From NCBI GenBank assembly GCA_964520905.1, contig CAZFQL010000002.1:134450-198449 (forward strand): a DNA stretch of 64,000 bases. The letters are read 5' to 3'. Under the pieces are notes generated by a model. The model was given only the letters and a program-made list of their open reading frames with translations. It was not told where the DNA came from and made no database searches. The position numbers and the translations under genes are program-made. This DNA comes from an uncultured Chlorobiaceae bacterium. GTDB taxonomy: Bacteria; Bacteroidota; Ignavibacteria; UBA10030; SZUA-254. This document shows positions 1 to 64,000 of this stretch, in pieces. Positions within the stretch are counted from its first letter, which is position 1; every line of letters begins with the position of its first letter.

Positions 1-540
1 AGTAGTATCAACACCATTATAAGCAACACTACTAATCTTCCTGAGTCCGACGGTTTTATTCAGAAGATCATTCTTTACTGCCTCCGAATTGGCAATAACC
101 CTGTCGACAAATAATAATGCAAGAAGATTGAAGAACCAATATCGAAATGTACTATAAAAAACAATCACGCTGTAAACCACCGGCAAACGCAATCGAATGA
201 GTGATGGAAGAAGAAGGAGGAGTGAAAAGACGTCGCTGCATTGTATAACATCAATCTGCCGGTTTCGAAGAAGCTTCATGATTTTGAATGATGCCCGAAT
301 ATTTTTAATAATATTCCCCGGTTTAAGAAGAGCGGTGGGATTCGACACAACGAATGGGATGATGAAAGTCTCAATTCCATTCGCTTTAGCTTTATCAACG
401 AATACTCCCTTTTTATTGAAGAGCATGATTGGTTCAAAACGCGAACGATTAAGATTGTTTGCAAGATAATAAACAGAATACTCCCCGCCACCAAGCCAGG
501 TAAAAAGATTGAAATAGAGTACAGTTATTTTCTTAGTCGG
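1..540 (-). CDS. Glycosyltransferase family 4 (N-terminal part; C-terminus lies outside the window). Probable GTG start at 540.
   Basis: Minus-strand frame reads VPTKKITVLYFNLFTWLGGGEYSVYYLANNL..., the typical GT4 N-domain (GGxE) opening, and is open to the window edge. AGGA lies about 9 nt upstream of the GTG. Confidence 0.5.
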
Positions 541-792
541 CACAATTGATCCTGAGATACATCTCCACAATAGCTGGATTAAACAGATTATGGGGAGCAG
601 GTTGGTGAATAAAATCGCTTAAAATTTCATAAAAGTTACAGAATATAACCCAAAGAGTCAAGATATGCGAAGTGTGCTTAGTTCACTGCCCTATAAATAG
701 TCTAACTTGTTAAACTCTGTGTAATTTTCTTTTCGGACAAAAAAGAAATTTATTGCATTGTATTTAATCTTTGTCGTATATTCACATCACTC

Positions 793-2772
793 ATGAATGT
801 TGCAGGAAAAATAATATTCATATTTTGTTTTATTTTTATCCTACTCCACATCTGGGGTGCTGCCAACCCATCCCATATAAACTGGGGGTTTCAATCATTT
901 GCATATTACGATATCAGCACGTCGGTGATCGTTTTGATATTAATTCTGACGCTATTTATTCCATCGATCTTGCGTTTTTGGATTCGAACATTAGAACGCG
1001 GAACTGAGATATTTTCCGCTTTGCCGAATACGGTCGTTCTTCTCGGTTGTGCCGCCATATTAATATTTTTATCACTGCAATTTCCTTCCCGTGGTTTATT
1101 GTTAGGCGACAGCAAGTTAATACTCCTTACCACGAACGAGCTTCCGGAGAATCCGTTGGTATCGGCAAATTTTAGAAATCAACCGCTCGTTCTTGCATCA
1201 CTACACGGGATGGAGAGTGTTCTTGCTTTCATCGGGATCCACGGCATAAAGAATATTTACATCTGGACGGATATTATTGCGGGCATTATTTTCCTTGGGA
1301 TAGTTTATTTGTTTTTGTTAAACGAAAAAATATCGAGTATTGAAAAATTTTTAGCCGGACTGTTTATTTTCGCCGGAGCGGGCAGTCAGTTTTTCTTCGG
1401 ATACATTGAAAACTATGCACTACTGTATGCATTTATAACCGGCTACGTTGTAACGGCTTTACTTGTTTTACAGAAAAGAATTCACGTCCTCGTCCCGGTA
1501 ATTTTATTCGTTAGCATTGCCGGACTGCATCTTGGCACCCTGATATTTTTCCCAAGCATCATACTTCTTCTCATTTTATCATGGCAAGATAACAAGCGAA
1601 CTGTCATAGTTCTTTCAACTCTTCTCCCAGTGTTATTATTACTTTTAATATACCTGAGTAACTACGGCATACATCAGTTCATCGTTCGGATTCAGGCTGC
1701 TTTCATGTATGATTTTTTGCCATTTTTTAAGCCCATCCACGGAATTCCTTATACCGTATTTTCATGGGTACATTTAGTGGAATGGATTAATTTAAACTTC
1801 GTCATTGTGCCGCTGGGGTTGATCCCGGTGATAATAATTTTGATTGCCAACCGCCATAAAATATGGCAAAGTAATAAAGAACTACTGTTCCTGATAATGA
1901 CAACGGTTTGCGGATTAATATTTACATTTATCATGATTCCCGCATTAGGTATGTTTCGCGACTGGGACTTGATGGCGAGTTTTTTTATTCCACTCATTAT
2001 TCTTTCTTTATACCTCTTCACTCATTACTTCAGCGGCAATGTACGCAAGCAGGTAATCGCCGTGATAGCGCTTATATCCGTTACTCATACTGCATTCCGG
2101 ATAGGTGTAAATGCGGATGAAGATAGACATATCCGTCACGCCGAGATCATGGCACAGCCGTCATTACTTAGTACGTTTGCACAGCAATTATACTACGATA
2201 GGCTGGCAAATGTTTTTTGGGAACGAAAAGATTATGCAAAAACCAAATTATGGTACGAGCGTTATTTGACTATAGACAGCACGAATCCCCGTATCATTGC
2301 CAATTTATCGGATGTCTATAAAAAATTGAATGAAACCGAAAATGTATTTCGGATGCTAAAACGATCCGCAGAATTAGGAGCGAAAAGCCCCAGAGTCTAT
2401 ATCAATCTTGGAGTAGAATATTACAGGCACGGTGATATACAAAATGCCATCAGAGTAACAGAACAGGGTCTAAAAATCGATCCCAAGCAACCGATTTGCC
2501 ATGCGCATCTTGGTCTTTATTATCTGCAATTAGGTAAATACGCACAAGCTGCAGACCATTTTGAAAACTCCCTGCGTTTAGGGATGAGGGATCCTGTCGT
2601 GATAAAACATGCCGGGAATGCGCGCTTTGCACTCAATCATTATGCTAAAGCAGTGGAGCACTATAATAACTATATTCGTATTAATCCATCCGATTCACTT
2701 GTGAAAGAAAAAATAATTAAATTAAAAGTGATGCTAAGTTCCAATACTCCAAAATCAAAAAAACAAAAATAA
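793..2772 (+). CDS. Integral membrane protein with C-terminal TPR repeats (putative GT-C/PMT-like, DUF2723-like glycosyl transferase candidate)
   Basis: About 450 aa N-terminal region with about 10 hydrophobic helices, then a 200 aa TPR-like C-terminus. Tandem paralog of 2793..4760; shared motifs include HIWGA, FFFGY.ENY and RDWDL.ASFF.PL.ILS.YL. Confidence 0.6.
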   Translation: MNVAGKIIFIFCFIFILLHIWGAANPSHINWGFQSFAYYDISTSVIVLILILTLFIPSILRFWIRTLERGTEIFSALPNTVVLLGCAAILIFLSLQFPSRGLLLGDSKLILLTTNELPENPLVSANFRNQPLVLASLHGMESVLAFIGIHGIKNIYIWTDIIAGIIFLGIVYLFLLNEKISSIEKFLAGLFIFAGAGSQFFFGYIENYALLYAFITGYVVTALLVLQKRIHVLVPVILFVSIAGLHLGTLIFFPSIILLLILSWQDNKRTVIVLSTLLPVLLLLLIYLSNYGIHQFIVRIQAAFMYDFLPFFKPIHGIPYTVFSWVHLVEWINLNFVIVPLGLIPVIIILIANRHKIWQSNKELLFLIMTTVCGLIFTFIMIPALGMFRDWDLMASFFIPLIILSLYLFTHYFSGNVRKQVIAVIALISVTHTAFRIGVNADEDRHIRHAEIMAQPSLLSTFAQQLYYDRLANVFWERKDYAKTKLWYERYLTIDSTNPRIIANLSDVYKKLNETENVFRMLKRSAELGAKSPRVYINLGVEYYRHGDIQNAIRVTEQGLKIDPKQPICHAHLGLYYLQLGKYAQAADHFENSLRLGMRDPVVIKHAGNARFALNHYAKAVEHYNNYIRINPSDSLVKEKIIKLKVMLSSNTPKSKKQK

Positions 2773-2792
2773 ATTCATTCATAATTGCCGAC

Positions 2793-4760
2793 ATGTTACG
2801 ATTAAAATATTTTTTACTTGCCGCCTGCGCCATCGTTGTCTTGCTTCATATCTGGGGAGCGGTCTATCCCTCACATGATAATTGGGGAGTTCATTTTTTC
2901 GGTTTTTACGATGTATGGATTTCTATTTCAGCATTGGCATTGGTTATCCTATTCACAATTCCGAAAGTTCAATCATTTGTAATCCGGTACATAGACCGGT
3001 TTGCCCGCATACTCAGAAAATTACCTTTCCCAATAATTTTTGTTTTGATATCGGCAATATTGATCGGTTTAATCTATTTATTTTCAGCAAAACTGCATCT
3101 TCTTGGAGATGGTGCCATACTTCTGCGTTCTGTGTCGCGGGGTATTACAGGCGATGAAATCACATTAAGCTTCCGCAATCAGCCGCTGATGTTCTGGATT
3201 TACCGAACGGCGATGGCTCTTCATCCTTTCGAAGCCGCACCCAATCCTTATACTGTTTATTACGCTATCGATATTATCGCCGCGTTATCCTTCCTCGCTT
3301 TGGTATTCTGGAGTTTACGATATTCACAACAACCATTTGTAGAGAGAGTATTATTGGGATGTTTCTTGGTATTCTCAGCAGGTACCCAATTTTTCTTCGG
3401 TTACGTCGAGAATTATGTACTACAGTATGTCATGACGGCGGCATATGCCCTTACAGGGTGGTTTACGTTAGAAAAGCGTGTCTCAATAATCATCCCGATC
3501 TTGTGTTTTATATTATTGGTTATGCTTCATCTTGGCGATCTTGTCTATCTTCCAAGTTTGATTTTACTGATCGTTTTTAAATTGAAGAAGAACAAGCTTC
3601 AAGCCGCATTATTTCTTTTTATTATCGGTATTGCAGGAGCGGCTATAATGTATTTTGTTGGATTCAACCTGATCGATATGACACGTCATCTTAAAACCGG
3701 CTCGGTTGACTTTCTCCAGCCGTTCACAGCAATCGGCGGTGGATTTCCCTATCCAATGTTTTCGTTCGCCCATTTACTCGATTGGTTCAATGATTTGATG
3801 CTTGCAGCCCCGTTCGGACTTGTCATTGCAGTGATTCTTATTCTGATCTTACCGGCTGAACGGCGATGGAAAAATCCTGTTTTATTATTTCTTTTAGTCA
3901 CCACGTTCAGTGGTCTTTTGTTCACGTGGGTCATCAACAGCGGCTTGGGACTTGCGCGCGATTGGGATTTGTTTGCAAGTTTTTTCATGCCCCTGACAAT
4001 TCTTTCCTTCTATCTGCTGAATCAACCGATTGAGATACTTTTAAGACGAAATATTATTTTTTTGATCGTTGTAATTCTCTTAATTCATACCGCATCGTGG
4101 ATAGGTGTGAACGCTTCCCCGGACAAGCATCTGACAAGGATGCAATCCCTCAACGATCCGAAGTATCTTTCAAGGGGGACACAACTGACGTATAACGAAT
4201 CACTGGCGAATTTCTTTTTCGATAACCAGAGGTACGGTGATGCACGGATTTACTACGAACGTTACATGGTGATCGACTCGATGAATCCACGCATCATCGG
4301 GAACATTGCCGATGTTTTTAGAAAATTAGACGAGCGAGAGAAATATTTTTATATGCTTAATCGCGCCGTGGCTAATAATAGTCCGGACCCCGGTGTGTAT
4401 TCCAACTTAGGAGTGGAATACGCCAATCGCAGAGATACTGCTCGTGCAATTCAATTGAACGAGAAAGCGATCGCAATAAATCCTACGATGCAGAAAGCAC
4501 ATGCAAATCTTGGGATTTTATATATGAGCACGAAAAATTATAAGCTTGCAGATCAGCATTTCACTGCTGCAATTAATCTTGGAATGAGAGAGCCGGTACT
4601 TTTCCGCTATGCGGGAGATCTTTGTACTTTAACGGGTGACTACGGAAGAGCTTTGGAGTATTACGACACTTATCTTTCTTCGAATCCGGCTGATAAGCGT
4701 GTTCAGCAGATGAGAAACGAAATATTTAAGAATTCCAGAGCCGGACAACAAAAACCTTAA
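2793..4760 (+). CDS. Integral membrane protein with C-terminal TPR repeats (paralog of the upstream gene)
   Basis: Same architecture and collinear motifs as 793..2772. The two genes are separated by 20 bp. Confidence 0.6.
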   Translation: MLRLKYFLLAACAIVVLLHIWGAVYPSHDNWGVHFFGFYDVWISISALALVILFTIPKVQSFVIRYIDRFARILRKLPFPIIFVLISAILIGLIYLFSAKLHLLGDGAILLRSVSRGITGDEITLSFRNQPLMFWIYRTAMALHPFEAAPNPYTVYYAIDIIAALSFLALVFWSLRYSQQPFVERVLLGCFLVFSAGTQFFFGYVENYVLQYVMTAAYALTGWFTLEKRVSIIIPILCFILLVMLHLGDLVYLPSLILLIVFKLKKNKLQAALFLFIIGIAGAAIMYFVGFNLIDMTRHLKTGSVDFLQPFTAIGGGFPYPMFSFAHLLDWFNDLMLAAPFGLVIAVILILILPAERRWKNPVLLFLLVTTFSGLLFTWVINSGLGLARDWDLFASFFMPLTILSFYLLNQPIEILLRRNIIFLIVVILLIHTASWIGVNASPDKHLTRMQSLNDPKYLSRGTQLTYNESLANFFFDNQRYGDARIYYERYMVIDSMNPRIIGNIADVFRKLDEREKYFYMLNRAVANNSPDPGVYSNLGVEYANRRDTARAIQLNEKAIAINPTMQKAHANLGILYMSTKNYKLADQHFTAAINLGMREPVLFRYAGDLCTLTGDYGRALEYYDTYLSSNPADKRVQQMRNEIFKNSRAGQQKP

Positions 4761-4910
4761 CGGAAGATTATCGTCAATCTTTATTTCTTTTTAACTTAAT
4801 TCTCGCTTTCCCGAAGATTGAGAACCAAATGACAGTCAAGACTGCTTGTGGGAAAAAATCACACGCAAACCACAATAGAACACGATTATAATTCGATACT
4901 ATCCTATCCT

Positions 4911-4955
4911 GCGGAAAAAAACAAGCCACAAACATCTATCAGATGTCTATGGCTT
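4911..4955 (-). terminator. Rho-independent terminator downstream of tRNA-Met
   Basis: Nested hairpin aagcca/tggctt with inner acatct-atc-agatgt, followed on the minus strand by a T7 run. It lies immediately 3' of the tRNA. Confidence 0.55.
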
Positions 4956-4958
4956 AAG

Positions 4959-5032
4959 TGGGCCCTGTAGGACTTGAACCTACGACCCGCAGATTATGAG
5001 TCTGCTGCTCTAACCAACTGAGCTAAGGGCCC
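4959..5032 (-). tRNA. tRNA-Met (anticodon CAU; elongator type, could alternatively be lysidine tRNA-Ile2)
   Basis: Minus strand reads GGGCCCT-TA-GCTC-AGTTGGTTA-GAGC-A-GCAGA-CTCATAA-TCTGC-GGGTC-GTAGG-TTCAAGT-CCTAC-AGGGCCC-A. This is a canonical cloverleaf with a 7 bp acceptor stem, U8, a TPsiC loop and anticodon CAT. There is no GGG/CCC anticodon stem, so it is not the initiator. CCA is not encoded. Confidence 0.85.
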
Positions 5033-5288
5033 CTTCGATTTTACGTTCTATTCATCAAAATCGACTAAAATATACCACTTTTTGAGCTCAATTCAAAGAG
5101 TTTTGAAGAAAAAAAATCATCATTGACTCAATTGCAGGAATTTCATATATTAAACTAATGAATTTTATTTGGAATCACCCGCATTTGTATATAAAAGTCA
5201 ATCTATTATCACAGTCTACGCTTTTGGGAGGTAGCAATTCCCAGAACACATCGTCTTTTAAGCAGACCAAACATTCACTTTAAGGGGA

Positions 5289-5690
5289 ATGCCTATGGCT
5301 CGTACGAAATATTCAGAACAATTTTGTGCTTACTGCAACAAAGAAACAAAGATGGTTTTGGTTGGAACCATGGAGGGACAGACGGGAAAAATTTGGTATA
5401 AATGTACTCGCTGCCACTATACAAGTCTTTTAGAAGACAGCATGTCATCTGACCAGATAAACGGTAAGCTTGATCCGTTAACCGCAACGGTGTATAAACC
5501 GTGCCAGTGTTTCAAAATTGGAGAAGCAATCTTCCACAGCGAGTGGAACGATGTTGGCAAAGTATTAAGTAAATTAAAAACATCCGATGGAAGCCATGCA
5601 ATCGTCGTTTCTTTCGCGAAGCTGGGACAAAGAAAATTAATTGAAAATTTACAAGAAGAACCAATTTTGGAATTAACAACAACGGAGTAA
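5289..5690 (+). CDS. Hypothetical protein with N-terminal CxxC...CxxC zinc-ribbon
   Basis: CAYC-x21-CTRC motif. The ORF sits between the tRNA and rpsU. No recognisable family. Confidence 0.4.
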   Translation: MPMARTKYSEQFCAYCNKETKMVLVGTMEGQTGKIWYKCTRCHYTSLLEDSMSSDQINGKLDPLTATVYKPCQCFKIGEAIFHSEWNDVGKVLSKLKTSDGSHAIVVSFAKLGQRKLIENLQEEPILELTTTE

Positions 5691-5725
5691 CTTATTGAAA
5701 AAACAATCGGAAGGGGGTGAACGGT

Positions 5726-5920
5726 ATGGTTGGTATCATGATCCAGGAAAATGAGAATATCGACCGTGCGATACGAAGATTTAAGAAAAAGTACGAACGC
5801 TCAGGAATTCTGAAGGAAGTAAAAAAACGTTCGTATTTCACCAAACCTTCTGTAAAGAAGCGGATGGAAAAAATCAAAGCTGTCCGCCGCGCTCATAGAA
5901 CTATGATGGAAGAAATGTAA
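5726..5920 (+). CDS. rpsU: 30S ribosomal protein S21
   Basis: MVGIMIQENENIDRAIRRFKKKYERSGILKEVKKRSYFTKPSVKKRMEKIKAVRRAHR aligns with the S21 consensus (E. coli [42 protein letters not shown]...). Start moved to ATG 5726, which is 7 nt after the AAGGGGG RBS, rather than the GTG at 5717. Confidence 0.85.
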   Translation: MVGIMIQENENIDRAIRRFKKKYERSGILKEVKKRSYFTKPSVKKRMEKIKAVRRAHRTMMEEM

Positions 5921-5945
5921 TTGATTATTTCATCATGTAAATTGT

Positions 5946-5982
5946 AAAAAGGGTCGATCTTTGTATCGGCTCTTTTTATTTT
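5946..5982. terminator. Bidirectional rho-independent terminator between convergent rpsU and the yfhO-like gene
   Basis: 8 bp stem gggtcgat/atcggctc (two G-U pairs), with an A5 run on the 5' side and TTTTTATTTT on the 3' side. Confidence 0.5.
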
Positions 5983-5993
5983 GTCTACGACCT

Positions 5994-8546
5994 TCAGGAA
6001 TTTTCCGGCTTCGAATCATCTTCTGTTTGTTTCAACCTTAATTTTCGTCTCATCCAGGGCATCCGTATCAGTCCGAACACGATAACAATAAACGAAACAG
6101 CGTACGCACCGTGTGAAATATCGTAACCGAGATAATATACCGACGTCGGTTTAAAGCGATACTCAACTGAATGTTTGCCCGCGGGTACAACAACAGATCG
6201 AACGACATAATTTGTTTTGTAGATTTCAGTTTCATTTCCATCCACATAAGCGCTCCAGCCCGCCGGGTAATATGCATCGCTAAGAACCAGAAGTGCCGGA
6301 GTGGAACAATACGTTTCCAGAACGATCTCTTCCGACCAGTCCTTGGTGAAACGAACGAACGTCGAATCAGATTTCACCGGAGAGGTTGCAGGTTTCTTTT
6401 CTAATACCGCCATCGATTTGGGATTCCATGATGGAGCACTGAGAATGTTGAAAATTTCTGGCTTGGTGCTTGCGACAAAAATCGAGTCTACAAAAAAAGC
6501 GCGCGGCAAAACCCCGGGATTCAAGTATGTTATCATTTGTTTTGTTTGGTCAACATTTACTATCGGCATATCAGTGTTCGGTAGTTGACCCGGGACCACT
6601 ATGTACTTCGCACCGAGCATGCTTATCATGTTCATATTGAGCGGAAGTCGGGGTGGATACAATCCAAGCGAATCTATCATTTCCTGATATATTTTTAATT
6701 TTGCAGGACTATAGCCGCCGATGGAAGATATCGCATGATACATCCATGTATTGTCCTGAAATCCGGCGCCCTGACTTACAGGAAAAATACGGTAATTCGA
6801 TGTATCCGATTTTAAGAATTTAGTCGTCTGGTCGGGCTGGAAGAAATCTGCCTTAGCTGTGTTTGGTTTGGGTTCGATGAGCTTTGTATCCAGTATAAGC
6901 AAATCAACAAGCAGCACAACGATCAAAGCTGCCGTCAGCATTGTAAAGTTTAATTTTCGTTTAAGATAAGCAAGAATCAAACCGATACTCACACCAATGA
7001 TAAGAGCAAATTTTATGTAATCTTTCCAGAGTAGATCGAATCTCATTTTCTTAAGCTGGGTCAACACTTGCGGAGCTTCTGCGCCATACTGCTGTCGCAA
7101 TTGCTGAAGATCATCAGGTCTCTGGAACATTGAACCAGAGAGCGACGAATAAACTGTTTCGTTCGCGATCAACCCTATCAACAATATCGCTCCAATAACT
7201 CCAAGCGAGATGAAAAGTCCTTTCCGAAGTTTTTCGATATTGAACGATTTCGAATTTGCCCCCATCTCCGAAAGAACAGTTAGCCCGATGGCGGCTAATA
7301 TTCCGAAAGTAATCGGCATCAGATGAAGTATCAGAACCGGCACACGGAATTTGTTGAAGTACGGGAAATAGTTGAACATTAAATCGTAGAGTAGTCCGAA
7401 GTGCCGCCCGAAAGAAATGAAAAACATTATCATGGAAAAAATCACGAGAAACCATGTGAGTTTATTTCTCCTGTATATCAGCGCGAATACGAGTAATAAG
7501 ATCGGAACGACGCCAATATATACCGTGCTTTCCGTAAAAGGCATCCATCCCCAATAGAATGGTGATGCATAACCGAAGAAAGACGGAATAAGATAGTTCA
7601 TAATCTCAAATGGATGGAACGACCAGTTCGTTGCGTAATCATAATCCAAGCCGCCTGTGCTACCGGTAGTTCCACCACCACGAATTGAATATTGAGCGTA
7701 CTCTTGAGTCGGAAGATAAATATATGCTGAAATCGCCGCTCCGATTAGCAGCGCAAGCCCAACAATTACTACCGACTTAAGCGTTAAAGTTGGTTTTGAT
7801 TTGATGCTTGTTATGAGTTCAAAAAGAATGTAGAAACCAATAAGCATTAATCCATAAAAAATAACCTGAACATGCAGGGTGAAAAGCAATAACGCTGTCA
7901 CGATGGAAAGTAAACCGAAATAGAGTATATTTTTCCAGTATAAAATACGCTCACTATTTAATTGATGATATAGCTGATATGTGAATAAAAATAATAACGG
8001 GATCATTGCCAGTGCCTGAAGTTTAGACCCCTGATTCGACTGAAACACTCCAATTGCATACGGGTTAAGCATCAGTGTAAGACCAGCGACAAGAGAAGCG
8101 AGATGAGAAAACTTGAATGATCGTGAAAGCATGTACATGAAAATCCCGCCCAATAAAAGATAGATGACATCTCGCACCTCAGCCCAATTGGATGCAATAA
8201 GCTGCAAAGGAAATCGCAGTATAACATATTCTACGTAATTTATTTCTTTGGGTAAAAGCAAAGTTGAATGAATCGGTATACCTGAAAAAATATACGGTAT
8301 CCAGAAAACATCCGTGTGATTTTCTGTTGTTCTGATATGATCCATAGCTTTCGTCCAGGCATTAAATGCCGCGGCATCACCGCTGACAGCAAAAATCATT
8401 CCGCCGAAAAGAATGTCCCAGAACATGATGACCGTAATAAGCGCCATAACGCTGACGCAAATCCAGCCCTTCCTTGTTGATGAGAACCGGTCGAACCACG
8501 TTAATTCTGAACCGCGTTGTGTTGTAGTTTTATTTTTTGTTGTCAT
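5994..8546 (-). CDS. YfhO-family GT-C-like integral membrane glycosyl transferase (paralog 1)
   Basis: 850 aa with more than 12 TM helices. C-terminal motif GWSAYVDGNETEIYKTNYVVRSVVVPAGKHSVEYRFKP is characteristic of the YfhO family and is shared with 23232..25631. Confidence 0.7.
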   Translation of the reverse strand: MTTKNKTTTQRGSELTWFDRFSSTRKGWICVSVMALITVIMFWDILFGGMIFAVSGDAAAFNAWTKAMDHIRTTENHTDVFWIPYIFSGIPIHSTLLLPKEINYVEYVILRFPLQLIASNWAEVRDVIYLLLGGIFMYMLSRSFKFSHLASLVAGLTLMLNPYAIGVFQSNQGSKLQALAMIPLLFLFTYQLYHQLNSERILYWKNILYFGLLSIVTALLLFTLHVQVIFYGLMLIGFYILFELITSIKSKPTLTLKSVVIVGLALLIGAAISAYIYLPTQEYAQYSIRGGGTTGSTGGLDYDYATNWSFHPFEIMNYLIPSFFGYASPFYWGWMPFTESTVYIGVVPILLLVFALIYRRNKLTWFLVIFSMIMFFISFGRHFGLLYDLMFNYFPYFNKFRVPVLILHLMPITFGILAAIGLTVLSEMGANSKSFNIEKLRKGLFISLGVIGAILLIGLIANETVYSSLSGSMFQRPDDLQQLRQQYGAEAPQVLTQLKKMRFDLLWKDYIKFALIIGVSIGLILAYLKRKLNFTMLTAALIVVLLVDLLILDTKLIEPKPNTAKADFFQPDQTTKFLKSDTSNYRIFPVSQGAGFQDNTWMYHAISSIGGYSPAKLKIYQEMIDSLGLYPPRLPLNMNMISMLGAKYIVVPGQLPNTDMPIVNVDQTKQMITYLNPGVLPRAFFVDSIFVASTKPEIFNILSAPSWNPKSMAVLEKKPATSPVKSDSTFVRFTKDWSEEIVLETYCSTPALLVLSDAYYPAGWSAYVDGNETEIYKTNYVVRSVVVPAGKHSVEYRFKPTSVYYLGYDISHGAYAVSFIVIVFGLIRMPWMRRKLRLKQTEDDSKPENS

Positions 8547-8579
8547 AGTAATATTTTCTTAATGATGGTCAATCTATAT

Positions 8580-9716
8580 TTATTTCAATAACGGTGAGAA
8601 TAATTCAACTACATTTCTTCGGAAATGGTCAAGATCAAAATCCTCGTATCGTTTTCTGGCATTTCGACGAATGTCTTCAATATCGCACCTGACGTCGATA
8701 ATATCGGAAGTACGTGCGATCAGCTCATCAATACTGCTCCAAAGGAAACCGTCTACTCCGTGTGATACGCTTTCACGCTGACCGCCTTTATTGATAACCA
8801 CTGGAATACACCGCGCCGACATCGATTCGATTGTCGTCATGCCGAAGTGCTCGGTATTTTCAGGATTGGTTTCTTCATCTACATTATAACCCGCTGCATG
8901 CCAGAATACAGACGCTTCATTATACAACCTTACCAGCGACTCATACGGTTCATTGACATGAAAATAGACCGGATAATTTTTATTCTCAGTACGCAGTGAT
9001 TCAAGATATCCGCTGTTTGCCGGATCTTGCGCCGCACTGCCAGCGATATGATATTCCCAGCCGGAAAGCTCTTTTTGAGATGCCCGGCGAAATGCTTCTG
9101 TAAGAATATCGTATCGTTTATCGTTGTACAACCCGCGAAATATTCTACCGACACTTAAGATAATATTTTTTTTAGATATTCCCAGTCTGGAATAATCCTG
9201 GATCGGCGGATACAGTACTGTGCCGTTGACGCCATAATTACGAAGCAAAACACCGCGGACAAATTCCGAGTATACGAGAACAAGTGAAGCTTGCCGGCGC
9301 GCAAACGAGTGCAGTTGAAGACGATATATATCCTTGCCGGCTTCTTTGAATTCGCTATAAAGCATTTTTTTTAAGATAGTCGCAGGACTAATCTTCCCGT
9401 ATGGGATTTGAAGAACTTGCACCATTTTTCGGGCAGAAGTTCTAACCGCCCGAAATGTTGAAAGATTGACAAAAACATCCGCATCCCCCGCGAGTGTATC
9501 GAGTTCCTTGGAGTTGCGAACAAGCTTATATTGCACGTTAGAGAGGTTGGCACCCGAAAATTTTTCCAGAGCGAATTTCTGGATTTCATGGTTTTCGGAC
9601 AGCATAACAACTGAAGTATCTTCTAACCCTGAGAGGACTTCGGCAAGAAGCATCAGATATTTTTCGCCACCGCCAAAGGCATACCACGTTGGTGTGTATA
9701 TGAGGAGTGTTTTCAT
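8580..9716 (-). CDS. Glycosyltransferase family 4
   Basis: EX7E-type motif EHFGMTTIESMSARCIPVV and a GT-B fold C-domain. Confidence 0.8.
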   Translation of the reverse strand: MKTLLIYTPTWYAFGGGEKYLMLLAEVLSGLEDTSVVMLSENHEIQKFALEKFSGANLSNVQYKLVRNSKELDTLAGDADVFVNLSTFRAVRTSARKMVQVLQIPYGKISPATILKKMLYSEFKEAGKDIYRLQLHSFARRQASLVLVYSEFVRGVLLRNYGVNGTVLYPPIQDYSRLGISKKNIILSVGRIFRGLYNDKRYDILTEAFRRASQKELSGWEYHIAGSAAQDPANSGYLESLRTENKNYPVYFHVNEPYESLVRLYNEASVFWHAAGYNVDEETNPENTEHFGMTTIESMSARCIPVVINKGGQRESVSHGVDGFLWSSIDELIARTSDIIDVRCDIEDIRRNARKRYEDFDLDHFRRNVVELFSPLLK

Positions 9717-9723
9717 GAAAGGA

Positions 9724-10644
9724 TCAAAGTTTTAACCATCGACCTTTACCGTATTCACCGGTATAATAGCGACAGCCATCTATGATTGCAAAGATGATCG
9801 CTTTTGTCCCTGTGTAAGAATGCCACTTAATCGACATACGAACTATCTGTCTGCCATAATAAAAGAAAAGATACGGGAGATAAAGAAACCATTTTAACGG
9901 ACGACTATGTTTACGGATAAAAATTATTTTATTACGCATCGTAAAATATAGAAAAAAAGGACTATCGATTTTATTCGTGACGGACACCTTATGCCAAATT
10001 TGGGCATTTGGATTATACATGTTCCGCAAACCAAGTTTACGGGCACGCATACACCAATCCGCATCTTCATAGTAAATGAAAAGATTGTCGTCAAGTAAAC
10101 CTACTCTTTCAATTACTTCACGAGTTGCAAACATCATGCAACCTGTTGCAAGTTCTGTTTCTTCAACTTTATCATATTGTCCCTGATCTTCTTCCATAAT
10201 GCCGCGATGTATGCAATACCCGCTGTTGACCTTTAGAATTCCTCCGGCGTACCAAAATGTTTTAGGTTGAGAGTAGAAATAAATTTTGCACGATTGAAAC
10301 CCGATCGTATTATCTGCCTTTGCGAGTTCAATCAGCGGTTGTATGCAATCTTTATCGACAATAGTATCGTTATTCAGAAGCATAATAAAATCAGCGTCAC
10401 GCTCAATGGCAATTTTTATCCCTACATTATTGCCGCCGGCGAATCCTATATTTTCATTGGTACGGTGATATACTACATCGGGGAATTCAGCTTGCAGCCG
10501 TTCCCCGGAACCATCCGTTGAATTATTGTCGATAAGAACTATTTCGGTTGGTTTATACGAAACCTTCCGCAGGGATAGAATACACTCCCTCGTATGATCC
10601 TCTTGATTGAGATTAATTAAAACGATATAAACTTTATCAGCCAT
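9724..10644 (-). CDS. Glycosyltransferase family 2
   Basis: IVLIDNNSTDGS...DADFIMLLNNDTIV (DxD region). Typical GT-A GT2. Confidence 0.8.
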   Translation of the reverse strand: MADKVYIVLINLNQEDHTRECILSLRKVSYKPTEIVLIDNNSTDGSGERLQAEFPDVVYHRTNENIGFAGGNNVGIKIAIERDADFIMLLNNDTIVDKDCIQPLIELAKADNTIGFQSCKIYFYSQPKTFWYAGGILKVNSGYCIHRGIMEEDQGQYDKVEETELATGCMMFATREVIERVGLLDDNLFIYYEDADWCMRARKLGLRNMYNPNAQIWHKVSVTNKIDSPFFLYFTMRNKIIFIRKHSRPLKWFLYLPYLFFYYGRQIVRMSIKWHSYTGTKAIIFAIIDGCRYYTGEYGKGRWLKL

Positions 10645-10694
10645 TTACAATATTATATTCGATGATAGATGGACAGTCATTAATGATTTTCTGG

Positions 10695-11339
10695 TCAACA
10701 ATGACGAGCTTTGAAGATATACTGGAATGCGAGATACTCTTCAAGTTTTTGAAACATAATTAAATTTAGAAATTTCATTTTTCTACTTCCGACAACTCTT
10801 GGAAGAATAGATTCGATATGGAAACCCGCACTTGTGATTAAATCTTTCATGGATCGCAATGAGAAAAAACGAAGATGGGTGCGATCAAAAGGTCCATAAT
10901 CTTCATAATTCCATCCTTCGCGTATTAATTTTAGGATAACGGCATAGTGCCGCATGTTGGGAATGCTGCATATTATAACACCGTTGGGTTTAAGATAAGG
11001 TTTGAGTTTCCTCAAAACGGCAGCCGGTTCTAGCAGATGTTCCAGGATATCAGCAAATATAATGCAATCGAAAATCGCTCCCTGGAAAGGTAGGATCATC
11101 GTCTGGATATCTCCGGTAACGACTTGATCAAGATTCAACTTAGCTGCTTCCGCGGCAAGTATATCATACTCTATTCCGAACACTTTGCGCTCCGGAACAT
11201 CTCGTTTTAAATTTTTTCCTAAAATTCCATGGCCACATCCAACATCAAGGATCGAGAGCATCTGAGATTCAACCTGTGAAAATATTTCAGGCCTATCATT
11301 CTCATAATAACCAGCATCAAGTATAGTAGTGTTTATCAT
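10695..11339 (-). CDS. Class I SAM-dependent methyltransferase
   Basis: Motif I ILDVGCGHGILG and motif post-II FDCIIFADILEHL. 4 bp ATGA overlap with the upstream GT4. Confidence 0.75.
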   Translation of the reverse strand: MINTTILDAGYYENDRPEIFSQVESQMLSILDVGCGHGILGKNLKRDVPERKVFGIEYDILAAEAAKLNLDQVVTGDIQTMILPFQGAIFDCIIFADILEHLLEPAAVLRKLKPYLKPNGVIICSIPNMRHYAVILKLIREGWNYEDYGPFDRTHLRFFSLRSMKDLITSAGFHIESILPRVVGSRKMKFLNLIMFQKLEEYLAFQYIFKARHC

Positions 11340-12484
11340 AATAATGAATCGTAATGATTCTTATATTGCAGAGCCATCTTGGCAGCATCGAAATTCATTT
11401 CCGCTCTTTCTCTTCCTCGCTCGCCCAGCTCTTTTCTTTTTTGTTCATCCTGAATAAGGTTTTCAAGTGCATTCGCCAAGGAAAGAAAATCGTTCGGCTG
11501 GACAAACACTCCTGAGTCTCCAACAACCTCGGGGATAGAACCGCTCATCGTTGATATAACAGGTTTACCGCATGCCATACTCTCAATCAAAACATAACCG
11601 AATTGCTCCTGCCAAGTCGGGATCGGCAAACTTGGTAGAACAAAAATATCGGCAAGATTGTGAATCTTCTGCATGACGTCATACGAATGACTGCCGATCA
11701 ACTTCACATAATCATCCATCTGTAGATATTGTATCCAGTGCAGGATATTATCACGCTCTCTTCCCTTGCCGGCAATCAGAAGTTTAATCTTTTTCCTTGA
11801 TCCTGACCTGTTAAGTAGATGTCGAAAAGCGAATAGCAGATCGTAAATCCCTTTTTCCCGATATAAGTTAGCAACATACAAAACAATTATTTCGTCTTTA
11901 CCACAACCAAAGCGATTGAGAAGCTCGGGATCTTTTGACGCTGGTGAGAAATGTGTTGTGTCGATTCCCGACATCTGAATTTTAATTTTATATTCAGGCA
12001 CACCCTCTAAAATTAACGCTTCTTTAGCGCGCTGAGAAACGGCAAGAAACAAATCAGTCTTTTCGAAGACAACCTTCTTACATCTTTCAGTCGCCGGCAA
12101 ATGATGAAGGAAGGGAATATTTTCCCAAACAGTAACAACGAGTTTAAATTTTAATTGCTCTTTTACCTTCGCCGCTTGATAGGTATAATGCGATGAAGTC
12201 TCGGCGCTGTGGACGACATCGAATCCTCGCAGTGCAGCTCCCAAACCCTGCAGATCATGGAGATCGCCGAGGAAATGTATCATTGGTTTTCTCAAAAGAC
12301 GCATTCGGAGAGATTGGCCGAAAGAAAATAATTTTTTTACCTTGAATGGAATTTCACCGACGTTGAAATTATGACCGTAGCTCGCAAATCCCACAATATC
12401 ATAAGTATCCATAAGCGGTGAGAAATTTTGCATCTCCCAGCTATTCAAATAGGGACCACGAACAATGGCTAAGCGTTTTTTCAT
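11336..12484 (-). CDS. Glycosyltransferase family 4
   Basis: EQFGYVLIESMACGKPVIST (EX7E) C-domain. Confidence 0.8.
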   Translation of the reverse strand: MKKRLAIVRGPYLNSWEMQNFSPLMDTYDIVGFASYGHNFNVGEIPFKVKKLFSFGQSLRMRLLRKPMIHFLGDLHDLQGLGAALRGFDVVHSAETSSHYTYQAAKVKEQLKFKLVVTVWENIPFLHHLPATERCKKVVFEKTDLFLAVSQRAKEALILEGVPEYKIKIQMSGIDTTHFSPASKDPELLNRFGCGKDEIIVLYVANLYREKGIYDLLFAFRHLLNRSGSRKKIKLLIAGKGRERDNILHWIQYLQMDDYVKLIGSHSYDVMQKIHNLADIFVLPSLPIPTWQEQFGYVLIESMACGKPVISTMSGSIPEVVGDSGVFVQPNDFLSLANALENLIQDEQKRKELGERGRERAEMNFDAAKMALQYKNHYDSLL

Positions 12485-12579
12485 GAAATACTTTTTAACT
12501 ACTACGTAATTGTCATTTATTTGTCTGAATCATACATCTTTTTCGCATTTCCAAAGTAAGAGAATAATACATCAGAATC

Positions 12580-12617
12580 AACATTAAAACAAAGCCACCC
12601 TAAAATTGGGTGGCTTT
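12580..12617 (-). terminator. Rho-independent terminator after the secreted beta-propeller gene
   Basis: Perfect 10 bp stem aaagccaccc-taaaatt-gggtggcttt, followed on the minus strand by T-rich sequence. Confidence 0.55.
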
Positions 12618-12645
12618 AAGATTTATTTTAGATCTTGGGCAAAAA

Positions 12646-13947
12646 TTATTTTACTAGTGCCACCTTCTGTGTACCAATAAATTCGCCCGCTTTGATACGG
12701 CACAAATAGATGCCGCTGGCAAAATTGCCGGCATTCCACACTACTGAATAATGCCCAGCCATTTGCTGCCCATCGACAAGAGTAGCTACCTCCTGACCTA
12801 GTGAATTGTATATTGTGATATTTACCTGGCGTTCGTGCACAAGATCGTATTCAATGATTGTTTTGGGATTGAATGGATTAGGATATATCTGGTACAATTT
12901 AAATTCTTTTGGCATCTCTTTAACTTCTTTCACTTCTAACGGTGTGTACTCCGACGTTGCATAACCGATTTGCCAATAATCGCTTGCCATCCTACCGGAG
13001 TACCACATTTTGAACTGATTATCCTCAAACAATACGCTTAACATCCCTAATGTAGCCTCGTCCCAAGTCCCAGAACCACCTAAACTGATAATCGGGTTGT
13101 TTAAATATCGATGCCACGTTAATCCATCAGTCGAAGTAGCATATCCAATCTGGTATCCATATGCACCAGGTGCACCGAAATAAAACATATGATATGTATT
13201 CCCTATTTTAATAACTCTGGAATCTGTAACAAGGTATGATTCCCACAAATTAGATTTATCTGTAAAAAAAATCGGGTTACTTATATGCTTAACCCATGTA
13301 TAACCGTCTGACGACGTAGCATAACCAATCGCAGTAGTATCATGACTGGTGCCAGAATACCACATCTGATACATACCAGCACTATCTCTAATGACGCATG
13401 GAGAATGAACAGCATCACCATCCCATCCCGTTGACAAGCCGTGCACCAGTACCGGATTGTTTGAATATTTCGTCCAATGAATTCCGTCGGGAGATGTTGC
13501 TAAACCTATTGAAGCTTTCCATAAACTATTGAATCCCCCATAATAGAGCCGATACCCTGTAGTATCTTTAAGAACTGTTCCACCCCAAATAAAACTTTCT
13601 TCAAAACTTCCCGTGATGCCTCTTTTTAGAACTGGATTCTTTTGATATGGGAACCAATTAATTCCATCTTCCGAAATCGCATAACCTATACTATATTGCC
13701 TGGAATAATAATTTTCGTATCCAACATACAACATTTTGTAGATTCCATTGTCATGGATTACTGCCGGCATCCAAGCTTGGCGACTATCGAAACTACCGTC
13801 TATTCCATATGCACTCACGCCATTAAATACTCCGGAAGAAAGCACAGGATTATTGGTGTACTTTTGCCAAGTAATCTGGCTAAAGAGTTGTTCTTTCAGA
13901 AAAAGAGAACAACTTAATGAAAGAATAAAAAACAACTTAGTACGCAT
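12646..13947 (-). CDS. Secreted five-bladed beta-propeller glycoside hydrolase-like protein (GH43/GH130/GH32 clan type) with T9SS C-terminal sorting domain
   Basis: Signal peptide MRTKLFFILSLSCSLFL (start taken at the ATG preceded by GGAGGA). Four to five repeats of IGYATS-x-DG-x-(T)W...NP(V/I) . C-terminal FKLYQIYPNPFNPKTIIEYDL...VALVK is a Por/T9SS CTD. Confidence 0.55.
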   Translation of the reverse strand: MRTKLFFILSLSCSLFLKEQLFSQITWQKYTNNPVLSSGVFNGVSAYGIDGSFDSRQAWMPAVIHDNGIYKMLYVGYENYYSRQYSIGYAISEDGINWFPYQKNPVLKRGITGSFEESFIWGGTVLKDTTGYRLYYGGFNSLWKASIGLATSPDGIHWTKYSNNPVLVHGLSTGWDGDAVHSPCVIRDSAGMYQMWYSGTSHDTTAIGYATSSDGYTWVKHISNPIFFTDKSNLWESYLVTDSRVIKIGNTYHMFYFGAPGAYGYQIGYATSTDGLTWHRYLNNPIISLGGSGTWDEATLGMLSVLFEDNQFKMWYSGRMASDYWQIGYATSEYTPLEVKEVKEMPKEFKLYQIYPNPFNPKTIIEYDLVHERQVNITIYNSLGQEVATLVDGQQMAGHYSVVWNAGNFASGIYLCRIKAGEFIGTQKVALVK

Positions 13948-14002
13948 GGCATCCTCCATATTATTGTTGATAGAGTAAATTATTTAATAATACTACAATT
14001 AT

Positions 14003-14674
14003 TTATCTGTCAAATTTTCTGAAATGGCGTAGAAATTTAAGCAAATTATTTATGAGGAACTTCACCGTTGTTATTTTTAGTTGTTTAATACGAGATTCTA
14101 TAGATATGATGTGTGAAGGATTTGAAAATTTTACATCTGTAGATAAATCCTCTTCAATCCTAAGCGGGATAGTTTCCCTCCATTCATATTGTACATAATA
14201 ATCGCTAAAATGAGAATCTATGAATTCGGCAAATAACGAATCGTTTTGATACATCTGATGAAAATAATTTTTAAATGGAGAATCTGAAATTCGTGGACGC
14301 ATAATGATAGTATCGTTTTCGATCCGAACTATCCATTTATGGAAGGGCCAGCCGAATATTTTTTCTCCTAATTCTGACGGTGTCTCAATGTAGCCTGCTT
14401 TTGCAACTCTTGTAAGTTCGGCAATAAATTGTGTTGGATTATTCATATGTTCAAGTACATGTGACGTGATTACGTAATCAAAGCTCTTGCCTTTGAAAGG
14501 CAATGCTACACCATCAGCAACAACAAATGGTCGTTTGTCTATTACAAGATTTTCTTCGCCTGCTCTCTCGTAGTTACTCTCGATATACCTATCGCAGAGA
14601 AAATTTGAACGTTTGCGCGGACGGTTGCCGCTGCCTATTTCAAGAACACGATCTGTATGTTTAATATTGAACAT
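14003..14674 (-). CDS. Class I SAM-dependent methyltransferase
   Basis: VLEIGSGNRP...FDYVITSHVLEHM. Confidence 0.7.
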   Translation of the reverse strand: MFNIKHTDRVLEIGSGNRPRKRSNFLCDRYIESNYERAGEENLVIDKRPFVVADGVALPFKGKSFDYVITSHVLEHMNNPTQFIAELTRVAKAGYIETPSELGEKIFGWPFHKWIVRIENDTIIMRPRISDSPFKNYFHQMYQNDSLFAEFIDSHFSDYYVQYEWRETIPLRIEEDLSTDVKFSNPSHIISIESRIKQLKITTVKFLINNLLKFLRHFRKFDR

Positions 14675-14680
14675 TGGAAA

Positions 14681-16081
14681 TCATCTTGAAAATATTCTGG
14701 CGAGGAATTCCTTCTCTTGGTCACCGAACCCTCGCACCACCAACATAACAACAAAATATAACCCAACTCCTACCAAGATCACTGGGATAAGATACCAATC
14801 TTTTATGAAAAATAAAAGTGTTCCCATGATAGCTGATGCGATCAATATTTTTATATAATCGGCAAAATTCCCTAAGGTAAATCCAACTTTTATCAAGTAA
14901 AATACATAGACGATCAGTAATAAAAAATCTGTTGCCATGATAGTAAATGCCACGCCAAGGTAACCGAATTGAGGGACCACAATTACATTCATGCCAAATG
15001 ACATGATGGCAATGCTGATTGAAATCCACATACATATTTTTTGATATCCGATGGCTAACAAAAATACATAAACTACCCAAGCCAAGTATACAAACGCTTC
15101 TCCGCAAATGATAAGCTGCAGAACCATTGAGGCACTTTCGAATGAATTCGGATATACTAAGGAAATGATTTTAGGCGCCAGGAGAACAATCCCCACTGCT
15201 AATGGTATGGATATTTCCGCCATTACTCTTAATGAATCTTGAAGCGCTTTCAATAATTTGTGCTTAGCATTCGATGTGAACTCCGAAAATATCGGATAAA
15301 CTATTTGAGAAAATGTTATTGGGATTAAAGTGAGAATCGAGATCAATTTATATCCTGCACTGTATATTCCAACTTCTATATCACCACGAGTGTATTTCAG
15401 AATCGTTGCACCAACGAAAGTATACATTGAAATCCCGAGTGAGCTAATTGCGATAGGTAAACTTTCTTTAAGAAATTCCTTCCAGAGAGACATATCAATT
15501 TGAAAACGAGGGAAACCAATTCGTCTAACATACACGGCGAAAAGAATTCCAAGGTTCAGCAAAGCAACTACAATACTTAGCAACAATACAGTCATCACGA
15601 ACGGATATTGTGATAAGATTATAATTATGAATGCAGAAAGCAAGAGATCGTTCAGAATATTGGAGATGGAAACAACCACCATTTTGCGATGTGCCTGAAA
15701 TGCACTCAGGAAAACCATCGAGAGTCCATTGATTGCGAACACTACCGTTGTCAGGAGTATTGCCCAATTTGTGGTAGCATCGAAACGTGAGATTATCCCG
15801 AATAACCCGACAAGAAGACCCGCTGCGAATACTATTATCACTTTAAGCAATATCGCTTTGCCGACGAATTCCCTGGTTCGACTAAGATCTCTCGCTAGAT
15901 CTCTCGTGAGTAATTGAGATATCCCAAAATCGAAAAGTACCTGAAATAGAGAGCAAAAATAAAATGCAAAGTTTAATATCCCGAAACTTGCTACACCAAG
16001 ATAAGTCGCGAGATAGTTGAGCCGGACCATTCCCAGCAATAAGCCGATCACTTTCCCAAAAAACAGTGCGGCGGCATCCAA
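14681..16081 (-). CDS. Wzx-type oligosaccharide flippase (MOP/polysaccharide biosynthesis protein family)
   Basis: 466 aa with about 14 TM helices. The N-terminal segment is typical of the polysaccharide biosynthesis/flippase family. Sits inside the GT cluster. Confidence 0.7.
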   Translation of the reverse strand: MDAAALFFGKVIGLLLGMVRLNYLATYLGVASFGILNFAFYFCSLFQVLFDFGISQLLTRDLARDLSRTREFVGKAILLKVIIVFAAGLLVGLFGIISRFDATTNWAILLTTVVFAINGLSMVFLSAFQAHRKMVVVSISNILNDLLLSAFIIIILSQYPFVMTVLLLSIVVALLNLGILFAVYVRRIGFPRFQIDMSLWKEFLKESLPIAISSLGISMYTFVGATILKYTRGDIEVGIYSAGYKLISILTLIPITFSQIVYPIFSEFTSNAKHKLLKALQDSLRVMAEISIPLAVGIVLLAPKIISLVYPNSFESASMVLQLIICGEAFVYLAWVVYVFLLAIGYQKICMWISISIAIMSFGMNVIVVPQFGYLGVAFTIMATDFLLLIVYVFYLIKVGFTLGNFADYIKILIASAIMGTLLFFIKDWYLIPVILVGVGLYFVVMLVVRGFGDQEKEFLARIFSR

Positions 16082-16196
16082 TGTTATTTTTTTTGTCTGT
16101 GTAGGCAGAGCTTCTACCGAATATTATATTTTAAACTCATTGTTGTTAATAAACCGGTGCGGGTAAACTAGATAGTCACTAATTTATATTCTAATA

Positions 16197-17186
16197 TCAT
16201 TCCACCCAACTCCGTGGAAGGTTTTTAGTTATCTCTATATTATCGAATCTCTTGCTTTTCCGTACACCTGCTTTCTTTGCCCATTCTGCCATTCGGTGTA
16301 TCCCCTCATCCAGTTGAAATTTGGTGGTATGTTTAAAAACCTTTTGTACTTTAGAGTGATCGGAATACGCGTGAACAACTTCTTTGCGTGCATCCAAATA
16401 AGTGATATTTGGTTCAACGTTAAATTCGCGAGCTACTGCTCTTGCAATATCGTTTACAGCTACCGGCTCGTCTGCCCCGATATTGAATATATTATTATAT
16501 GCTTCAGGTACATCAATCGAATTGGCAATAACAGGTGAAACATCCAGGATGTATGTAAATGCACGCGTTTGCTTCCCGTCGCCGAAAATTGTCAATGCTT
16601 TACCTTGCATAATTTGATTCATGAAAATACCTAAAACATTTCGGTATTTATCTCCGAGATTTTGGTTCTCACCGTATACATTATGAGGGCGAAAAATAAT
16701 ATAATCCAAACCGAAGAGATGGCTCGAAGCTTTCAATTCCTGTTCTACTGCAAGCTTTGCAATACCATAAGAATCTTCGGGCACCGGCGTCATATCTTCG
16801 CGCATCGGCAATTGCGCTGCACCGTAAACGGCAATGGACGAAGTAAACACAAAGCACTTCACGTTATTATTGACCGAGGCATTAATGAGATTAACGCTAC
16901 CGATCAAATTATTTTCGTAGTTGAACCGTTTGATGAAATGGCTCAATCCTTCGGCTGCGTAAGCTGCGAGATGGAAAACATATTCAATGCGATAATCCTT
17001 GAAAATTTTATCTATAAGCGCAACATCATTGATTGAACCTTCGATGAATATAGCGGCAGGATTTACATTCTCTTTGAATCCGCCGCTGAGGTCATCAAGA
17101 GCAATGACTTGATGTTTCTTGGAAAGCAAATCATTTATGATATGAGAGCCAATGAACCCAGCTCCTCCTGTTACTAATATTGCCAT
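16197..17186 (-). CDS. NAD-dependent sugar-nucleotide epimerase/dehydratase (SDR family)
   Basis: ILVTGGAGFIGSH Rossmann motif and YxxxK (YGIAKLAVEQ). Confidence 0.8.
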   Translation of the reverse strand: MAILVTGGAGFIGSHIINDLLSKKHQVIALDDLSGGFKENVNPAAIFIEGSINDVALIDKIFKDYRIEYVFHLAAYAAEGLSHFIKRFNYENNLIGSVNLINASVNNNVKCFVFTSSIAVYGAAQLPMREDMTPVPEDSYGIAKLAVEQELKASSHLFGLDYIIFRPHNVYGENQNLGDKYRNVLGIFMNQIMQGKALTIFGDGKQTRAFTYILDVSPVIANSIDVPEAYNNIFNIGADEPVAVNDIARAVAREFNVEPNITYLDARKEVVHAYSDHSKVQKVFKHTTKFQLDEGIHRMAEWAKKAGVRKSKRFDNIEITKNLPRSWVE

Positions 17187-17226
17187 TGTATTATCCTTCT
17201 AGAGAATGCGTAAAATATAATTTTTT

Positions 17227-18081
17227 TTAGGAGTTCGATCCAAGCTTCTTTCCCTTCCTTAGTATCCCATAAATTCTGCCGCCAAACACTTGCGACGCAA
17301 AACGGAAGATTCCGTTATCGGCAATTTTCTTAATATCGAAGTTGTATAATTTTTCCAGCACCGGCGCGGGATATTTTAAACGGATGTCCCAATCTTCGAA
17401 CAGATCGAACGCTTCCTTCCAGTTTTTTAATGAGAATTGTGTTTCTAATATTCCATACTCCCGTTCGATAACTTTACCAAAGCGGAGATATGTTCCAATC
17501 CTCGCAACTTCATGAAGACCAAGCCAGCTCTTTAGAGCTTCTCTATTGAAATAAAAATAGCCGCCGTCTTTCAGTAATGAGTGGACTGTTTGAAAAACGG
17601 GTCTTGGATCAGGGAAATGATGAATTGTAGCGAAGCAGAAAACAAAATCTAATTGCTGCGGCTGTATATTTTCTTTCGCTTTAAGGAAATCATCTGCTAC
17701 CAGTACAAGCTTCTCGTGCGGCAGTTTTTTTTCTTTATAGTCATCCTTGAAACAGTTTTCAGAAATAATTCTGGAGATGTTCAGCATGTCGGGAGAAATA
17801 TCGAAGGCGTATCCTTTTTCAAGATTATAATGGTCGATCAGGGAAAGCACTCGCTGGGCGCGTTCAGCTCCAAATTCGCCAAACGCCATATTATTATTGA
17901 TACCGATTTTGTATTTTCGATCGAGTCCTTTAAAGATATTGAGAGTTTCTTCCATCCTTTGCTTCATTAAACCCATGAATCGCTCAGGATTATTCTCTTC
18001 AGCATCAGCTACTCCTTTTCGATAATTAATCTCACCAGCTTTATTCGAGTCAGCCTGATATTTATATCCATTTGATTTCAT
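17227..18081 (-). CDS. Putative SAM-dependent methyltransferase (divergent)
   Basis: LDFVFCFATIHHFPDP and LLKDGGYFYF resemble MTase motifs II/III. Motif I is degenerate. Confidence 0.45.
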   Translation of the reverse strand: MKSNGYKYQADSNKAGEINYRKGVADAEENNPERFMGLMKQRMEETLNIFKGLDRKYKIGINNNMAFGEFGAERAQRVLSLIDHYNLEKGYAFDISPDMLNISRIISENCFKDDYKEKKLPHEKLVLVADDFLKAKENIQPQQLDFVFCFATIHHFPDPRPVFQTVHSLLKDGGYFYFNREALKSWLGLHEVARIGTYLRFGKVIEREYGILETQFSLKNWKEAFDLFEDWDIRLKYPAPVLEKLYNFDIKKIADNGIFRFASQVFGGRIYGILRKGKKLGSNS

Positions 18082-18164
18082 CTTTCAATCCTTAACTAAA
18101 AATTTATATTCTAACGAATGGAAATATAACGATTTTCCCCTCGTGTTTCAACGGCAGAATCTGT

Positions 18165-19001
18165 TTATCTATCTATCTTTTTCACCCGGTACAGACTCGT
18201 TAGGAAATTCACAACGAATCCGAAAGGTATAGTCAGCCAATGATGCCAACGCGCGTAACGAGCCAGCAGACGAAGCTGACTTTTCAGTTTATTCCAATTC
18301 TTAAACCACGAGAGATGTCCACCCGAGCTGACGGATAATTTATGCCATACTACAGCCGCCGGCACATAAAGTAATGTGTAACCTGCTCTCGCAGTACGGA
18401 TACACCAATCCGCATCTTCTCCATAAATGTAATAGCTCTCATCGAGCATTCCGATTTGCTGAATGACTTCAGACTTAACAAGTACACAGCAGCCGGTGAT
18501 ATAATCCGTCTCAGACTGGATATCATATTGTCCGTTATCGATTTGACGCACCCCGACATGTGAAATCCAGCCCTTCCACCATTCGATTTTTCCGCCTGCG
18601 TACCAAATACGACGAGGATCGCCATGAAAAAATATTTTCGGTCCTGCCATCCCGACAAACGAATTCTTTTCCGCGGCATCGAGAAGATTATTGAGAAAAT
18701 TTTTCTCGACGACCGTATCGTTATTGAGAAGCATGATATATTTTGCTCCTTGACCGAGAGCTTTTTGAATTCCAACATTGTTGCCGCCGGCGAAGCGGAG
18801 GTTGGATTTATTTATCACTACTTCAATACCCGGAAATTCTTCGATTACCGCGGCGGCAGTTCCGTCGACAGAGGCATTATCGACAACTAAAATTTTGAAA
18901 TTTGAATATGTTACATCCCGAAGTGAGCGAAGACATTCGAGCGTATCATCTTTTCCATTCCAGGTGAGAACAACGATATAAACAAGCGGTTGCGCGACCA
19001 C
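18165..19001 (-). CDS. Glycosyltransferase family 2
   Basis: ILVVDNASVDGT...YIMLLNNDTVV. Confidence 0.8.
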   Translation of the reverse strand: MVAQPLVYIVVLTWNGKDDTLECLRSLRDVTYSNFKILVVDNASVDGTAAAVIEEFPGIEVVINKSNLRFAGGNNVGIQKALGQGAKYIMLLNNDTVVEKNFLNNLLDAAEKNSFVGMAGPKIFFHGDPRRIWYAGGKIEWWKGWISHVGVRQIDNGQYDIQSETDYITGCCVLVKSEVIQQIGMLDESYYIYGEDADWCIRTARAGYTLLYVPAAVVWHKLSVSSGGHLSWFKNWNKLKSQLRLLARYARWHHWLTIPFGFVVNFLTSLYRVKKIDR

Positions 19002-19003
19002 TG

Positions 19004-20110
19004 TTATTTTACTTTCTCAAGCAGAATGTCAATAATGCGTTTAGCCGATTTCCCATCTCCGTATGGATTTGCTTTGGTGGACATTTCTAGATATGCCTGC
19101 TTATCAGAAATCAATCGTTGTGCTGTGCTGATGATCTTATCTTTATCCGTTCCTACCAATTCTGCGGTACCCGCATCGATAGCTTCGGGACGCTCCGTAG
19201 TTTTCCGAAGCACGAGCACGGGTTTACCGAGCGTGGGGGCTTCCTCTTGTACACCGCCGGAATCCGTAAGAATCAGATAGGCTTTACTCATCAACTGAAC
19301 GAATGGGCGATACTCCATAGGTTCTATCAGATGAACACGCGGAACGCCTGCGAGAATTTTGTTTGCTGTTTTCTGAACATTCGGATTAGGATGTACCGGA
19401 TAAATCAATTCGACATCAGGATTAGTTTCAACAAGATGACGGCATGCAGAAAAGATGTTGGTCATCGGTTCCCCGAAATTTTCCCGCCGGTGCGAGGTCA
19501 GTAAAATTACGCGCCTTTTAATAAAGTCGATACTTTTCAGCGGCTCATCCTGAAACTTATACATCGGGTCTACAATCATCAGCAGGGCATCGATCACTGT
19601 GTTGCCTGTAACGAATATATCCTCCGGTTTGATACCTTCATTTAACAGATTCTTTTTCGCCCACTCTGTCGGGGCAAAATGAAAATCTGTGAGCCGTGTA
19701 GTCAACTGCCGGTTGGCTTCTTCCGGGAATGGATTTGTTTTATTCCAGGTACGCAATCCCGCTTCAACATGCCCGACCGGGATCTTTAAATAAAAAGCGG
19801 CAAGCCCCGCGGCAAAGGATGTCGTAGTATCGCCTTGCACTAACAATACATCCGGTTTTTCTTTAAGAAGCACCGGCTTGATTTCGTTCAGAACTGCGGT
19901 TGTCACGTGAAATAAATCCTGATTATGCTGCATGATATCAAGATCGTAAGCAGGAACGATTTTAAAAATATCTAACTTCTGGTCCAGCATCTCGCGATGT
20001 TGTGCTGTAACGATGACGACATGATCGAGTTTGCGGCGTTCAAGTTCTTTTACGATAGACGCCATTTTAATGGCTTCGGGCCTTGTTCCAAAAACAACTG
20101 CAATTTTCAT
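19004..20110 (-). CDS. wecB: UDP-N-acetylglucosamine 2-epimerase (non-hydrolysing)
   Basis: MKIAVVFGTRPEAIKMASIV...HVEAGLRT...LTDSGGVQEEAP, canonical WecB/MnaA. Confidence 0.85.
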   Translation of the reverse strand: MKIAVVFGTRPEAIKMASIVKELERRKLDHVVIVTAQHREMLDQKLDIFKIVPAYDLDIMQHNQDLFHVTTAVLNEIKPVLLKEKPDVLLVQGDTTTSFAAGLAAFYLKIPVGHVEAGLRTWNKTNPFPEEANRQLTTRLTDFHFAPTEWAKKNLLNEGIKPEDIFVTGNTVIDALLMIVDPMYKFQDEPLKSIDFIKRRVILLTSHRRENFGEPMTNIFSACRHLVETNPDVELIYPVHPNPNVQKTANKILAGVPRVHLIEPMEYRPFVQLMSKAYLILTDSGGVQEEAPTLGKPVLVLRKTTERPEAIDAGTAELVGTDKDKIISTAQRLISDKQAYLEMSTKANPYGDGKSAKRIIDILLEKVK

Positions 20111-20226
20111 GATTTAATTTTTAGTAGATTGATTAATAGAAATAAGTTTTATATTGTCATTGACTTTCATTTCAGACAATAACCGATCGATTCAGTTATA
20201 AATCGATATTATTGATAAACTTCTTA

Positions 20227-21348
20227 TCATTGGCTTTCCGCCAATTCTTCGATATTCCGCATTAGATTATCCCATGAATATTTGATCTTCTCGATCTTTA
20301 CGTTGTTCGCAAATTCTTCTTCCTTTTTCTCACGATAAAATTTTTCTATTACCATAGCAAGGCTATCCGGATTATTCGGCGGCACGATATATCCGGTTTT
20401 ATCATGCACGATAACTTCTGCAAGTTCGCCGACATCAGTTGCGATGACAGGCTTATTAAAATTATATGCGATTTGTGCGATACCGCTTTGCGTCGCCGAA
20501 AGATATGGAAGAACAACAACATCAGCCGCGCTGAAATATAAAGCTACCTGTTCGTTGGGCACATAATCGGATACAAATCGGATGTTAGATTCTAAGTTCA
20601 GTTCTTTCACTTTCTGCCGGTACTTAGTTTCATCATCATAAAATTCACCAACGGCAAGAAGATGTACATCCTTCAGCTTTTGCATTGCCTCAATCAGAAT
20701 CATCAATCCCTTATATGCACGTACATAGCCAAAATACAAAATTACTTTCCCTGCTTGAATGCCCAATTCGTGACGTGCTTGCTGTTTAGGAATTGGATCT
20801 CCGAAATTTTCATAAACAGGATGCGGGACTTTCCGGTATCTGGCATTGGGAAAATATTTCAACAAATCCCGTTCAACGGCATTCGATTGAACAATAAAAT
20901 AATCAGATTGTTTAAACGCATATCTCGTAAAGATCACATCACCTAACCGGCGTTCATGCGGAATGATATTATCGCATATGAATAGAACCTTAGCCCCTGT
21001 AATTTTCTTGACTAATTTCGCAATCGTTCCGAAGCATGGTCCGAAAAAAGGAAGCCAGTATTTAAAAATCAGTAAATCGGGTTTTAATTTTTTTATCATG
21101 AATGCTGCGCGAATCCAATTGAACGGATTTATCGAATCGATAATCTGTGGCGCCGCCGGCACACCGGTCAATTCACCTTTTTCTTCCTGTGATTTTCCCG
21201 GAAATAATATTTTAGGATATTGCCGTTTAAAAGTAACCGTCTCTATGTGATGGTGCTTTCTCAAATGAGAAGCGAGTAACGCATTAAAATGAGCGATACC
21301 GCCGCGAAGCGGGTAAGCCGTACCGACAATGACGATATTCACAAACAC
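20227..21348 (-). CDS. Glycosyltransferase family 4
   Basis: GT-B C-domain (VVLPYLSATQSGIAQIAYNFNKPVIATDVGELAE). Confidence 0.75.
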   Translation of the reverse strand: MFVNIVIVGTAYPLRGGIAHFNALLASHLRKHHHIETVTFKRQYPKILFPGKSQEEKGELTGVPAAPQIIDSINPFNWIRAAFMIKKLKPDLLIFKYWLPFFGPCFGTIAKLVKKITGAKVLFICDNIIPHERRLGDVIFTRYAFKQSDYFIVQSNAVERDLLKYFPNARYRKVPHPVYENFGDPIPKQQARHELGIQAGKVILYFGYVRAYKGLMILIEAMQKLKDVHLLAVGEFYDDETKYRQKVKELNLESNIRFVSDYVPNEQVALYFSAADVVVLPYLSATQSGIAQIAYNFNKPVIATDVGELAEVIVHDKTGYIVPPNNPDSLAMVIEKFYREKKEEEFANNVKIEKIKYSWDNLMRNIEELAESQ

Positions 21349-21522
21349 ACCATATTATTTCGTAATTTGAAAAATATATTCAAGTTTTTTCTGAATTGTT
21401 AACGAATCACCATTGGAAGATACAAGATTTTTAAACTGTTTACAAAATCCAACAGGTTTAAGCACACTCGGGCTTTTCCAATCCTTTGATAGATAATATA
21501 TACAGATGATAAGTAGATATTC

Positions 21523-22257
21523 TTAAGGTTTTTGTGCATTGATAAGAACAAGCGGGAGGAAACGTCGTATTGGAGAAAACCATTCAAGTCCCTTCTGGAT
21601 AGTTGAGATACCGGGGATATTATCTAATAATTGAGGTGGAAAAAATCCGGATCGTTTAATTTGGATATTAATAAATCCTACATCCCGTAATATTCTTGTC
21701 GTTGTGCTTGCACTGAACGTGAACATTCCTTTTTCCGCTTCCCATGTCATCTCGCGGCTAAACATCACCTGCAATAGAAAAAGCGGATTCAGACGATTCG
21801 GTTCTAGAAAACCAAGTCGTCCTCCTGATTTTAGCGTATCGAAAATTAGTTCAAACAACTTCACGTGGTTTGGAATATGATGAAGTATGAAGAAGCCGCT
21901 TATCGCATCGAACGATGAAGGACCGAAATCCAGTGGAAGATCGAAAACACTCGCACATGCAATATCGAGATTCGTCCCTGGGGCAGATTGACGTTCTAAT
22001 GCTCCAAGCAGCGCTTGAGACGTGTCAAGTGCCACAACTTTTTTGCAGTACGGTGCCAGGTGGAGTGTGAAACGTCCTGCACCCGCACCGATATCAAGAA
22101 CGGTATCGGAATTTGAAAGCGTTAACCCGCGAACCATCTGGTCGGTAAGCAGCTTTGCATAAGTGCTGTTCGGTTTGAACAATAGGTGGGTGTGTTTCTC
22201 GGCATCGATATAGAAATCATTCTGGACTTTCTGCCATTGTTCAGTTATTGACGCCAT
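21523..22257 (-). CDS. Class I SAM-dependent methyltransferase
   Basis: VLDIGAGAGRFTLHLA...VVALDTS. Confidence 0.75.
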   Translation of the reverse strand: MASITEQWQKVQNDFYIDAEKHTHLLFKPNSTYAKLLTDQMVRGLTLSNSDTVLDIGAGAGRFTLHLAPYCKKVVALDTSQALLGALERQSAPGTNLDIACASVFDLPLDFGPSSFDAISGFFILHHIPNHVKLFELIFDTLKSGGRLGFLEPNRLNPLFLLQVMFSREMTWEAEKGMFTFSASTTTRILRDVGFINIQIKRSGFFPPQLLDNIPGISTIQKGLEWFSPIRRFLPLVLINAQKP

Positions 22258-22265
22258 AAAAAAAA

Positions 22266-23192
22266 TTATTGTTTGTCGAAACCGATTTTTTCTTTTATCA
22301 CATAGAGCGGACGCTGTTTGACTTCATCATAAATACGCCCAAGGTATTCACCAATTATACCGAGCGTCAACAGAATCAGACCACCCATGAATAGAATGGT
22401 GAAGACCGGAGAGGCCCATCCCGGAGTTGCTTTGTCTGTAAAAAGTTTCGCATATAAGACATACAGCATGCCTATGAAGGCAAGAAATGCAATGCCGACA
22501 CCGACATATGTTGCAAGGCGAAGCGGTGCATTCGAAAACGAAAAAATTCCATCGAACGCAAGATGCATCAACCCACGGATAGTCATTTGCGGTTTGCCTG
22601 CGAAGCGTGCTTCACGGTCGTACTCAATACTAGTCTGCTTGAAACCCGCCCATGCTCGCATCCCGGCAATGTAGCGGTTCCTTTCTGGCATCGCCTGCAA
22701 TACGCCGACGACTTTACGATCCATGAGAGAGAAGTTTCCCGCTTCCATCGGAATTGGTATGGAAGAGAACATCACCATCAATTTATAGAACGAGTGGAAC
22801 GCAAATCGTTTAAGTGCATTCTCCTTCCGGCTTCGCTTGACAGTATAGATGACATCAAATCCATCATGCCACAGTGTAATCAATTTGGGAAGAAGTTCGG
22901 GCGGATCTTGCAAATCGCCATCCATGAGAATGACGGAGTCTCCTTTGGCAGAATCAATGCCTGCTGATATCGCAATCTGGTGGCCAAAGTTACGAGCCAG
23001 GTCGATCACTTTCACATGCGATTCCTGCTGAGCACAACGTCTGAGTTCATTTAGAGAATTATCACGACTACCGTCGTTGATATATATAATTTCATAAGAC
23101 CCGGAGACCTGAGCCATTGCCTGCGTGATTCGGCGATGAAGTTCGGGGATTGTTTCCCGTTCATTATAAATTGGAATGACAATAGATATCAT
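22266..23192 (-). CDS. Polyprenyl-phosphate sugar synthase, GT2 (GtrB/ArnC/DPM1-like) with C-terminal TM anchor
   Basis: ISIVIPIYNERE...INDGSRDNS...MDGDLQDPPE and two C-terminal TM helices. Lies immediately downstream of the yfhO-like gene (gene pair). Confidence 0.8.
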   Translation of the reverse strand: MISIVIPIYNERETIPELHRRITQAMAQVSGSYEIIYINDGSRDNSLNELRRCAQQESHVKVIDLARNFGHQIAISAGIDSAKGDSVILMDGDLQDPPELLPKLITLWHDGFDVIYTVKRSRKENALKRFAFHSFYKLMVMFSSIPIPMEAGNFSLMDRKVVGVLQAMPERNRYIAGMRAWAGFKQTSIEYDREARFAGKPQMTIRGLMHLAFDGIFSFSNAPLRLATYVGVGIAFLAFIGMLYVLYAKLFTDKATPGWASPVFTILFMGGLILLTLGIIGEYLGRIYDEVKQRPLYVIKEKIGFDKQ

Positions 23193-23231
23193 AATAAGCT
23201 CATCACAAATTAAGAATATATTTTCACATCC

Positions 23232-25631
23232 TCAAGCGGATGTGGGAGTACTCAGAGGTTTTCGTTTCCTCGCGTACAGAATAATAAGCCCTACCACACA
23301 AAATCCAAGTGTCGATAGGGAGATGGTTGCTCCTTGATAAAACGACGTCGGTTCATATCGCAACTCGACCGTATGCTCACCTTTATTGACTACAAGTGCA
23401 CGTAAACTCCAATCTGCACGGTACACTGGGGTCGCTTCACCGTCAACATATGCATTCCAGCCCGGGAAATAAATTTCGCTCAGTACCAATATCCCTTTCT
23501 TGGGTGTGAAGACTTTTAAACTAATTGTATTATTGGTATAAGATTGAAAAACTGACCTCGCCCCAGAGCTGATTGTGGTGTCACTTAAAAGATCATTGGT
23601 TGCACCTCTCAATGTCACGACATATCTTGGATCGAATTGGCTGCTACATATGAAGAGACTTTCCTGCTGCGCCGTTGAAAATGTTTTATAATTATAAACA
23701 AAGAATGCTCTCGGTACATATGTTGAATCGACCGCAAGACGTGATTGCAGCCGGAGTTGACCCTGAACACTCACTGTATCCAATTTCAATCGGTACTTAG
23801 CATTCAATAAATCGTACGATCTCATGCCGACCGGATATCTCCACTGTAACCCAAGCTGTGAATATCCTTCGAGTAAAAATATTTTATCCATCATTCCCTG
23901 ATTCCGGTCAAGGAGTATCATATTGCTGTTGCGCATATTGATACGGAAATACTCCGACTTCCCTTCTTCCTTCCACATCTGGATTAGCTCTGCCCGTTGG
24001 TTGAAATGTTCATCGGGATTGATTTTTCCGTTGTTCTGATCAAATCCAAAGATATACATATCGAGAAATTGGACTAAAAATAGAAGCACAATACCGAAAG
24101 TGGAAGATAATTTTCTACGCCATAATAGAAAAAGAATTGATAGTGAGACGAACACAATAATAGTTGAAATTAATGTCTGGCTTTGTGCAATGTCATATGC
24201 AACAGGTAATGCTATGCGGGACGATTCAATTCTTAAAGCACCGACATTAACTTGATCTAGAATAAAGCTATCTACAAGACGCATTTGGACAGTTACTGTG
24301 ATTAACAAAGCCAATACCCCGATCACGATCATAACTTTAAGATAGAATTTTTCCTTCACCTTCGAAAAAAGCAATTCCTGTAGACCGAAACCGCTCAGAA
24401 AAGCAACAGCAAAAACATAGAAGAATCCCCACCTGCCTAAGGAGCGAAACTTGTCAAAACCAGGAACGTAGTTGAAAAAAAAACTATGGACAAAGAAATG
24501 ATCACCAAGAGCATAAAGAAGCGCAAAGAATGCAAATCCTGCAACTACTGCAATGTGTCGGTTTTTCTTAAAAAACTTTAACGCAAAAAGCGCGAGCATT
24601 AAACCAGGAATACCCGTATAGATACACGTCTCCCAGAAATTCCAGTTATTCTCCGGTCCCCAATAAGGGGTCGGATTTTCTGATCCAAGTGCATTTGACG
24701 ACCCGAAGAATTTTGGAACAAGCACTGTGATTAGTTGTTGCCACGATAGTTCCCCTTCTGTCGATTTTGCAAACGATAATTCCTCTCGAACGGAGTAACT
24801 TGTCAATTCATTGGTCGGTAGTAACTGAACAGCACTTAGCCCAACTGCTATTACAATAATCCCCAAAACAAGAAGCGAGAGTTGAAGACTCTGCTTCGTT
24901 ACATTTTCGTTTCCTATATTTCGTTGTTCTCGAATGAAAGAAATCAATTCGACAATAAAGTAGACGAATAAAAAAAGCAGGAAATATAAAGTAATCTGAA
25001 TATGTCCGCTGCAAACAACTAATGACAGAACAAGCCCTCCGATGATCATCGAAGTTAGCGTCCGCGTTTTCAATGTCTTATGGAATAAGAGAACAACAAG
25101 CGGCATCCACGCTGCCTGGCAGATAATAACAAGATGTATGATGTGTACAATCATAAATCCGGAGAGCATATAAACAAGCCCGCTGAAGGCAGATGGAATT
25201 TTCGAGACACCGAAGGCACGCATACAATAGAACATAGTAATGCCGGCTAAGACCACGTGGACAAGAATATACATCTCAACATACCAGAAATTAAGCTTCC
25301 CGGCAGAAACAAATGGCACAAGAAGCAAATGTGGAAGGTAACACGACGTACCAGTAATATCTGCTAAAAACGGCATACCTGAAAAAGTATACGGATTCCA
25401 GAGCGGGATCTCACCGTTCGTTAGCGCAACACTCGCGAAATTTCTATATGGATAAAACTGATAGATGAAGTCTTCCCAAAGAAATGCCGACTGAAAAATA
25501 AGTTCTCTGAAGAAAATTGCTGCAAGAACCGCGAAAACCGCAAACCACTGCCATTCTCGAAGGGAGGCAATCCAATCATTAGTATTGACAAAGGTGACTT
25601 GTGGCTCTATCTTCTTTTTCTGTTTCGTCAT
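23232..25631 (-). CDS. YfhO-family GT-C-like integral membrane glycosyl transferase (paralog 2)
   Basis: 799 aa polytopic protein. C-terminal GWNAYVDGEATPVYRADWSLRALVVNKGEHTVELRYEP matches paralog 1 and the YfhO family. Confidence 0.7.
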   Translation of the reverse strand: MTKQKKKIEPQVTFVNTNDWIASLREWQWFAVFAVLAAIFFRELIFQSAFLWEDFIYQFYPYRNFASVALTNGEIPLWNPYTFSGMPFLADITGTSCYLPHLLLVPFVSAGKLNFWYVEMYILVHVVLAGITMFYCMRAFGVSKIPSAFSGLVYMLSGFMIVHIIHLVIICQAAWMPLVVLLFHKTLKTRTLTSMIIGGLVLSLVVCSGHIQITLYFLLFLFVYFIVELISFIREQRNIGNENVTKQSLQLSLLVLGIIVIAVGLSAVQLLPTNELTSYSVREELSFAKSTEGELSWQQLITVLVPKFFGSSNALGSENPTPYWGPENNWNFWETCIYTGIPGLMLALFALKFFKKNRHIAVVAGFAFFALLYALGDHFFVHSFFFNYVPGFDKFRSLGRWGFFYVFAVAFLSGFGLQELLFSKVKEKFYLKVMIVIGVLALLITVTVQMRLVDSFILDQVNVGALRIESSRIALPVAYDIAQSQTLISTIIVFVSLSILFLLWRRKLSSTFGIVLLFLVQFLDMYIFGFDQNNGKINPDEHFNQRAELIQMWKEEGKSEYFRINMRNSNMILLDRNQGMMDKIFLLEGYSQLGLQWRYPVGMRSYDLLNAKYRLKLDTVSVQGQLRLQSRLAVDSTYVPRAFFVYNYKTFSTAQQESLFICSSQFDPRYVVTLRGATNDLLSDTTISSGARSVFQSYTNNTISLKVFTPKKGILVLSEIYFPGWNAYVDGEATPVYRADWSLRALVVNKGEHTVELRYEPTSFYQGATISLSTLGFCVVGLIILYARKRKPLSTPTSA

Positions 25632-25643
25632 ACAATTATATAA

Positions 25644-26720
25644 TCAAGATAAAAGCGATTTAATTGATCCGAATACCCTCTCAACCGAAATGTACTGCAT
25701 ACAATTATTTTCGCAAGTCGGCGAATAGAAACAATTGCAATCAAAATCCGGCTCGATAATTTCACCGCGTCCGTATAGTTCGAACTCATATTTATTGAAA
25801 ATATTATTGAACAAGACAAGCTTCTTCTTCAACCCTATAGCAATGTGCATAGCCATTGTAACCGCTGTTACCACAAGGTCGCATTGGTTTACCTCGCTAA
25901 TAAACCGGTTGAGCGGGAAATGTCCGAGGTATATTGCGTTGCTTGCCATTGAGAGTTTCAAATTTTTTTGATGTTCCTGTTCACCCCCCAGAAGAAGCGG
26001 TATATATCCGGCTTTACGCAACTTCTTTGCAAGCGCGATCCAATTCTTTTCATCCCATAATCGTGAAGTCCACCTGCCGCCGCAACCTGTATTCAATCCG
26101 ATAATCTTTTTGCGCTTCGGTAGCTTCCAGGCATATTCCTTTACACCCGGCATGACGTACTCTTCACCGTCGAATGTATACCCGCAAATTTCGAACATCT
26201 CTTCCTGATAGCTTTTAGTGTTTGACTTGCTCAAATCATCGAATACCCCTGTGAGATATTTATGCTCTGCCTGAATATTTAAGGGACGGCACTTTCCTTT
26301 CTGTAGTGTGAATCCTTTCTTTATGCGTGCCGATACGCTGACACAGAGGGCACAAGCTTCTTTATCTTTATCCAGATTGATAAGAACATCAAACTGCACC
26401 GTTTGCAAAATCGCTAAACTTTGAGGTGTAAAAGGTAAAATAACATCTACACTTTTGGGAACTACTTCAGGCGTCAACGTTAGCCACCAAATTTCTGCCG
26501 AGGGTTCTATCGTTTTTAATTTATGTAAGAGCGGGGTCGTTCTAATTACGTCTCCGATCGCGCCGAGTTTGACGATCAATATTTTTTTGCCGGTCGGCTG
26601 GTAATAAGCGCACTCTTTACCTCGTTTATCAACGCAATGCACTTTATGTATTTTATGCGGTTTACACGGTATATCGCCGCGGAAATGGCGGCAATCGTAT
26701 TTTATATCTTTCACTTTCAT
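25644..26720 (-). CDS. Glycosyltransferase family 9 (heptosyltransferase-like) with Cys-rich N- and C-terminal extensions
   Basis: KILIVKLGAIGDVIRTTPLL is the GT9 hallmark. An extra N-terminal CRHFRGDIPCKPHKIHKVHCVDKRGKEC and a C-terminal DCNCFYSPTCENNC cluster are present. Confidence 0.7.
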   Translation of the reverse strand: MKVKDIKYDCRHFRGDIPCKPHKIHKVHCVDKRGKECAYYQPTGKKILIVKLGAIGDVIRTTPLLHKLKTIEPSAEIWWLTLTPEVVPKSVDVILPFTPQSLAILQTVQFDVLINLDKDKEACALCVSVSARIKKGFTLQKGKCRPLNIQAEHKYLTGVFDDLSKSNTKSYQEEMFEICGYTFDGEEYVMPGVKEYAWKLPKRKKIIGLNTGCGGRWTSRLWDEKNWIALAKKLRKAGYIPLLLGGEQEHQKNLKLSMASNAIYLGHFPLNRFISEVNQCDLVVTAVTMAMHIAIGLKKKLVLFNNIFNKYEFELYGRGEIIEPDFDCNCFYSPTCENNCMQYISVERVFGSIKSLLS

Positions 26721-26722
26721 AT

Positions 26723-28156
26723 TTAGTCTGATAGTTTTATTACTCTGATACCGTATCCTGAATCCAATCCTGCAACATAGACTGTTTTAAGATTTAACCG
26801 GTTAAGAACTGTGTCGCTGTATAAAAGAAAATTTAGTTGTGGACGATAAACCCGGACAACCCGCGCGCTGACAACGAGATACTTAGCGCGAACTTGATGA
26901 CAGAATGCGAGAATACTGTCAACCGGATCGTTTGGCATCGAGATGTACGATCCGCCCGCGTAAAACGCTGTGAATGGTTTGCGGTCGACAAAAATATCAC
27001 CTTCATGCGTCATCAGTTTCATAGCGATCCCTGCAGTGCAAAACTCAGTCGTCCCTTGATCCGGTATCGCCGCATAAGAGATAGTCGATGAATAACCCGC
27101 GATAATGATAACCGCGCTTAAAATCGCGATCCAATTTTTATTAAATCCGCTGACAAGGATAAATGAAAATATTGCCAGAAATGGGATATATGGGATGATA
27201 AATCGTTCGTTCGGATCAAGTCCGAATACAGGCAATATAAAAAGCATTGGGATACTTGCCAACAACATGTTCCTTTTTTTGATCATACCGAAAATACCGG
27301 CAATTACTAACGGGATGCCTGCAAATTTCAGGAAATGTTTTCCGTATTCCAATAATCTTGCGGGATAATACTGTAAACCCGAATTTATCCGATCTGATAA
27401 AGTAACCGCCGGAGCATTAGAAGCTTCATGCGCAACATTGATGCGCCAATCCTTTTCCCACACTCGAATATTCATGGTCTTTGGACTTATCGTCCATTCT
27501 CCGGTTTGAATACGTAAAAATAAAATGTACGGTAACACAAGAAGGAAAAAACTTGCCAGATAAAAACCGGCTGATTTCCACTTTCGGTTTTTGATGAAAT
27601 CAAAAAAGATCAGGATGCTAAAAAAAAGCAGCGCTTCGGGGCGGGTGAGGAATGCAAGACCGCTTGTAATACCGAATAATAGAGGACGGCGTTTTACAAA
27701 AAAGAAGAAGGCAGTTATTTCAAGAAAGATAAATAATGCCTCCGTAAGAGTAACCGCACCGTATCGAATTATTAAAGGATTAAATACAACGACCGATACT
27801 GCAAGTACAGAGAGCAAAGAATTCATATAATGCCGAGCCAAATAGAACAACGGTAAAGGTAGGAGAGCGCCTGCAACTACCGAGACCATCTGTGCCGCTC
27901 TAACGCCATCGGGGATCACAAGTCGAAACAGTTCAATAAAAAGTGAATACCCGGGATGAAAAACCGATTGCCAAGACGCATCGCGGAAATAATTGATGTA
28001 ATAAGCTCCATCCCAATTAACAAACGGATGATACTGTGTCACATATAGGCGAATCAACATACCACCCGCACACAATATCCCGATTAAGATCAATTCTATT
28101 TTTTTATCCCAGCAAGCAACAGATACTTTGGCGGCTTTGGATTGTAATTTTGCCAT
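26723..28156 (-). CDS. GT-C fold membrane glycosyl transferase (ArnT/PMT, GT39/GT83-like)
   Basis: 477 aa with about 11 TM helices and the typical N-terminal YHPFVNWDGAYY region. Immediately follows the ArnC-like gene. Confidence 0.6.
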   Translation of the reverse strand: MAKLQSKAAKVSVACWDKKIELILIGILCAGGMLIRLYVTQYHPFVNWDGAYYINYFRDASWQSVFHPGYSLFIELFRLVIPDGVRAAQMVSVVAGALLPLPLFYLARHYMNSLLSVLAVSVVVFNPLIIRYGAVTLTEALFIFLEITAFFFFVKRRPLLFGITSGLAFLTRPEALLFFSILIFFDFIKNRKWKSAGFYLASFFLLVLPYILFLRIQTGEWTISPKTMNIRVWEKDWRINVAHEASNAPAVTLSDRINSGLQYYPARLLEYGKHFLKFAGIPLVIAGIFGMIKKRNMLLASIPMLFILPVFGLDPNERFIIPYIPFLAIFSFILVSGFNKNWIAILSAVIIIAGYSSTISYAAIPDQGTTEFCTAGIAMKLMTHEGDIFVDRKPFTAFYAGGSYISMPNDPVDSILAFCHQVRAKYLVVSARVVRVYRPQLNFLLYSDTVLNRLNLKTVYVAGLDSGYGIRVIKLSD

Positions 28157-28166
28157 AGTACTGCAA

Positions 28167-29336
28167 CTATTTCCAGAATTCCCGTATCGAATACTCTTTC
28201 TCTGGCGTTCTACGCGTCTTCGTTATCATCTCACCAATTAATCCGATTGAAATAAATTGTACCCCGACAATAATCAATAATATGCCGCCGAAAAACAAAG
28301 GACGATTACTAAGCGCCATACCTTCGGTAAACTTCAGGGTGACAAGATATAGATCGATAGCAAAACCTGCCAGGAAAAATACCATACCCCAGAAGCCGAA
28401 AAGATGCAGGGGCCTCTGCATATAACGCGTGGTAAAAATAACCGTCAACAGATCGAGAAATCCTTTCCAAAATCTACCTATACCATATTTCGTTCTGCCA
28501 TATTTTCGCTGATGATGTTGCACGGGGATTTCACCGACTTTATATCCGAGCCAATGAGCGAGTACCGGTATATAACGATGCAGTTCCCCGTAAATTTCAA
28601 CCTCTTTCACAACTTCTTTTCTATATGCTTTCAGACCACAATTGAAGTCGTGGATTTTTATCCCGGTTATGATAGATGTGACAAAATTAAAAAACCGCGA
28701 CGGTATAGTTTTAGATATAGGATCACGTCGTTTTTTCTTCCAGCCCGAGATTAAGTCATATCCTTTTTTAATTTCGTTTACTAAATTAGGGATTTCATTC
28801 GGATCGTCCTGCAGATCGGCATCCATCGTGATTATAATATCACCTTCGGCTTTTGTAAAACCGACGGAAAGTGCCGCCGACTTGCCGTAGTTCCGACGGA
28901 AGCGAATAATCTTCACACGGCGATCCCGATTTCGTAATTCAAGAAGAACGCGCATCGATCCATCGGTACTGCCATCGTCAACGAAGATCACCTCAAATCG
29001 TCCGCTCCGAGTTAAGACATTGCGTATTTTATCAAACAACTCACGCAACGATTGCTCTTCGTTGTAAAGAGGAATCACTACCGATATTTCTTTGCTGCCA
29101 GTCCTATATTGCAGACTTTCAGATTGATGTGTTTGATGCCGACGTTGTTTGTATCGGCTTTGCCTGCCATCGTTCGCTTTATTCTTCTTCGGCATTCCAG
29201 ATGGTTCCTGCTGAGAAGATGTTGGTTGTGGGGAGGATCGAGTCTCTGGAGATAATTCACCTCCAGGGGTCATCTTTCTTTCATCTGTTTCATCGTTCGA
29301 AGCAGGGATTTCTTCATTTTGATTGTATTCGTTCAT
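28167..29336 (-). CDS. Polyprenyl-phosphate sugar synthase, GT2 (ArnC/Ppm1-like) with about 85 aa low-complexity N-terminal extension and C-terminal TMs
   Basis: ISVVIPLYNEE...VDDGSTDGS...MDADLQDDPNEIP...SGWKKKRRDPISK and two C-terminal TM helices. The N-terminus is S/P/Q/T/E-rich. First gene of the co-oriented block. Confidence 0.75.
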   Translation of the reverse strand: MNEYNQNEEIPASNDETDERKMTPGGELSPETRSSPQPTSSQQEPSGMPKKNKANDGRQSRYKQRRHQTHQSESLQYRTGSKEISVVIPLYNEEQSLRELFDKIRNVLTRSGRFEVIFVDDGSTDGSMRVLLELRNRDRRVKIIRFRRNYGKSAALSVGFTKAEGDIIITMDADLQDDPNEIPNLVNEIKKGYDLISGWKKKRRDPISKTIPSRFFNFVTSIITGIKIHDFNCGLKAYRKEVVKEVEIYGELHRYIPVLAHWLGYKVGEIPVQHHQRKYGRTKYGIGRFWKGFLDLLTVIFTTRYMQRPLHLFGFWGMVFFLAGFAIDLYLVTLKFTEGMALSNRPLFFGGILLIIVGVQFISIGLIGEMITKTRRTPEKEYSIREFWK

Positions 29337-29489
29337 TCTTCTCTCTTTTGATTTTTGTCAAAATACGATATTTTTTGATGATAATCAAAGTTTTGTTTTT
29401 AAGTGCACTTGATATAAAAGCTATATTTGGGTAAGTTTAGTTTAATATCAAACTCAACATTATCCAATATTTATAAGATAATATTCAAT

Positions 29490-30185
29490 GAAAAAAACTC
29501 TGTATTAGTTAGCTGATATCGTGACAACAGTTCTCATGATATTCTCTCATGCTTACTCCCAGATGGATTTAACAAAATATGCAAAAGTGACCCGTTGGAT
29601 ATCATTGGTTCATTCATTCTGGGCTTCAAAGGTAATTACTTCATACCTGACAGTTTACGAACCGGGCAGGGTTATTGGATTAAACTTAATCAACCAGGGG
29701 AACTCCTTTTGAGCGGAACTTATCCACCATTGCCAAAAACATCAGCTAATAAAATATTGTTGGGATTCAATACAATCACCATATGCGATGGAATAAATAA
29801 CTCCCAATCGCTGTACTTTGGTTCGGGTGAATTGTAAGGATTTACTCCCAGCTTCTTCAAACTGCCACCCAAGCCACCGTCAGGCAGTTTCGATGTAAGG
29901 TTCGGTTCTGGAAGAATGTTAGAATGCCTTGTAGATGTTCCAAACGAAAAATCTGAATACCAAATTTACATTCAGACTGAATCCAGTCCGATTAAAATAT
30001 GTTGTAATATGAAGCCGGAAGAAACTCGGAACTTCGTCATCCGGGATGAGTCAAGCAAGATTTATCCACTTGATAAAAATGGTAGTTTTGTACTCAACAA
30101 AGAAACATTAGAAATCAGAGTACTTACTCTGGCATCTGTGCTTACTCAAATCCTAAACTCGGATTTTTATTTATCACTATTATAA
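29490..30185 (+). pseudogene. Decayed gene for a secreted protein (signal peptide interrupted by a stop, then about 3 frame-shifted fragments)
   Basis: ATG-AAAAAAACTCTGTAT-TAG, followed in frame by LADIVTTVLMIFSHAYSQ, a classic signal peptide. Downstream fragments 29521..29712, 29595..29837 and 29916..30185 lie in different frames. Confidence 0.35.
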
Positions 30186-30390
30186 ATTATATTGTCAGTA
30201 TTGAGAATTCTATTAAAGTTGTAACCATAGCAAAGTTAAGTTTAAAGCCCGCAAATCTAAATGTAATCAATAAATTCACACTTTCTTATTTTAATTGTTT
30301 TCATTAATATTGGCATAATTTTAGAGTAAGATAGGCAGCCCGCTGAATTTATTGTTAAAATATTCTAACCCTTCTTGAAAGGAAAAGAAA

Positions 30391-30867
30391 ATGTCTGACA
30401 AAAGTCGTCGTGATTTTCTAAAAAAATCTTTAGCAATCGGGTCTGTGGCTACCGGACTTTCGACATCAACTTCAAAGGCGTCACCTAAGAATATTTTATC
30501 CGACGACAGGATGGGAGTTTTGGTTGACACAACTGTTTGTGTCGGCTGCCGTAATTGTGAGTGGGCTTGCAAAGATGCTCATAATTTACCTGCCGGTAAT
30601 TTAGATTCCTATGAAGACAGAAAAATTATAGAAACTAAAAGAAGACCTGATCAAACAGCACCCACAGTTGTTAATGAATATCCTCACGGTAAATATTCAA
30701 ATCTTCCCGTCGATGTGAAAGTACAGTGCATGCATTGCGATCACCCGGCTTGTGTCTCTGCTTCCATCGTGGACACTTTTTTAAACATCCTAACGAATTG
30801 GTTGACTGGCATTCAAAAAACCTTTCAGATAACCATGAAGATCATATTTTGTTTGATGACGAAGTAA
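30391..30867 (+). pseudogene. Truncated NrfC/HybA-like Tat-exported 4Fe-4S subunit (N-terminal remnant)
   Basis: Tat motif SRRDFLKKS and a first ferredoxin motif CVGCRNCEWAC. The second motif is degenerate (CMHCDHPACVSAS). After that the reading frame runs into unrelated sequence and stops. Collinear with the intact paralog 32750..33610. Confidence 0.5.
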
Positions 30868-30947
30868 GAAGTTATCCCTTGCTTCATTTAACTAAATTTG
30901 TATAATATTTCATTCAAAGATAAGTAATTAATGAAGGATAATTTAAA

Positions 30948-32114
30948 ATGATTGTATTAATTGTAATTCTTACGATTATTGTATTTGTGATTGTAGATTT
31001 TCTTTTACGAACACTGATGCAAAGAGTACAAAAAGTAAAATTAGAAAAAGAAAGGTCAGAAGCTCTTTATGTCGGATTAAGACTTGATTTTACAAGTGAA
31101 GCAAAATCCCTGAAACGCGTAGAAGTACAAAATCCAAAAGCCAAAATTCTGTGTGTTGATGATGAACCGGTAATTTTGGACAGCTTTAGGAAAATTCTAG
31201 TCGTTGATGGTTACTCTGTCGATACGGTGGAGACCGGGGCAGAAGTTCTTGGACTTATACAAAAACGAGACTATGATTTTGTTTTCACAGATCTTAAGAT
31301 GCCGGAAATGGATGGTGTGGATGTAACAAAAGCTGTGAAACATTTACGTCCCGATATTGATGTAATTGTAATTACCGGTTATGCAGCAGTCGAAACAGCC
31401 GTAGAAACCATGAAGTTTGGTGCTATGGATTATGTGCAAAAACCATTTACCGAAGGTGAATTAATTGAGTTTGTTAACAAATCTCTAATTAAGCGTCAGG
31501 AAAAAATTGAAAAACAGATGAAACCGACTGTACGATTAGTAACAGGTACGACAGCAGAATCTAGTTCGAAGCATGAATTCAATGTACCGGCAGGGGTTTT
31601 TATAGCCCATCAACACACATGGATAACAATTGAGATGAACGGCATAGTACGAATAGGAATTGATGATTTCATAAGAAAAATATTGAGAAAGATCGACGGA
31701 GTTGAGTTACCTAAAATTGGTAGTAAAATTAAGAAAGGAGATTTGTTGTTTACAATAAAACAGGAACATCAGTCATTCGATATTCCTTCTCCAATAAGCG
31801 GAAGAGTTATATCCGTAAATTCTGAACATGCAGAACACCCCGAGTGGATTGTGATAAAGCCCTTCGAGCTTAGCTGGATGTGTTTAATCGAACCTTCAAG
31901 TCTTTCTGAAGAATTACATTACTTAAAAATTGGACGTGAAACCATTGATTGGTACCAACAGGAAATAAATAAGTACAATGAGATTTTAAGAAAAGCTGAA
32001 AAAGAGAAAGAGCAAATTGAATCATCTGGCGAAGGAAATAATGCAGCAGAGAAAGAAAGGTTAGATAAGAAAATTTGGGGGGAGTTTTCGCAAACCTTTC
32101 TCAATAAAAAATAA
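30948..32114 (+). CDS. Membrane-anchored response regulator: N-terminal TM helix + CheY-like receiver + C-terminal GcvH-like (glycine cleavage H-protein fold) domain
   Basis: TM MIVLIVILTIIVFVIVDFLL. REC with DDE pocket, phospho-Asp (FTDLKMP), T (ITGY) and K (QKPF). C-terminal region HQHTWITIEMNGIVRIGIDDF...LPKIGSKIKKGDLLFTIKQ...SPISGRVISVN aligns with GcvH (HEW...G..T.GIT.HAQ..LGD...V.LP.VG..V..G......ESVKA.S.I.APVSG.I..VN). Confidence 0.8.
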   Translation: MIVLIVILTIIVFVIVDFLLRTLMQRVQKVKLEKERSEALYVGLRLDFTSEAKSLKRVEVQNPKAKILCVDDEPVILDSFRKILVVDGYSVDTVETGAEVLGLIQKRDYDFVFTDLKMPEMDGVDVTKAVKHLRPDIDVIVITGYAAVETAVETMKFGAMDYVQKPFTEGELIEFVNKSLIKRQEKIEKQMKPTVRLVTGTTAESSSKHEFNVPAGVFIAHQHTWITIEMNGIVRIGIDDFIRKILRKIDGVELPKIGSKIKKGDLLFTIKQEHQSFDIPSPISGRVISVNSEHAEHPEWIVIKPFELSWMCLIEPSSLSEELHYLKIGRETIDWYQQEINKYNEILRKAEKEKEQIESSGEGNNAAEKERLDKKIWGEFSQTFLNKK

Positions 32115-32168
32115 TAAATTTCAGGTAGTTATATTGTTTTTAAATTTAATATCTAAAATGAGGTAATT

Positions 32169-32705
32169 ATGATTAAATATCTTTTCATTGCGCAAACAAT
32201 ATTCCTTTTAATAGCTGGCGTTTTAAGTGCTCCATTTAAAAAAGGAACTGAATTAGGCAAAGTAGTAACTTCATACAGATCGGAAATAAACTCTACTTTA
32301 GCAACAAGTATCTCCAATGAGGACACCTTGCAAATACCATCTGAATTAAAAATACCCTCCTCTCTTGGGGAGGTTGTATTTCCTCATAAACTCCATCTGG
32401 AAGATTTGGAAATCAAATGTGTAGAGTGTCATCATCAACTTAATGCTAAAAAATTAAATACCCCACATCCAAATTATTTGAAGAATAGTTGCAGCAGTTG
32501 TCATGTTGAATCAGATAAGACCCATAAAAAAATTTATAATTGTACGGTATGCCATCGTTCTCACATTGCAAATATAGCTGACGAAATGCTAAGTAGAAAA
32601 GTAGCCATACATGAAAAATGCTGGCAGTGTCATGAGTCTGAAACAGGTAAGCAAGCAAGTGAAAATTGCGGGATGTGCCACAATGGTAAAAAAACAAAGT
32701 TTTAA
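32169..32705 (+). CDS. Periplasmic pentaheme cytochrome c, c3/c7 family
   Basis: Signal peptide and five CXXCH motifs (CVECH, CSSCH, CTVCH, CWQCH, CGMCH). VVFPHKLH matches the c7/c3 distal-His signature (PpcA VKFPHKAH). Confidence 0.85.
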   Translation: MIKYLFIAQTIFLLIAGVLSAPFKKGTELGKVVTSYRSEINSTLATSISNEDTLQIPSELKIPSSLGEVVFPHKLHLEDLEIKCVECHHQLNAKKLNTPHPNYLKNSCSSCHVESDKTHKKIYNCTVCHRSHIANIADEMLSRKVAIHEKCWQCHESETGKQASENCGMCHNGKKTKF

Positions 32706-32749
32706 TTTTATAATTCTTTTATATAGATTGCATTTCAATAGGAGTTACG

Positions 32750-33610
32750 ATGAACAGAAGAAATTTTATTAGAACAACAGCTACCATTAGTACAGCAGCT
32801 TTACCTCTGGGGAAATTAAATGCTCAGGAGAATAAAGAGAAAAAGGAATTTGTCGGAGTGCTGGTTGATACAACTAGATGCCTCGGATGTAGATTGTGTG
32901 AGGTTGCTTGTTCTGAAGAGCACGGCAATTATGTGCCAGACGTGAAAAATGATCATGCCCTTGAAAAAATTAGAGATACGAGTGAAAAACAGTGGACTGT
33001 TGTGAACAGATTTGAAACCAAAAACGGTGAAGTGTTCGTAAAAAGACAATGTATGCACTGCTGGCAACCAGCATGTACTGCAGCTTGCCTTACTAATGCA
33101 ATGTTTAAAACTAAAGAAGGACCGGTTACTTGGGATGGAGATAAATGTATGGGATGCAGATATTGCATGGTATCCTGCCCATTCGATATTCCCAAATTTG
33201 AATATAACAAATGGAATCCAAAAATCCAGAAATGCAATATGTGTTATGAAAGATTGCAAGAAGGTAAGAAACCAGCCTGTGTACAAGCTTGTCCAAAAGA
33301 TGCCTTATTATTCGGCATTAAAAGAGAACTCATGGAAGTGGCAAGACACCGTGTTTACAGTTATCCTGATAAATATGTCCATAAAATATATGGAGAACAT
33401 GAGGTAGGGGGAACCGGTTGGCTTTATCTTTCAGGAGTTCCGTTTGAGCAAATCGGATTTAGGACAGACCTTGGTACAACTCCATATCCTGAATATACAA
33501 AAGAATTCCTCTTTTCTGTTCCACTTGTTTTATTCGGTGTACCTGCACTATTGTTTGGCTTTAATTTGCTAACGGACAGGAAAAATGAAATAAATAAAAG
33601 GGAGAGATAG
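32750..33610 (+). CDS. Tat-exported 4Fe-4S ferredoxin-type subunit (NrfC/HybA/PsrB-like) with C-terminal TM anchor
   Basis: Tat signal MNRRNFIRTTA. Four Cys clusters: CLGCRLCEVAC, CMHCWQPACTAAC, CMGCRYCMVSCP and CNMCYERLQEGKKPACVQACP. C-terminal helix FLFSVPLVLFGVPALLFGF. Confidence 0.85.
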   Translation: MNRRNFIRTTATISTAALPLGKLNAQENKEKKEFVGVLVDTTRCLGCRLCEVACSEEHGNYVPDVKNDHALEKIRDTSEKQWTVVNRFETKNGEVFVKRQCMHCWQPACTAACLTNAMFKTKEGPVTWDGDKCMGCRYCMVSCPFDIPKFEYNKWNPKIQKCNMCYERLQEGKKPACVQACPKDALLFGIKRELMEVARHRVYSYPDKYVHKIYGEHEVGGTGWLYLSGVPFEQIGFRTDLGTTPYPEYTKEFLFSVPLVLFGVPALLFGFNLLTDRKNEINKRER

Positions 33611-33613
33611 AAA

Positions 33614-34813
33614 ATGATTAATACTGCAGTTTTCAGTGGTGAATTTAAAAGGTTTATTAAGTTTTTTATACAAGAATTAAAACCCCGAGGTAAATGGCTC
33701 ACACCATTTAATGTTATATCTATTCCAATTATACTTTTAGGTCTTGTAATCCTTTTCTTTCGGTTTACTCAGGGGCTTGGATCGGTTACTAATCTTTCTC
33801 AGCAATTTCCATGGGGATTCTGGATTGGGTTTGATGTTGTTACTGGTGTGGCTTTTGCTGGTGGTGCTTATGTTATCACTTTTGTCGTTTATGTAATGAG
33901 AGTTGATAAATATCATTCTATTGTTAGAGTAACAGTTTTAAACGGATTATTGGCTTACATTTTTTACGCTGGCGCATTGGTTTTGGATTTGGGAAGACCT
34001 TGGCATATAATTAATCCAATTATAGGCAACTCGTTTGGTTTTAACTCAGTATTATTTTTAGTCTCGTGGCATTTCATGCTTTACATGATTGCGGAGTTTG
34101 TTGAGTTTTCACCTGTAATCGCAGAATGGGCACATTGGGAGAAAATACGTAAATTTGTTACTGCACTTACTCTTGGAGCTGTCATATTCGGAATTTCACT
34201 TTCAATGTTACACCAGTCAGGTCTTGGCGCGCTCTTTTTAATGGCAAAGCCCAAAATACATCCGCTCTGGTATTCTGAATTTATTCCGATCCTATTTTTT
34301 GTGTCAAGCATTTTTGCCGGTTTATCAATGATAATTTTTGAAGGAACTATAAGCCACAAAGTTTTCAAAGATAAGATTGACCCCAAGAGTCATGGTACAT
34401 TTGATGATATAATTTTTGGTTTAGCAAAAGGGGCCGCCATTTCGATGTTTGTATATTATTTTTTTAAGGCACTTATCTTCATCCATGGAGAAGAATGGGT
34501 TCTTATAAATGATTTTTGGGGCTTCTGGTTCCTTTTAGAAGTGATTGGTTTTGTTCTGATTCCATGTTTTATGTTTGCCTATGGAGTAAAACACAGGAGT
34601 TTAGGTATTATACGAGTTGCATCTGTATTAACCTTAATTGGTATAATTCTCAATAGATTAAATATATCAATCATCACATTTAATTGGACTTCACAGGTAA
34701 GGTATTATCCATCCTGGCAAGAAATAGTAGTGACACTGATGGTTATATTCTCTGAGATTTGGGTCTTCCGATGGGTTGTTACAAGGATGCCTGTATTTCA
34801 GAAATCTCATTAG
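33614..34813 (+). CDS. NrfD/PsrC-family integral membrane quinol-interacting subunit
   Basis: 399 aa, polytopic. Starts 4 bp after the NrfC-like stop. Has the NrfD-family arrangement. Confidence 0.75.
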   Translation: MINTAVFSGEFKRFIKFFIQELKPRGKWLTPFNVISIPIILLGLVILFFRFTQGLGSVTNLSQQFPWGFWIGFDVVTGVAFAGGAYVITFVVYVMRVDKYHSIVRVTVLNGLLAYIFYAGALVLDLGRPWHIINPIIGNSFGFNSVLFLVSWHFMLYMIAEFVEFSPVIAEWAHWEKIRKFVTALTLGAVIFGISLSMLHQSGLGALFLMAKPKIHPLWYSEFIPILFFVSSIFAGLSMIIFEGTISHKVFKDKIDPKSHGTFDDIIFGLAKGAAISMFVYYFFKALIFIHGEEWVLINDFWGFWFLLEVIGFVLIPCFMFAYGVKHRSLGIIRVASVLTLIGIILNRLNISIITFNWTSQVRYYPSWQEIVVTLMVIFSEIWVFRWVVTRMPVFQKSH

Positions 34814-34848
34814 CATAAAATATTCTTTAAAATATAATGGATTAAAAA

Positions 34849-34980
34849 ATGGAAACATATACATACGTAAACATCTTTGAAACAAAAGGACTGGAATATC
34901 TTTTATTAATTTGTTTTCTTGTACTTTTTGTGCTGTTAGTCCGATATCTATCCCCTACGAATAAAAAAAACAGAGACTAG
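34849..34980 (+). CDS. Small single-TM protein (43 aa), possible accessory subunit
   Basis: METYTYVNIFETKGLEYLLLICFLVLFVLLVRYLSPTNKKNRD lies 35 bp after nrfD-like. No strong RBS. Below the size cutoff of the ORF track. Confidence 0.25.
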   Translation: METYTYVNIFETKGLEYLLLICFLVLFVLLVRYLSPTNKKNRD

Positions 34981-35343
34981 AGAATTGACATATAATTGAA
35001 TATCTATTCCGGCTCAGATACTTGTAGCGGATAAAATACAAAATCTCGGTAATTTTGGATGATATTAAATAACGGACGAATTTCTATAAAAGATAAAAAA
35101 ACACGGCTCTGTGTCGTTTTATATAGGTAAAACAATGATTAAATTAGAAAGATGATTAGCTAAGAATTATTAAATGATAATTAACTACACGTAATGATGA
35201 TAAGGAAGATTTGCATCAAGATTTGAATTTTAGTACAGAGCAAGCTTGCAATAATTGTCATGATGATTACTGTTTTCCAAAGCAAAAACCAGGAAAGTTA
35301 GTTGGTAAATAATTAAATTTGAATTGAATAATAATTTCGTAAT

Positions 35344-37215
35344 ATGCTTTTTAAGAAGATTGGTTTTCGGTTAATATTTGCTGTTGCATTAACATCGCTT
35401 GTAATAATTGGCGTGTTTGCGTACTTCAATATCAAATCGCAGAGCAGCAGCTTGATATCTGAAGTTGAGCGACACGCAAACCAGCTTGGTGAAACCGTTA
35501 TATCAAGTACACGTTTTGATATGATGTTAAATCAAAGAGATAGAATTCAACAGACGATTAATTCAATTGGAACGCAGCCGCAAATAAGAGATGTGAGAAT
35601 TATAAATAAAATCGGTGAGATTATTTATTCATCCGATTCTAAAAACATCAATAAAATGGTTGATAAGCGTGCTGAGAGTTGTTATGCCTGCCACTCGGAA
35701 GATCAACCTTTAGAGCAGATATCTATCACCGAGCGAACCCGAATATTCAAGATTCATCCAGACTCCAACCGTGTTCTTGGAATAATTACCCCGATTTACA
35801 ACGAAACATCGTGCTGGCAGGCAAAATGCCACGCGCATCCACAAAATCAAAAAGTTCTCGGTGTACTGGATGTTTCTATATCTCTTGCAGAGGTTGATAA
35901 AGCGATTATTACACGAGAATGGGAAATTGTGATCTTTGCAATCGTTGCAATAATCACTGTCGGATTATTAATAGCTTTCTTCGTAAGGCGCTGGGTATCT
36001 AATCCCGTTAATGATTTATTAAATGCGACACAACAGGTTAGTCAGGGTAATTTGAATTATGCCATTAAAGATCTCAGCGATGATGAAATAGGGAAACTTG
36101 GTTCTTCATTTAACAATATGACAAAGAAACTTGCAGAAGCACGCATGCAGCTTTTTCAATCGGATAAAATGGCTTCGCTCGGGCGGCTTGCTGCAGGTGT
36201 TGCACACGAAATAAATAACCCTCTTACTGGAGTTCTTACATACAGCAGTTTTCTTTTAAAAAGAACAAAGAATAATCCCGAACTTCAAGAAGATCTGAAT
36301 ATTATTGTCAGAGAAACTATACGAAGCCGGGAAATTGTAAAAAGCTTATTAGATTTTGCACGTCAATCAGTTCCCAGAAAAAGCAGTGCAAGTATAAATG
36401 AAATTATTGACAAAGCAATCATTGTGGTTGAAAAACAGTTGTCGTTCAAAAAAATAAAAATTATAAGACAGTCGGAAAATAAACTTCCCCAAATAACTGT
36501 CGATTCAAATCAAATTCAGCAAGTATTCATTAATCTTTTTGTAAATGCTTCAGATGCAATTGGCAAAGACGGCGGAACAATAACAATAGTTAAAAAACAA
36601 ATTTCTCTTTCCCCATTTGGAGTTGCTCAAATAAAGAAAGCATCATGTCCAAAACGTCATAGTCTAATTGATAATGATTTTAAGATTGACGGACTACCAG
36701 CATTGAAAGTGAAAGTGGTTTCTGCCGGTAAGGAGGGAATAATTCATCTTGATCCAGTTTACGGGAAACATCGTAACTATTATTATCCTGATGTTAAAAT
36801 AGATAAAGACACAAAATTTGTTTGTCCAGATTGCGATACATCTCTTGTTCAACTGGACAAATTCTGCCCCAAATGTGGTGCACCTGCTCTTGCATTCGAG
36901 ATCAACGGACAGGGTGTTTACGAAGTATGCTCTTCCGAAAACAGTAACTGGGAGAAATGGGATTTTATTGACTCTTCAGGATTAAAAGATTATATAGAAA
37001 TAAAAATCAGCGACACGGGTTGCGGAATAAGTAAAGATGATCTTCAAAAAATCTTTGAGCCATTTTTCTCAACCAAAGGACAAAAAGGTACCGGACTTGG
37101 TTTGGCTGTTATCTGGGGAATAATTGATAATCATAACGGAACAATAAACGTTGAAAGCGAGGAAGGAAAGGGTACAACTTTCGTTGTCCGACTTCCTCTT
37201 ACGCAGCAGAAGTAA
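35344..37215 (+). CDS. Sensor histidine kinase with c-type-heme-binding periplasmic domain (TM-periplasmic-TM-HAMP-HisKA-HATPase_c with zinc-ribbon insertion)
   Basis: TM1 at about 8-28 and TM2 IVIFAIVAIITVGLLIAFFV. The periplasmic segment carries CYACH (CXXCH) and CWQAKCH (CX4CH). H-box is AHEINNPL, N-box NLFVNASDA, G-box DTGCGI...GTGLGL. A roughly 120 aa insert between N and G1 contains CPDCD-x11-CPKCG. Confidence 0.85.
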   Translation: MLFKKIGFRLIFAVALTSLVIIGVFAYFNIKSQSSSLISEVERHANQLGETVISSTRFDMMLNQRDRIQQTINSIGTQPQIRDVRIINKIGEIIYSSDSKNINKMVDKRAESCYACHSEDQPLEQISITERTRIFKIHPDSNRVLGIITPIYNETSCWQAKCHAHPQNQKVLGVLDVSISLAEVDKAIITREWEIVIFAIVAIITVGLLIAFFVRRWVSNPVNDLLNATQQVSQGNLNYAIKDLSDDEIGKLGSSFNNMTKKLAEARMQLFQSDKMASLGRLAAGVAHEINNPLTGVLTYSSFLLKRTKNNPELQEDLNIIVRETIRSREIVKSLLDFARQSVPRKSSASINEIIDKAIIVVEKQLSFKKIKIIRQSENKLPQITVDSNQIQQVFINLFVNASDAIGKDGGTITIVKKQISLSPFGVAQIKKASCPKRHSLIDNDFKIDGLPALKVKVVSAGKEGIIHLDPVYGKHRNYYYPDVKIDKDTKFVCPDCDTSLVQLDKFCPKCGAPALAFEINGQGVYEVCSSENSNWEKWDFIDSSGLKDYIEIKISDTGCGISKDDLQKIFEPFFSTKGQKGTGLGLAVIWGIIDNHNGTINVESEEGKGTTFVVRLPLTQQK

Positions 37216-37224
37216 CTTTAATGT

Positions 37225-38043
37225 ATGAGTAAAACAGCAAACATATTGGTTATTGATGATGAGAAGGTAATAATAGATGGAGTAGTTAAAATCTGCTCAC
37301 TCGAAAATTACTCAATTGATGTTGCTTTAAATATAAAAACAGCCATTGAAAAGATCTCAAAAAAATATTACTCAGTTATTATCTGCGATATTATGATGCC
37401 CGATGGTGATGGTTTCCAGGTTTTAAATGAGCTTCAAACGAGAAATATAGACAGTGCTTTAATAATGATGACAGGTTATTCGACTGTAGAAAACGCTGTT
37501 AATTCACTTTACCGGGGTGCGATAGATTTTATTCCCAAACCATTTACGGTTGACGAGTTGCTGAGTTCAATTTATCGCGCAAACAAATATCAGCAAATTA
37601 AAGAAAAGCAAAAACAATCCTCAAGAGATAATCATAAAGTTGAACTATTTTACGTTGAATGTCCGTCAAAATATTATCGCCTCGGTCGTTCAAGCTGGTT
37701 GTTTGAAGAAAGAGACGGTTCAGTTTTAATAGGTGTTTGCGATTTTTTTCTTTCAACGATTGATTCAATAACGGAAATCGAATTTCTTGAGCTTGAAGAA
37801 GAAATTGCACAAGGCATTAGCTGCCTTACAATCAAATCAAGCGATGAGAGAATACATAAAATTCATTCTCCCGTTTCAGGCAGAATAATTGATGTGAATA
37901 AAAATCTTAAATTAGTTTCTAATCTGATCGAAAAAGATCCGTACTTTGAAGGATGGGTATATCGCGTTATACCTCATGACCTTGGTTATGAAATTAAAAA
38001 TTTGGTTCCTTGCAGTTCAGATAGAATGCAGATTCGTACTTAA
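37225..38043 (+). CDS. Response regulator: receiver domain + GcvH-like C-terminal domain (soluble)
   Basis: REC with ILVIDDEKV, ICDIMMPDGDG, MMTGY and PKPF. C-terminus YYRLGRSSWLFEERDGSVLIGVCDF...CLTIKSSDERIHKIHSPVSGRIIDVNKNLKLVSNLIEKDPYFEGWVYRVIP aligns with GcvH, including PY.GW. Starts 10 bp after the kinase. Confidence 0.8.
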   Translation: MSKTANILVIDDEKVIIDGVVKICSLENYSIDVALNIKTAIEKISKKYYSVIICDIMMPDGDGFQVLNELQTRNIDSALIMMTGYSTVENAVNSLYRGAIDFIPKPFTVDELLSSIYRANKYQQIKEKQKQSSRDNHKVELFYVECPSKYYRLGRSSWLFEERDGSVLIGVCDFFLSTIDSITEIEFLELEEEIAQGISCLTIKSSDERIHKIHSPVSGRIIDVNKNLKLVSNLIEKDPYFEGWVYRVIPHDLGYEIKNLVPCSSDRMQIRT

Positions 38044-38079
38044 CAAGAGTTCAATAAATTATTTTTTAGGAGAAACGTC

Positions 38080-39243
38080 ATGGCATTATTAATACTAGCA
38101 GTAATTATATTCATCATTGCGGATATCTTAATCCGGATGATCAGCAAGCGCTTAACTGAAAATAAGTTAAAGAAAGAACGTGAAAGTGCATTGCAGGAAA
38201 GTCTTAAGTTAGATTTTACCAGCGAAGCAAAAACATTAAAACGTGCTGAAGTCCAAAATCCAAAAGCCAAAATCCTTTGTGTTGATGATGAAGAAGTTAT
38301 TCTTGGCAGCTTCAGAAAAATTCTTGTGCTTGATGGTTACGCTATAGATACTGTAGAAACAGGTCAGGAAGCTCTTGGTTTGATACAGAAGCATCATTAT
38401 GATTTTGTTTTTACAGATCTTAAAATGCCGCTTATGGATGGAGTTGAAGTGACAAAATCAGTAAAGCATTTACGCCCCGATATAGATGTAATTATTATTA
38501 CCGGTTATGCTTCTGTGGAAACTGCCGTTGAAACAATGAAATACGGTGCAATGGATTATGTTCAAAAGCCTTTCACTGAAGACGAGCTTCTGGCATTTGT
38601 GAAGAAAATATTAATTAAAAGACAGGATAAAATTCAAAAACAGCTTAAACCAAAAGTGCATATCACTCATCTTCCAGCATCGCACGATTTTATTAAAGGT
38701 GAATTTTCAATCCCTGGCGGTGTGTTCATATCTAAGAATCATACGTGGTTTAGCATCAATCAAGAAGGAATTGCCAAAATTGGTATAGATGACTTTGCTA
38801 AAAAACTAATTGGTAAAATAGATTCGATTGAACTTCCAAATCTTGGGATGAACGTAAAAGCCGGTCAGCCCTTATTTACGGTAAAACAAGGAGACAGAAG
38901 TGTTGCTTTTAATTCTCCCATTACCGGAAAAGTATCACAGATAAATACCGTTTTGCTGAGAAATCTTGTGGCACTGGAACTGAGTTCTTATGAAAGAAAT
39001 TGGATTTGCGCTCTCGATACCGATAAAATAGATGACGAAATTAAAGGAATGTGCATCGGTAAATCTGCTGTTGCTCTATTCCAGAATGATATTGAAAAGT
39101 GCAAAATTTTATTGAAAGATCTATTGAAATCCGAAAAACGCGAAGGTGAGTATATTGAAGAAGGTCAGATTTACATCGGGCAGCTTGAAGAACTTTCTGA
39201 TGTGAATTGGCAGAAAGTAGTCGCGGAATTTTTTAGAAGATAA
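38080..39243 (+). CDS. Membrane-anchored response regulator: TM + receiver + GcvH-like domain (close paralog of 30948..32114)
   Basis: The receiver domain is nearly identical at protein level and clearly similar at DNA level to 30948..32114. C-terminus NHTWFSINQEGIAKIGIDDFAKKLIGKIDSIELPNLGMNVKAGQPLFTVKQ...SPITGKVSQIN...YERNWI is GcvH-like. Confidence 0.8.
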   Translation: MALLILAVIIFIIADILIRMISKRLTENKLKKERESALQESLKLDFTSEAKTLKRAEVQNPKAKILCVDDEEVILGSFRKILVLDGYAIDTVETGQEALGLIQKHHYDFVFTDLKMPLMDGVEVTKSVKHLRPDIDVIIITGYASVETAVETMKYGAMDYVQKPFTEDELLAFVKKILIKRQDKIQKQLKPKVHITHLPASHDFIKGEFSIPGGVFISKNHTWFSINQEGIAKIGIDDFAKKLIGKIDSIELPNLGMNVKAGQPLFTVKQGDRSVAFNSPITGKVSQINTVLLRNLVALELSSYERNWICALDTDKIDDEIKGMCIGKSAVALFQNDIEKCKILLKDLLKSEKREGEYIEEGQIYIGQLEELSDVNWQKVVAEFFRR

Positions 39244-39273
39244 AAACAATTTTACTCCTATCCGCTTAAATAA

Positions 39274-39312
39274 CCTTCAAGGTCGCAGTTAAAGACCTTG
39301 AGGGTTTTTTGT
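39274..39312 (+). terminator. Rho-independent terminator ending the kinase/regulator operon
   Basis: 11 bp stem ccttcaaggtc-gcagttaaa-gaccttgaggg followed by TTTTTT. Confidence 0.75.
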
Positions 39313-39927
39313 TATTATTATAAATAATATTCTTCTCGCACAATTCCTGTAGATTCCAACTATTATGAATATCAAAAAAAAATCGTTGTCTATGTATATC
39401 TTTATATTCAAATTCTACGTTTATTTTAGACGAAGCATAACTTGATGGAATAGCGGCAATTGTTCCAATTCACCACCCCTCTAAACAATTCTATGGATTA
39501 GAATCAAATCACACCTTAATGCTAGAACGTTTGGAGAAAGAAATTATCCACAAACTCTGTCATATTTTCGAATTGATACACTGCCATCAGTTTGAGTGCA
39601 CGATGCGTTCGTCAACTTATGTCGAGGAGATCGACTTGAAACAGCACCTGCCCTGTTCATCTTGCCGGCGAATTCTGCGGGACAAAGTCAATCGTTTATA
39701 CCGCGAAGTCGGTATCGGTAAGAATGCTGTGAAATGAGTATTAAGACATAAATATCTCAAATCTGCAAAAATCCCTCTTTTTGCTTTCATTATTGATAAC
39801 TTTTTGCCTAAAATCCAGCATTAAATTCCATTATTTTATCGAAATGAAAAGATAAATTGATGGAATGATTCTTGTAATAATTAGCACCGATAACATTTAA
39901 CTTCACATCATCTGACGAAATATAATT

Positions 39928-42900
39928 ATGGATACAAAAAAAAATCGCACAATGGTAACAATCGACGGTAACGAAGCCGCCGCTTACGTTGCGCATAAAT
40001 TAAACGAAGTAATTGCAATTTACCCGATTACCCCGTCATCCCCCATGGGTGAATGGTCAGATGAATGGTCTGCACTCGGAAGAAAAAATTTATGGGGAAC
40101 GATTCCCCATGTGATCGAGATGCAAAGCGAAGGCGGAGCTGCCGGTGCTGTACATGGCGCACTTCAAACAGGCGCACTTTCAACTACATTCACATCGGCA
40201 CAGGGACTTCTCTTAATGATCCCAAATATGTTTAAGATTGCCGGCGAGCTTACACCCACAGTTTTCCATATTGCGGCGCGAACCGTTGCCACTCATGCCC
40301 TTTCGATATTCGGCGAGCATAGCGATGTTTACGCTGCCCGATCTACAGGTTTTGCTATGCTTGCATCCAATTCGATTCAAGAAATTATGGATTTCGCCCT
40401 CATCTCACAAGCGGCAACTCTGGAAGCGCGGGTACCATTCATGCATTTCTTCGATGGTTTTCGATCTTCACATGAAGTTATGAAAATTGAGCAGCTCGAT
40501 GAAAGCGATATGCGCACGATGATAGATGATGAATTGATTCGTGCACACCGTAAGCGCTCAATGTCGCCGGAACATCCTGTCCTTCGCGGCACTGCACAAA
40601 ATCCGGATGTATATTTTCAGGCTCGCGAGACTGTAAATCCATTTTACGACGCTTGCCCTGGTATCGTTCAAAAAGTGATGGATAAATTTGAAAAAGTTGT
40701 TGGAAGAAAATATAAACTCTTTCAGTATTTCGGCGCTCCTGATGCAGATCGAATTATAATAATGATGGGATCCGGGGCTGAAACAGCACAAGAAACAGTT
40801 GAATATCTGAATGCCCGCGGTGAAAAAATCGGTCTGCTCAAAGTACGTCTCTATAGGCCCTTCTCTGTCGAACACTTTCTGAATGAAATACCGAAAACTG
40901 TTAAGACTATTGTCGTGCTGGACCGGACGAAAGAACCGGGCGCAACGGCTGAACCACTGCACCTCGATGTCATTACAGCAATTAGCGAAGCCTTCACAAA
41001 CGGGAAACTTCCCTTGCAATCTTATCCCCGTATAATTGGCGGACGGTATGGACTTTCATCGAAGGAATTCACTCCGGCTATGGTCAAGGGTGTATTTGAT
41101 GAATCAAAAAAATCGCAACCGAAAAATCATTTCACTATCGGCATACTCGACGACATCACAAAAACCAGCCTTGATTACGATCCGTCTTTCACCACGGAAC
41201 CGGATGATGTTGTTCGTGCCATTTTCTATGGTTTAGGGGCTGATGGCACAGTAAGCGCAAATAAAAACTCAATCAAAATTATCGGTGAAGACACGGAGTT
41301 TTTTGCCCAGGGATATTTTGTATACGATTCAAAGAAATCGGGTTCAACCACAACATCGCACTTGCGCTTCGGTCCACGTCCGATACATTCTACTTATTTG
41401 ATAGATAAGGCAAGCTTCATGGCATGCCATCAATGGTTCTTCCTTGAAAAATATGATGTTTTAAGATCTGCAATCTCCGGAGCTACATTTCTGCTGAACA
41501 GTCTCTACGGTCCCGAAGAAGTATGGGGAAAACTTCCGCGCCACATTCAGAAAGAAATTATTGAGAAGCGTATAAAATTTTATGTGATCGATGCATACAA
41601 AGTCGCGCGCCAGACCGGCATGGGCGGCAGAATCAATACGATCATGCAAACCTGTTTCTTTGCGATCTCGGGCGTATTACCGAAAGACGAAGCGATAGCG
41701 GCTATAAAAAAATCGATAGAAAAAACATACGGCAAGAAAGGCGCCGATATCGTAACGCAAAACTTCGAGGCTGTCGATCTGACTCTTGCTAATCTCTTCC
41801 AGGTAAAAATTCCGAATAACGTCACCAGCACCGTTGAAATGCCGCCTACTGTCTCAGAGAAAGCTCCAAGCTATGTACGGGAAGTTCTGGCAAAAATTAT
41901 CACTAACGATGGAGACAACCTGCCCGTGAGTACAATGCCGGTGGATGGAACATTTCCAACGGCGACTGCACAATGGGAAAAGAGAAATATCGCACTAGAG
42001 ATTCCAACATGGGAAGCAGAAATCTGTATCCAATGCAATAAATGTGTAATGGTCTGCCCACATGCCACTATACGAGCCAAGGTTTATGATCCAAAAGAAT
42101 TGGCAAATGCACCTTCAACATTTAAGTCGATCGACTTCAAAGGCGTAGAATACAAAGGAATGAAATATACGATTCAAATTGCGCCGGAAGATTGCACCGA
42201 GTGCGGGTTGTGTGTGGACGTCTGCCCTGCAAAGAGTAAGTCGGAAGCAAAGGTTAAAGCAATCAATATGAAACCGCAACCTCCGATTCGTGAATCAGAA
42301 CGCGCCAATTATGATTTCTTCCTTGCAATACCGGAAATCGATAGGCGCACAGTTAAAGTTGATACAATCAAAGGGTCTCAATTCCTCCAACCATTGTTTG
42401 AATACTCCGGTGCCTGTGCCGGATGCGGTGAAACACCCTATGTGAAACTTGTAAGTCAACTCTTTGGCGACCGGGCAATCATTGCTAACGCAACCGGATG
42501 TTCATCGATCTATGGAGGCAATCTTCCAACTACGCCATGGAGTATAAACAACGACGGTCGCGGACCGACATGGTCTAATTCGCTGTTTGAAGACAATGCG
42601 GAATTCGGTTTGGGGATGCGTTTAACAGTCGATAAACATACCGAAATGGCAAAAGAATTAGCGCTAAAGCTTTCTAATGAGATCGGCGATAAGCTCGTCA
42701 ATGATATAATGAATGCCGATCAATCGAATGAAGCCGGAATTTATGATCAGCGAGAACGCGTAAAACTGCTGAAAGAAAAAATTAGTACCGTAAATACTCC
42801 CGAAGCAAAAAGTTTACTGAGTATCTGCGACAATCTCGTGAAGCGCAGTATCTGGATAATCGGCGGTGACGGTTGGGCATACGATATAGGTTATGGCGGA

Positions 42901-43506
42901 CTCGATCATGTGATTGCATCTGGGAAGAATGTGAATATCCTTGTTTTGGATACCGAAGTTTACTCAAACACTGGTGGACAGATGTCGAAAGCGACAGCCC
43001 GCTCTGCAATAGCAAAGTTCGCCGCTAACGGTAAACCTACGGCGAAGAAAGATCTCGGCATGCTCGCTATGGCATATGGTAATGTGTACGTTGCATCTGT
43101 AGCAATGGGGTCGAACGATTTACAAACACTTCGCGCTTTTCTGGAAGCTGAGGCATACGATGGACCATCAATTATTATTGCCTATAGTCACTGCATTGCC
43201 CACGGAATCAATATGACTAAGGGAATGCAGAACCAGAAATTAGCGGTAGACACCGGTTATTGGTCTTTGTACCGTTACAATCCGATGTTAGTGAAAGAAG
43301 GGAAAAACCCGCTTAAACTCGATTCGAAAGAACCGAAATTGCCGCTAAAAGAATTTACATCGATGGAAACGCGATTCAAAATGTTAGAAAAGAGTTATCC
43401 AGAGCGTGCAAAGGCACTCGGGGTTCTTGCGCAAAACGATGTAAATGCGCGATGGAAAATATATGAGCATCTTGCTCAAGATGGAAATTCGGAAAATAAA
43501 AAATAA
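39928..43506 (+). CDS. nifJ: Pyruvate:ferredoxin (flavodoxin) oxidoreductase, single-polypeptide PFOR
   Basis: 1192 aa. N-terminal TIDGNEAAAYVAHKLNEVIAIYPITPSSPMGEW. Two ferredoxin motifs (CIQCNKCVMVCPH, CTECGLCVDVCP). TPP domain GGDGWAYDIGYGGLDH. Confidence 0.95.
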   Translation: MDTKKNRTMVTIDGNEAAAYVAHKLNEVIAIYPITPSSPMGEWSDEWSALGRKNLWGTIPHVIEMQSEGGAAGAVHGALQTGALSTTFTSAQGLLLMIPNMFKIAGELTPTVFHIAARTVATHALSIFGEHSDVYAARSTGFAMLASNSIQEIMDFALISQAATLEARVPFMHFFDGFRSSHEVMKIEQLDESDMRTMIDDELIRAHRKRSMSPEHPVLRGTAQNPDVYFQARETVNPFYDACPGIVQKVMDKFEKVVGRKYKLFQYFGAPDADRIIIMMGSGAETAQETVEYLNARGEKIGLLKVRLYRPFSVEHFLNEIPKTVKTIVVLDRTKEPGATAEPLHLDVITAISEAFTNGKLPLQSYPRIIGGRYGLSSKEFTPAMVKGVFDESKKSQPKNHFTIGILDDITKTSLDYDPSFTTEPDDVVRAIFYGLGADGTVSANKNSIKIIGEDTEFFAQGYFVYDSKKSGSTTTSHLRFGPRPIHSTYLIDKASFMACHQWFFLEKYDVLRSAISGATFLLNSLYGPEEVWGKLPRHIQKEIIEKRIKFYVIDAYKVARQTGMGGRINTIMQTCFFAISGVLPKDEAIAAIKKSIEKTYGKKGADIVTQNFEAVDLTLANLFQVKIPNNVTSTVEMPPTVSEKAPSYVREVLAKIITNDGDNLPVSTMPVDGTFPTATAQWEKRNIALEIPTWEAEICIQCNKCVMVCPHATIRAKVYDPKELANAPSTFKSIDFKGVEYKGMKYTIQIAPEDCTECGLCVDVCPAKSKSEAKVKAINMKPQPPIRESERANYDFFLAIPEIDRRTVKVDTIKGSQFLQPLFEYSGACAGCGETPYVKLVSQLFGDRAIIANATGCSSIYGGNLPTTPWSINNDGRGPTWSNSLFEDNAEFGLGMRLTVDKHTEMAKELALKLSNEIGDKLVNDIMNADQSNEAGIYDQRERVKLLKEKISTVNTPEAKSLLSICDNLVKRSIWIIGGDGWAYDIGYGGLDHVIASGKNVNILVLDTEVYSNTGGQMSKATARSAIAKFAANGKPTAKKDLGMLAMAYGNVYVASVAMGSNDLQTLRAFLEAEAYDGPSIIIAYSHCIAHGINMTKGMQNQKLAVDTGYWSLYRYNPMLVKEGKNPLKLDSKEPKLPLKEFTSMETRFKMLEKSYPERAKALGVLAQNDVNARWKIYEHLAQDGNSENKK

Positions 43507-43609
43507 TTTATTCAAAAATAGGCGGTGTTTTATCTTTCTACAAAATCAACACAAAAGCGCCAACTGTTGACTAAATTGAAATCAAAAATCTAAATAACCG
43601 GAAAAAATT

Positions 43610-44599
43610 ATGGATATTACAACATCATATCTCGGACTGAAATTAAAAAATCCTATCGTTCCCTCCGCTTCACCGTTGTCGTACACTTTAGAAAGCATGA
43701 AGCAACTCGAGGATGCCGGTGCTTCGGCGATAGTAATGTTTTCGCTATTTGAAGAACAGATTGTTCATGAAACATCGGAACTTCTGCATTACCTTTCACA
43801 GGGGACAGAAAGTTATGCTGAAGCACTTTCGTACTTTCCGGATGTTCAACAATATAATCTGGGCCCTGATGAATATATCGATTTGATCTATAAAGCAAAG
43901 AAATCTTTGGAAATTCCGGTCATTGGAAGTTTGAACGGAGCATCGGTCGGCGGCTGGATTAATTATGCGAAGAAAATTGAGGAAGCCGGCGCCGATGCGC
44001 TCGAATTGAATATCTATTATATCCCGACCGATCCTTCACTTTCGGGAAGCGAGATCGAAAACCGGTATCTCAAAGTTCTCAAGATGGTTAAGAGCACAAT
44101 AAAAATACCCGTGGCAGTAAAAATAAGTCCTTTCTTCAGCGGGTTATCACATATGGCACAACAGTTGGATAAAGAAGGCGCAAATGGATTGGTTCTTTTT
44201 AACAGATTTTATCAACCCGATATAGACCTTGAGACAATGGAAGTTAGGCCAAGCGTTATACTCAGTACTCCACAGGCGATGCGATTACCGCTCCGGTGGA
44301 TCGCAATTCTTTACAATAAAGTGAAAGCAAATCTTGCCGCAACGAGCGGCATTCACACTGCTGAAGATGTTTTGAAGATGCTGATGGCTGGCGCAGATGT
44401 TACAATGATGTGTTCTGCAATCTTAAAGCATGGTCCCGAACATATTAAAAATGTTCTTCGGGATATGGAGCGCTGGATGACTGATAATGAATATGTTTCT
44501 GTAACGCAGATGAAAGGAAGCATGAGCCAAAAATCTATCGCTGACCCGACAGCTTTTGAGCGTGCAAACTATATGAAATCGCTTCACAGTTATAAATAA
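43610..44599 (+). CDS. Dihydroorotate dehydrogenase-family TIM-barrel protein (DHOD-like; catalytic Cys motif not conserved)
   Basis: [16 protein letters not shown] and overall class-1 DHOD/DPD-like layout. The expected N(L/I)SCPN region reads LNIYYIPTD. Confidence 0.55.
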
Positions 44600-44660
44600 T
44601 CATTTTTGCTTTTTCATTGGAATAGCTGTAATTTAAGACTATATTATCTGAAATAAAACT

Positions 44661-45098
44661 ATGAGTATTATATTCAGCCGGCAATGTGAGTATGCTATCC
44701 AAGCAGTGCTCTACCTTGCCTTGAATTCTAACGGTAAGATGATCTCGATTCGAGAACTAACGAATAAATTGGATATTCCTTATCATTTTGTGGCAAAGAT
44801 ACTTCAAGACCTTACGCGCAAAGGTCTTCTCGTTTCTCACAAAGGTCCATCCGGCGGTTTTTCTTTAGGAACGCCCGCAAAAGATATTACTCTGCTTGAA
44901 ATCGTTGAAGCAATCGACGGTTCAGGGTTCATGGATAATTGTGTATTCGGTTTTCCATCTTGTACCTGTAATAACCCTTGCGCTGTTCATGAACAATGGG
45001 ATAAGGTCCGAAATAGTATCCATAAGATGCTTGCAACGAAAAGTATTTTAGAAATGGCTGGGGAAACAAAGAAACCTCAATATCAAATAAAAGAATGA
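44661..45098 (+). CDS. Rrf2-family transcriptional regulator (IscR/NsrR-like, Cys ligands present)
   Basis: N-terminal wHTH. Cys cluster CVFGFPSCTCNNPCAVH in the usual position. Confidence 0.8.
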   Translation: MSIIFSRQCEYAIQAVLYLALNSNGKMISIRELTNKLDIPYHFVAKILQDLTRKGLLVSHKGPSGGFSLGTPAKDITLLEIVEAIDGSGFMDNCVFGFPSCTCNNPCAVHEQWDKVRNSIHKMLATKSILEMAGETKKPQYQIKE

Positions 45099-45154
45099 TA
45101 CACCAAAAATTTTTTGTATTATAATCGGATAAATTAGTCTGAATATATTATCGT

Positions 45155-46393
45155 ATGGATCTTCAACAAAAATCAATCGAACAGGACGACCAATACATTC
45201 CAAGAATTATGACAGATAGGCAACAGGACACTAATTGGGAACCAGAGGTTACGAAAACAGTGGCCAGAAAAACTATCATTAAAAAAATTCCATTGGAGCT
45301 TCACCTGAAAAAAACAAATTTCAATCAAGAGCCATTATGGTACGAGCGAATTGCATGGAGACTCAAGGAAGATCCTCAATTTCTCAGATCTACGATACAA
45401 ACAACATTTATTCTTCTTTGCATCTGGATAGGATTGGAATTCTTTCTCTTCGTCAAATGGGGGATGACATCCGGACAATCATCTTTCATACCACGCTCTC
45501 CCGGCGTAGAGGGATTCCTCCCCATAAGTGCATTGATCAGTCTGAAATATTGGATACAAACCGGAATAATAAACGACATACATCCCTCAGGATTATTTAT
45601 ACTAATCGGAATACTTGCTACCGGTTTGCTCATGAAAAAGGCTTTCTGCAGTTGGCTATGTCCGGTTGGAACATTGAGTGAAGCTCTTTGGATGTTCGGA
45701 AAAAAAATATTCCGAAAAAATTTATCTACACCGAAGTGGCTGGATTATCCTCTCCGTTCCCTGAAATACATCCTATTATTGTTCTTCCTGTTATCGATTT
45801 GGCAGATGGATGTACCGTCGCTTAAAGCATTTATCTACAGTCCATACAATAAAGTTGCGGACATCAAGATGTTTTTGTTCTTCGCAAATATATCAACTTT
45901 TGCCATCTGGACAATTGTTATCTTGATGATATTTTCGGTGTTCATAAAAAATTTCTGGTGCCGATATCTTTGTCCTTATGGCGGACTGCTGGGAATATTG
46001 AGTTGGCTAAGTCCATTGAAGGTAACGAGGAATAAATCAACTTGCATCGACTGCGAACTATGTACTAAGGTTTGTCCGTCAAATATCAAAGTTCACAAGA
46101 CAACAAAAGTCTGGAGTGACGAGTGTACGAATTGCCTGGCATGTGTTCAGGCTTGTCCGGTAAAAAATACGCTTGACATCCGCACTTCCTTAACAAAAAC
46201 GAAGGTTCCAAACTGGGTTTTTGGAGTACTTGTTATCGGCGTCTTCGTCGCAATTACCGGATTGGCTATGCTAACAGGGCATTGGCAGAATAGTATTACG
46301 AAGGAAGAATATTTGAAACGATTTAAAGAACTTGATACACCGCTTTATCAACATTTTCAGGGGAATGTTCCTGAGTATGGTCAGAATGATTGA
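45155..46393 (+). CDS. NapH/NosR/MauN-type membrane-bound polyferredoxin
   Basis: Two CxxxCPxG motifs (CSWLCPVGTL, CRYLCPYGGL) within TM regions, plus two C-terminal CxxCxxCxxxCP ferredoxin motifs. Confidence 0.6.
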   Translation: MDLQQKSIEQDDQYIPRIMTDRQQDTNWEPEVTKTVARKTIIKKIPLELHLKKTNFNQEPLWYERIAWRLKEDPQFLRSTIQTTFILLCIWIGLEFFLFVKWGMTSGQSSFIPRSPGVEGFLPISALISLKYWIQTGIINDIHPSGLFILIGILATGLLMKKAFCSWLCPVGTLSEALWMFGKKIFRKNLSTPKWLDYPLRSLKYILLLFFLLSIWQMDVPSLKAFIYSPYNKVADIKMFLFFANISTFAIWTIVILMIFSVFIKNFWCRYLCPYGGLLGILSWLSPLKVTRNKSTCIDCELCTKVCPSNIKVHKTTKVWSDECTNCLACVQACPVKNTLDIRTSLTKTKVPNWVFGVLVIGVFVAITGLAMLTGHWQNSITKEEYLKRFKELDTPLYQHFQGNVPEYGQND

Positions 46394-46429
46394 AAAATTA
46401 AAATAATTGGAAAGATTGGAATAATATTT

Positions 46430-47236
46430 ATGGTTAAAAGAAAAATAATTAAAATTGATGAATCGCTTTGCGATGGATGTGCTCTTTGCATACCTTCCTG
46501 CCCAGAAGGTGCGCTGCAAATCATCGACGGCAAAGCAAGACTGGTAAAAGAAAGTTTCTGCGATGGACTTGGTGCTTGCCTGGGTGACTGCCCTCAGGGC
46601 GCTCTCATAATCGTTGAAGCCGAAACCGAGCAATATGACGAACCCGGCGTGATTGAACATATTAAAACAAATGCCCCGGAAAAACTTCATTCGCACATCG
46701 AACATATGAATCAACATAAAAATGAAATGAGCGGACATTCACAACAATCGCATTTCGGCGGTTGTCCATCTTCACGTATGATGCAATTTGGAGAGCCATC
46801 ACACGCGGAGCCAACGGCACGTGTTTCTTCACAACTTCGTCAGTGGCCCATTCAACTTCATCTTGTTCCGCCAACAGCGCCATATTTCCAGAATGCAAAT
46901 ATTTTCTTAGTTGCCGATTGCGTTCCATTTGCATATGCCAATTTTCATTCCGATATTTTAGCTGGAAATGCAATCGCTATTGCATGCCCCAAGCTTGATG
47001 ATGTTAGTGAATATGTTGATAAGGTAACACAAATATTCAGAAATTCTACACCAAAGAGTATAACAGTTGCTATCATGGAAGTACCATGCTGTTCAGGTTT
47101 AGTACAGATTGCACGTCAAGCCGCAATCAATGCAGAACTGAACCTGCCGATTGAAGTTATCGTGATCGGAATTAGGGGGAATCTGATCTCAAAACGGACA
47201 ATCCAAGATCAAGTGGAAAGTATTCAACGTGAGTAA
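46430..47236 (+). CDS. 4Fe-4S ferredoxin-domain protein with C-terminal Cys-containing domain of unknown function
   Basis: N-terminal CDGCALCIPSCP and CDGLGACLGDCP. Downstream Cys residues include a PCCSG motif. Confidence 0.5.
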   Translation: MVKRKIIKIDESLCDGCALCIPSCPEGALQIIDGKARLVKESFCDGLGACLGDCPQGALIIVEAETEQYDEPGVIEHIKTNAPEKLHSHIEHMNQHKNEMSGHSQQSHFGGCPSSRMMQFGEPSHAEPTARVSSQLRQWPIQLHLVPPTAPYFQNANIFLVADCVPFAYANFHSDILAGNAIAIACPKLDDVSEYVDKVTQIFRNSTPKSITVAIMEVPCCSGLVQIARQAAINAELNLPIEVIVIGIRGNLISKRTIQDQVESIQRE

Positions 47237-47993
47237 GATAGATGTTAAAACATTTTATAACACTTTGGCGGATGAGTACGACTCGATGACGTCGTTCGAG
47301 CAACGTCTTATTAAGGAAGAGTCGATGTTTCGCGCAATCGTGGAAAAACATAAAATTAAAACCGCACTCGATGCTGGCTCTGGCACAGGGTTACACTCAC
47401 TTCTGCTGGCGAAGGCAGGTGTTGAAGTTACAGCCGTTGATATCTCTCGTGAAATGCTCCGTCATCTCAATATCCACTCGAAAAACCAGAAGTTAAAAAT
47501 CAAAACAGTTAAAACCGACTTCTTGAACCTTCCAACGAAGATTCATCAGAAATTTGATGCTGTCTTCTGCATGGGTAACCCATTAGTTCACGCTAAAACT
47601 CAAAGAGAACTTAATAAGATTCTTTTCAACTTCCATAGGTTGTTAAAACCGAACGGAGTTTTATTCATACAAATCCTTAACTACGATAGAATCATTTCGA
47701 GGCGAGAAATAATTCAGAGCATCAAGGAATTAAATGGGAAATTCTACATCCGCTTTTATGGATTTAATAACAACTATATCGATTTTAATCTGCTAACAAT
47801 TGAGCGAAAAGATGAGATACTACGCCACAAAATGCAAACGATAAAACTGAGACCCATACTACAAAAGGAAATTCTTGCGCTACTAAAAGATGTTGGATTC
47901 AAAAAGATTGAATCACTTGGCGGATTAAATGGTAATAAATTTTCAAAATATACATCCAAAGATTTATTAATCGTAGTAAAAAAAAGCCATTAA
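47229..47993 (+). CDS. Class I SAM-dependent methyltransferase
   Basis: ALDAGSGTGLHSLLLA...VTAVDIS. Overlaps the upstream gene by 8 bp. Confidence 0.7.
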   Translation: MSKIDVKTFYNTLADEYDSMTSFEQRLIKEESMFRAIVEKHKIKTALDAGSGTGLHSLLLAKAGVEVTAVDISREMLRHLNIHSKNQKLKIKTVKTDFLNLPTKIHQKFDAVFCMGNPLVHAKTQRELNKILFNFHRLLKPNGVLFIQILNYDRIISRREIIQSIKELNGKFYIRFYGFNNNYIDFNLLTIERKDEILRHKMQTIKLRPILQKEILALLKDVGFKKIESLGGLNGNKFSKYTSKDLLIVVKKSH

Positions 47994-48622
47994 TCACAAG
48001 TGATGGCGGAAGCGATTAGAACGATTGCCGCTCTGTAATGAAAGAATCAGACAGATCATTGATAATTAGATTTGAAATTAATAAATAAAGTTAGTAGAAT
48101 TAGATTAGATAGTAAAAGAAAGATTGATCGCCAACTATAAATAATGGAGGATTTTATGACATCGGTTGAAACACAAGACAAACGAGATATTAAAACTGAG
48201 AAGAAATTGTGGAGACAATTGGGTAAGCTCAAAACAAAACGAAAACTAACCACTGACAATACAAAACAATTCCGGATAGTGCAGAGCGTGAACGCGGGTC
48301 ACATTCGCGGAGGTCATGCCTTTCATTAGGGAATAAAACCCTGATTACATTTAGAAACGCTTCTCGCTGGATTTTATATTTACTATCAATGAGAATCAGC
48401 GATATAAGAGAAGGTTTTTTAAAGTCCATACTTCACTTTCTCGTTGTGCCAATATACGTTCCAATCTATTGATTTTCCTCTGCATTGCACCAAGATTTAC
48501 CTTTCGATTTAGATCAAAATGCAGAACCATATTTTTGCCACGTTTTGGTTGTACCTGCTTCGCCCTTGTATGATATTCCTTCCGATGCATTTCGCTTCTC
48601 CTTACCTTTATTATTTAATCGA

Positions 48623-49708
48623 TCATGAAATAGAATCCATTGTTATATTTTCCTTCGAATACCATTCTTTTGTATAATAAAATATTTTATTCTTTCCTGT
48701 TCGCTGAGCTTCGAATAGCGCATTTTTTACAGTAACCAGCAACTCATCTATCGTAAGTGCATTTTGAGGGTATGATGAAATTCCGATACTGATTGTCGAT
48801 ATAAAACCACGATTAGTAAAATTTGTCTTTTCAACCTTTTCTCGTAGTATTGCCGCATAACTTACGGCATCGCGCAAACAACAATTCTCCAGTAATATAA
48901 TAAATTCATCATATCCATATCGACCAATTGCAAATGGATACGTTTGCTCTGACTTAGCCATCTCCGCTAACTCGCGCAGTAAAGCTCCAGCGGTTTCCTG
49001 TCCATATGTATTCGTGATAGTTTTAAAATTATCTATATCCAACAGGAGCAAACTGAAGTGTTCATTGCTTTTTTGTGCTCTATCTAAGGTGAGCTTTAAT
49101 TTTTCTGCAAAGGGTGAATATTTCTCAACGCCAGTCTCTCGATCTATCCGCTCCGCTCTTAAATTCTCTTCATGCAGTTGAAATTTATAAAAAGCGATAC
49201 CGGCAAGATTAGCGAACATTTGAAATAACTGTATTTCTTTTTCTCCGAAAATATATTTTTCTATGCTATCGGCGTAGAGATAACCTAAGGTTCGATGATC
49301 AATGGAAATTTGCACACATATACACGAACCAAATTTGTGTTCAAGCCGAAGTTCATTGCATAACTCTGATTGTTGTTCATCATCGGGAATGATTATCGGT
49401 TTTCCAGTCCATAACAATTTCCCAATTGCGCCCGTTGCCAGATTCTTTTGAAACTCATTGCAAAAGGTTTGAGACAATCCGTAGCTGTTATAGATAGTTA
49501 GATATTCTGTTTTGTGATGAATAAGGACAATTGCAGTAGTCTGGCAATTAAATAGACGCGCAAGCCGGTAAACAACAAGATGAAATACTCTTTCATATTG
49601 AGGAGTTGTCTTTAGTGTATGGATAATTTCAGAAAAATATTCCAAACATTGATTAATGTGTAAACCATTTTCTATCATAGATTCTCCATCGGATATCATC
49701 ATATTCAT
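48623..49708 (-). CDS. GAF-GGDEF protein with degenerate active-site motif (GYDEF)
   Basis: The C-terminal GGDEF fold reads RYGYDEF in place of GG(D/E)EF. No RxxD I-site. N-terminal about 180 aa GAF-like. Confidence 0.7.
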   Translation of the reverse strand: MNMMISDGESMIENGLHINQCLEYFSEIIHTLKTTPQYERVFHLVVYRLARLFNCQTTAIVLIHHKTEYLTIYNSYGLSQTFCNEFQKNLATGAIGKLLWTGKPIIIPDDEQQSELCNELRLEHKFGSCICVQISIDHRTLGYLYADSIEKYIFGEKEIQLFQMFANLAGIAFYKFQLHEENLRAERIDRETGVEKYSPFAEKLKLTLDRAQKSNEHFSLLLLDIDNFKTITNTYGQETAGALLRELAEMAKSEQTYPFAIGRYGYDEFIILLENCCLRDAVSYAAILREKVEKTNFTNRGFISTISIGISSYPQNALTIDELLVTVKNALFEAQRTGKNKIFYYTKEWYSKENITMDSIS

Positions 49709-50089
49709 TCAATAGCATTTATTTCGCATATGCTATTTAAGAAGAGATAGCGTGCCTTCTGTCAAAAAAAAGAACCATTATTAAGAAAGCAATGAAAAAT
49801 ACTGGCAAGAATTATTTTTTCCCAAATTGAAGTGGTAATTAAAGTGAGAGCGTTGTAAGATAATCGAATTTGCAACGTTCCTAAACCTAATCTCTGAATC
49901 ACGACAACTTGGATGGCATTCTTGCCACAATCCTGAGATATCCCTGCTTGTCGTAATTTATATTATTAATCATCAAAAGTCAACGAAAAAATATTACAAT
50001 TAGGCAAACGATGGTTAGTGCAACTGAGTAAAAAATAATATGGTCCGGCAGGAGCAACCTACAAGAGAATAAACAACTTCTGGATGGTG

Positions 50090-51004
50090 TTATTTGTTTA
50101 CACTGCTCATTACAACTCCAAGCGCTACTGAAAGCATTTTAGCATCCCTCTTATCAGCGCGGGATGGAATGAGAATTGGAATTTTACCACCTACAATAAC
50201 ATGCGCGAGCCTGAAACCGGCTAAGTAAGTAGTGCCTTTAGCAAATATATTTGCGGCTTCGATATTCGGCAGTATGAGAATTTCGGCATTTCCGGCAACC
50301 GGCGATTTGATTCCTTTCTCATCGGCAGCCTCGATAGAAATAGCATTGTCGAGGGCAAGCGGTCCATACACTATGCATCCTTTAATTTGACCGCCTTCAT
50401 TCATTTGGGTAAGTTCAGCCGCATCGACTGTAGATTGAAGTTTGGGATTGACAAACTCAGTTGCTGAGAGAACTGCTACTCTTGGATTCATGTTACCCAA
50501 AGAATGTGCTACCTCCACCGCATTATTGATTAACTCAACTTTATCTTGCAAATTCGGAGAGAGAGTTAATCCTCCATCGGTGATCATAATCAGTTTATTT
50601 CCAATTCGTGAAGGATATTCAAATATGAAAACATCTGAGAGCAATCTTCCGGTTCTAATACCGGATTCCTCTTGAAGAACCGCTTTCATCAAAGTACCGG
50701 TATCGACGCCGCCTTTTAAAAGAACGTCTCCCATTCCCTGCCGGATAATATCGATAGATGCTTGTAAAGCGTTGTTTACCACAGGTTCATGAATTATTTC
50801 TATTCCCGCCGGTATGCTGCCATCAAGCGTAATTTTTTTCCTGATGATTGCCTCGTCTCCGACCAGAATAAAATTGGCAAGTCTTTTTGAAAGCGCTTGC
50901 GTTACAGCCAAAAGAGTTTCCTCGTTATTCGGGAAAGCGACAATGACACGTTTGTTCGTAATTCTTGATGCAGTTTCGAGTAATTCATCAAAATTTTTGA
51001 TCAT
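50090..51004 (-). CDS. ptb: Phosphate butyryltransferase (phosphotransacylase family)
   Basis: 304 aa Pta/Ptb-family sequence. Immediately downstream of butyrate kinase. Confidence 0.75.
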   Translation of the reverse strand: MIKNFDELLETASRITNKRVIVAFPNNEETLLAVTQALSKRLANFILVGDEAIIRKKITLDGSIPAGIEIIHEPVVNNALQASIDIIRQGMGDVLLKGGVDTGTLMKAVLQEESGIRTGRLLSDVFIFEYPSRIGNKLIMITDGGLTLSPNLQDKVELINNAVEVAHSLGNMNPRVAVLSATEFVNPKLQSTVDAAELTQMNEGGQIKGCIVYGPLALDNAISIEAADEKGIKSPVAGNAEILILPNIEAANIFAKGTTYLAGFRLAHVIVGGKIPILIPSRADKRDAKMLSVALGVVMSSVNK

Positions 51005-51007
51005 GGC

Positions 51008-52075
51008 TCAATACTCCTTCTGTTGCTCTTCCTCTTTGAGAACACGCAAAGCTCCTTGCGCCAGCGAAAGCATTTCATCCTCACCGGGATAAACAAGGAT
51101 TGGTGCAATGAAACGAATACGTTCCTCTATCCACCCAACCAGCATCTTTGATTTTGCTATACCACCGGTAATAACAATCGCATTCACTTTTCCATTAAGT
51201 ACAGCAGCCATTGCCCCAATTTCTTTTGAAATTTGATATGCCATCGCCTGGAATACTTCTTTAGCCGTCTCATCGCCCTGCGAGATTCGTTGTTCAACTT
51301 CAAGGATTGAGTTAGTTCCAAGGTATGCAACCATTCCGCCCTTTCCCATTACCAACTTTCGAATTTCATCTTCTTTGTAGTCACCTGAGAAACAAAGGGA
51401 AATAAACTGCTGAAGCGGTAACCCGCCGGTTCGCTCTGGTGAAAACGGACCATCGCTTGAAGCATCATTGACGTCGATTATTTTCCCGCCACGAACGGGA
51501 GCTATCGATATCCCTCCTCCCAGATGGCAGATCACCATCGAAGACTGAGAAAGAGATATTTTCAACTCTGCCGCTCCACGCCGTGCAGCCGCATGTATGC
51601 TCAGGGCATGGGAAAGACATTTACGTTTGATTATCGGGTGTCCCGAATAAAATGCCAACGGTTCAAATTCATCGACAGAAACAGGATCGACAACAAAAGC
51701 CGTGCAATTGTATTTTGATGCAATATCATAAGCAAGCGCACAACCGAGGTTCGAGGCATGCTCACCCTGTAAATTTGCCCGCGCATCTTTCAACATCCGA
51801 TCATTAACAAGATAAGTACCTCCTTGAAGCGGACGGAGCAACCCGCCCATCGCAACAACAGCCGAACATTCACTCATTCGCTGTGATGCCCATTCTTCAC
51901 ACAACTTTAAGCGATAGGGGTATTGCTCCCAAATATTCTTAAATTTTTGGATATCTTCGGCGGAATGGATAATTATATCGCGCTCTCTGATAGTATCATT
52001 TTCACAAAGTGCGACTTTGGTAGAAGTAGAGCCGGGATTTACAGCAAGAATTGTAAAATGCGTTTGCATCAACAA
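51008..52075 (-). CDS. buk: Butyrate kinase
   Basis: ILAVNPGSTSTKVAL N-terminus and ASKHGGD-type acetate/butyrate kinase fold, 355 aa. Confidence 0.85.
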   Translation of the reverse strand: MLMQTHFTILAVNPGSTSTKVALCENDTIRERDIIIHSAEDIQKFKNIWEQYPYRLKLCEEWASQRMSECSAVVAMGGLLRPLQGGTYLVNDRMLKDARANLQGEHASNLGCALAYDIASKYNCTAFVVDPVSVDEFEPLAFYSGHPIIKRKCLSHALSIHAAARRGAAELKISLSQSSMVICHLGGGISIAPVRGGKIIDVNDASSDGPFSPERTGGLPLQQFISLCFSGDYKEDEIRKLVMGKGGMVAYLGTNSILEVEQRISQGDETAKEVFQAMAYQISKEIGAMAAVLNGKVNAIVITGGIAKSKMLVGWIEERIRFIAPILVYPGEDEMLSLAQGALRVLKEEEQQKEY

Positions 52076-53557
52076 TTATTGCATTTTGTGTTCCTGTTCA
52101 GCTTTTTCAATGACATTGTCATTCCCTTTACCGTCGAGTTTTGAAAGCAAATATTTGTGAATGTTCTCTGCCGCAATCTTACCATCTCTCATTGCAAGAA
52201 TAACGGTTGCACCGCCGCGCGTAAGATCACCGCCCGCGAAAATACCCTCACGGCTCGTCAATTGAATATCATTCACTACAATCGTTCCACGCTTGCTGAC
52301 ATCCAACCCGGATGTAGTCGTTTGTATAATCGGATTCGGCTTTTGGCCAACCGCTTCAATAATAGTTTGAACAGGAATGACATACTCAGACCCTTTTATC
52401 GGAATCGGTTTGCGACGACCAGATTCATCCGGTTCACCAAGTTCCATCTTCTGACATTCAATTCCGGTAACCCATCCGTTTGCATCACCAATAATGCGGA
52501 TAGGGTTGGTTAGCATTACGAACTCGACCCCTTCCTCTTCAGCATGATGTACTTCCTCTTCACGTGCCGGCATTTCCTTGCGAGATCGACGATAGATGAG
52601 ATACGCTTTCTTAGCACCGAGTCGGAGTGAAGTACGTACCGCATCCATTGCTGTGTTTCCACCGCCGATTACAGCTATTTCTTTTCCAACTTTTATAGGA
52701 GTATCCGAATCAGGAAATTGATACGCCTTCATCAAATTGATGCGGGTTAAATATTCATTCGCCGAGTATACACCGCTTAAACTTTCACCGGGAATTCCCA
52801 TAAAGGTTGGAGTTCCGGCACCCGTGCCAAGGAATATTGCACCGAATCCCCATTCATTAAACAACTCGTCAATCGTAGCAGTGCGACCAATGACAAAGTT
52901 AGGGTATATTTCAACACCCAGAGACTTGATTCGGTCAGTTTCTAAATCAAGAATTGTACGTGGTAAACGAAACTCCGGAATACCATACCTCAATACACCC
53001 CCCACAGCATGGAGTGCCTCAAATATTGTTACCTTATAACCGAGCTTGGCAAGCTCTGCTGCACAAGTCAAACCCGCAGGTCCGGAACCAACGATTGCGA
53101 CTTTCTGATCAAGATGTTCTGTAATAACCGGCGCAACAAAAAGATTATGAGCCAGCTCATAATCGGCAACGAACCGTTCCAACTTACCAATGGCAACCGG
53201 ATCATGCTTCTTCCCCAGAGTACACACAATCTCGCATTGACTTTCTTGCGGGCAAACGCGACCACAAATTGCCGGTAAGTAATTCGCTTCACGGATTTTA
53301 TTAACTGCACCAATGTAATCTTTCTGGAGTATAAGCTGGATGAATGTACGAATATCGATTGTAACCGGGCATCCTTCAATGCACACAGGATTTTTACATT
53401 CAAGACAGCGTTTTGCTTCTATTAGCGCGCGCTCTTCATCCAAACCGGAGGAGACTTCAAGAAAATTTTTGTTCCGATCTTCCGGGGTTTGCTCGATTGA
53501 TGATTGGCGAGGAAGCTTCATTCTCTCAGAGGGCTTCATGGGGTTAACGTTATTCAT
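52076..53557 (-). CDS. nfnB: NfnB-like (GltD-family) subunit of NADH-dependent reduced ferredoxin:NADP+ oxidoreductase / sulfide dehydrogenase alpha
   Basis: Two N-terminal Cys clusters (CLECKNPVCIEGCP) and IVGSGPAGLTCAAELAKLG FAD/NAD motifs. Start set at MNNVNP (RBS GGGAGGTGG), giving an ATGA overlap with nfnA. Confidence 0.75.
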   Translation of the reverse strand: MNNVNPMKPSERMKLPRQSSIEQTPEDRNKNFLEVSSGLDEERALIEAKRCLECKNPVCIEGCPVTIDIRTFIQLILQKDYIGAVNKIREANYLPAICGRVCPQESQCEIVCTLGKKHDPVAIGKLERFVADYELAHNLFVAPVITEHLDQKVAIVGSGPAGLTCAAELAKLGYKVTIFEALHAVGGVLRYGIPEFRLPRTILDLETDRIKSLGVEIYPNFVIGRTATIDELFNEWGFGAIFLGTGAGTPTFMGIPGESLSGVYSANEYLTRINLMKAYQFPDSDTPIKVGKEIAVIGGGNTAMDAVRTSLRLGAKKAYLIYRRSRKEMPAREEEVHHAEEEGVEFVMLTNPIRIIGDANGWVTGIECQKMELGEPDESGRRKPIPIKGSEYVIPVQTIIEAVGQKPNPIIQTTTSGLDVSKRGTIVVNDIQLTSREGIFAGGDLTRGGATVILAMRDGKIAAENIHKYLLSKLDGKGNDNVIEKAEQEHKMQ

Positions 53558-54408
53558 CGTCCACCTCCCGCTGCATCTGCAAGCAGTAACAGCTTGCACC
53601 GCTCTTCAGATATTTTTTCAAGATCAACATATGTTCTATTTCTCATAATCAATTCATCAAAATCTACAAGATGAGCGTCAAATTCCGGTCCATCAACACA
53701 GGCAAATTTCATTTGCCCACCTATCGATACACGACACCCGCCGCACATTCCTGTTCCATCAACCATAATAGCATTTAAACTCACAAGTGTTTTTGTTCCA
53801 TATATTTTTGTCAGATTTGAAACTGCTTTCATCATTGGAAGCGGGCCAATTGCATACACAGCATGAATATCCTTCTTCGTGTCAAGCAAATCTTTCAAAG
53901 GGTCGGTAACGATACCTTTCCGACCATACGATCCGTCATCGGTTGTTACAAAGCTTTCTTTAGAAAGCGCTGCCATTTCATTTTCAAGTATGATCAAATC
54001 TTTCGATCTCGCCCCCACTATACTATAAATCGTATTTCCGGCATCCTTTAACGCACGAGCAATTGGAAAAACTTCAGCAGTTCCAACACCTCCGCCGATG
54101 CAAACTGCTGCACCATGATTCTCTATCGGTGTCGGCATGCCAAGTGGTCCTACAACATCCAATATAGAATCGCCTACCTTCTTCGTCGCAAGCAGCTTAG
54201 TTGTTTTTCCGATTGCTTGAACGATTATTGTGATTGTACCGGCAGAAATATCGCTATCGACAATTGTGATTGGGATGCGCTCACCATTCTCAACAACCCG
54301 AAGCATTATAAAGTTACCCGCTTTACGCTTCCGGGCGATAAATGGGGCTTTAATTACGTATTTCGTTAATGTAGGTGAAAGTATTTCTTTTTCAATAATT
54401 GGAAACAT
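53554..54408 (-). CDS. nfnA: NfnA-like (PyrK-family FAD/[2Fe-2S]) subunit
   Basis: PyrK-like ferredoxin-NADP reductase fold with C-terminal CGGCRV [2Fe-2S] cysteines. Confidence 0.75.
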   Translation of the reverse strand: MFPIIEKEILSPTLTKYVIKAPFIARKRKAGNFIMLRVVENGERIPITIVDSDISAGTITIIVQAIGKTTKLLATKKVGDSILDVVGPLGMPTPIENHGAAVCIGGGVGTAEVFPIARALKDAGNTIYSIVGARSKDLIILENEMAALSKESFVTTDDGSYGRKGIVTDPLKDLLDTKKDIHAVYAIGPLPMMKAVSNLTKIYGTKTLVSLNAIMVDGTGMCGGCRVSIGGQMKFACVDGPEFDAHLVDFDELIMRNRTYVDLEKISEERCKLLLLADAAGGGR

Positions 54409-54489
54409 TATTTCTCCGAAAATTTTACCATATAATATACCACTTTTTTAAAAACTTACCTAACATTATCCGCTTTTTTTCAGTGAGAA

Positions 54490-55035
54490 CTAATTTACTG
54501 AGATAATATCTTTTCGAAGCTGCTCATATTCTTCTGATCGCAATACACGCTTCACCATCGGAAAGAGGATTGTATTTTCTTTGATGATATGATTCCTAAA
54601 CTTTTCAACAACCTCTTGGGAGGATCGGATAAGCTCACGAATTGTTGTTCCATGTATCCGACCATCTTCAACATCTTTAATAGATGCTATCAGCTCGTTG
54701 AATGCCTGCCAGATTTCCCGGCGTTCGTGCCTCATTATATTGGGGGATTCAAAGATGTGTTTATCCAACAACGGGAAAAGGAATTTTTCTTCTTTATCAC
54801 TATGTTTACGCATTTCAGTTGATATATAAGATGTGGCGTTTGTCAGGTCTTGAAATGCTCGCCCAGAAAATCCATGCAATTGAATTGACTCGATAGAATC
54901 TGTTATGACCGAAAGCTTCTCTATTGCTTCACCATGTTCTTTCATTAATACTTCGATCGGGTCATCACATTGCATTCGGGATTCCTCAATTACCGATCTC
55001 TTATTTACTGCCTGAACTTTATCTTTCATCTTCAC
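54490..55035 (-). CDS. Hemerythrin-like (HHE cation-binding) domain protein
   Basis: Repeated H...E spacing (HGEAIEKL, HSDKEEKFLFP, HERREIW, HIIKENTILFP). Confidence 0.55.
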   Translation of the reverse strand: MKMKDKVQAVNKRSVIEESRMQCDDPIEVLMKEHGEAIEKLSVITDSIESIQLHGFSGRAFQDLTNATSYISTEMRKHSDKEEKFLFPLLDKHIFESPNIMRHERREIWQAFNELIASIKDVEDGRIHGTTIRELIRSSQEVVEKFRNHIIKENTILFPMVKRVLRSEEYEQLRKDIISVN

Positions 55036-55063
55036 TATGGATTGATCAACTATTATATAACCG

Positions 55064-55090
55064 ATAGAGTAACATCAATTGGTGTGCCAG
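55064..55090 (+). repeat. Left copy of exact 27 bp direct repeat ATAGAGTAACATCAATTGGTGTGCCAG
   Basis: Identical 27-mer at 57722..57748. Lies in the intergenic region upstream of the hemerythrin gene. Confidence 0.9.
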
Positions 55091-55416
55091 TATAAAAATG
55101 AATTATTTTGAGAAAAGATTTTATTGACTTTGATATTTCTTGATAAAAAGTGGAAACGTACATCGGCAAAATCCATTTCAAGGTCGACGCTTCTCATGGG
55201 TGAAAATATGGATCAGTATTAAATCTCAGAGGTGATAACAGTTCAATATTCTCTGGAAATGGTGTAAAACAAGCATTTCGGAGTAATCACCCAATACTTT
55301 TACCGAAGCTATTTTAGTTTTTAAAATATTTGTTGACATTGAAGTGGTATTTTCTTACCCTTACTTAAACAGTTAATTAGAAAGTTCTACAGGGTAAATA
55401 TTTCGTCAAACTATTA

Positions 55417-56532
55417 TTGGAAGTTGTAATGAAACATATTAATTTTTTTCTAACATTGTTGCTCGTAGTTCTCGGTTGGAGTTGTCAACAAGCTCAGGAG
55501 GGTACTACCGATCCGGGAACAATCAATAAGATGGGCAAAGTCTCAATCTCAATTTCTCAAGCGCCCGATGAAATTACAAATGTGATAGCAACACTATCTC
55601 GCCCCAATTTTGAAGATCAGATTTTAATCTTATCAATCTCAGATTCAGGTCAAGGTGCATCGGGTGAATTCACAGATATACCGATAGGAATGTGGCACTT
55701 AAAGGTTGATGCGAAAGATAATCTTGGTATAGTTCGATACAGCGGGGAGACAAGTATAGAAATTTTTCCTGGGCAAACATCGGTTGTTGATTTAGAGTTA
55801 CTACCGACAACCGGAAATATTAAGATTCATGTAACATGGGGAACGAGATGTACTCCACCGCCTTCCGGACTCGTCAGTTGGTGGCCCGGAGATGGAACGG
55901 CGGTTGATATTGTTGATTCAAATAATGGAACAGTGATGAATGGTGCATCGTTTGCTCAGGGAAAAGTTGGGAAAGCTTTTCTGCTTGATGGTATAAATGA
56001 TTACGTGCAGATTCCCCATTCAGCTAAACTAAATCCCACTGGCAACTTTACTGTAGATGCATGGATATATCCAACGAGAGATGCACATGCAACTGTAATC
56101 GGTAAGTGGGGTGATCGTCTGGACTGGAGCAATCAACGGGCGTGGGTTTTAGCCGTTCGTCCAAATAGAAGAGTTGAATTTAGTATCTCAGATTCTTTAC
56201 ATCAAAGCGATTCATCATTTCATATTTTCAAGACTCCAGTAGGCACTATTGAACTTAATCAATGGAATCACATTGCAGGGGTTTATAATAAAATAACAGG
56301 ATCACGCAGAATTTACATCAATGGTGTAAAAATTTCAGAGCGCGTGGATCAATCCATAACCATTTTTAAAAGCATCGCAGATGTATCCATAGGCGTAGAA
56401 TTATATTCTCCATATAGTTCTGATTATTTCTTCCCAGGTCTTATCGATGAGGTAGATTTCTACAATAAAGCTCTAACAGGAGGGGAAATACGGGCAGTTT
56501 ATTCTGCCGGTTCGTCTGGCAAGTGTAGATAA
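55417..56532 (+). CDS. Lipoprotein with C-terminal LamG/concanavalin-A-like lectin domain
   Basis: Lipobox LVVLGWSC. C-terminal GKAFLLDGINDYVQIPH...FTVDAWIYP...WNHIAGVY is typical of the Laminin-G_3 jelly-roll. Confidence 0.5.
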   Translation: MEVVMKHINFFLTLLLVVLGWSCQQAQEGTTDPGTINKMGKVSISISQAPDEITNVIATLSRPNFEDQILILSISDSGQGASGEFTDIPIGMWHLKVDAKDNLGIVRYSGETSIEIFPGQTSVVDLELLPTTGNIKIHVTWGTRCTPPPSGLVSWWPGDGTAVDIVDSNNGTVMNGASFAQGKVGKAFLLDGINDYVQIPHSAKLNPTGNFTVDAWIYPTRDAHATVIGKWGDRLDWSNQRAWVLAVRPNRRVEFSISDSLHQSDSSFHIFKTPVGTIELNQWNHIAGVYNKITGSRRIYINGVKISERVDQSITIFKSIADVSIGVELYSPYSSDYFFPGLIDEVDFYNKALTGGEIRAVYSAGSSGKCR

Positions 56533-56863
56533 GTTAAAATCTTTTTTACTATCTGGTCGTTTGAAGAGTATCGGGGTTTTAGTAAGAATATTATCTTAGT
56601 GTGTCACAAGTAAATTAAGAATCTTGCGACAATAAGATATTTTTTTACATCGGATAATCTTCAGGAGGTAGGGCTTTTGCTCGAAGCAAAAAGGAGGGAA
56701 TGAGTGTAACCTATCTATGATAAAATGTATTCACATTCATTATAGTTGTTAAAAACTTTTCTTTGAAAATGCTCTATAAATTTTTATATTAGTTAAATTT
56801 TTTTCGGTCATGATTATTATCAAATTCATCAACACTTAAATTCTGATTTCAAGATAAGATTGA

Positions 56864-57730
56864 ATGTCTGCTGCTATTCGTGATAAGATTATTCGCAATA
56901 CCCTATATTCAATTGTAGGGCGAATTTGGACGATCTTAATTGGATTAGTGCTCATTCCATACATCATTAATATGATCGGTGTCGACCGTTTTGGTGTTTG
57001 GTCCTTACTATCAATTAAACAGGTTATTTCGCCCTTTTAGATTTTGGGATCGGTGTTTCCTATACTAGATTTATTGCCGAAGCATATGCACGAAATAATT
57101 TTTTCGAGATCAATCGCATTGTTAATTCTGGGTTTGTGTTTTATATTTTAATATCGTTTCCTCTTCTATTAATTAGCTATTATTGCCGAGAAATTCTATT
57201 CTCTTTTTTACAGGTTGATGCTCAGATGATTCCTGATGCTATTATTGCTTATTATGGTGTATTGATAATATTTTTACTTTCTGCTGTTATGAGCGGTTTA
57301 CTCTGTTCTTCTAGGAATTCAAAGAATTGATATAACAAATAAGATCGCCGTTTTAGTCACGATACCTAACACCATTACTACAGTTTATTTCCTCCAGAGT
57401 GGATTAAAGTTGAATGGTTTGTTGTGGGCAAATTGTGTTTCCACATTATGTGGTTTGGGTTTGTCGATTTATTATTCAAAAAAATGTTTACCTTCTCTGC
57501 GATTTAATCCAATTATGTTTTCATGGCAAACAATAAGCAAACTGCTTCCTTTCGGTTTAAAATTACAATTTGCAAAAATTGCCGACATAATCACTTTCCA
57601 AACTGATAGAGCTTTTGTTTCCTATTTTACTGGTGTTAATTCAGTAACCTATTATCATTTAGGTTCACAACTTAACTGGCGGATTCGTGACGTTCCATTA
57701 TTGCTGCTAACGTCGTTATCTATAGAGTAA
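56864..57730 (+). pseudogene. Wzx-type flippase pseudogene (at least two frameshifts, C-terminally truncated at the direct repeat)
   Basis: The ORF track gives fragments at 57136..57330 and 57410..57730. Fragments MSAAIRDKIIRNTLYSIVGRIWTILIGLVLIPYIINMIGVDRFGVWSLLS and LDFGIGVSYTRFIAEAYARNNFFEINRIVNSGFVFYILISFPLL and GLKLNGLLWANCVS... lie in three frames. The sequence ends at about 290 aa against an intact length near 470. Confidence 0.6.
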
Positions 57731-57748
57731 CATCAATTGGTGTGCCAG
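57722..57748 (+). repeat. Right copy of exact 27 bp direct repeat
   Basis: Identical to 55064..55090. Overlaps the stop of the flippase pseudogene. Confidence 0.9.
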
Positions 57749-57898
57749 CAAGAAATTAAATCTATTATTTAGAAGTTTCAACTGACTTCCAAATCCTTAT
57801 CAAAATGGAAGGCATATCGATTTACAGACCTTAATGTGTTGAATAGTTCTCAGGCATGAAAAATTCGTTGGGTATTAACTCTCAGACATGATAACAAG

Positions 57899-59836
57899 TT
57901 AATAAGGCGAAATTAAAACCATTTTCCCGGTTACTTGCTTGTTTGATGTTTGCATCCTATAAAAATAAACGCCGGAAGGGAATCCGCCTGCATTCCAGAC
58001 GGCAGTATAATTTCCCATCGTCTTTACTTCATCGCACAAAGTTACAACTTTCTGACCAAGAACGTTGTATACTACCAATTTCACTCTGGTTCTGCTGGGA
58101 ACATGATAATCAATCCGTGTACTCACTTTGAACGGGTTCGGATAATTCTGGCTTAAGGAAAAATCCGAATATATTTCTTCAAGTATGTTACGAAGGATCC
58201 ACTCTCCTGGATCTAATTGAACTTCAGTAACAGTATGGGATACTGGAACATAAAATATTTGTTCCGTGGAATTATTGAAAACGGTAACCGTTGTGTCCCA
58301 TCCTTCACCGATTAGTTTTAAATCAATCGGCATCGTGAAGAACGCGAGATTTGTCGTATTCATTGTTTGCTTGATCGTTACGGCTATGGTATTCTGGCTC
58401 TGTGCATTGTCAACATGCCATCCCAATGAATAGTGTGGGAAATTCTCGCCATATATCCACTCATCAAAAAAATAACCAAGATCTTTGCCGCTGACATATT
58501 CACAAACCGATCTAAAATCTTTTGTCTCCGCGGTGCCATATTTTAAAGACGTATGATTTGCATATTCGTACATGGAATTAAAAAACACGGTGTCGCCTAA
58601 TACATGACGAAGCATATGTAGAACAGAAGCGCCTTTTGAATAAACCAGTCTGCCGTCAAATAGGTTTCTCACTACAGCAGTATCTTTTACATAAACACTC
58701 CCGACTGCCAGCCGTGCGTTACTCAATTGATTTCTCATGTAGTTCCAATATTCTCTTTCGCCGTATTTCTTCTCTAAATATAATGCAGTTGCATACTGTG
58801 CAAATCCTTCATTTAGCCACAAGTCCGACCAAGTTCTGCATGTGATCATATCCCCAAACCATTGATGCGCAAGCTCGTGGGCAATCGTGTTCTCCTCATA
58901 AGTTGTTGTTGATGTCATTGTCTGGTGTTCCATCGCACCTCCTCTTCCAAAATCGGCATGGCCATACTTTTCTTTGATGAACGGATATAAACCAAACAGG
59001 TCAGAGAAGATTTTTAACATATCTATCGTTTTCGGAAGTTCAGACAGTGCAGAAGAAAGACGCTCAGGAATGACATAATTCAGTATCTCCATTGAGTCTG
59101 TAGGACTGTAATGAAACCAATTAGAGAATTGCTGATAATTTGTAATTGCAATCGAAATAAGGTATGAGGCAATCGGATAGCGTTCTTGCCAGTAGTGCGT
59201 TTTCGTTCCATCTCCGTTGTTTATCACCGCAAAAAGTTTTCCGTTCGATCCGACTTTGAATGAAGAATCACAAGTAACCGTTATATCTGCCGAGTCCGCT
59301 TTATCAGATGGATGATCTTTACACGGAAACCAATCGCGCGCACCATAAGGTTCACTCAACGACCAAACCCAGGGAACATCTGAGTGCATACCGAACATGA
59401 AACTTCCAAAGCCGGTTCCAACGGGTAATCCTTGATAATATATCTCAATTTTTAATTTCATGTCAGCCGGATATATGACATCCAAATTAACATCTAACGA
59501 TGCGGGCTGTTGAACGAATGTATATAATATCCCATCTACTTTCACCGAATCTACATGCAGAGAGTTCATTAGATCGAATGTTAATATTGTAGAAACCGGC
59601 TCCCGACATATACCTTCGATTGTAACTATGCCTTTGAGATGCTGTGGGCTTGTGATTACTGTAAGATTCAAACCGTAGTATGTAACATCAAACCATGAAC
59701 TTGCGATACTGTTTTGCTTTTGAATTGAAAGATGTTTTTCGTGCTGGTTTATTTCAGATTGAAATAATTCTTTTTCTTGTCCGATAGATGGTTTTGAATA
59801 ACAAAGGAGAATCCCAATGACAAATAATCTGAACAT
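57899..59836 (-). CDS. M1-family zinc aminopeptidase with T9SS C-terminal sorting domain
   Basis: Signal peptide. GAMEHQTM (GxMEN) and HELAHQWFGD...WLNEGFAQY (HExxH-x18-E). C-terminal NYPNPF...GVYFYRM...KMVLISPY CTD. Confidence 0.85.
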   Translation of the reverse strand: MFRLFVIGILLCYSKPSIGQEKELFQSEINQHEKHLSIQKQNSIASSWFDVTYYGLNLTVITSPQHLKGIVTIEGICREPVSTILTFDLMNSLHVDSVKVDGILYTFVQQPASLDVNLDVIYPADMKLKIEIYYQGLPVGTGFGSFMFGMHSDVPWVWSLSEPYGARDWFPCKDHPSDKADSADITVTCDSSFKVGSNGKLFAVINNGDGTKTHYWQERYPIASYLISIAITNYQQFSNWFHYSPTDSMEILNYVIPERLSSALSELPKTIDMLKIFSDLFGLYPFIKEKYGHADFGRGGAMEHQTMTSTTTYEENTIAHELAHQWFGDMITCRTWSDLWLNEGFAQYATALYLEKKYGEREYWNYMRNQLSNARLAVGSVYVKDTAVVRNLFDGRLVYSKGASVLHMLRHVLGDTVFFNSMYEYANHTSLKYGTAETKDFRSVCEYVSGKDLGYFFDEWIYGENFPHYSLGWHVDNAQSQNTIAVTIKQTMNTTNLAFFTMPIDLKLIGEGWDTTVTVFNNSTEQIFYVPVSHTVTEVQLDPGEWILRNILEEIYSDFSLSQNYPNPFKVSTRIDYHVPSRTRVKLVVYNVLGQKVVTLCDEVKTMGNYTAVWNAGGFPSGVYFYRMQTSNKQVTGKMVLISPY

Positions 59837-59888
59837 CGTGTTAGCGAATTCTCCTTCTAAAATAATCCGGTATTTAGATAAAGATTGT

Positions 59889-60398
59889 TTATTTTTTTTC
59901 CGTCTTCTCTAATAATCTTTTTCTTGTATATGCAATCAAACCGCCTGCATCAACAATTGCTTGCCTGGCTTTGGGTAGCGGTTCAATTGGAAAAGTTTTG
60001 CCTTTTGTTACATTCACAACTTTATCTGATAGGATTTCTAACTCATCCCCTTCTGTGGCTTCAACTGTTGGACAAACAACCGTTTTCAATCCAAGATTTA
60101 CTGAATTCTGGAGAAAGATTCGCGCAAATCCCTTTGCGACAATAACAATTTCATAACCTTTGATTGTTGATACTGCCTGCTCACGCGATGAGCCACAGCC
60201 AAAGTTCGCGCCGGCAACGATAACACTGCCTTGCGGAATTTCCTTGTTCTTCAACCGTTTATTCAGTTCAGTCATATCCGCAAAACAGTACTGCGGTGTT
60301 TCGGTTGGAAGAACTGTTGCCATGAATCTGCCGGGATAAATTATATCTGTTGAAATATCGTTTGGCATTAATGCAACAACTTTTGATGTGTTCGGCAT
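59889..60398 (-). CDS. leuD: 3-isopropylmalate/(methyl)malate dehydratase small subunit, short LeuD type
   Basis: 169 aa aconitase swivel-domain protein. Downstream of the LeuC-like gene. Confidence 0.7.
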   Translation of the reverse strand: MPNTSKVVALMPNDISTDIIYPGRFMATVLPTETPQYCFADMTELNKRLKNKEIPQGSVIVAGANFGCGSSREQAVSTIKGYEIVIVAKGFARIFLQNSVNLGLKTVVCPTVEATEGDELEILSDKVVNVTKGKTFPIEPLPKARQAIVDAGGLIAYTRKRLLEKTEKK

Positions 60399-60577
60399 AA
60401 CAATTCCTTTCTCGAATTTATAAGTCCCGTAGAGACGATATATTTATAGAAATATCCAAAATAGTTTCATTAGCCCCATCGGGGCGACACATTGACGTAC
60501 CGCTCCTACGGAGCTTAATACATTTTTCATTTTATATCTATATACATATTACTCCTATCGGAGTAAAATAGATTTAT

Positions 60578-61867
60578 TTATTTAAATCCTCTCGGATCGG
60601 TTATAACACCTGTGATTGCGCTTGCGGCGGCTACAGCGGCAGAGCAGAGATATACTTCTGAATTTGGATTTCCCTGTCTGCCTTTGAAGTTTCGATTTGT
60701 TGTTGAAAGCGATACGTCGCCGTCTGCCAGCGCGCCCTGATGAACACCAAGACAACAGCCGCAATTTGAATTCATGATAACAGCGCCGGCATCCATTAGA
60801 TCGGCGATGTAACCGCGCTTGAGCGCTTCTTTGTAAATCCTCCACGATGCCGGGAATACTAACATTCGAACATCCTTGGCAACTTTCTTTCCTTTTAGAA
60901 TTTTTGCCGCCACTTCTAAATCATCTAACCGACCGTTTGTGCATGATCCGATGACGATCTGATTTAATTTCACGTTCTTTACTTCTGAAATCGGTTTTAC
61001 ATTATCAACGGTGTGTGGCTTTGCAATTTGTGGTTCGAGCGTTGCAACATCGACCTCTATTACCTGATCGTATTTTGCATCAGGATCTGGTTTCAATAGT
61101 TCACCCTTATATCCAACGAACGCATCCTCACGCAAGTATCGCAATGTTTCTTCGTCAGGAGGAACAATTCCCGATGTTGCACCCGCTTCCACCGACATAT
61201 TGGAAAGTGTTAAACGACCGGATGTGCTCATGTTTTTGATTGTCTCGCCATGAAATTCGAGAACTTTAAAGTTCGCACCCTCGGCAGTTAATTTTCCGAT
61301 AAGATATAGAATTAAATCTTTAGGATAGACACTTGCAGGAAATTTTCCGTTCACATTTACTTTAATTGTACCGGGCACTTCGACATTAAGAACTGTTCCA
61401 AGCGTCCACACACTCGCCATCTCAGTCGCACCTATTCCAAATGCGAACGTGCCGAGTGCCCCGTGACTCGTCGTATGACTATCGGTACCAACGATAACTG
61501 ATCCCGGTATCACATAACCGTATTCGGGTAATATTTGATGACAGATACCGCCTTCATCGCCGCGGATGTCGTGAAATTTTGTGATCCCTTGTTTGCCCAC
61601 GAAGTCACGAATCTTTTTCTGGTTTGTTGCTGTCTTCGAGCTTTCAGCAGGTACGCGATGATCGAAGATGATTGCAATCTTCGATGGATCCCAAACCTTG
61701 AGTGGAATGCCAGTATCTTTATATATTTCTGTGAATTGGTTAATAACCAGCGCCGCATTCTCATGCGACATAGCCAGATCAACCTTCGGCTCAAGAACAT
61801 CACCTGCTTTTACCATCGCTTGCCCTGTTGCCTTTGCCAAAATTTTTTCAACTAATGTCATTGACAT
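60578..61867 (-). CDS. leuC: 3-isopropylmalate/(methyl)malate dehydratase large subunit (aconitase family, type 2 LeuC/homoaconitase-like)
   Basis: 429 aa with GIxHQ, TDSHT and the C-terminal Cys ligands (NSNCGCCLG, CSAAV). The substrate cannot be assigned from sequence. Confidence 0.7.
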   Translation of the reverse strand: MSMTLVEKILAKATGQAMVKAGDVLEPKVDLAMSHENAALVINQFTEIYKDTGIPLKVWDPSKIAIIFDHRVPAESSKTATNQKKIRDFVGKQGITKFHDIRGDEGGICHQILPEYGYVIPGSVIVGTDSHTTSHGALGTFAFGIGATEMASVWTLGTVLNVEVPGTIKVNVNGKFPASVYPKDLILYLIGKLTAEGANFKVLEFHGETIKNMSTSGRLTLSNMSVEAGATSGIVPPDEETLRYLREDAFVGYKGELLKPDPDAKYDQVIEVDVATLEPQIAKPHTVDNVKPISEVKNVKLNQIVIGSCTNGRLDDLEVAAKILKGKKVAKDVRMLVFPASWRIYKEALKRGYIADLMDAGAVIMNSNCGCCLGVHQGALADGDVSLSTTNRNFKGRQGNPNSEVYLCSAAVAAASAITGVITDPRGFK

Positions 61868-61910
61868 AAATTACAGTATCTCCTTTATTTAATAATATTC
61901 TTCTTTCTGA

Positions 61911-61989
61911 CCCTCTCCCCGTTCCAATCCCGACAAGTCGGGACGGAACACCCCTCTCCCAATTTGGGAGAGGGGTTACGGGGTGAGGG
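61911..61989 (+). repeat. G/C-rich palindromic intergenic element A (CCCTCTCCCC / GGGAGAGGGG decamers, G-quadruplex motif)
   Basis: ccctctcccc-gttcc..ggaac-cccctctccc-aattt-gggagagggg-ttac-ggggtgaggg has a 10 bp perfect stem, and GGGAGAGGGGTTACGGGGTGAGGG gives four G-runs. It sits in an AT-rich spacer. Confidence 0.6.
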
Positions 61990-63183
61990 TTATATAATTT
62001 TCTTTTCTTTAAAACTTTTTATTTCTTCTTCAGTGTATCCAATACTCTTCAGCACCTCCGTTGTATGTTCAGATAATTTCGGAGGTGGTGCATCTATCGA
62101 ACCGGGAGTTTTACTGAACTTAGCTGTTAAATTGAAAAGTTTCAAGTCGCCGATACCTTCGCTGTGAATCGACTTTATCGTCTCACGATGTTTAATTTGG
62201 TGTTGATTCAATGCATCCTCCAGAGTTAGAATATCACCAGAAGGCACATCGTTTTCGTTTAGTTTATCAACCCAATATTTTGTTTCCTGTTCAGCGAGCT
62301 TTGCTTCTAACAGCGGAGTGAGAAGTTTCCGGTTTTTCTTCCGCGTATCCCGTTCCTGAAATCGCGAATCCGTTTTCAACTCAGGAACTCCAAGCACATC
62401 CGCAACCGATTCCCATTGCTCTTGTTTATTCGCCGCGATGTTGATATAGCCGTCCTTAGTTTTGAATACACCGGATGGAGCGGCAGTAAAATTATCGTTA
62501 CCCATAAGTACCGGTTGTTGTCCACCTATTAACAAATTGGCTGCGACCCAACCCATAAGCGGCATAATCGAATCGAGAAGCGCAATATCGATGAACTGTC
62601 CTTCACCTGTTTTCTCACGATAGTAAAGTGCAGCCATAATTGCAAACGCGGCATTCAATCCGCCAACAGTATCGCATACCGGAAAACCGGCACGAAGCGG
62701 ACTTAACCGCTCATCACCGTTGATTGCCATTTCACCGCTAAGTCCCTGGATGATTTGATCGTATGCGGGCTTCATTGCATCGGGTCCATCTACACCGAAG
62801 CCGGATATGGCACAGTAAATTAGCTTCGGATTGATTTCGCTTAGAACATTATATCCCAAACCAAGTCGACCCATTACATCCGGACGGAAATTTTCTACAA
62901 CAACATCGGCGGTCTTTACCAATTTTTTGAAGATTTCTTTTGCCTGCGGGTCTTTCAGGTTAAGCGTGACAGATTTCTTATTCGCATTCTGCGCGAGGAA
63001 GCTTGTTCCCATTTGTTTTTTGTTTAACTCAGGGAGACAGCCCAATGCGCGTGCAAGATCGCCGCCTGTTGGGTTTTCGATTTTAATAACCTCGGCGCCA
63101 AGAAGTGCAAGGTGGAGTGTTGCAAAAGGTCCTGATAAGACGTTTGTCAAATCGAGTATGCGGATATTGGCTAATAATTTCAT
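61990..63183 (-). CDS. Family III CoA-transferase (CaiB/BaiF/Frc family)
   Basis: MKLLANIRILDLTNVLSGPFATLHLALLGAEVIKIE N-terminus and overall length are typical. Confidence 0.8.
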   Translation of the reverse strand: MKLLANIRILDLTNVLSGPFATLHLALLGAEVIKIENPTGGDLARALGCLPELNKKQMGTSFLAQNANKKSVTLNLKDPQAKEIFKKLVKTADVVVENFRPDVMGRLGLGYNVLSEINPKLIYCAISGFGVDGPDAMKPAYDQIIQGLSGEMAINGDERLSPLRAGFPVCDTVGGLNAAFAIMAALYYREKTGEGQFIDIALLDSIMPLMGWVAANLLIGGQQPVLMGNDNFTAAPSGVFKTKDGYINIAANKQEQWESVADVLGVPELKTDSRFQERDTRKKNRKLLTPLLEAKLAEQETKYWVDKLNENDVPSGDILTLEDALNQHQIKHRETIKSIHSEGIGDLKLFNLTAKFSKTPGSIDAPPPKLSEHTTEVLKSIGYTEEEIKSFKEKKII

Positions 63184-63391
63184 TTAATATTGATTCCTTT
63201 TAACTTTGTAATACAGTTTTTGTTCTCTTACTTGAAAACCAATTTGCTGTTTTGGCTTTCTTCTTCTTAAGAATCATTTTATCATACAACTTTTTATTTT
63301 CGCACCATCATCAACACACCCCTTGCACCAGTGGCGCATCCGCCTCCGACGGAAAATCCCATCCTTCGACTCCGCTCAGGACAGGTCTCAA

Positions 63392-63436
63392 GAGGGGACT
63401 TCTAATTCCCCTCCATTGGAGGGGTTAGGGGTGGGT
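63392..63436 (+). repeat. G/C-rich palindromic intergenic element B (related to element A)
   Basis: gaggggacttctaattcccctcc-att-ggagggg-ttaggggtggg has alternative 6-7 bp stems around CCCCTC(C), and GGAGGGGTTAGGGGTGGG gives G-runs. Shares the ...GAGGGGTTA(C/G)GGGTG(A/G)GG core with element A. Confidence 0.55.
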
Positions 63437-63462
63437 ACATGAGCATTTCCTTTTTAAATTGT

Positions 63463-64000
63463 CTATTGCTTACCGATAATCGGTCCAGTTTTATAAACAA
63501 GTCCCAGCATCTCGCGGTTGAAAAACGCAGAGAAATCTTTTGCCAGTTCAATCAGTTTCATCAGATCAATCTCTTTTCTGAAACCCATCCTCTGAAGAGC
63601 ATGAACGAAATCTTCCGTACAAACATTACCAGCCGCAACTTTTGTGAAGGGACAACCACCGAGACCGGCAATTGAAGATTCGTAATTCTGCACACCAATC
63701 TTCATTGCCGCATAAACATTTGCAAGCCCCATTCCGTATGTGTTGTGGAAATGACAAGCAGCTTCAACAGAGCTATCGAGTTTGAAGATTGCTTCGTACA
63801 ACTTTTCAACTTGGTCGGGAATTGCATGACCGGCAGTATCGGCAAGCGAGATATTCTTCAGATCAGCTTCGAGATATTTTTGTACGATGCTTAGAACCTT
63901 CTCCTGCGGAACAATTCCTTCAAATCCGCAACCAAAAGCCGACTGCACTGAAACCTGAACTTTTTTTCCAGCGGATACAGCTTGTTTCGCCGTTGCAATA
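63463..64000 (-). CDS. HMG-CoA lyase-family (DRE-TIM) protein, C-terminal part; start lies beyond the window
   Basis: CHFHNTYGMGLANVYAAMKIGV...AGLGGCPF (HMGL-like signature). Confidence 0.6.
   Translation of the reverse strand, partial: IATAKQAVSAGKKVQVSVQSAFGCGFEGIVPQEKVLSIVQKYLEADLKNISLADTAGHAIPDQVEKLYEAIFKLDSSVEAACHFHNTYGMGLANVYAAMKIGVQNYESSIAGLGGCPFTKVAAGNVCTEDFVHALQRMGFRKEIDLMKLIELAKDFSAFFNREMLGLVYKTGPIIGKQ

Follow-up and report, generated by a model that had tools for sequence, protein, structure and literature searches.

A sensor histidine kinase with two predicted c-type heme sites in its periplasmic Cache domain, encoded beside Hmc/Nhc-like genes and REC-GcvH regulators

Does a histidine kinase encoded among cytochrome genes carry covalent heme in its own periplasmic sensor domain, and would this allow it to read the redox state of the periplasmic cytochrome pool? 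The question is raised by a locus in a stretch of 64,000 nucleotides (here called the window) from an uncultured Chlorobiaceae bacterium, contig CAZFQL010000002.1, positions 134,450 to 198,449. The original prediction, made from the nucleotide sequence of the window, described a kinase with two c-type heme motifs and regarded it, together with its neighbors, as a self-contained redox-sensing unit. The features of the kinase gene are the following, with positions counted from the first nucleotide of the window.

35344..37215, + strand: sensor histidine kinase, 623 aa (ORF, translation, Pfam, motif coordinates)
35359..35427, + strand: transmembrane helix TM1, aa ~6-28 (hydropathy; AF2 helix 3-61)
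35431..35919, + strand: periplasmic single-Cache (PDC/PAS-like) sensor domain, aa ~30-192 (AF2, Foldseek, family profile)
35521..35523, + strand: Met60, putative switchable ligand on the distal side of heme 2 (conservation; alignment with 3b42)
35680..35694, + strand: predicted heme-binding motif 1, C113-Y-A-C116-H117 (motif search, conservation)
35812..35838, + strand: predicted heme-binding motif 2, C157-WQAK-C162-H163, followed by A164-H165 (conservation, alignment)
35920..35988, + strand: TM2, aa ~193-215 (hydropathy peak at aa 192-215; AF2 helix 182-216)
35980..36132, + strand: HAMP domain, aa 213-263 (Pfam PF00672, E 2.4e-12)
36178..36363, + strand: HisKA/DHp domain, aa 279-340 (Pfam PF00512, E 2.8e-15)
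36496..37203, + strand: catalytic ATP-binding (CA) domain (C-terminal part of Pfam HATPase_c, aa 548-620; motifs; Foldseek)
36595..36987, + strand: insert of ~130 aa, Cys-rich and all-beta, separating the N-box strand from the G1 box (AF2, ortholog alignment)

According to the ORF translation and Pfam, the order of domains is TM1, the periplasmic Cache domain with its two motifs, TM2, HAMP, HisKA, and HATPase_c with the insert. In the AF2 model, TM1 runs on as a periplasmic helix, alpha1, up to aa 61. Based on the basic N-terminus (KK..R) and the RR that follows TM2, the positive-inside rule assigns aa ~30-192 to the periplasm. Hydropathy, charge pattern and the AF2 model thus bear out the placement of both motifs in a periplasmic domain between two TM helices, and an extracytoplasmic domain flanked in this way (hydropathy, AF2) is characteristic of heme-c sCache/PAS-like sensors. 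The kinase core is intact, with the H, N, G1, F and G2 boxes all present. Motif positions locate the phospho-acceptor His288 (nt 36205-36207) in the DHp H-box AHEINNPL, and a motif scan of the CA domain identified the N-box at aa 397-405, G1 at 557-562, F at 571-578 and G2 at 582-587. Foldseek matched the CA domain to those of ZraS, LvrB, WalK and HK853. With HAMP, a DHp domain containing His288, and a CA domain containing its boxes, the protein is a class I (HisKA-type) transmembrane sensor histidine kinase.

By counting and a regular-expression search, CYACH spans aa 113-117 (nt 35680-35694) and CWQAKCH spans aa 157-163 (nt 35812-35832), in full agreement with the original prediction. There are four cysteines in the periplasmic domain, all of them within these two motifs. 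Two C-x(2-4)-CH motifs arose in a fraction of 1.2e-4 of 300,000 shuffles of the periplasmic-region residues, and on the basis of this result and of the near-invariance of the motifs, an origin by chance or low complexity was rejected. Conservation was counted in 241 relatives that cover the sensor domain, with identities down to ~30%. In motif 1, C113 and C116 were each present in 241/241 sequences and H117 in 240/241; in motif 2, C157 and C162 were each retained in 239 of the 241 and H163 in about as many (about 239/241). The conservation of the motifs in orthologs, which had been proposed as a check, was therefore upheld. Among the relatives, the spacing within motif 2 varies from 2 to 5 residues with retention of the terminal C-H dipeptide. 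CX2-4CH is the signature published for Geobacter sensors, and variable spacing with a fixed C-H is the pattern of a heme-c site. Near-invariance and the alignment with GSU0935 described below thus suggest that the predicted motifs act like genuine heme-c attachment sites.

The ligand set of the two-heme branch is fixed and consists of twice Cys-Cys-His, Met60 (kept in 240/241 relatives) and His165 (in 232/241). His165 is missing from both of the aligned one-heme Geobacter sequences. About five CX2CH members without His165 retain motif 1, and His165 is hence not a universal sixth ligand. Overall, heme binding by the sensor domain is very likely, and very probably involves two c-type hemes in covalent linkage.

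The AF2 model of the sensor domain has a single Cache/PDC fold (pLDDT 85.7). In this cofactor-free model pLDDT falls at both motif loops, to 60-68 at motif 1. Foldseek matched the domain to the WalK Cache domain (E 6e-7) and to GSU0935 (3b42, E 1.4e-5, 21% identity), followed by KinD, DctB and CitA, and a search of the family profile against the PDB returned 3b42, the GSU0935 heme-c sensor, with an E of 4.3e-5. In the alignment, motif 2 (C157-x4-C162-H163), on the short element that leads up to the last beta strand, coincides with the CXXCH of GSU0935 (3b42, His144) and of GSU0582 (3b47), and Met60 of the kinase coincides with Met26 of the 3b42 chain, which after addition of 34 is Met60 of GSU0935, the distal heme ligand of that protein. 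Motif 1 lies in a segment (aa 91-127) that is ~17 aa longer than its GSU0935 counterpart, and the loop that holds it is absent from the one-heme Geobacter sensors. At E<=1e-3, 43 of 82 full-length representatives of the family matched PF21563 (best 4.7e-10). The kinase itself scores below the Pfam gathering scores of both PF21563 (23.5 vs 27 bits) and PF11845, Tll0287-like (13.2 vs 24.1 bits). Assignment to DUF3365/Tll0287 proper (PF11845) was rejected at E 0.12. The PF21563 score is sub-threshold, yet because of the 43 matching representatives and the 3b42 match we file the kinase as a divergent two-heme branch and not as a model-defined member.

GSU0935 and GSU0582 (PDB 3B42, 3B47; PF21563) thus share with the kinase a Cache/PDC domain flanked by two TM helices with HAMP after the second, a heme motif at the same alignment position, and the conserved distal Met60. 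They differ from it in having one heme, bound by CXXCH, and a methyl-accepting chemotaxis protein (MCP) output, whereas the kinase has CX4CH at this position, a second motif of the CXXCH type, His165 and a histidine-kinase output. In these one-heme relatives, Met ligation switches with redox state.

To our knowledge, no extracytoplasmic sensor domains other than those of the heme-c Cache/PAS type bear a covalent cofactor, and studies of this type have been confined to members with one heme. DcrA of Desulfovibrio vulgaris, reportedly described by Fu, Wall and Voordouw in 1994, is said to be a methyl-accepting protein with a c-type heme, proposed as a sensor of redox potential or oxygen; it resembles the kinase as a transmembrane signal transducer of an anaerobe with a periplasmic c-type heme, but is an MCP. 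Heme-c periplasmic PAS/Cache sensors are not a new principle, and even those with two motifs have been in the literature since 2006-2013. GSU0599 and GSU0591 of G. sulfurreducens and Adeh_2011 and Adeh_3383 of Anaeromyxobacter dehalogenans were described as GSU0935-like with an additional heme-binding motif, with GSU0599 carrying the annotation of a two-component system protein. We liken these four to the kinase by their published description as two-motif proteins and not by motif position; unlike for the kinase, neither REC-GcvH partners nor an insert in the ATPase domain have been reported for them. In our literature search we found neither a characterization of any two-heme member nor experimental evidence for heme in this kinase or in any other two-heme member. 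A recent preprint on the sCache_heme family (DUF3365/Tll0287, PF11845; Deshpande et al. 2026, PMC12889525) describes fusions to kinases, MCPs and GGDEF/EAL modules and includes GSU0582/0935 in the family. The family is described there with one CXXCH, as opposed to the two motifs of the kinase, and the terms "two heme" and "diheme" occur 0 times in that text (PMC12889525). A representative search at E<=1e-10 places 1,445 clusters at 50% identity in the two-heme branch; the hit counts of a separate homolog search, whose matches were fragments up to ~1.7 times the length of the query, do not measure family size. The kinase would represent an uncharacterized two-heme branch within an established class of heme-based sensors for redox state or gases.

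What such a sensor could respond to, and through which partners, depends on its neighbors. These are as the original prediction had them (sequence, Pfam, NCBIfam): a pentaheme cytochrome, an HmcB/NrfC-like FeS subunit and an HmcC/NrfD-like subunit upstream, and two REC+GCV_H proteins downstream. Together with further features identified here, they are:

30391..30867, + strand: 5' remnant of an ancestral hmcB' gene (NCBIfam HmcB, positions 1-125 only)
30948..32114, + strand: third regulator, TM + REC + GcvH-like, first gene of the upstream cassette (Pfam)
32169..32705, + strand: pentaheme c3/c7-type cytochrome, 178 aa, five CXXCH (Pfam Cytochrome_C7 1.2e-10, Cytochrom_CIII 2.8e-9)
32750..33610, + strand: HmcB/NrfC-like 4Fe-4S subunit (NCBIfam HmcB 332.5 bits with a cut-off of 420, HybA 218.8; Pfam Fer4_11)
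33614..34813, + strand: HmcC/NrfD-like integral membrane quinone-interacting subunit (NCBIfam HmcC 401.6 bits with a cut-off of 550; Pfam NrfD)
34849..34980, + strand: 43-aa single-TM ORF, HmcD-like by position (sequence; weak HmcD match, E 0.038)
35247..35312, + strand: 3' remnant of a 13-heme cytochrome gene, 21 codons and a stop, CNNCHDDYCFPKQKPGKLVGK* (comparison with L001)
37225..38043, + strand: cytoplasmic response regulator, REC + GcvH-like, 272 aa (Pfam Response_reg and GCV_H)
38080..39243, + strand: membrane-anchored regulator, TM + REC + GcvH-like, 387 aa (Pfam; synteny)

The REC-GcvH protein encoded at 37225..38043, which starts 9 nt after the stop of the kinase gene, is the probable phosphoryl acceptor of the kinase. 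The GCV_H matches of the regulators range from 1e-15 to 1e-19, and the position of the lipoyl-Lys is occupied by E, D or H in pairwise alignments with an E. coli GcvH sequence that served as a provisional reference. Literature searches for REC-GcvH regulators and for rrf1/hmc returned no relevant paper, and we found nothing relevant on kinases in a survey of Desulfuromonadia cytochromes. Across related loci (numbered with the prefix L), both REC-GcvH genes are located downstream of the kinase in 63/63, and HmcB- and HmcC-like genes upstream of it in 62 of the 63. A 13-heme cytochrome gene directly precedes the kinase in 66 of 71 related loci, and in most loci this 13-CXXCH gene ends 5-70 nt before it. 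A paralog of the kinase, which also has both motifs, adjoins a second HmcBC-like set. Locus L083 comprises the kinase, two REC-GcvH genes, a c7-like cytochrome, Fer4_11 and NrfD. Among distant family members, neighbors are unrelated in L081 and Hdr-like in L082.

The upstream genes of the window are best matched by HmcB, HmcC and, weakly, HmcD, and are accompanied by a multiheme c3-type cytochrome, as in the Hmc and Nhc/Ohc-type complexes of sulfate reducers. The Hmc complex of sulfate reducers consists of HmcA-F with a 16-heme HmcA, whereas here the cytochrome contains five hemes, against 13 in relatives, and the host is of the Ignavibacteria type. A segment at the N terminus of the 32750..33610 product aligns with the signal-bearing start of HmcB. 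A true Hmc operon was rejected on the basis of NCBIfam scores below the cut-offs for HmcB and HmcC, as listed, and for HmcD (14 against 34), and no HmcE or HmcF was seen in the ORF list between 30.4 and 39.9 kb of the window. Judged from these matches, the neighboring genes are only Hmc/Nhc-like.

A comparison with the closest relative, L001 (91% nucleotide identity over the kinase and the two downstream regulators), indicates that the window is atypical. Nucleotides 30816-35275 stand in place of L001 7107-9932. On the left, the hmcB' remnant has 80-90% amino acid identity to the full-length gene of L001, L002, L004, L019 and L021; its nucleotide identity of 88% to L001 6447-7106 is followed by a break, and homology to the relatives stops near nt 30815. 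On the right, the remnant of the 13-heme gene was compared with the C terminus encoded by L001 8830-9969 (...CNGCHENFVYPKQKPGILVGK), and nucleotide homology to L001 resumes at 35276. The five-heme/HmcB/HmcC cassette of the window has thus replaced the usual 13-heme cytochrome partner. An assembly chimera was rejected on the basis of an independent Logan assembly, L084, which contains the same junction of HmcC, 43-aa ORF and kinase and covers the right junction only. The TM-REC-GcvH gene also precedes the cytochrome, HmcB and HmcC genes in L079 and L083, and a near-identical 43-aa ORF follows the NrfD gene in L083 and is called as a gene in L084. Of the proposed self-contained regulatory unit, the conserved association of the kinase with HmcB/HmcC-like genes, cytochromes and REC-GcvH regulators stands; the upstream five-heme cassette found here is a replacement.

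The kinase has a further unusual feature on its cytoplasmic side. Within the Cys-rich insert of the CA domain, C435, C494, C497, C508, C511 and C529 are invariant among 61 full-length orthologs, and C494-x2-C497-x10-C508-x2-C511 (nt 36823-36876) forms a candidate Zn-ribbon. Pfam Zn_ribbon matches in the insert are sub-threshold. AF2 models the insert as beta strands (pLDDT 82.6), and a Foldseek search of the PDB with the CA-plus-insert model gave no match beyond the CA core (~73 residues matched). The insert is present in only 2/82 full-length family representatives and is carried by the kinase's own clade.

Based on these observations, we infer heme attachment, axial ligands, signal, phosphotransfer partners and output as follows. 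Heme 2, at C157-x4-C162-H163, would correspond to the one sensory heme in GSU0935/GSU0582 and, by analogy, would be ligated by His163 proximally and, in the reduced state, by Met60 distally. Met60 is predicted to lie where the helix that leads directly into TM1 is farthest from the membrane. Heme 1, at C113-x2-C116-H117 in the added loop, would probably be bis-His ligated, with His165 as the candidate sixth ligand, and may serve for the entry or relay of electrons or for the tuning of potential. Met60 ligation would then change as periplasmic cytochromes oxidize or reduce the hemes. The likely redox partner would be the upstream 13-heme cytochrome in most genomes, and the five-heme/HmcB/HmcC module in this one. 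Alternatively, NO or CO might displace Met60. Either change of ligation would move alpha1/TM1 and beta5/TM2 and, through HAMP, set kinase activity, and phosphoryl groups would be passed to the REC-GcvH-like proteins of the genes that directly follow. Since the regulators have no DNA-binding domain and two of the three are membrane-anchored, they probably act at the membrane through contacts with other proteins. Taken as a whole, an explanation in which a two-heme kinase is switched via Met60 by cytochrome-driven redox changes, with NO/CO as an alternative trigger, and signals to REC-GcvH regulators appears to us somewhat more probable than not.

The nature of the signal is where this explanation is most directly challenged. 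With the same two-heme architecture, the kinase could respond to a diatomic gas (NO, possibly CO) displacing Met60 from heme 2 and not to the redox state of the cytochrome pool. NO binds to GSU0582 and GSU0935 in either redox state and CO in the reduced state, with Met60 displaced in each case, and NO-sensor properties were reported for heme Cache domains fused to signaling modules (PMC12889525); both findings weigh against redox sensing, and the near-invariance of the distal Met would suit a gas sensor as well. By contrast, the conserved partners of the kinase are cytochromes and HmcBC-like quinone modules and not NO-detoxifying genes, the presence of a second heme makes more sense for electron relay than for gas binding, and the authors of the work on the Geobacter sensors favor redox-linked ligand switching. 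We therefore regard a gas signal as possible but rather unlikely. It is very improbable that the motifs carry no heme at all and act instead as a thiol or metal switch, through periplasmic disulfides or a site for Zn, Cu or Fe. Paired cysteines in periplasmic domains can form redox-active disulfides, but here the His that follows the second Cys shows the same degree of conservation as the cysteines, the C-H dipeptide is preserved through changes in spacing (CX2-5CH), motif 2 and the Met ligand fall in the sequence alignment on a heme site proven by crystallography, and the same genomes encode many c-type cytochromes in the same operon.

The atypical history of the window leads to a different objection, namely that the kinase senses redox or gas but is uncoupled in this genome from the genes upstream. 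Their adjacency would then be an accident of cassette replacement, the cassette having entered through a recombination event in which the native partner operon was lost. The truncated hmcB' and the 21-codon tail of the 13-heme gene fit this proposal, as does a 530-nt gap with a terminator-like hairpin between hmcC and the kinase gene. However, a cassette of the same type (TM-REC-GcvH, c7-like cytochrome, HmcB, HmcC, 43-aa ORF) is found beside orthologous kinases in L079, L059 and L083, the cassette brings its own REC-GcvH regulator, and the arrangement recurs in the independent assembly L084. Uncoupling thus seems unlikely to us.

Cytochrome-driven switching of a two-heme kinase could also be extended to a "wire plus switch" arrangement, in which heme 1 receives electrons directly from the cognate multiheme cytochrome of the HmcBC-type module, heme 2 and Met60 form the switch, and the signal goes not to DNA but to membrane-anchored REC-GcvH-like regulators, which bind the same complex and gate it posttranslationally, with the Cys-rich Zn-ribbon insert as a second, cytoplasmic redox or metal input. 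We consider this extension quite doubtful. If true, it would constitute a two-component system that steers respiratory electron flow directly, without transcription. A known case that can be set beside the locus is that of G. sulfurreducens BccR (GSU0598), a sigma54-dependent DNA-binding activator encoded beside the operon of CbcBA, an inner-membrane quinone:cytochrome oxidoreductase induced as redox potential falls. As at the kinase locus, a two-component regulator is located beside a quinone:cytochrome oxidoreductase, and from the locus-tag numbering the two-motif protein GSU0599 would adjoin the gene of BccR. The paper on BccR and CbcBA does not discuss the kinase. BccR binds DNA, whereas the regulators beside the kinase are REC-GcvH-like without a DNA-binding domain, and CbcBA is a bc-type complex, whereas the neighbors of the kinase are NrfCD/HmcBC-like.

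In conclusion, we report here a branch of predicted two-heme sensors which in Ignavibacteria, Melioribacter and Calditrichaceae is almost invariably accompanied by HmcBC-type quinone modules as well as by a 13-heme cytochrome and REC-GcvH regulators. Such proteins are currently annotated merely as "HAMP domain-containing histidine kinase" or "response regulator", and their sensor domain is captured by no Pfam or NCBIfam model. The partner response regulators have a GcvH-like domain as their only output, and the two-heme system also opens the question of how non-DNA-binding REC-GcvH regulators function. The kinase and its partners would provide a concrete and tractable system in which to study redox sensing of the respiratory chain by bacteria whose respiration uses periplasmic or extracellular cytochromes.

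The kinase is encoded by a 623-amino acid (aa) open reading frame (ORF), and position checks confirmed both motifs that the original prediction had described in its periplasmic domain:

35344..37215, forward strand: sensor histidine kinase ORF (translation)
35680-35694, forward strand: motif 1, CYACH (aa 113-117)
35812-35832, forward strand: motif 2, CWQAKCH (aa 157-163)
aa ~6-28 and ~192-215: hydrophobic segments flanking the sensor region (hydropathy)
aa 213-263, 279-340 and 548-620: HAMP, HisKA and C-terminal part of HATPase_c (Pfam)

The H, N, G1, F and G2 boxes are all intact. Basic residues at the N terminus and just past the second transmembrane helix (TM2) place the stretch between TM1 and TM2 in the periplasm. 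All four Cys residues of this stretch lie within motif 1 or motif 2, and two C-x(2-4)-CH motifs arose in a fraction of 1.2e-4 of 300,000 shuffles of the periplasmic residues. The neighbors are also those predicted, namely a cytochrome with five CXXCH motifs, HmcB/NrfC-like and HmcC/NrfD-like proteins and, downstream, two regulators combining REC and GCV_H domains (REC-GcvH).

With kinase aa 1-226 as the query, 120 homologs were retrieved. They come from Ignavibacteria, Melioribacteraceae, Calditrichia, Aminicenantes, Deltaproteobacteria and Methylomirabilales, and both motifs are kept in every one that extends over the relevant positions. A sensor-domain profile built from 25 sequences and searched against 1.84 billion cluster representatives matched 2,826 clusters at E ≤ 1e-3, 1,445 at ≤ 1e-10 and 431 at ≤ 1e-30; the motifs are also kept in 145 new representatives among the matches listed. 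In an alignment of every retrieved sequence to the profile, made whether or not the motifs were present, 241 covered the domain, and conservation was 241/241 for C113 and C116, 240/241 for H117 and M60, 239/241 for C157 and C162, about 239/241 for H163 and 232/241 for H165. We also looked for orthologs that retain the domain without a motif, which would have spoken against heme. No such pattern emerged, since motif 1 is CXXCH without exception across the relatives and motif 2, which is mostly CX4CH and otherwise CX2CH, CX3CH or CX5CH, always keeps its terminal C-H.

An AlphaFold2 model of the sensor domain (100-sequence alignment; pLDDT 85.7, pTM 0.75) comprises these elements:

aa 3-61: long helix, TM1 and periplasmic alpha1
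after alpha1: second helix
aa 81-88 and 92-96: strands
between strands 92-96 and 132-136: poorly defined motif 1 segment (pLDDT 60-68)
aa 132-136 and 143-152: strands
aa 155-158: short helix bearing the start of motif 2
aa 171-180: strand, then the TM2 helix

Foldseek matched the model to extracellular Cache/PDC sensor domains in the PDB, among them WalK (E 6e-7), the one-heme Geobacter sulfurreducens sensor GSU0935 (3b42; E 1.4e-5, 21% identity), KinD, DctB, CitA and DcuS. The kinase sequence alone matches 3b42 weakly (E 0.26), and the family profile matches it at E 4.3e-5 and GSU0582 (3b47), a second one-heme sensor, at E 0.027. In the profile alignment, CX4CH falls on the CXXCH of GSU0935, with the motif His at chain residue 110 (His144 of the full-length protein), and the invariant M60 falls on chain Met26, which is Met60 of GSU0935; in that protein, His144 ligates the heme proximally and Met60 distally. 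Between the two aligned blocks the kinase has a 37-aa segment, which holds motif 1, versus 20 aa in GSU0935, and His165 has no equivalent in either Geobacter sequence. The kinase scores just under the threshold of PF21563, the Pfam family of the Geobacter sensors (23.5 versus 27 bits), and far under that of the Tll0287-like model, yet 43 of 82 full-length family representatives match PF21563 at E ≤ 1e-3. By these comparisons, the sensor domain is a divergent two-heme branch of GSU0935-type heme c sCache sensors. The majority of the 82 representatives have a plain HAMP-HisKA-HATPase kinase layout, to which PAS, GGDEF or EAL domains are added in a few.

In G. sulfurreducens, twelve signal transducers carry CX2-4CH motifs, and two of these, GSU0591 and the two-component protein GSU0599, carry two. 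GSU0582 and GSU0935 (midpoint potentials of -156 and -251 mV) are high-spin in the oxidized form; on reduction, Met60 binds and they become low-spin. A redox-linked ligand switch was proposed as their mechanism. Both also bind NO and CO, which displace Met60. A 2026 preprint (Deshpande et al., PMC12889525) reclassified domains of this type, together with DUF3365/Tll0287, as sCache_heme and attributes NO-sensor properties to members fused to signaling modules; it makes no mention of two-heme forms, and our literature search found no study of a two-heme member. Whereas GSU0582 and GSU0935 have one heme, the kinase has two motifs, with motif 1 in the longer segment.

We take the motifs, their near-invariance, the Cache fold, the positional homology between a solved heme site and motif 2 with Met60, the intact kinase core and the conserved operon partners as the observed basis for a mechanism. 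Support for the heme interpretation is good, and covalent heme at both sites is very probable. Both motifs would be matured to heme c. Heme 2 would be ligated by His163 and Met60, its ligation switching with redox state or on binding of NO or CO. Heme 1 (His117) would be an additional heme, probably of the bis-His type, for which His165 is a candidate sixth ligand; some doubt on that role comes from a few CX2CH members in which His165 is missing. Met60 lies at the end of the helix running into TM1, and TM2 follows the last strand, so that the ligand switch could be passed on to HAMP and the kinase, which would then transfer phosphoryl groups to the adjacent REC-GcvH proteins. As to the physiological signal, we slightly favor redox sensing of the periplasmic electron-transfer chain over gas sensing.

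Three response regulators in the window have a GcvH-like domain as their sole output domain:

30948-32114
37225-38043
38080-39243

Pfam finds only Response_reg and GCV_H in them, and two of the three have an N-terminal TM helix. Gaps of 9 and 36 nt suggest that the kinase and the downstream regulators are cotranscribed. In an alignment to E. coli GcvH, the regulators seem to have E, D or H at the canonical lipoyl-Lys position. Their homologs, more than 1,100 in number, are annotated only as "response regulator," and a literature search found no paper on REC-GcvH regulators. Speculatively, the regulators would more likely act through protein-protein effects at the membrane than by controlling transcription.

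The ATPase domain contains an insert:

aa 418-548, window 36595-36987: Cys-rich all-beta insert of ~130 aa between the N-box strand and the G1 box

It is kept in 61 full-length orthologs with six invariant Cys, and includes a zinc-ribbon motif, C-x2-C-x10-C-x2-C (C494/C497/C508/C511). The predicted all-beta module (pLDDT 82.6) found no PDB match by Foldseek. Only 2 of the 82 family representatives have the insert, which is confined to the clade of Ignavibacteria/Calditrichia orthologs.

Scanning one genome from each GTDB species gave 364 relatives, and context was read from the best 80 of the 364 loci (Ignavibacteria, Melioribacter and Calditrichaceae MAGs). Among loci with enough sequence, 62/63 have HmcB-like and HmcC-like genes immediately upstream in the same orientation, and 63/63 have REC-GcvH and TM-REC-GcvH immediately downstream. 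In 66/71 loci, the kinase is directly preceded by the gene for a cytochrome of ~380 aa with 13 CXXCH motifs, which in most loci ends within about 5-70 nt of the kinase start. About 25 loci also have a divergent paralogous operon:

L006, 567-5944, minus strand: paralogous operon (also, e.g., L007, L008, L011, L013, L018, L022-L025)

Situated next to the main unit, this operon codes for a small TM protein, a REC-less TM-GcvH-like protein, HmcB-like and HmcC-like proteins (the former seemingly without a Tat signal) and a Cys-rich protein of 239 aa. It also contains genes for a REC protein and for a second kinase, which has the same two heme motifs but not the insert.

The window is an exception to the usual layout. 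Its kinase and two downstream regulators share 91% nucleotide identity with the closest relative, L001; compared with L001, nt 30816-35275 of the window stand in place of the rest of the ancestral HmcB-like gene (hmcB'), the HmcC-like gene (hmcC') and the 13-heme gene:

30391-30867: 5' fragment of truncated hmcB' (breakpoint about 30815)
34849-34980: unlisted 43-aa single-TM ORF after the HmcC-like gene (weak HmcD match, E 0.038)
35247-35312: last 21 codons of the 13-heme cytochrome gene (breakpoint about 35276)

The hmcB' and 13-heme remnants flank a 4.4-kb cassette that displaced the hmcB'-hmcC'-cytochrome operon of nearly all relatives. Its five genes encode a TM-REC-GcvH protein, a five-heme cytochrome (178 aa, five CXXCH), HmcB-like and HmcC-like proteins and the 43-aa ORF. 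A like cassette adjoins orthologous kinases in L079 and L059 and follows the kinase and regulators in L083, and an independent assembly reproduces the HmcC/43-aa ORF/kinase junction. The first ~32 residues of the 43-aa ORF are almost identical to those of an L083 ORF of the same length (14091-14222), the kinases being only 50% identical. The upstream module that the original prediction described therefore replaced the native one secondarily in this particular genome.

G+C is 0.34-0.36 over the whole cytochrome/kinase/regulator block (window 30001-40000) versus 0.39-0.45 on both sides. A pyruvate:ferredoxin oxidoreductase gene (39928-43506) follows the regulators, as in L001 and L009. In L001, the unit comes after a MarR-family regulator and a multiheme cytochrome of 493 aa that bears a T9SS (Por) sorting tail (4365-6405), which hints at extracellular electron transfer; the window lacks this region and has glycosyltransferase-like genes (minus strand) there instead. 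L001 (PNNN01000051.1) was deposited as a "Chlorobiaceae bacterium" MAG and nearly all other close relatives are labeled Ignavibacteriaceae/Ignavibacteriales, which is probably a labeling or binning issue.

In conclusion, the heme-sensor principle was already known, and the kinase is an uncharacterized two-heme variant. What is unusual about it is its partners, REC-GcvH outputs, a 13-heme cytochrome and HmcBC-like modules, and the insert in its ATPase domain. The pairing with an NrfCD/HmcBC-type module is a strong rule in this clade but not universal for the family: in the more distant L081 the kinase neighbors unrelated genes, and in L082 (39% identity) it directly follows HdrA-like, FlpD and CCG-domain (HdrB-like) genes. 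Several regulators, among them a sigma54 activator, come after the L082 kinase (1-8000). Thus, other phyla also couple the two-heme sensor to cytoplasmic modules of the Hdr type.
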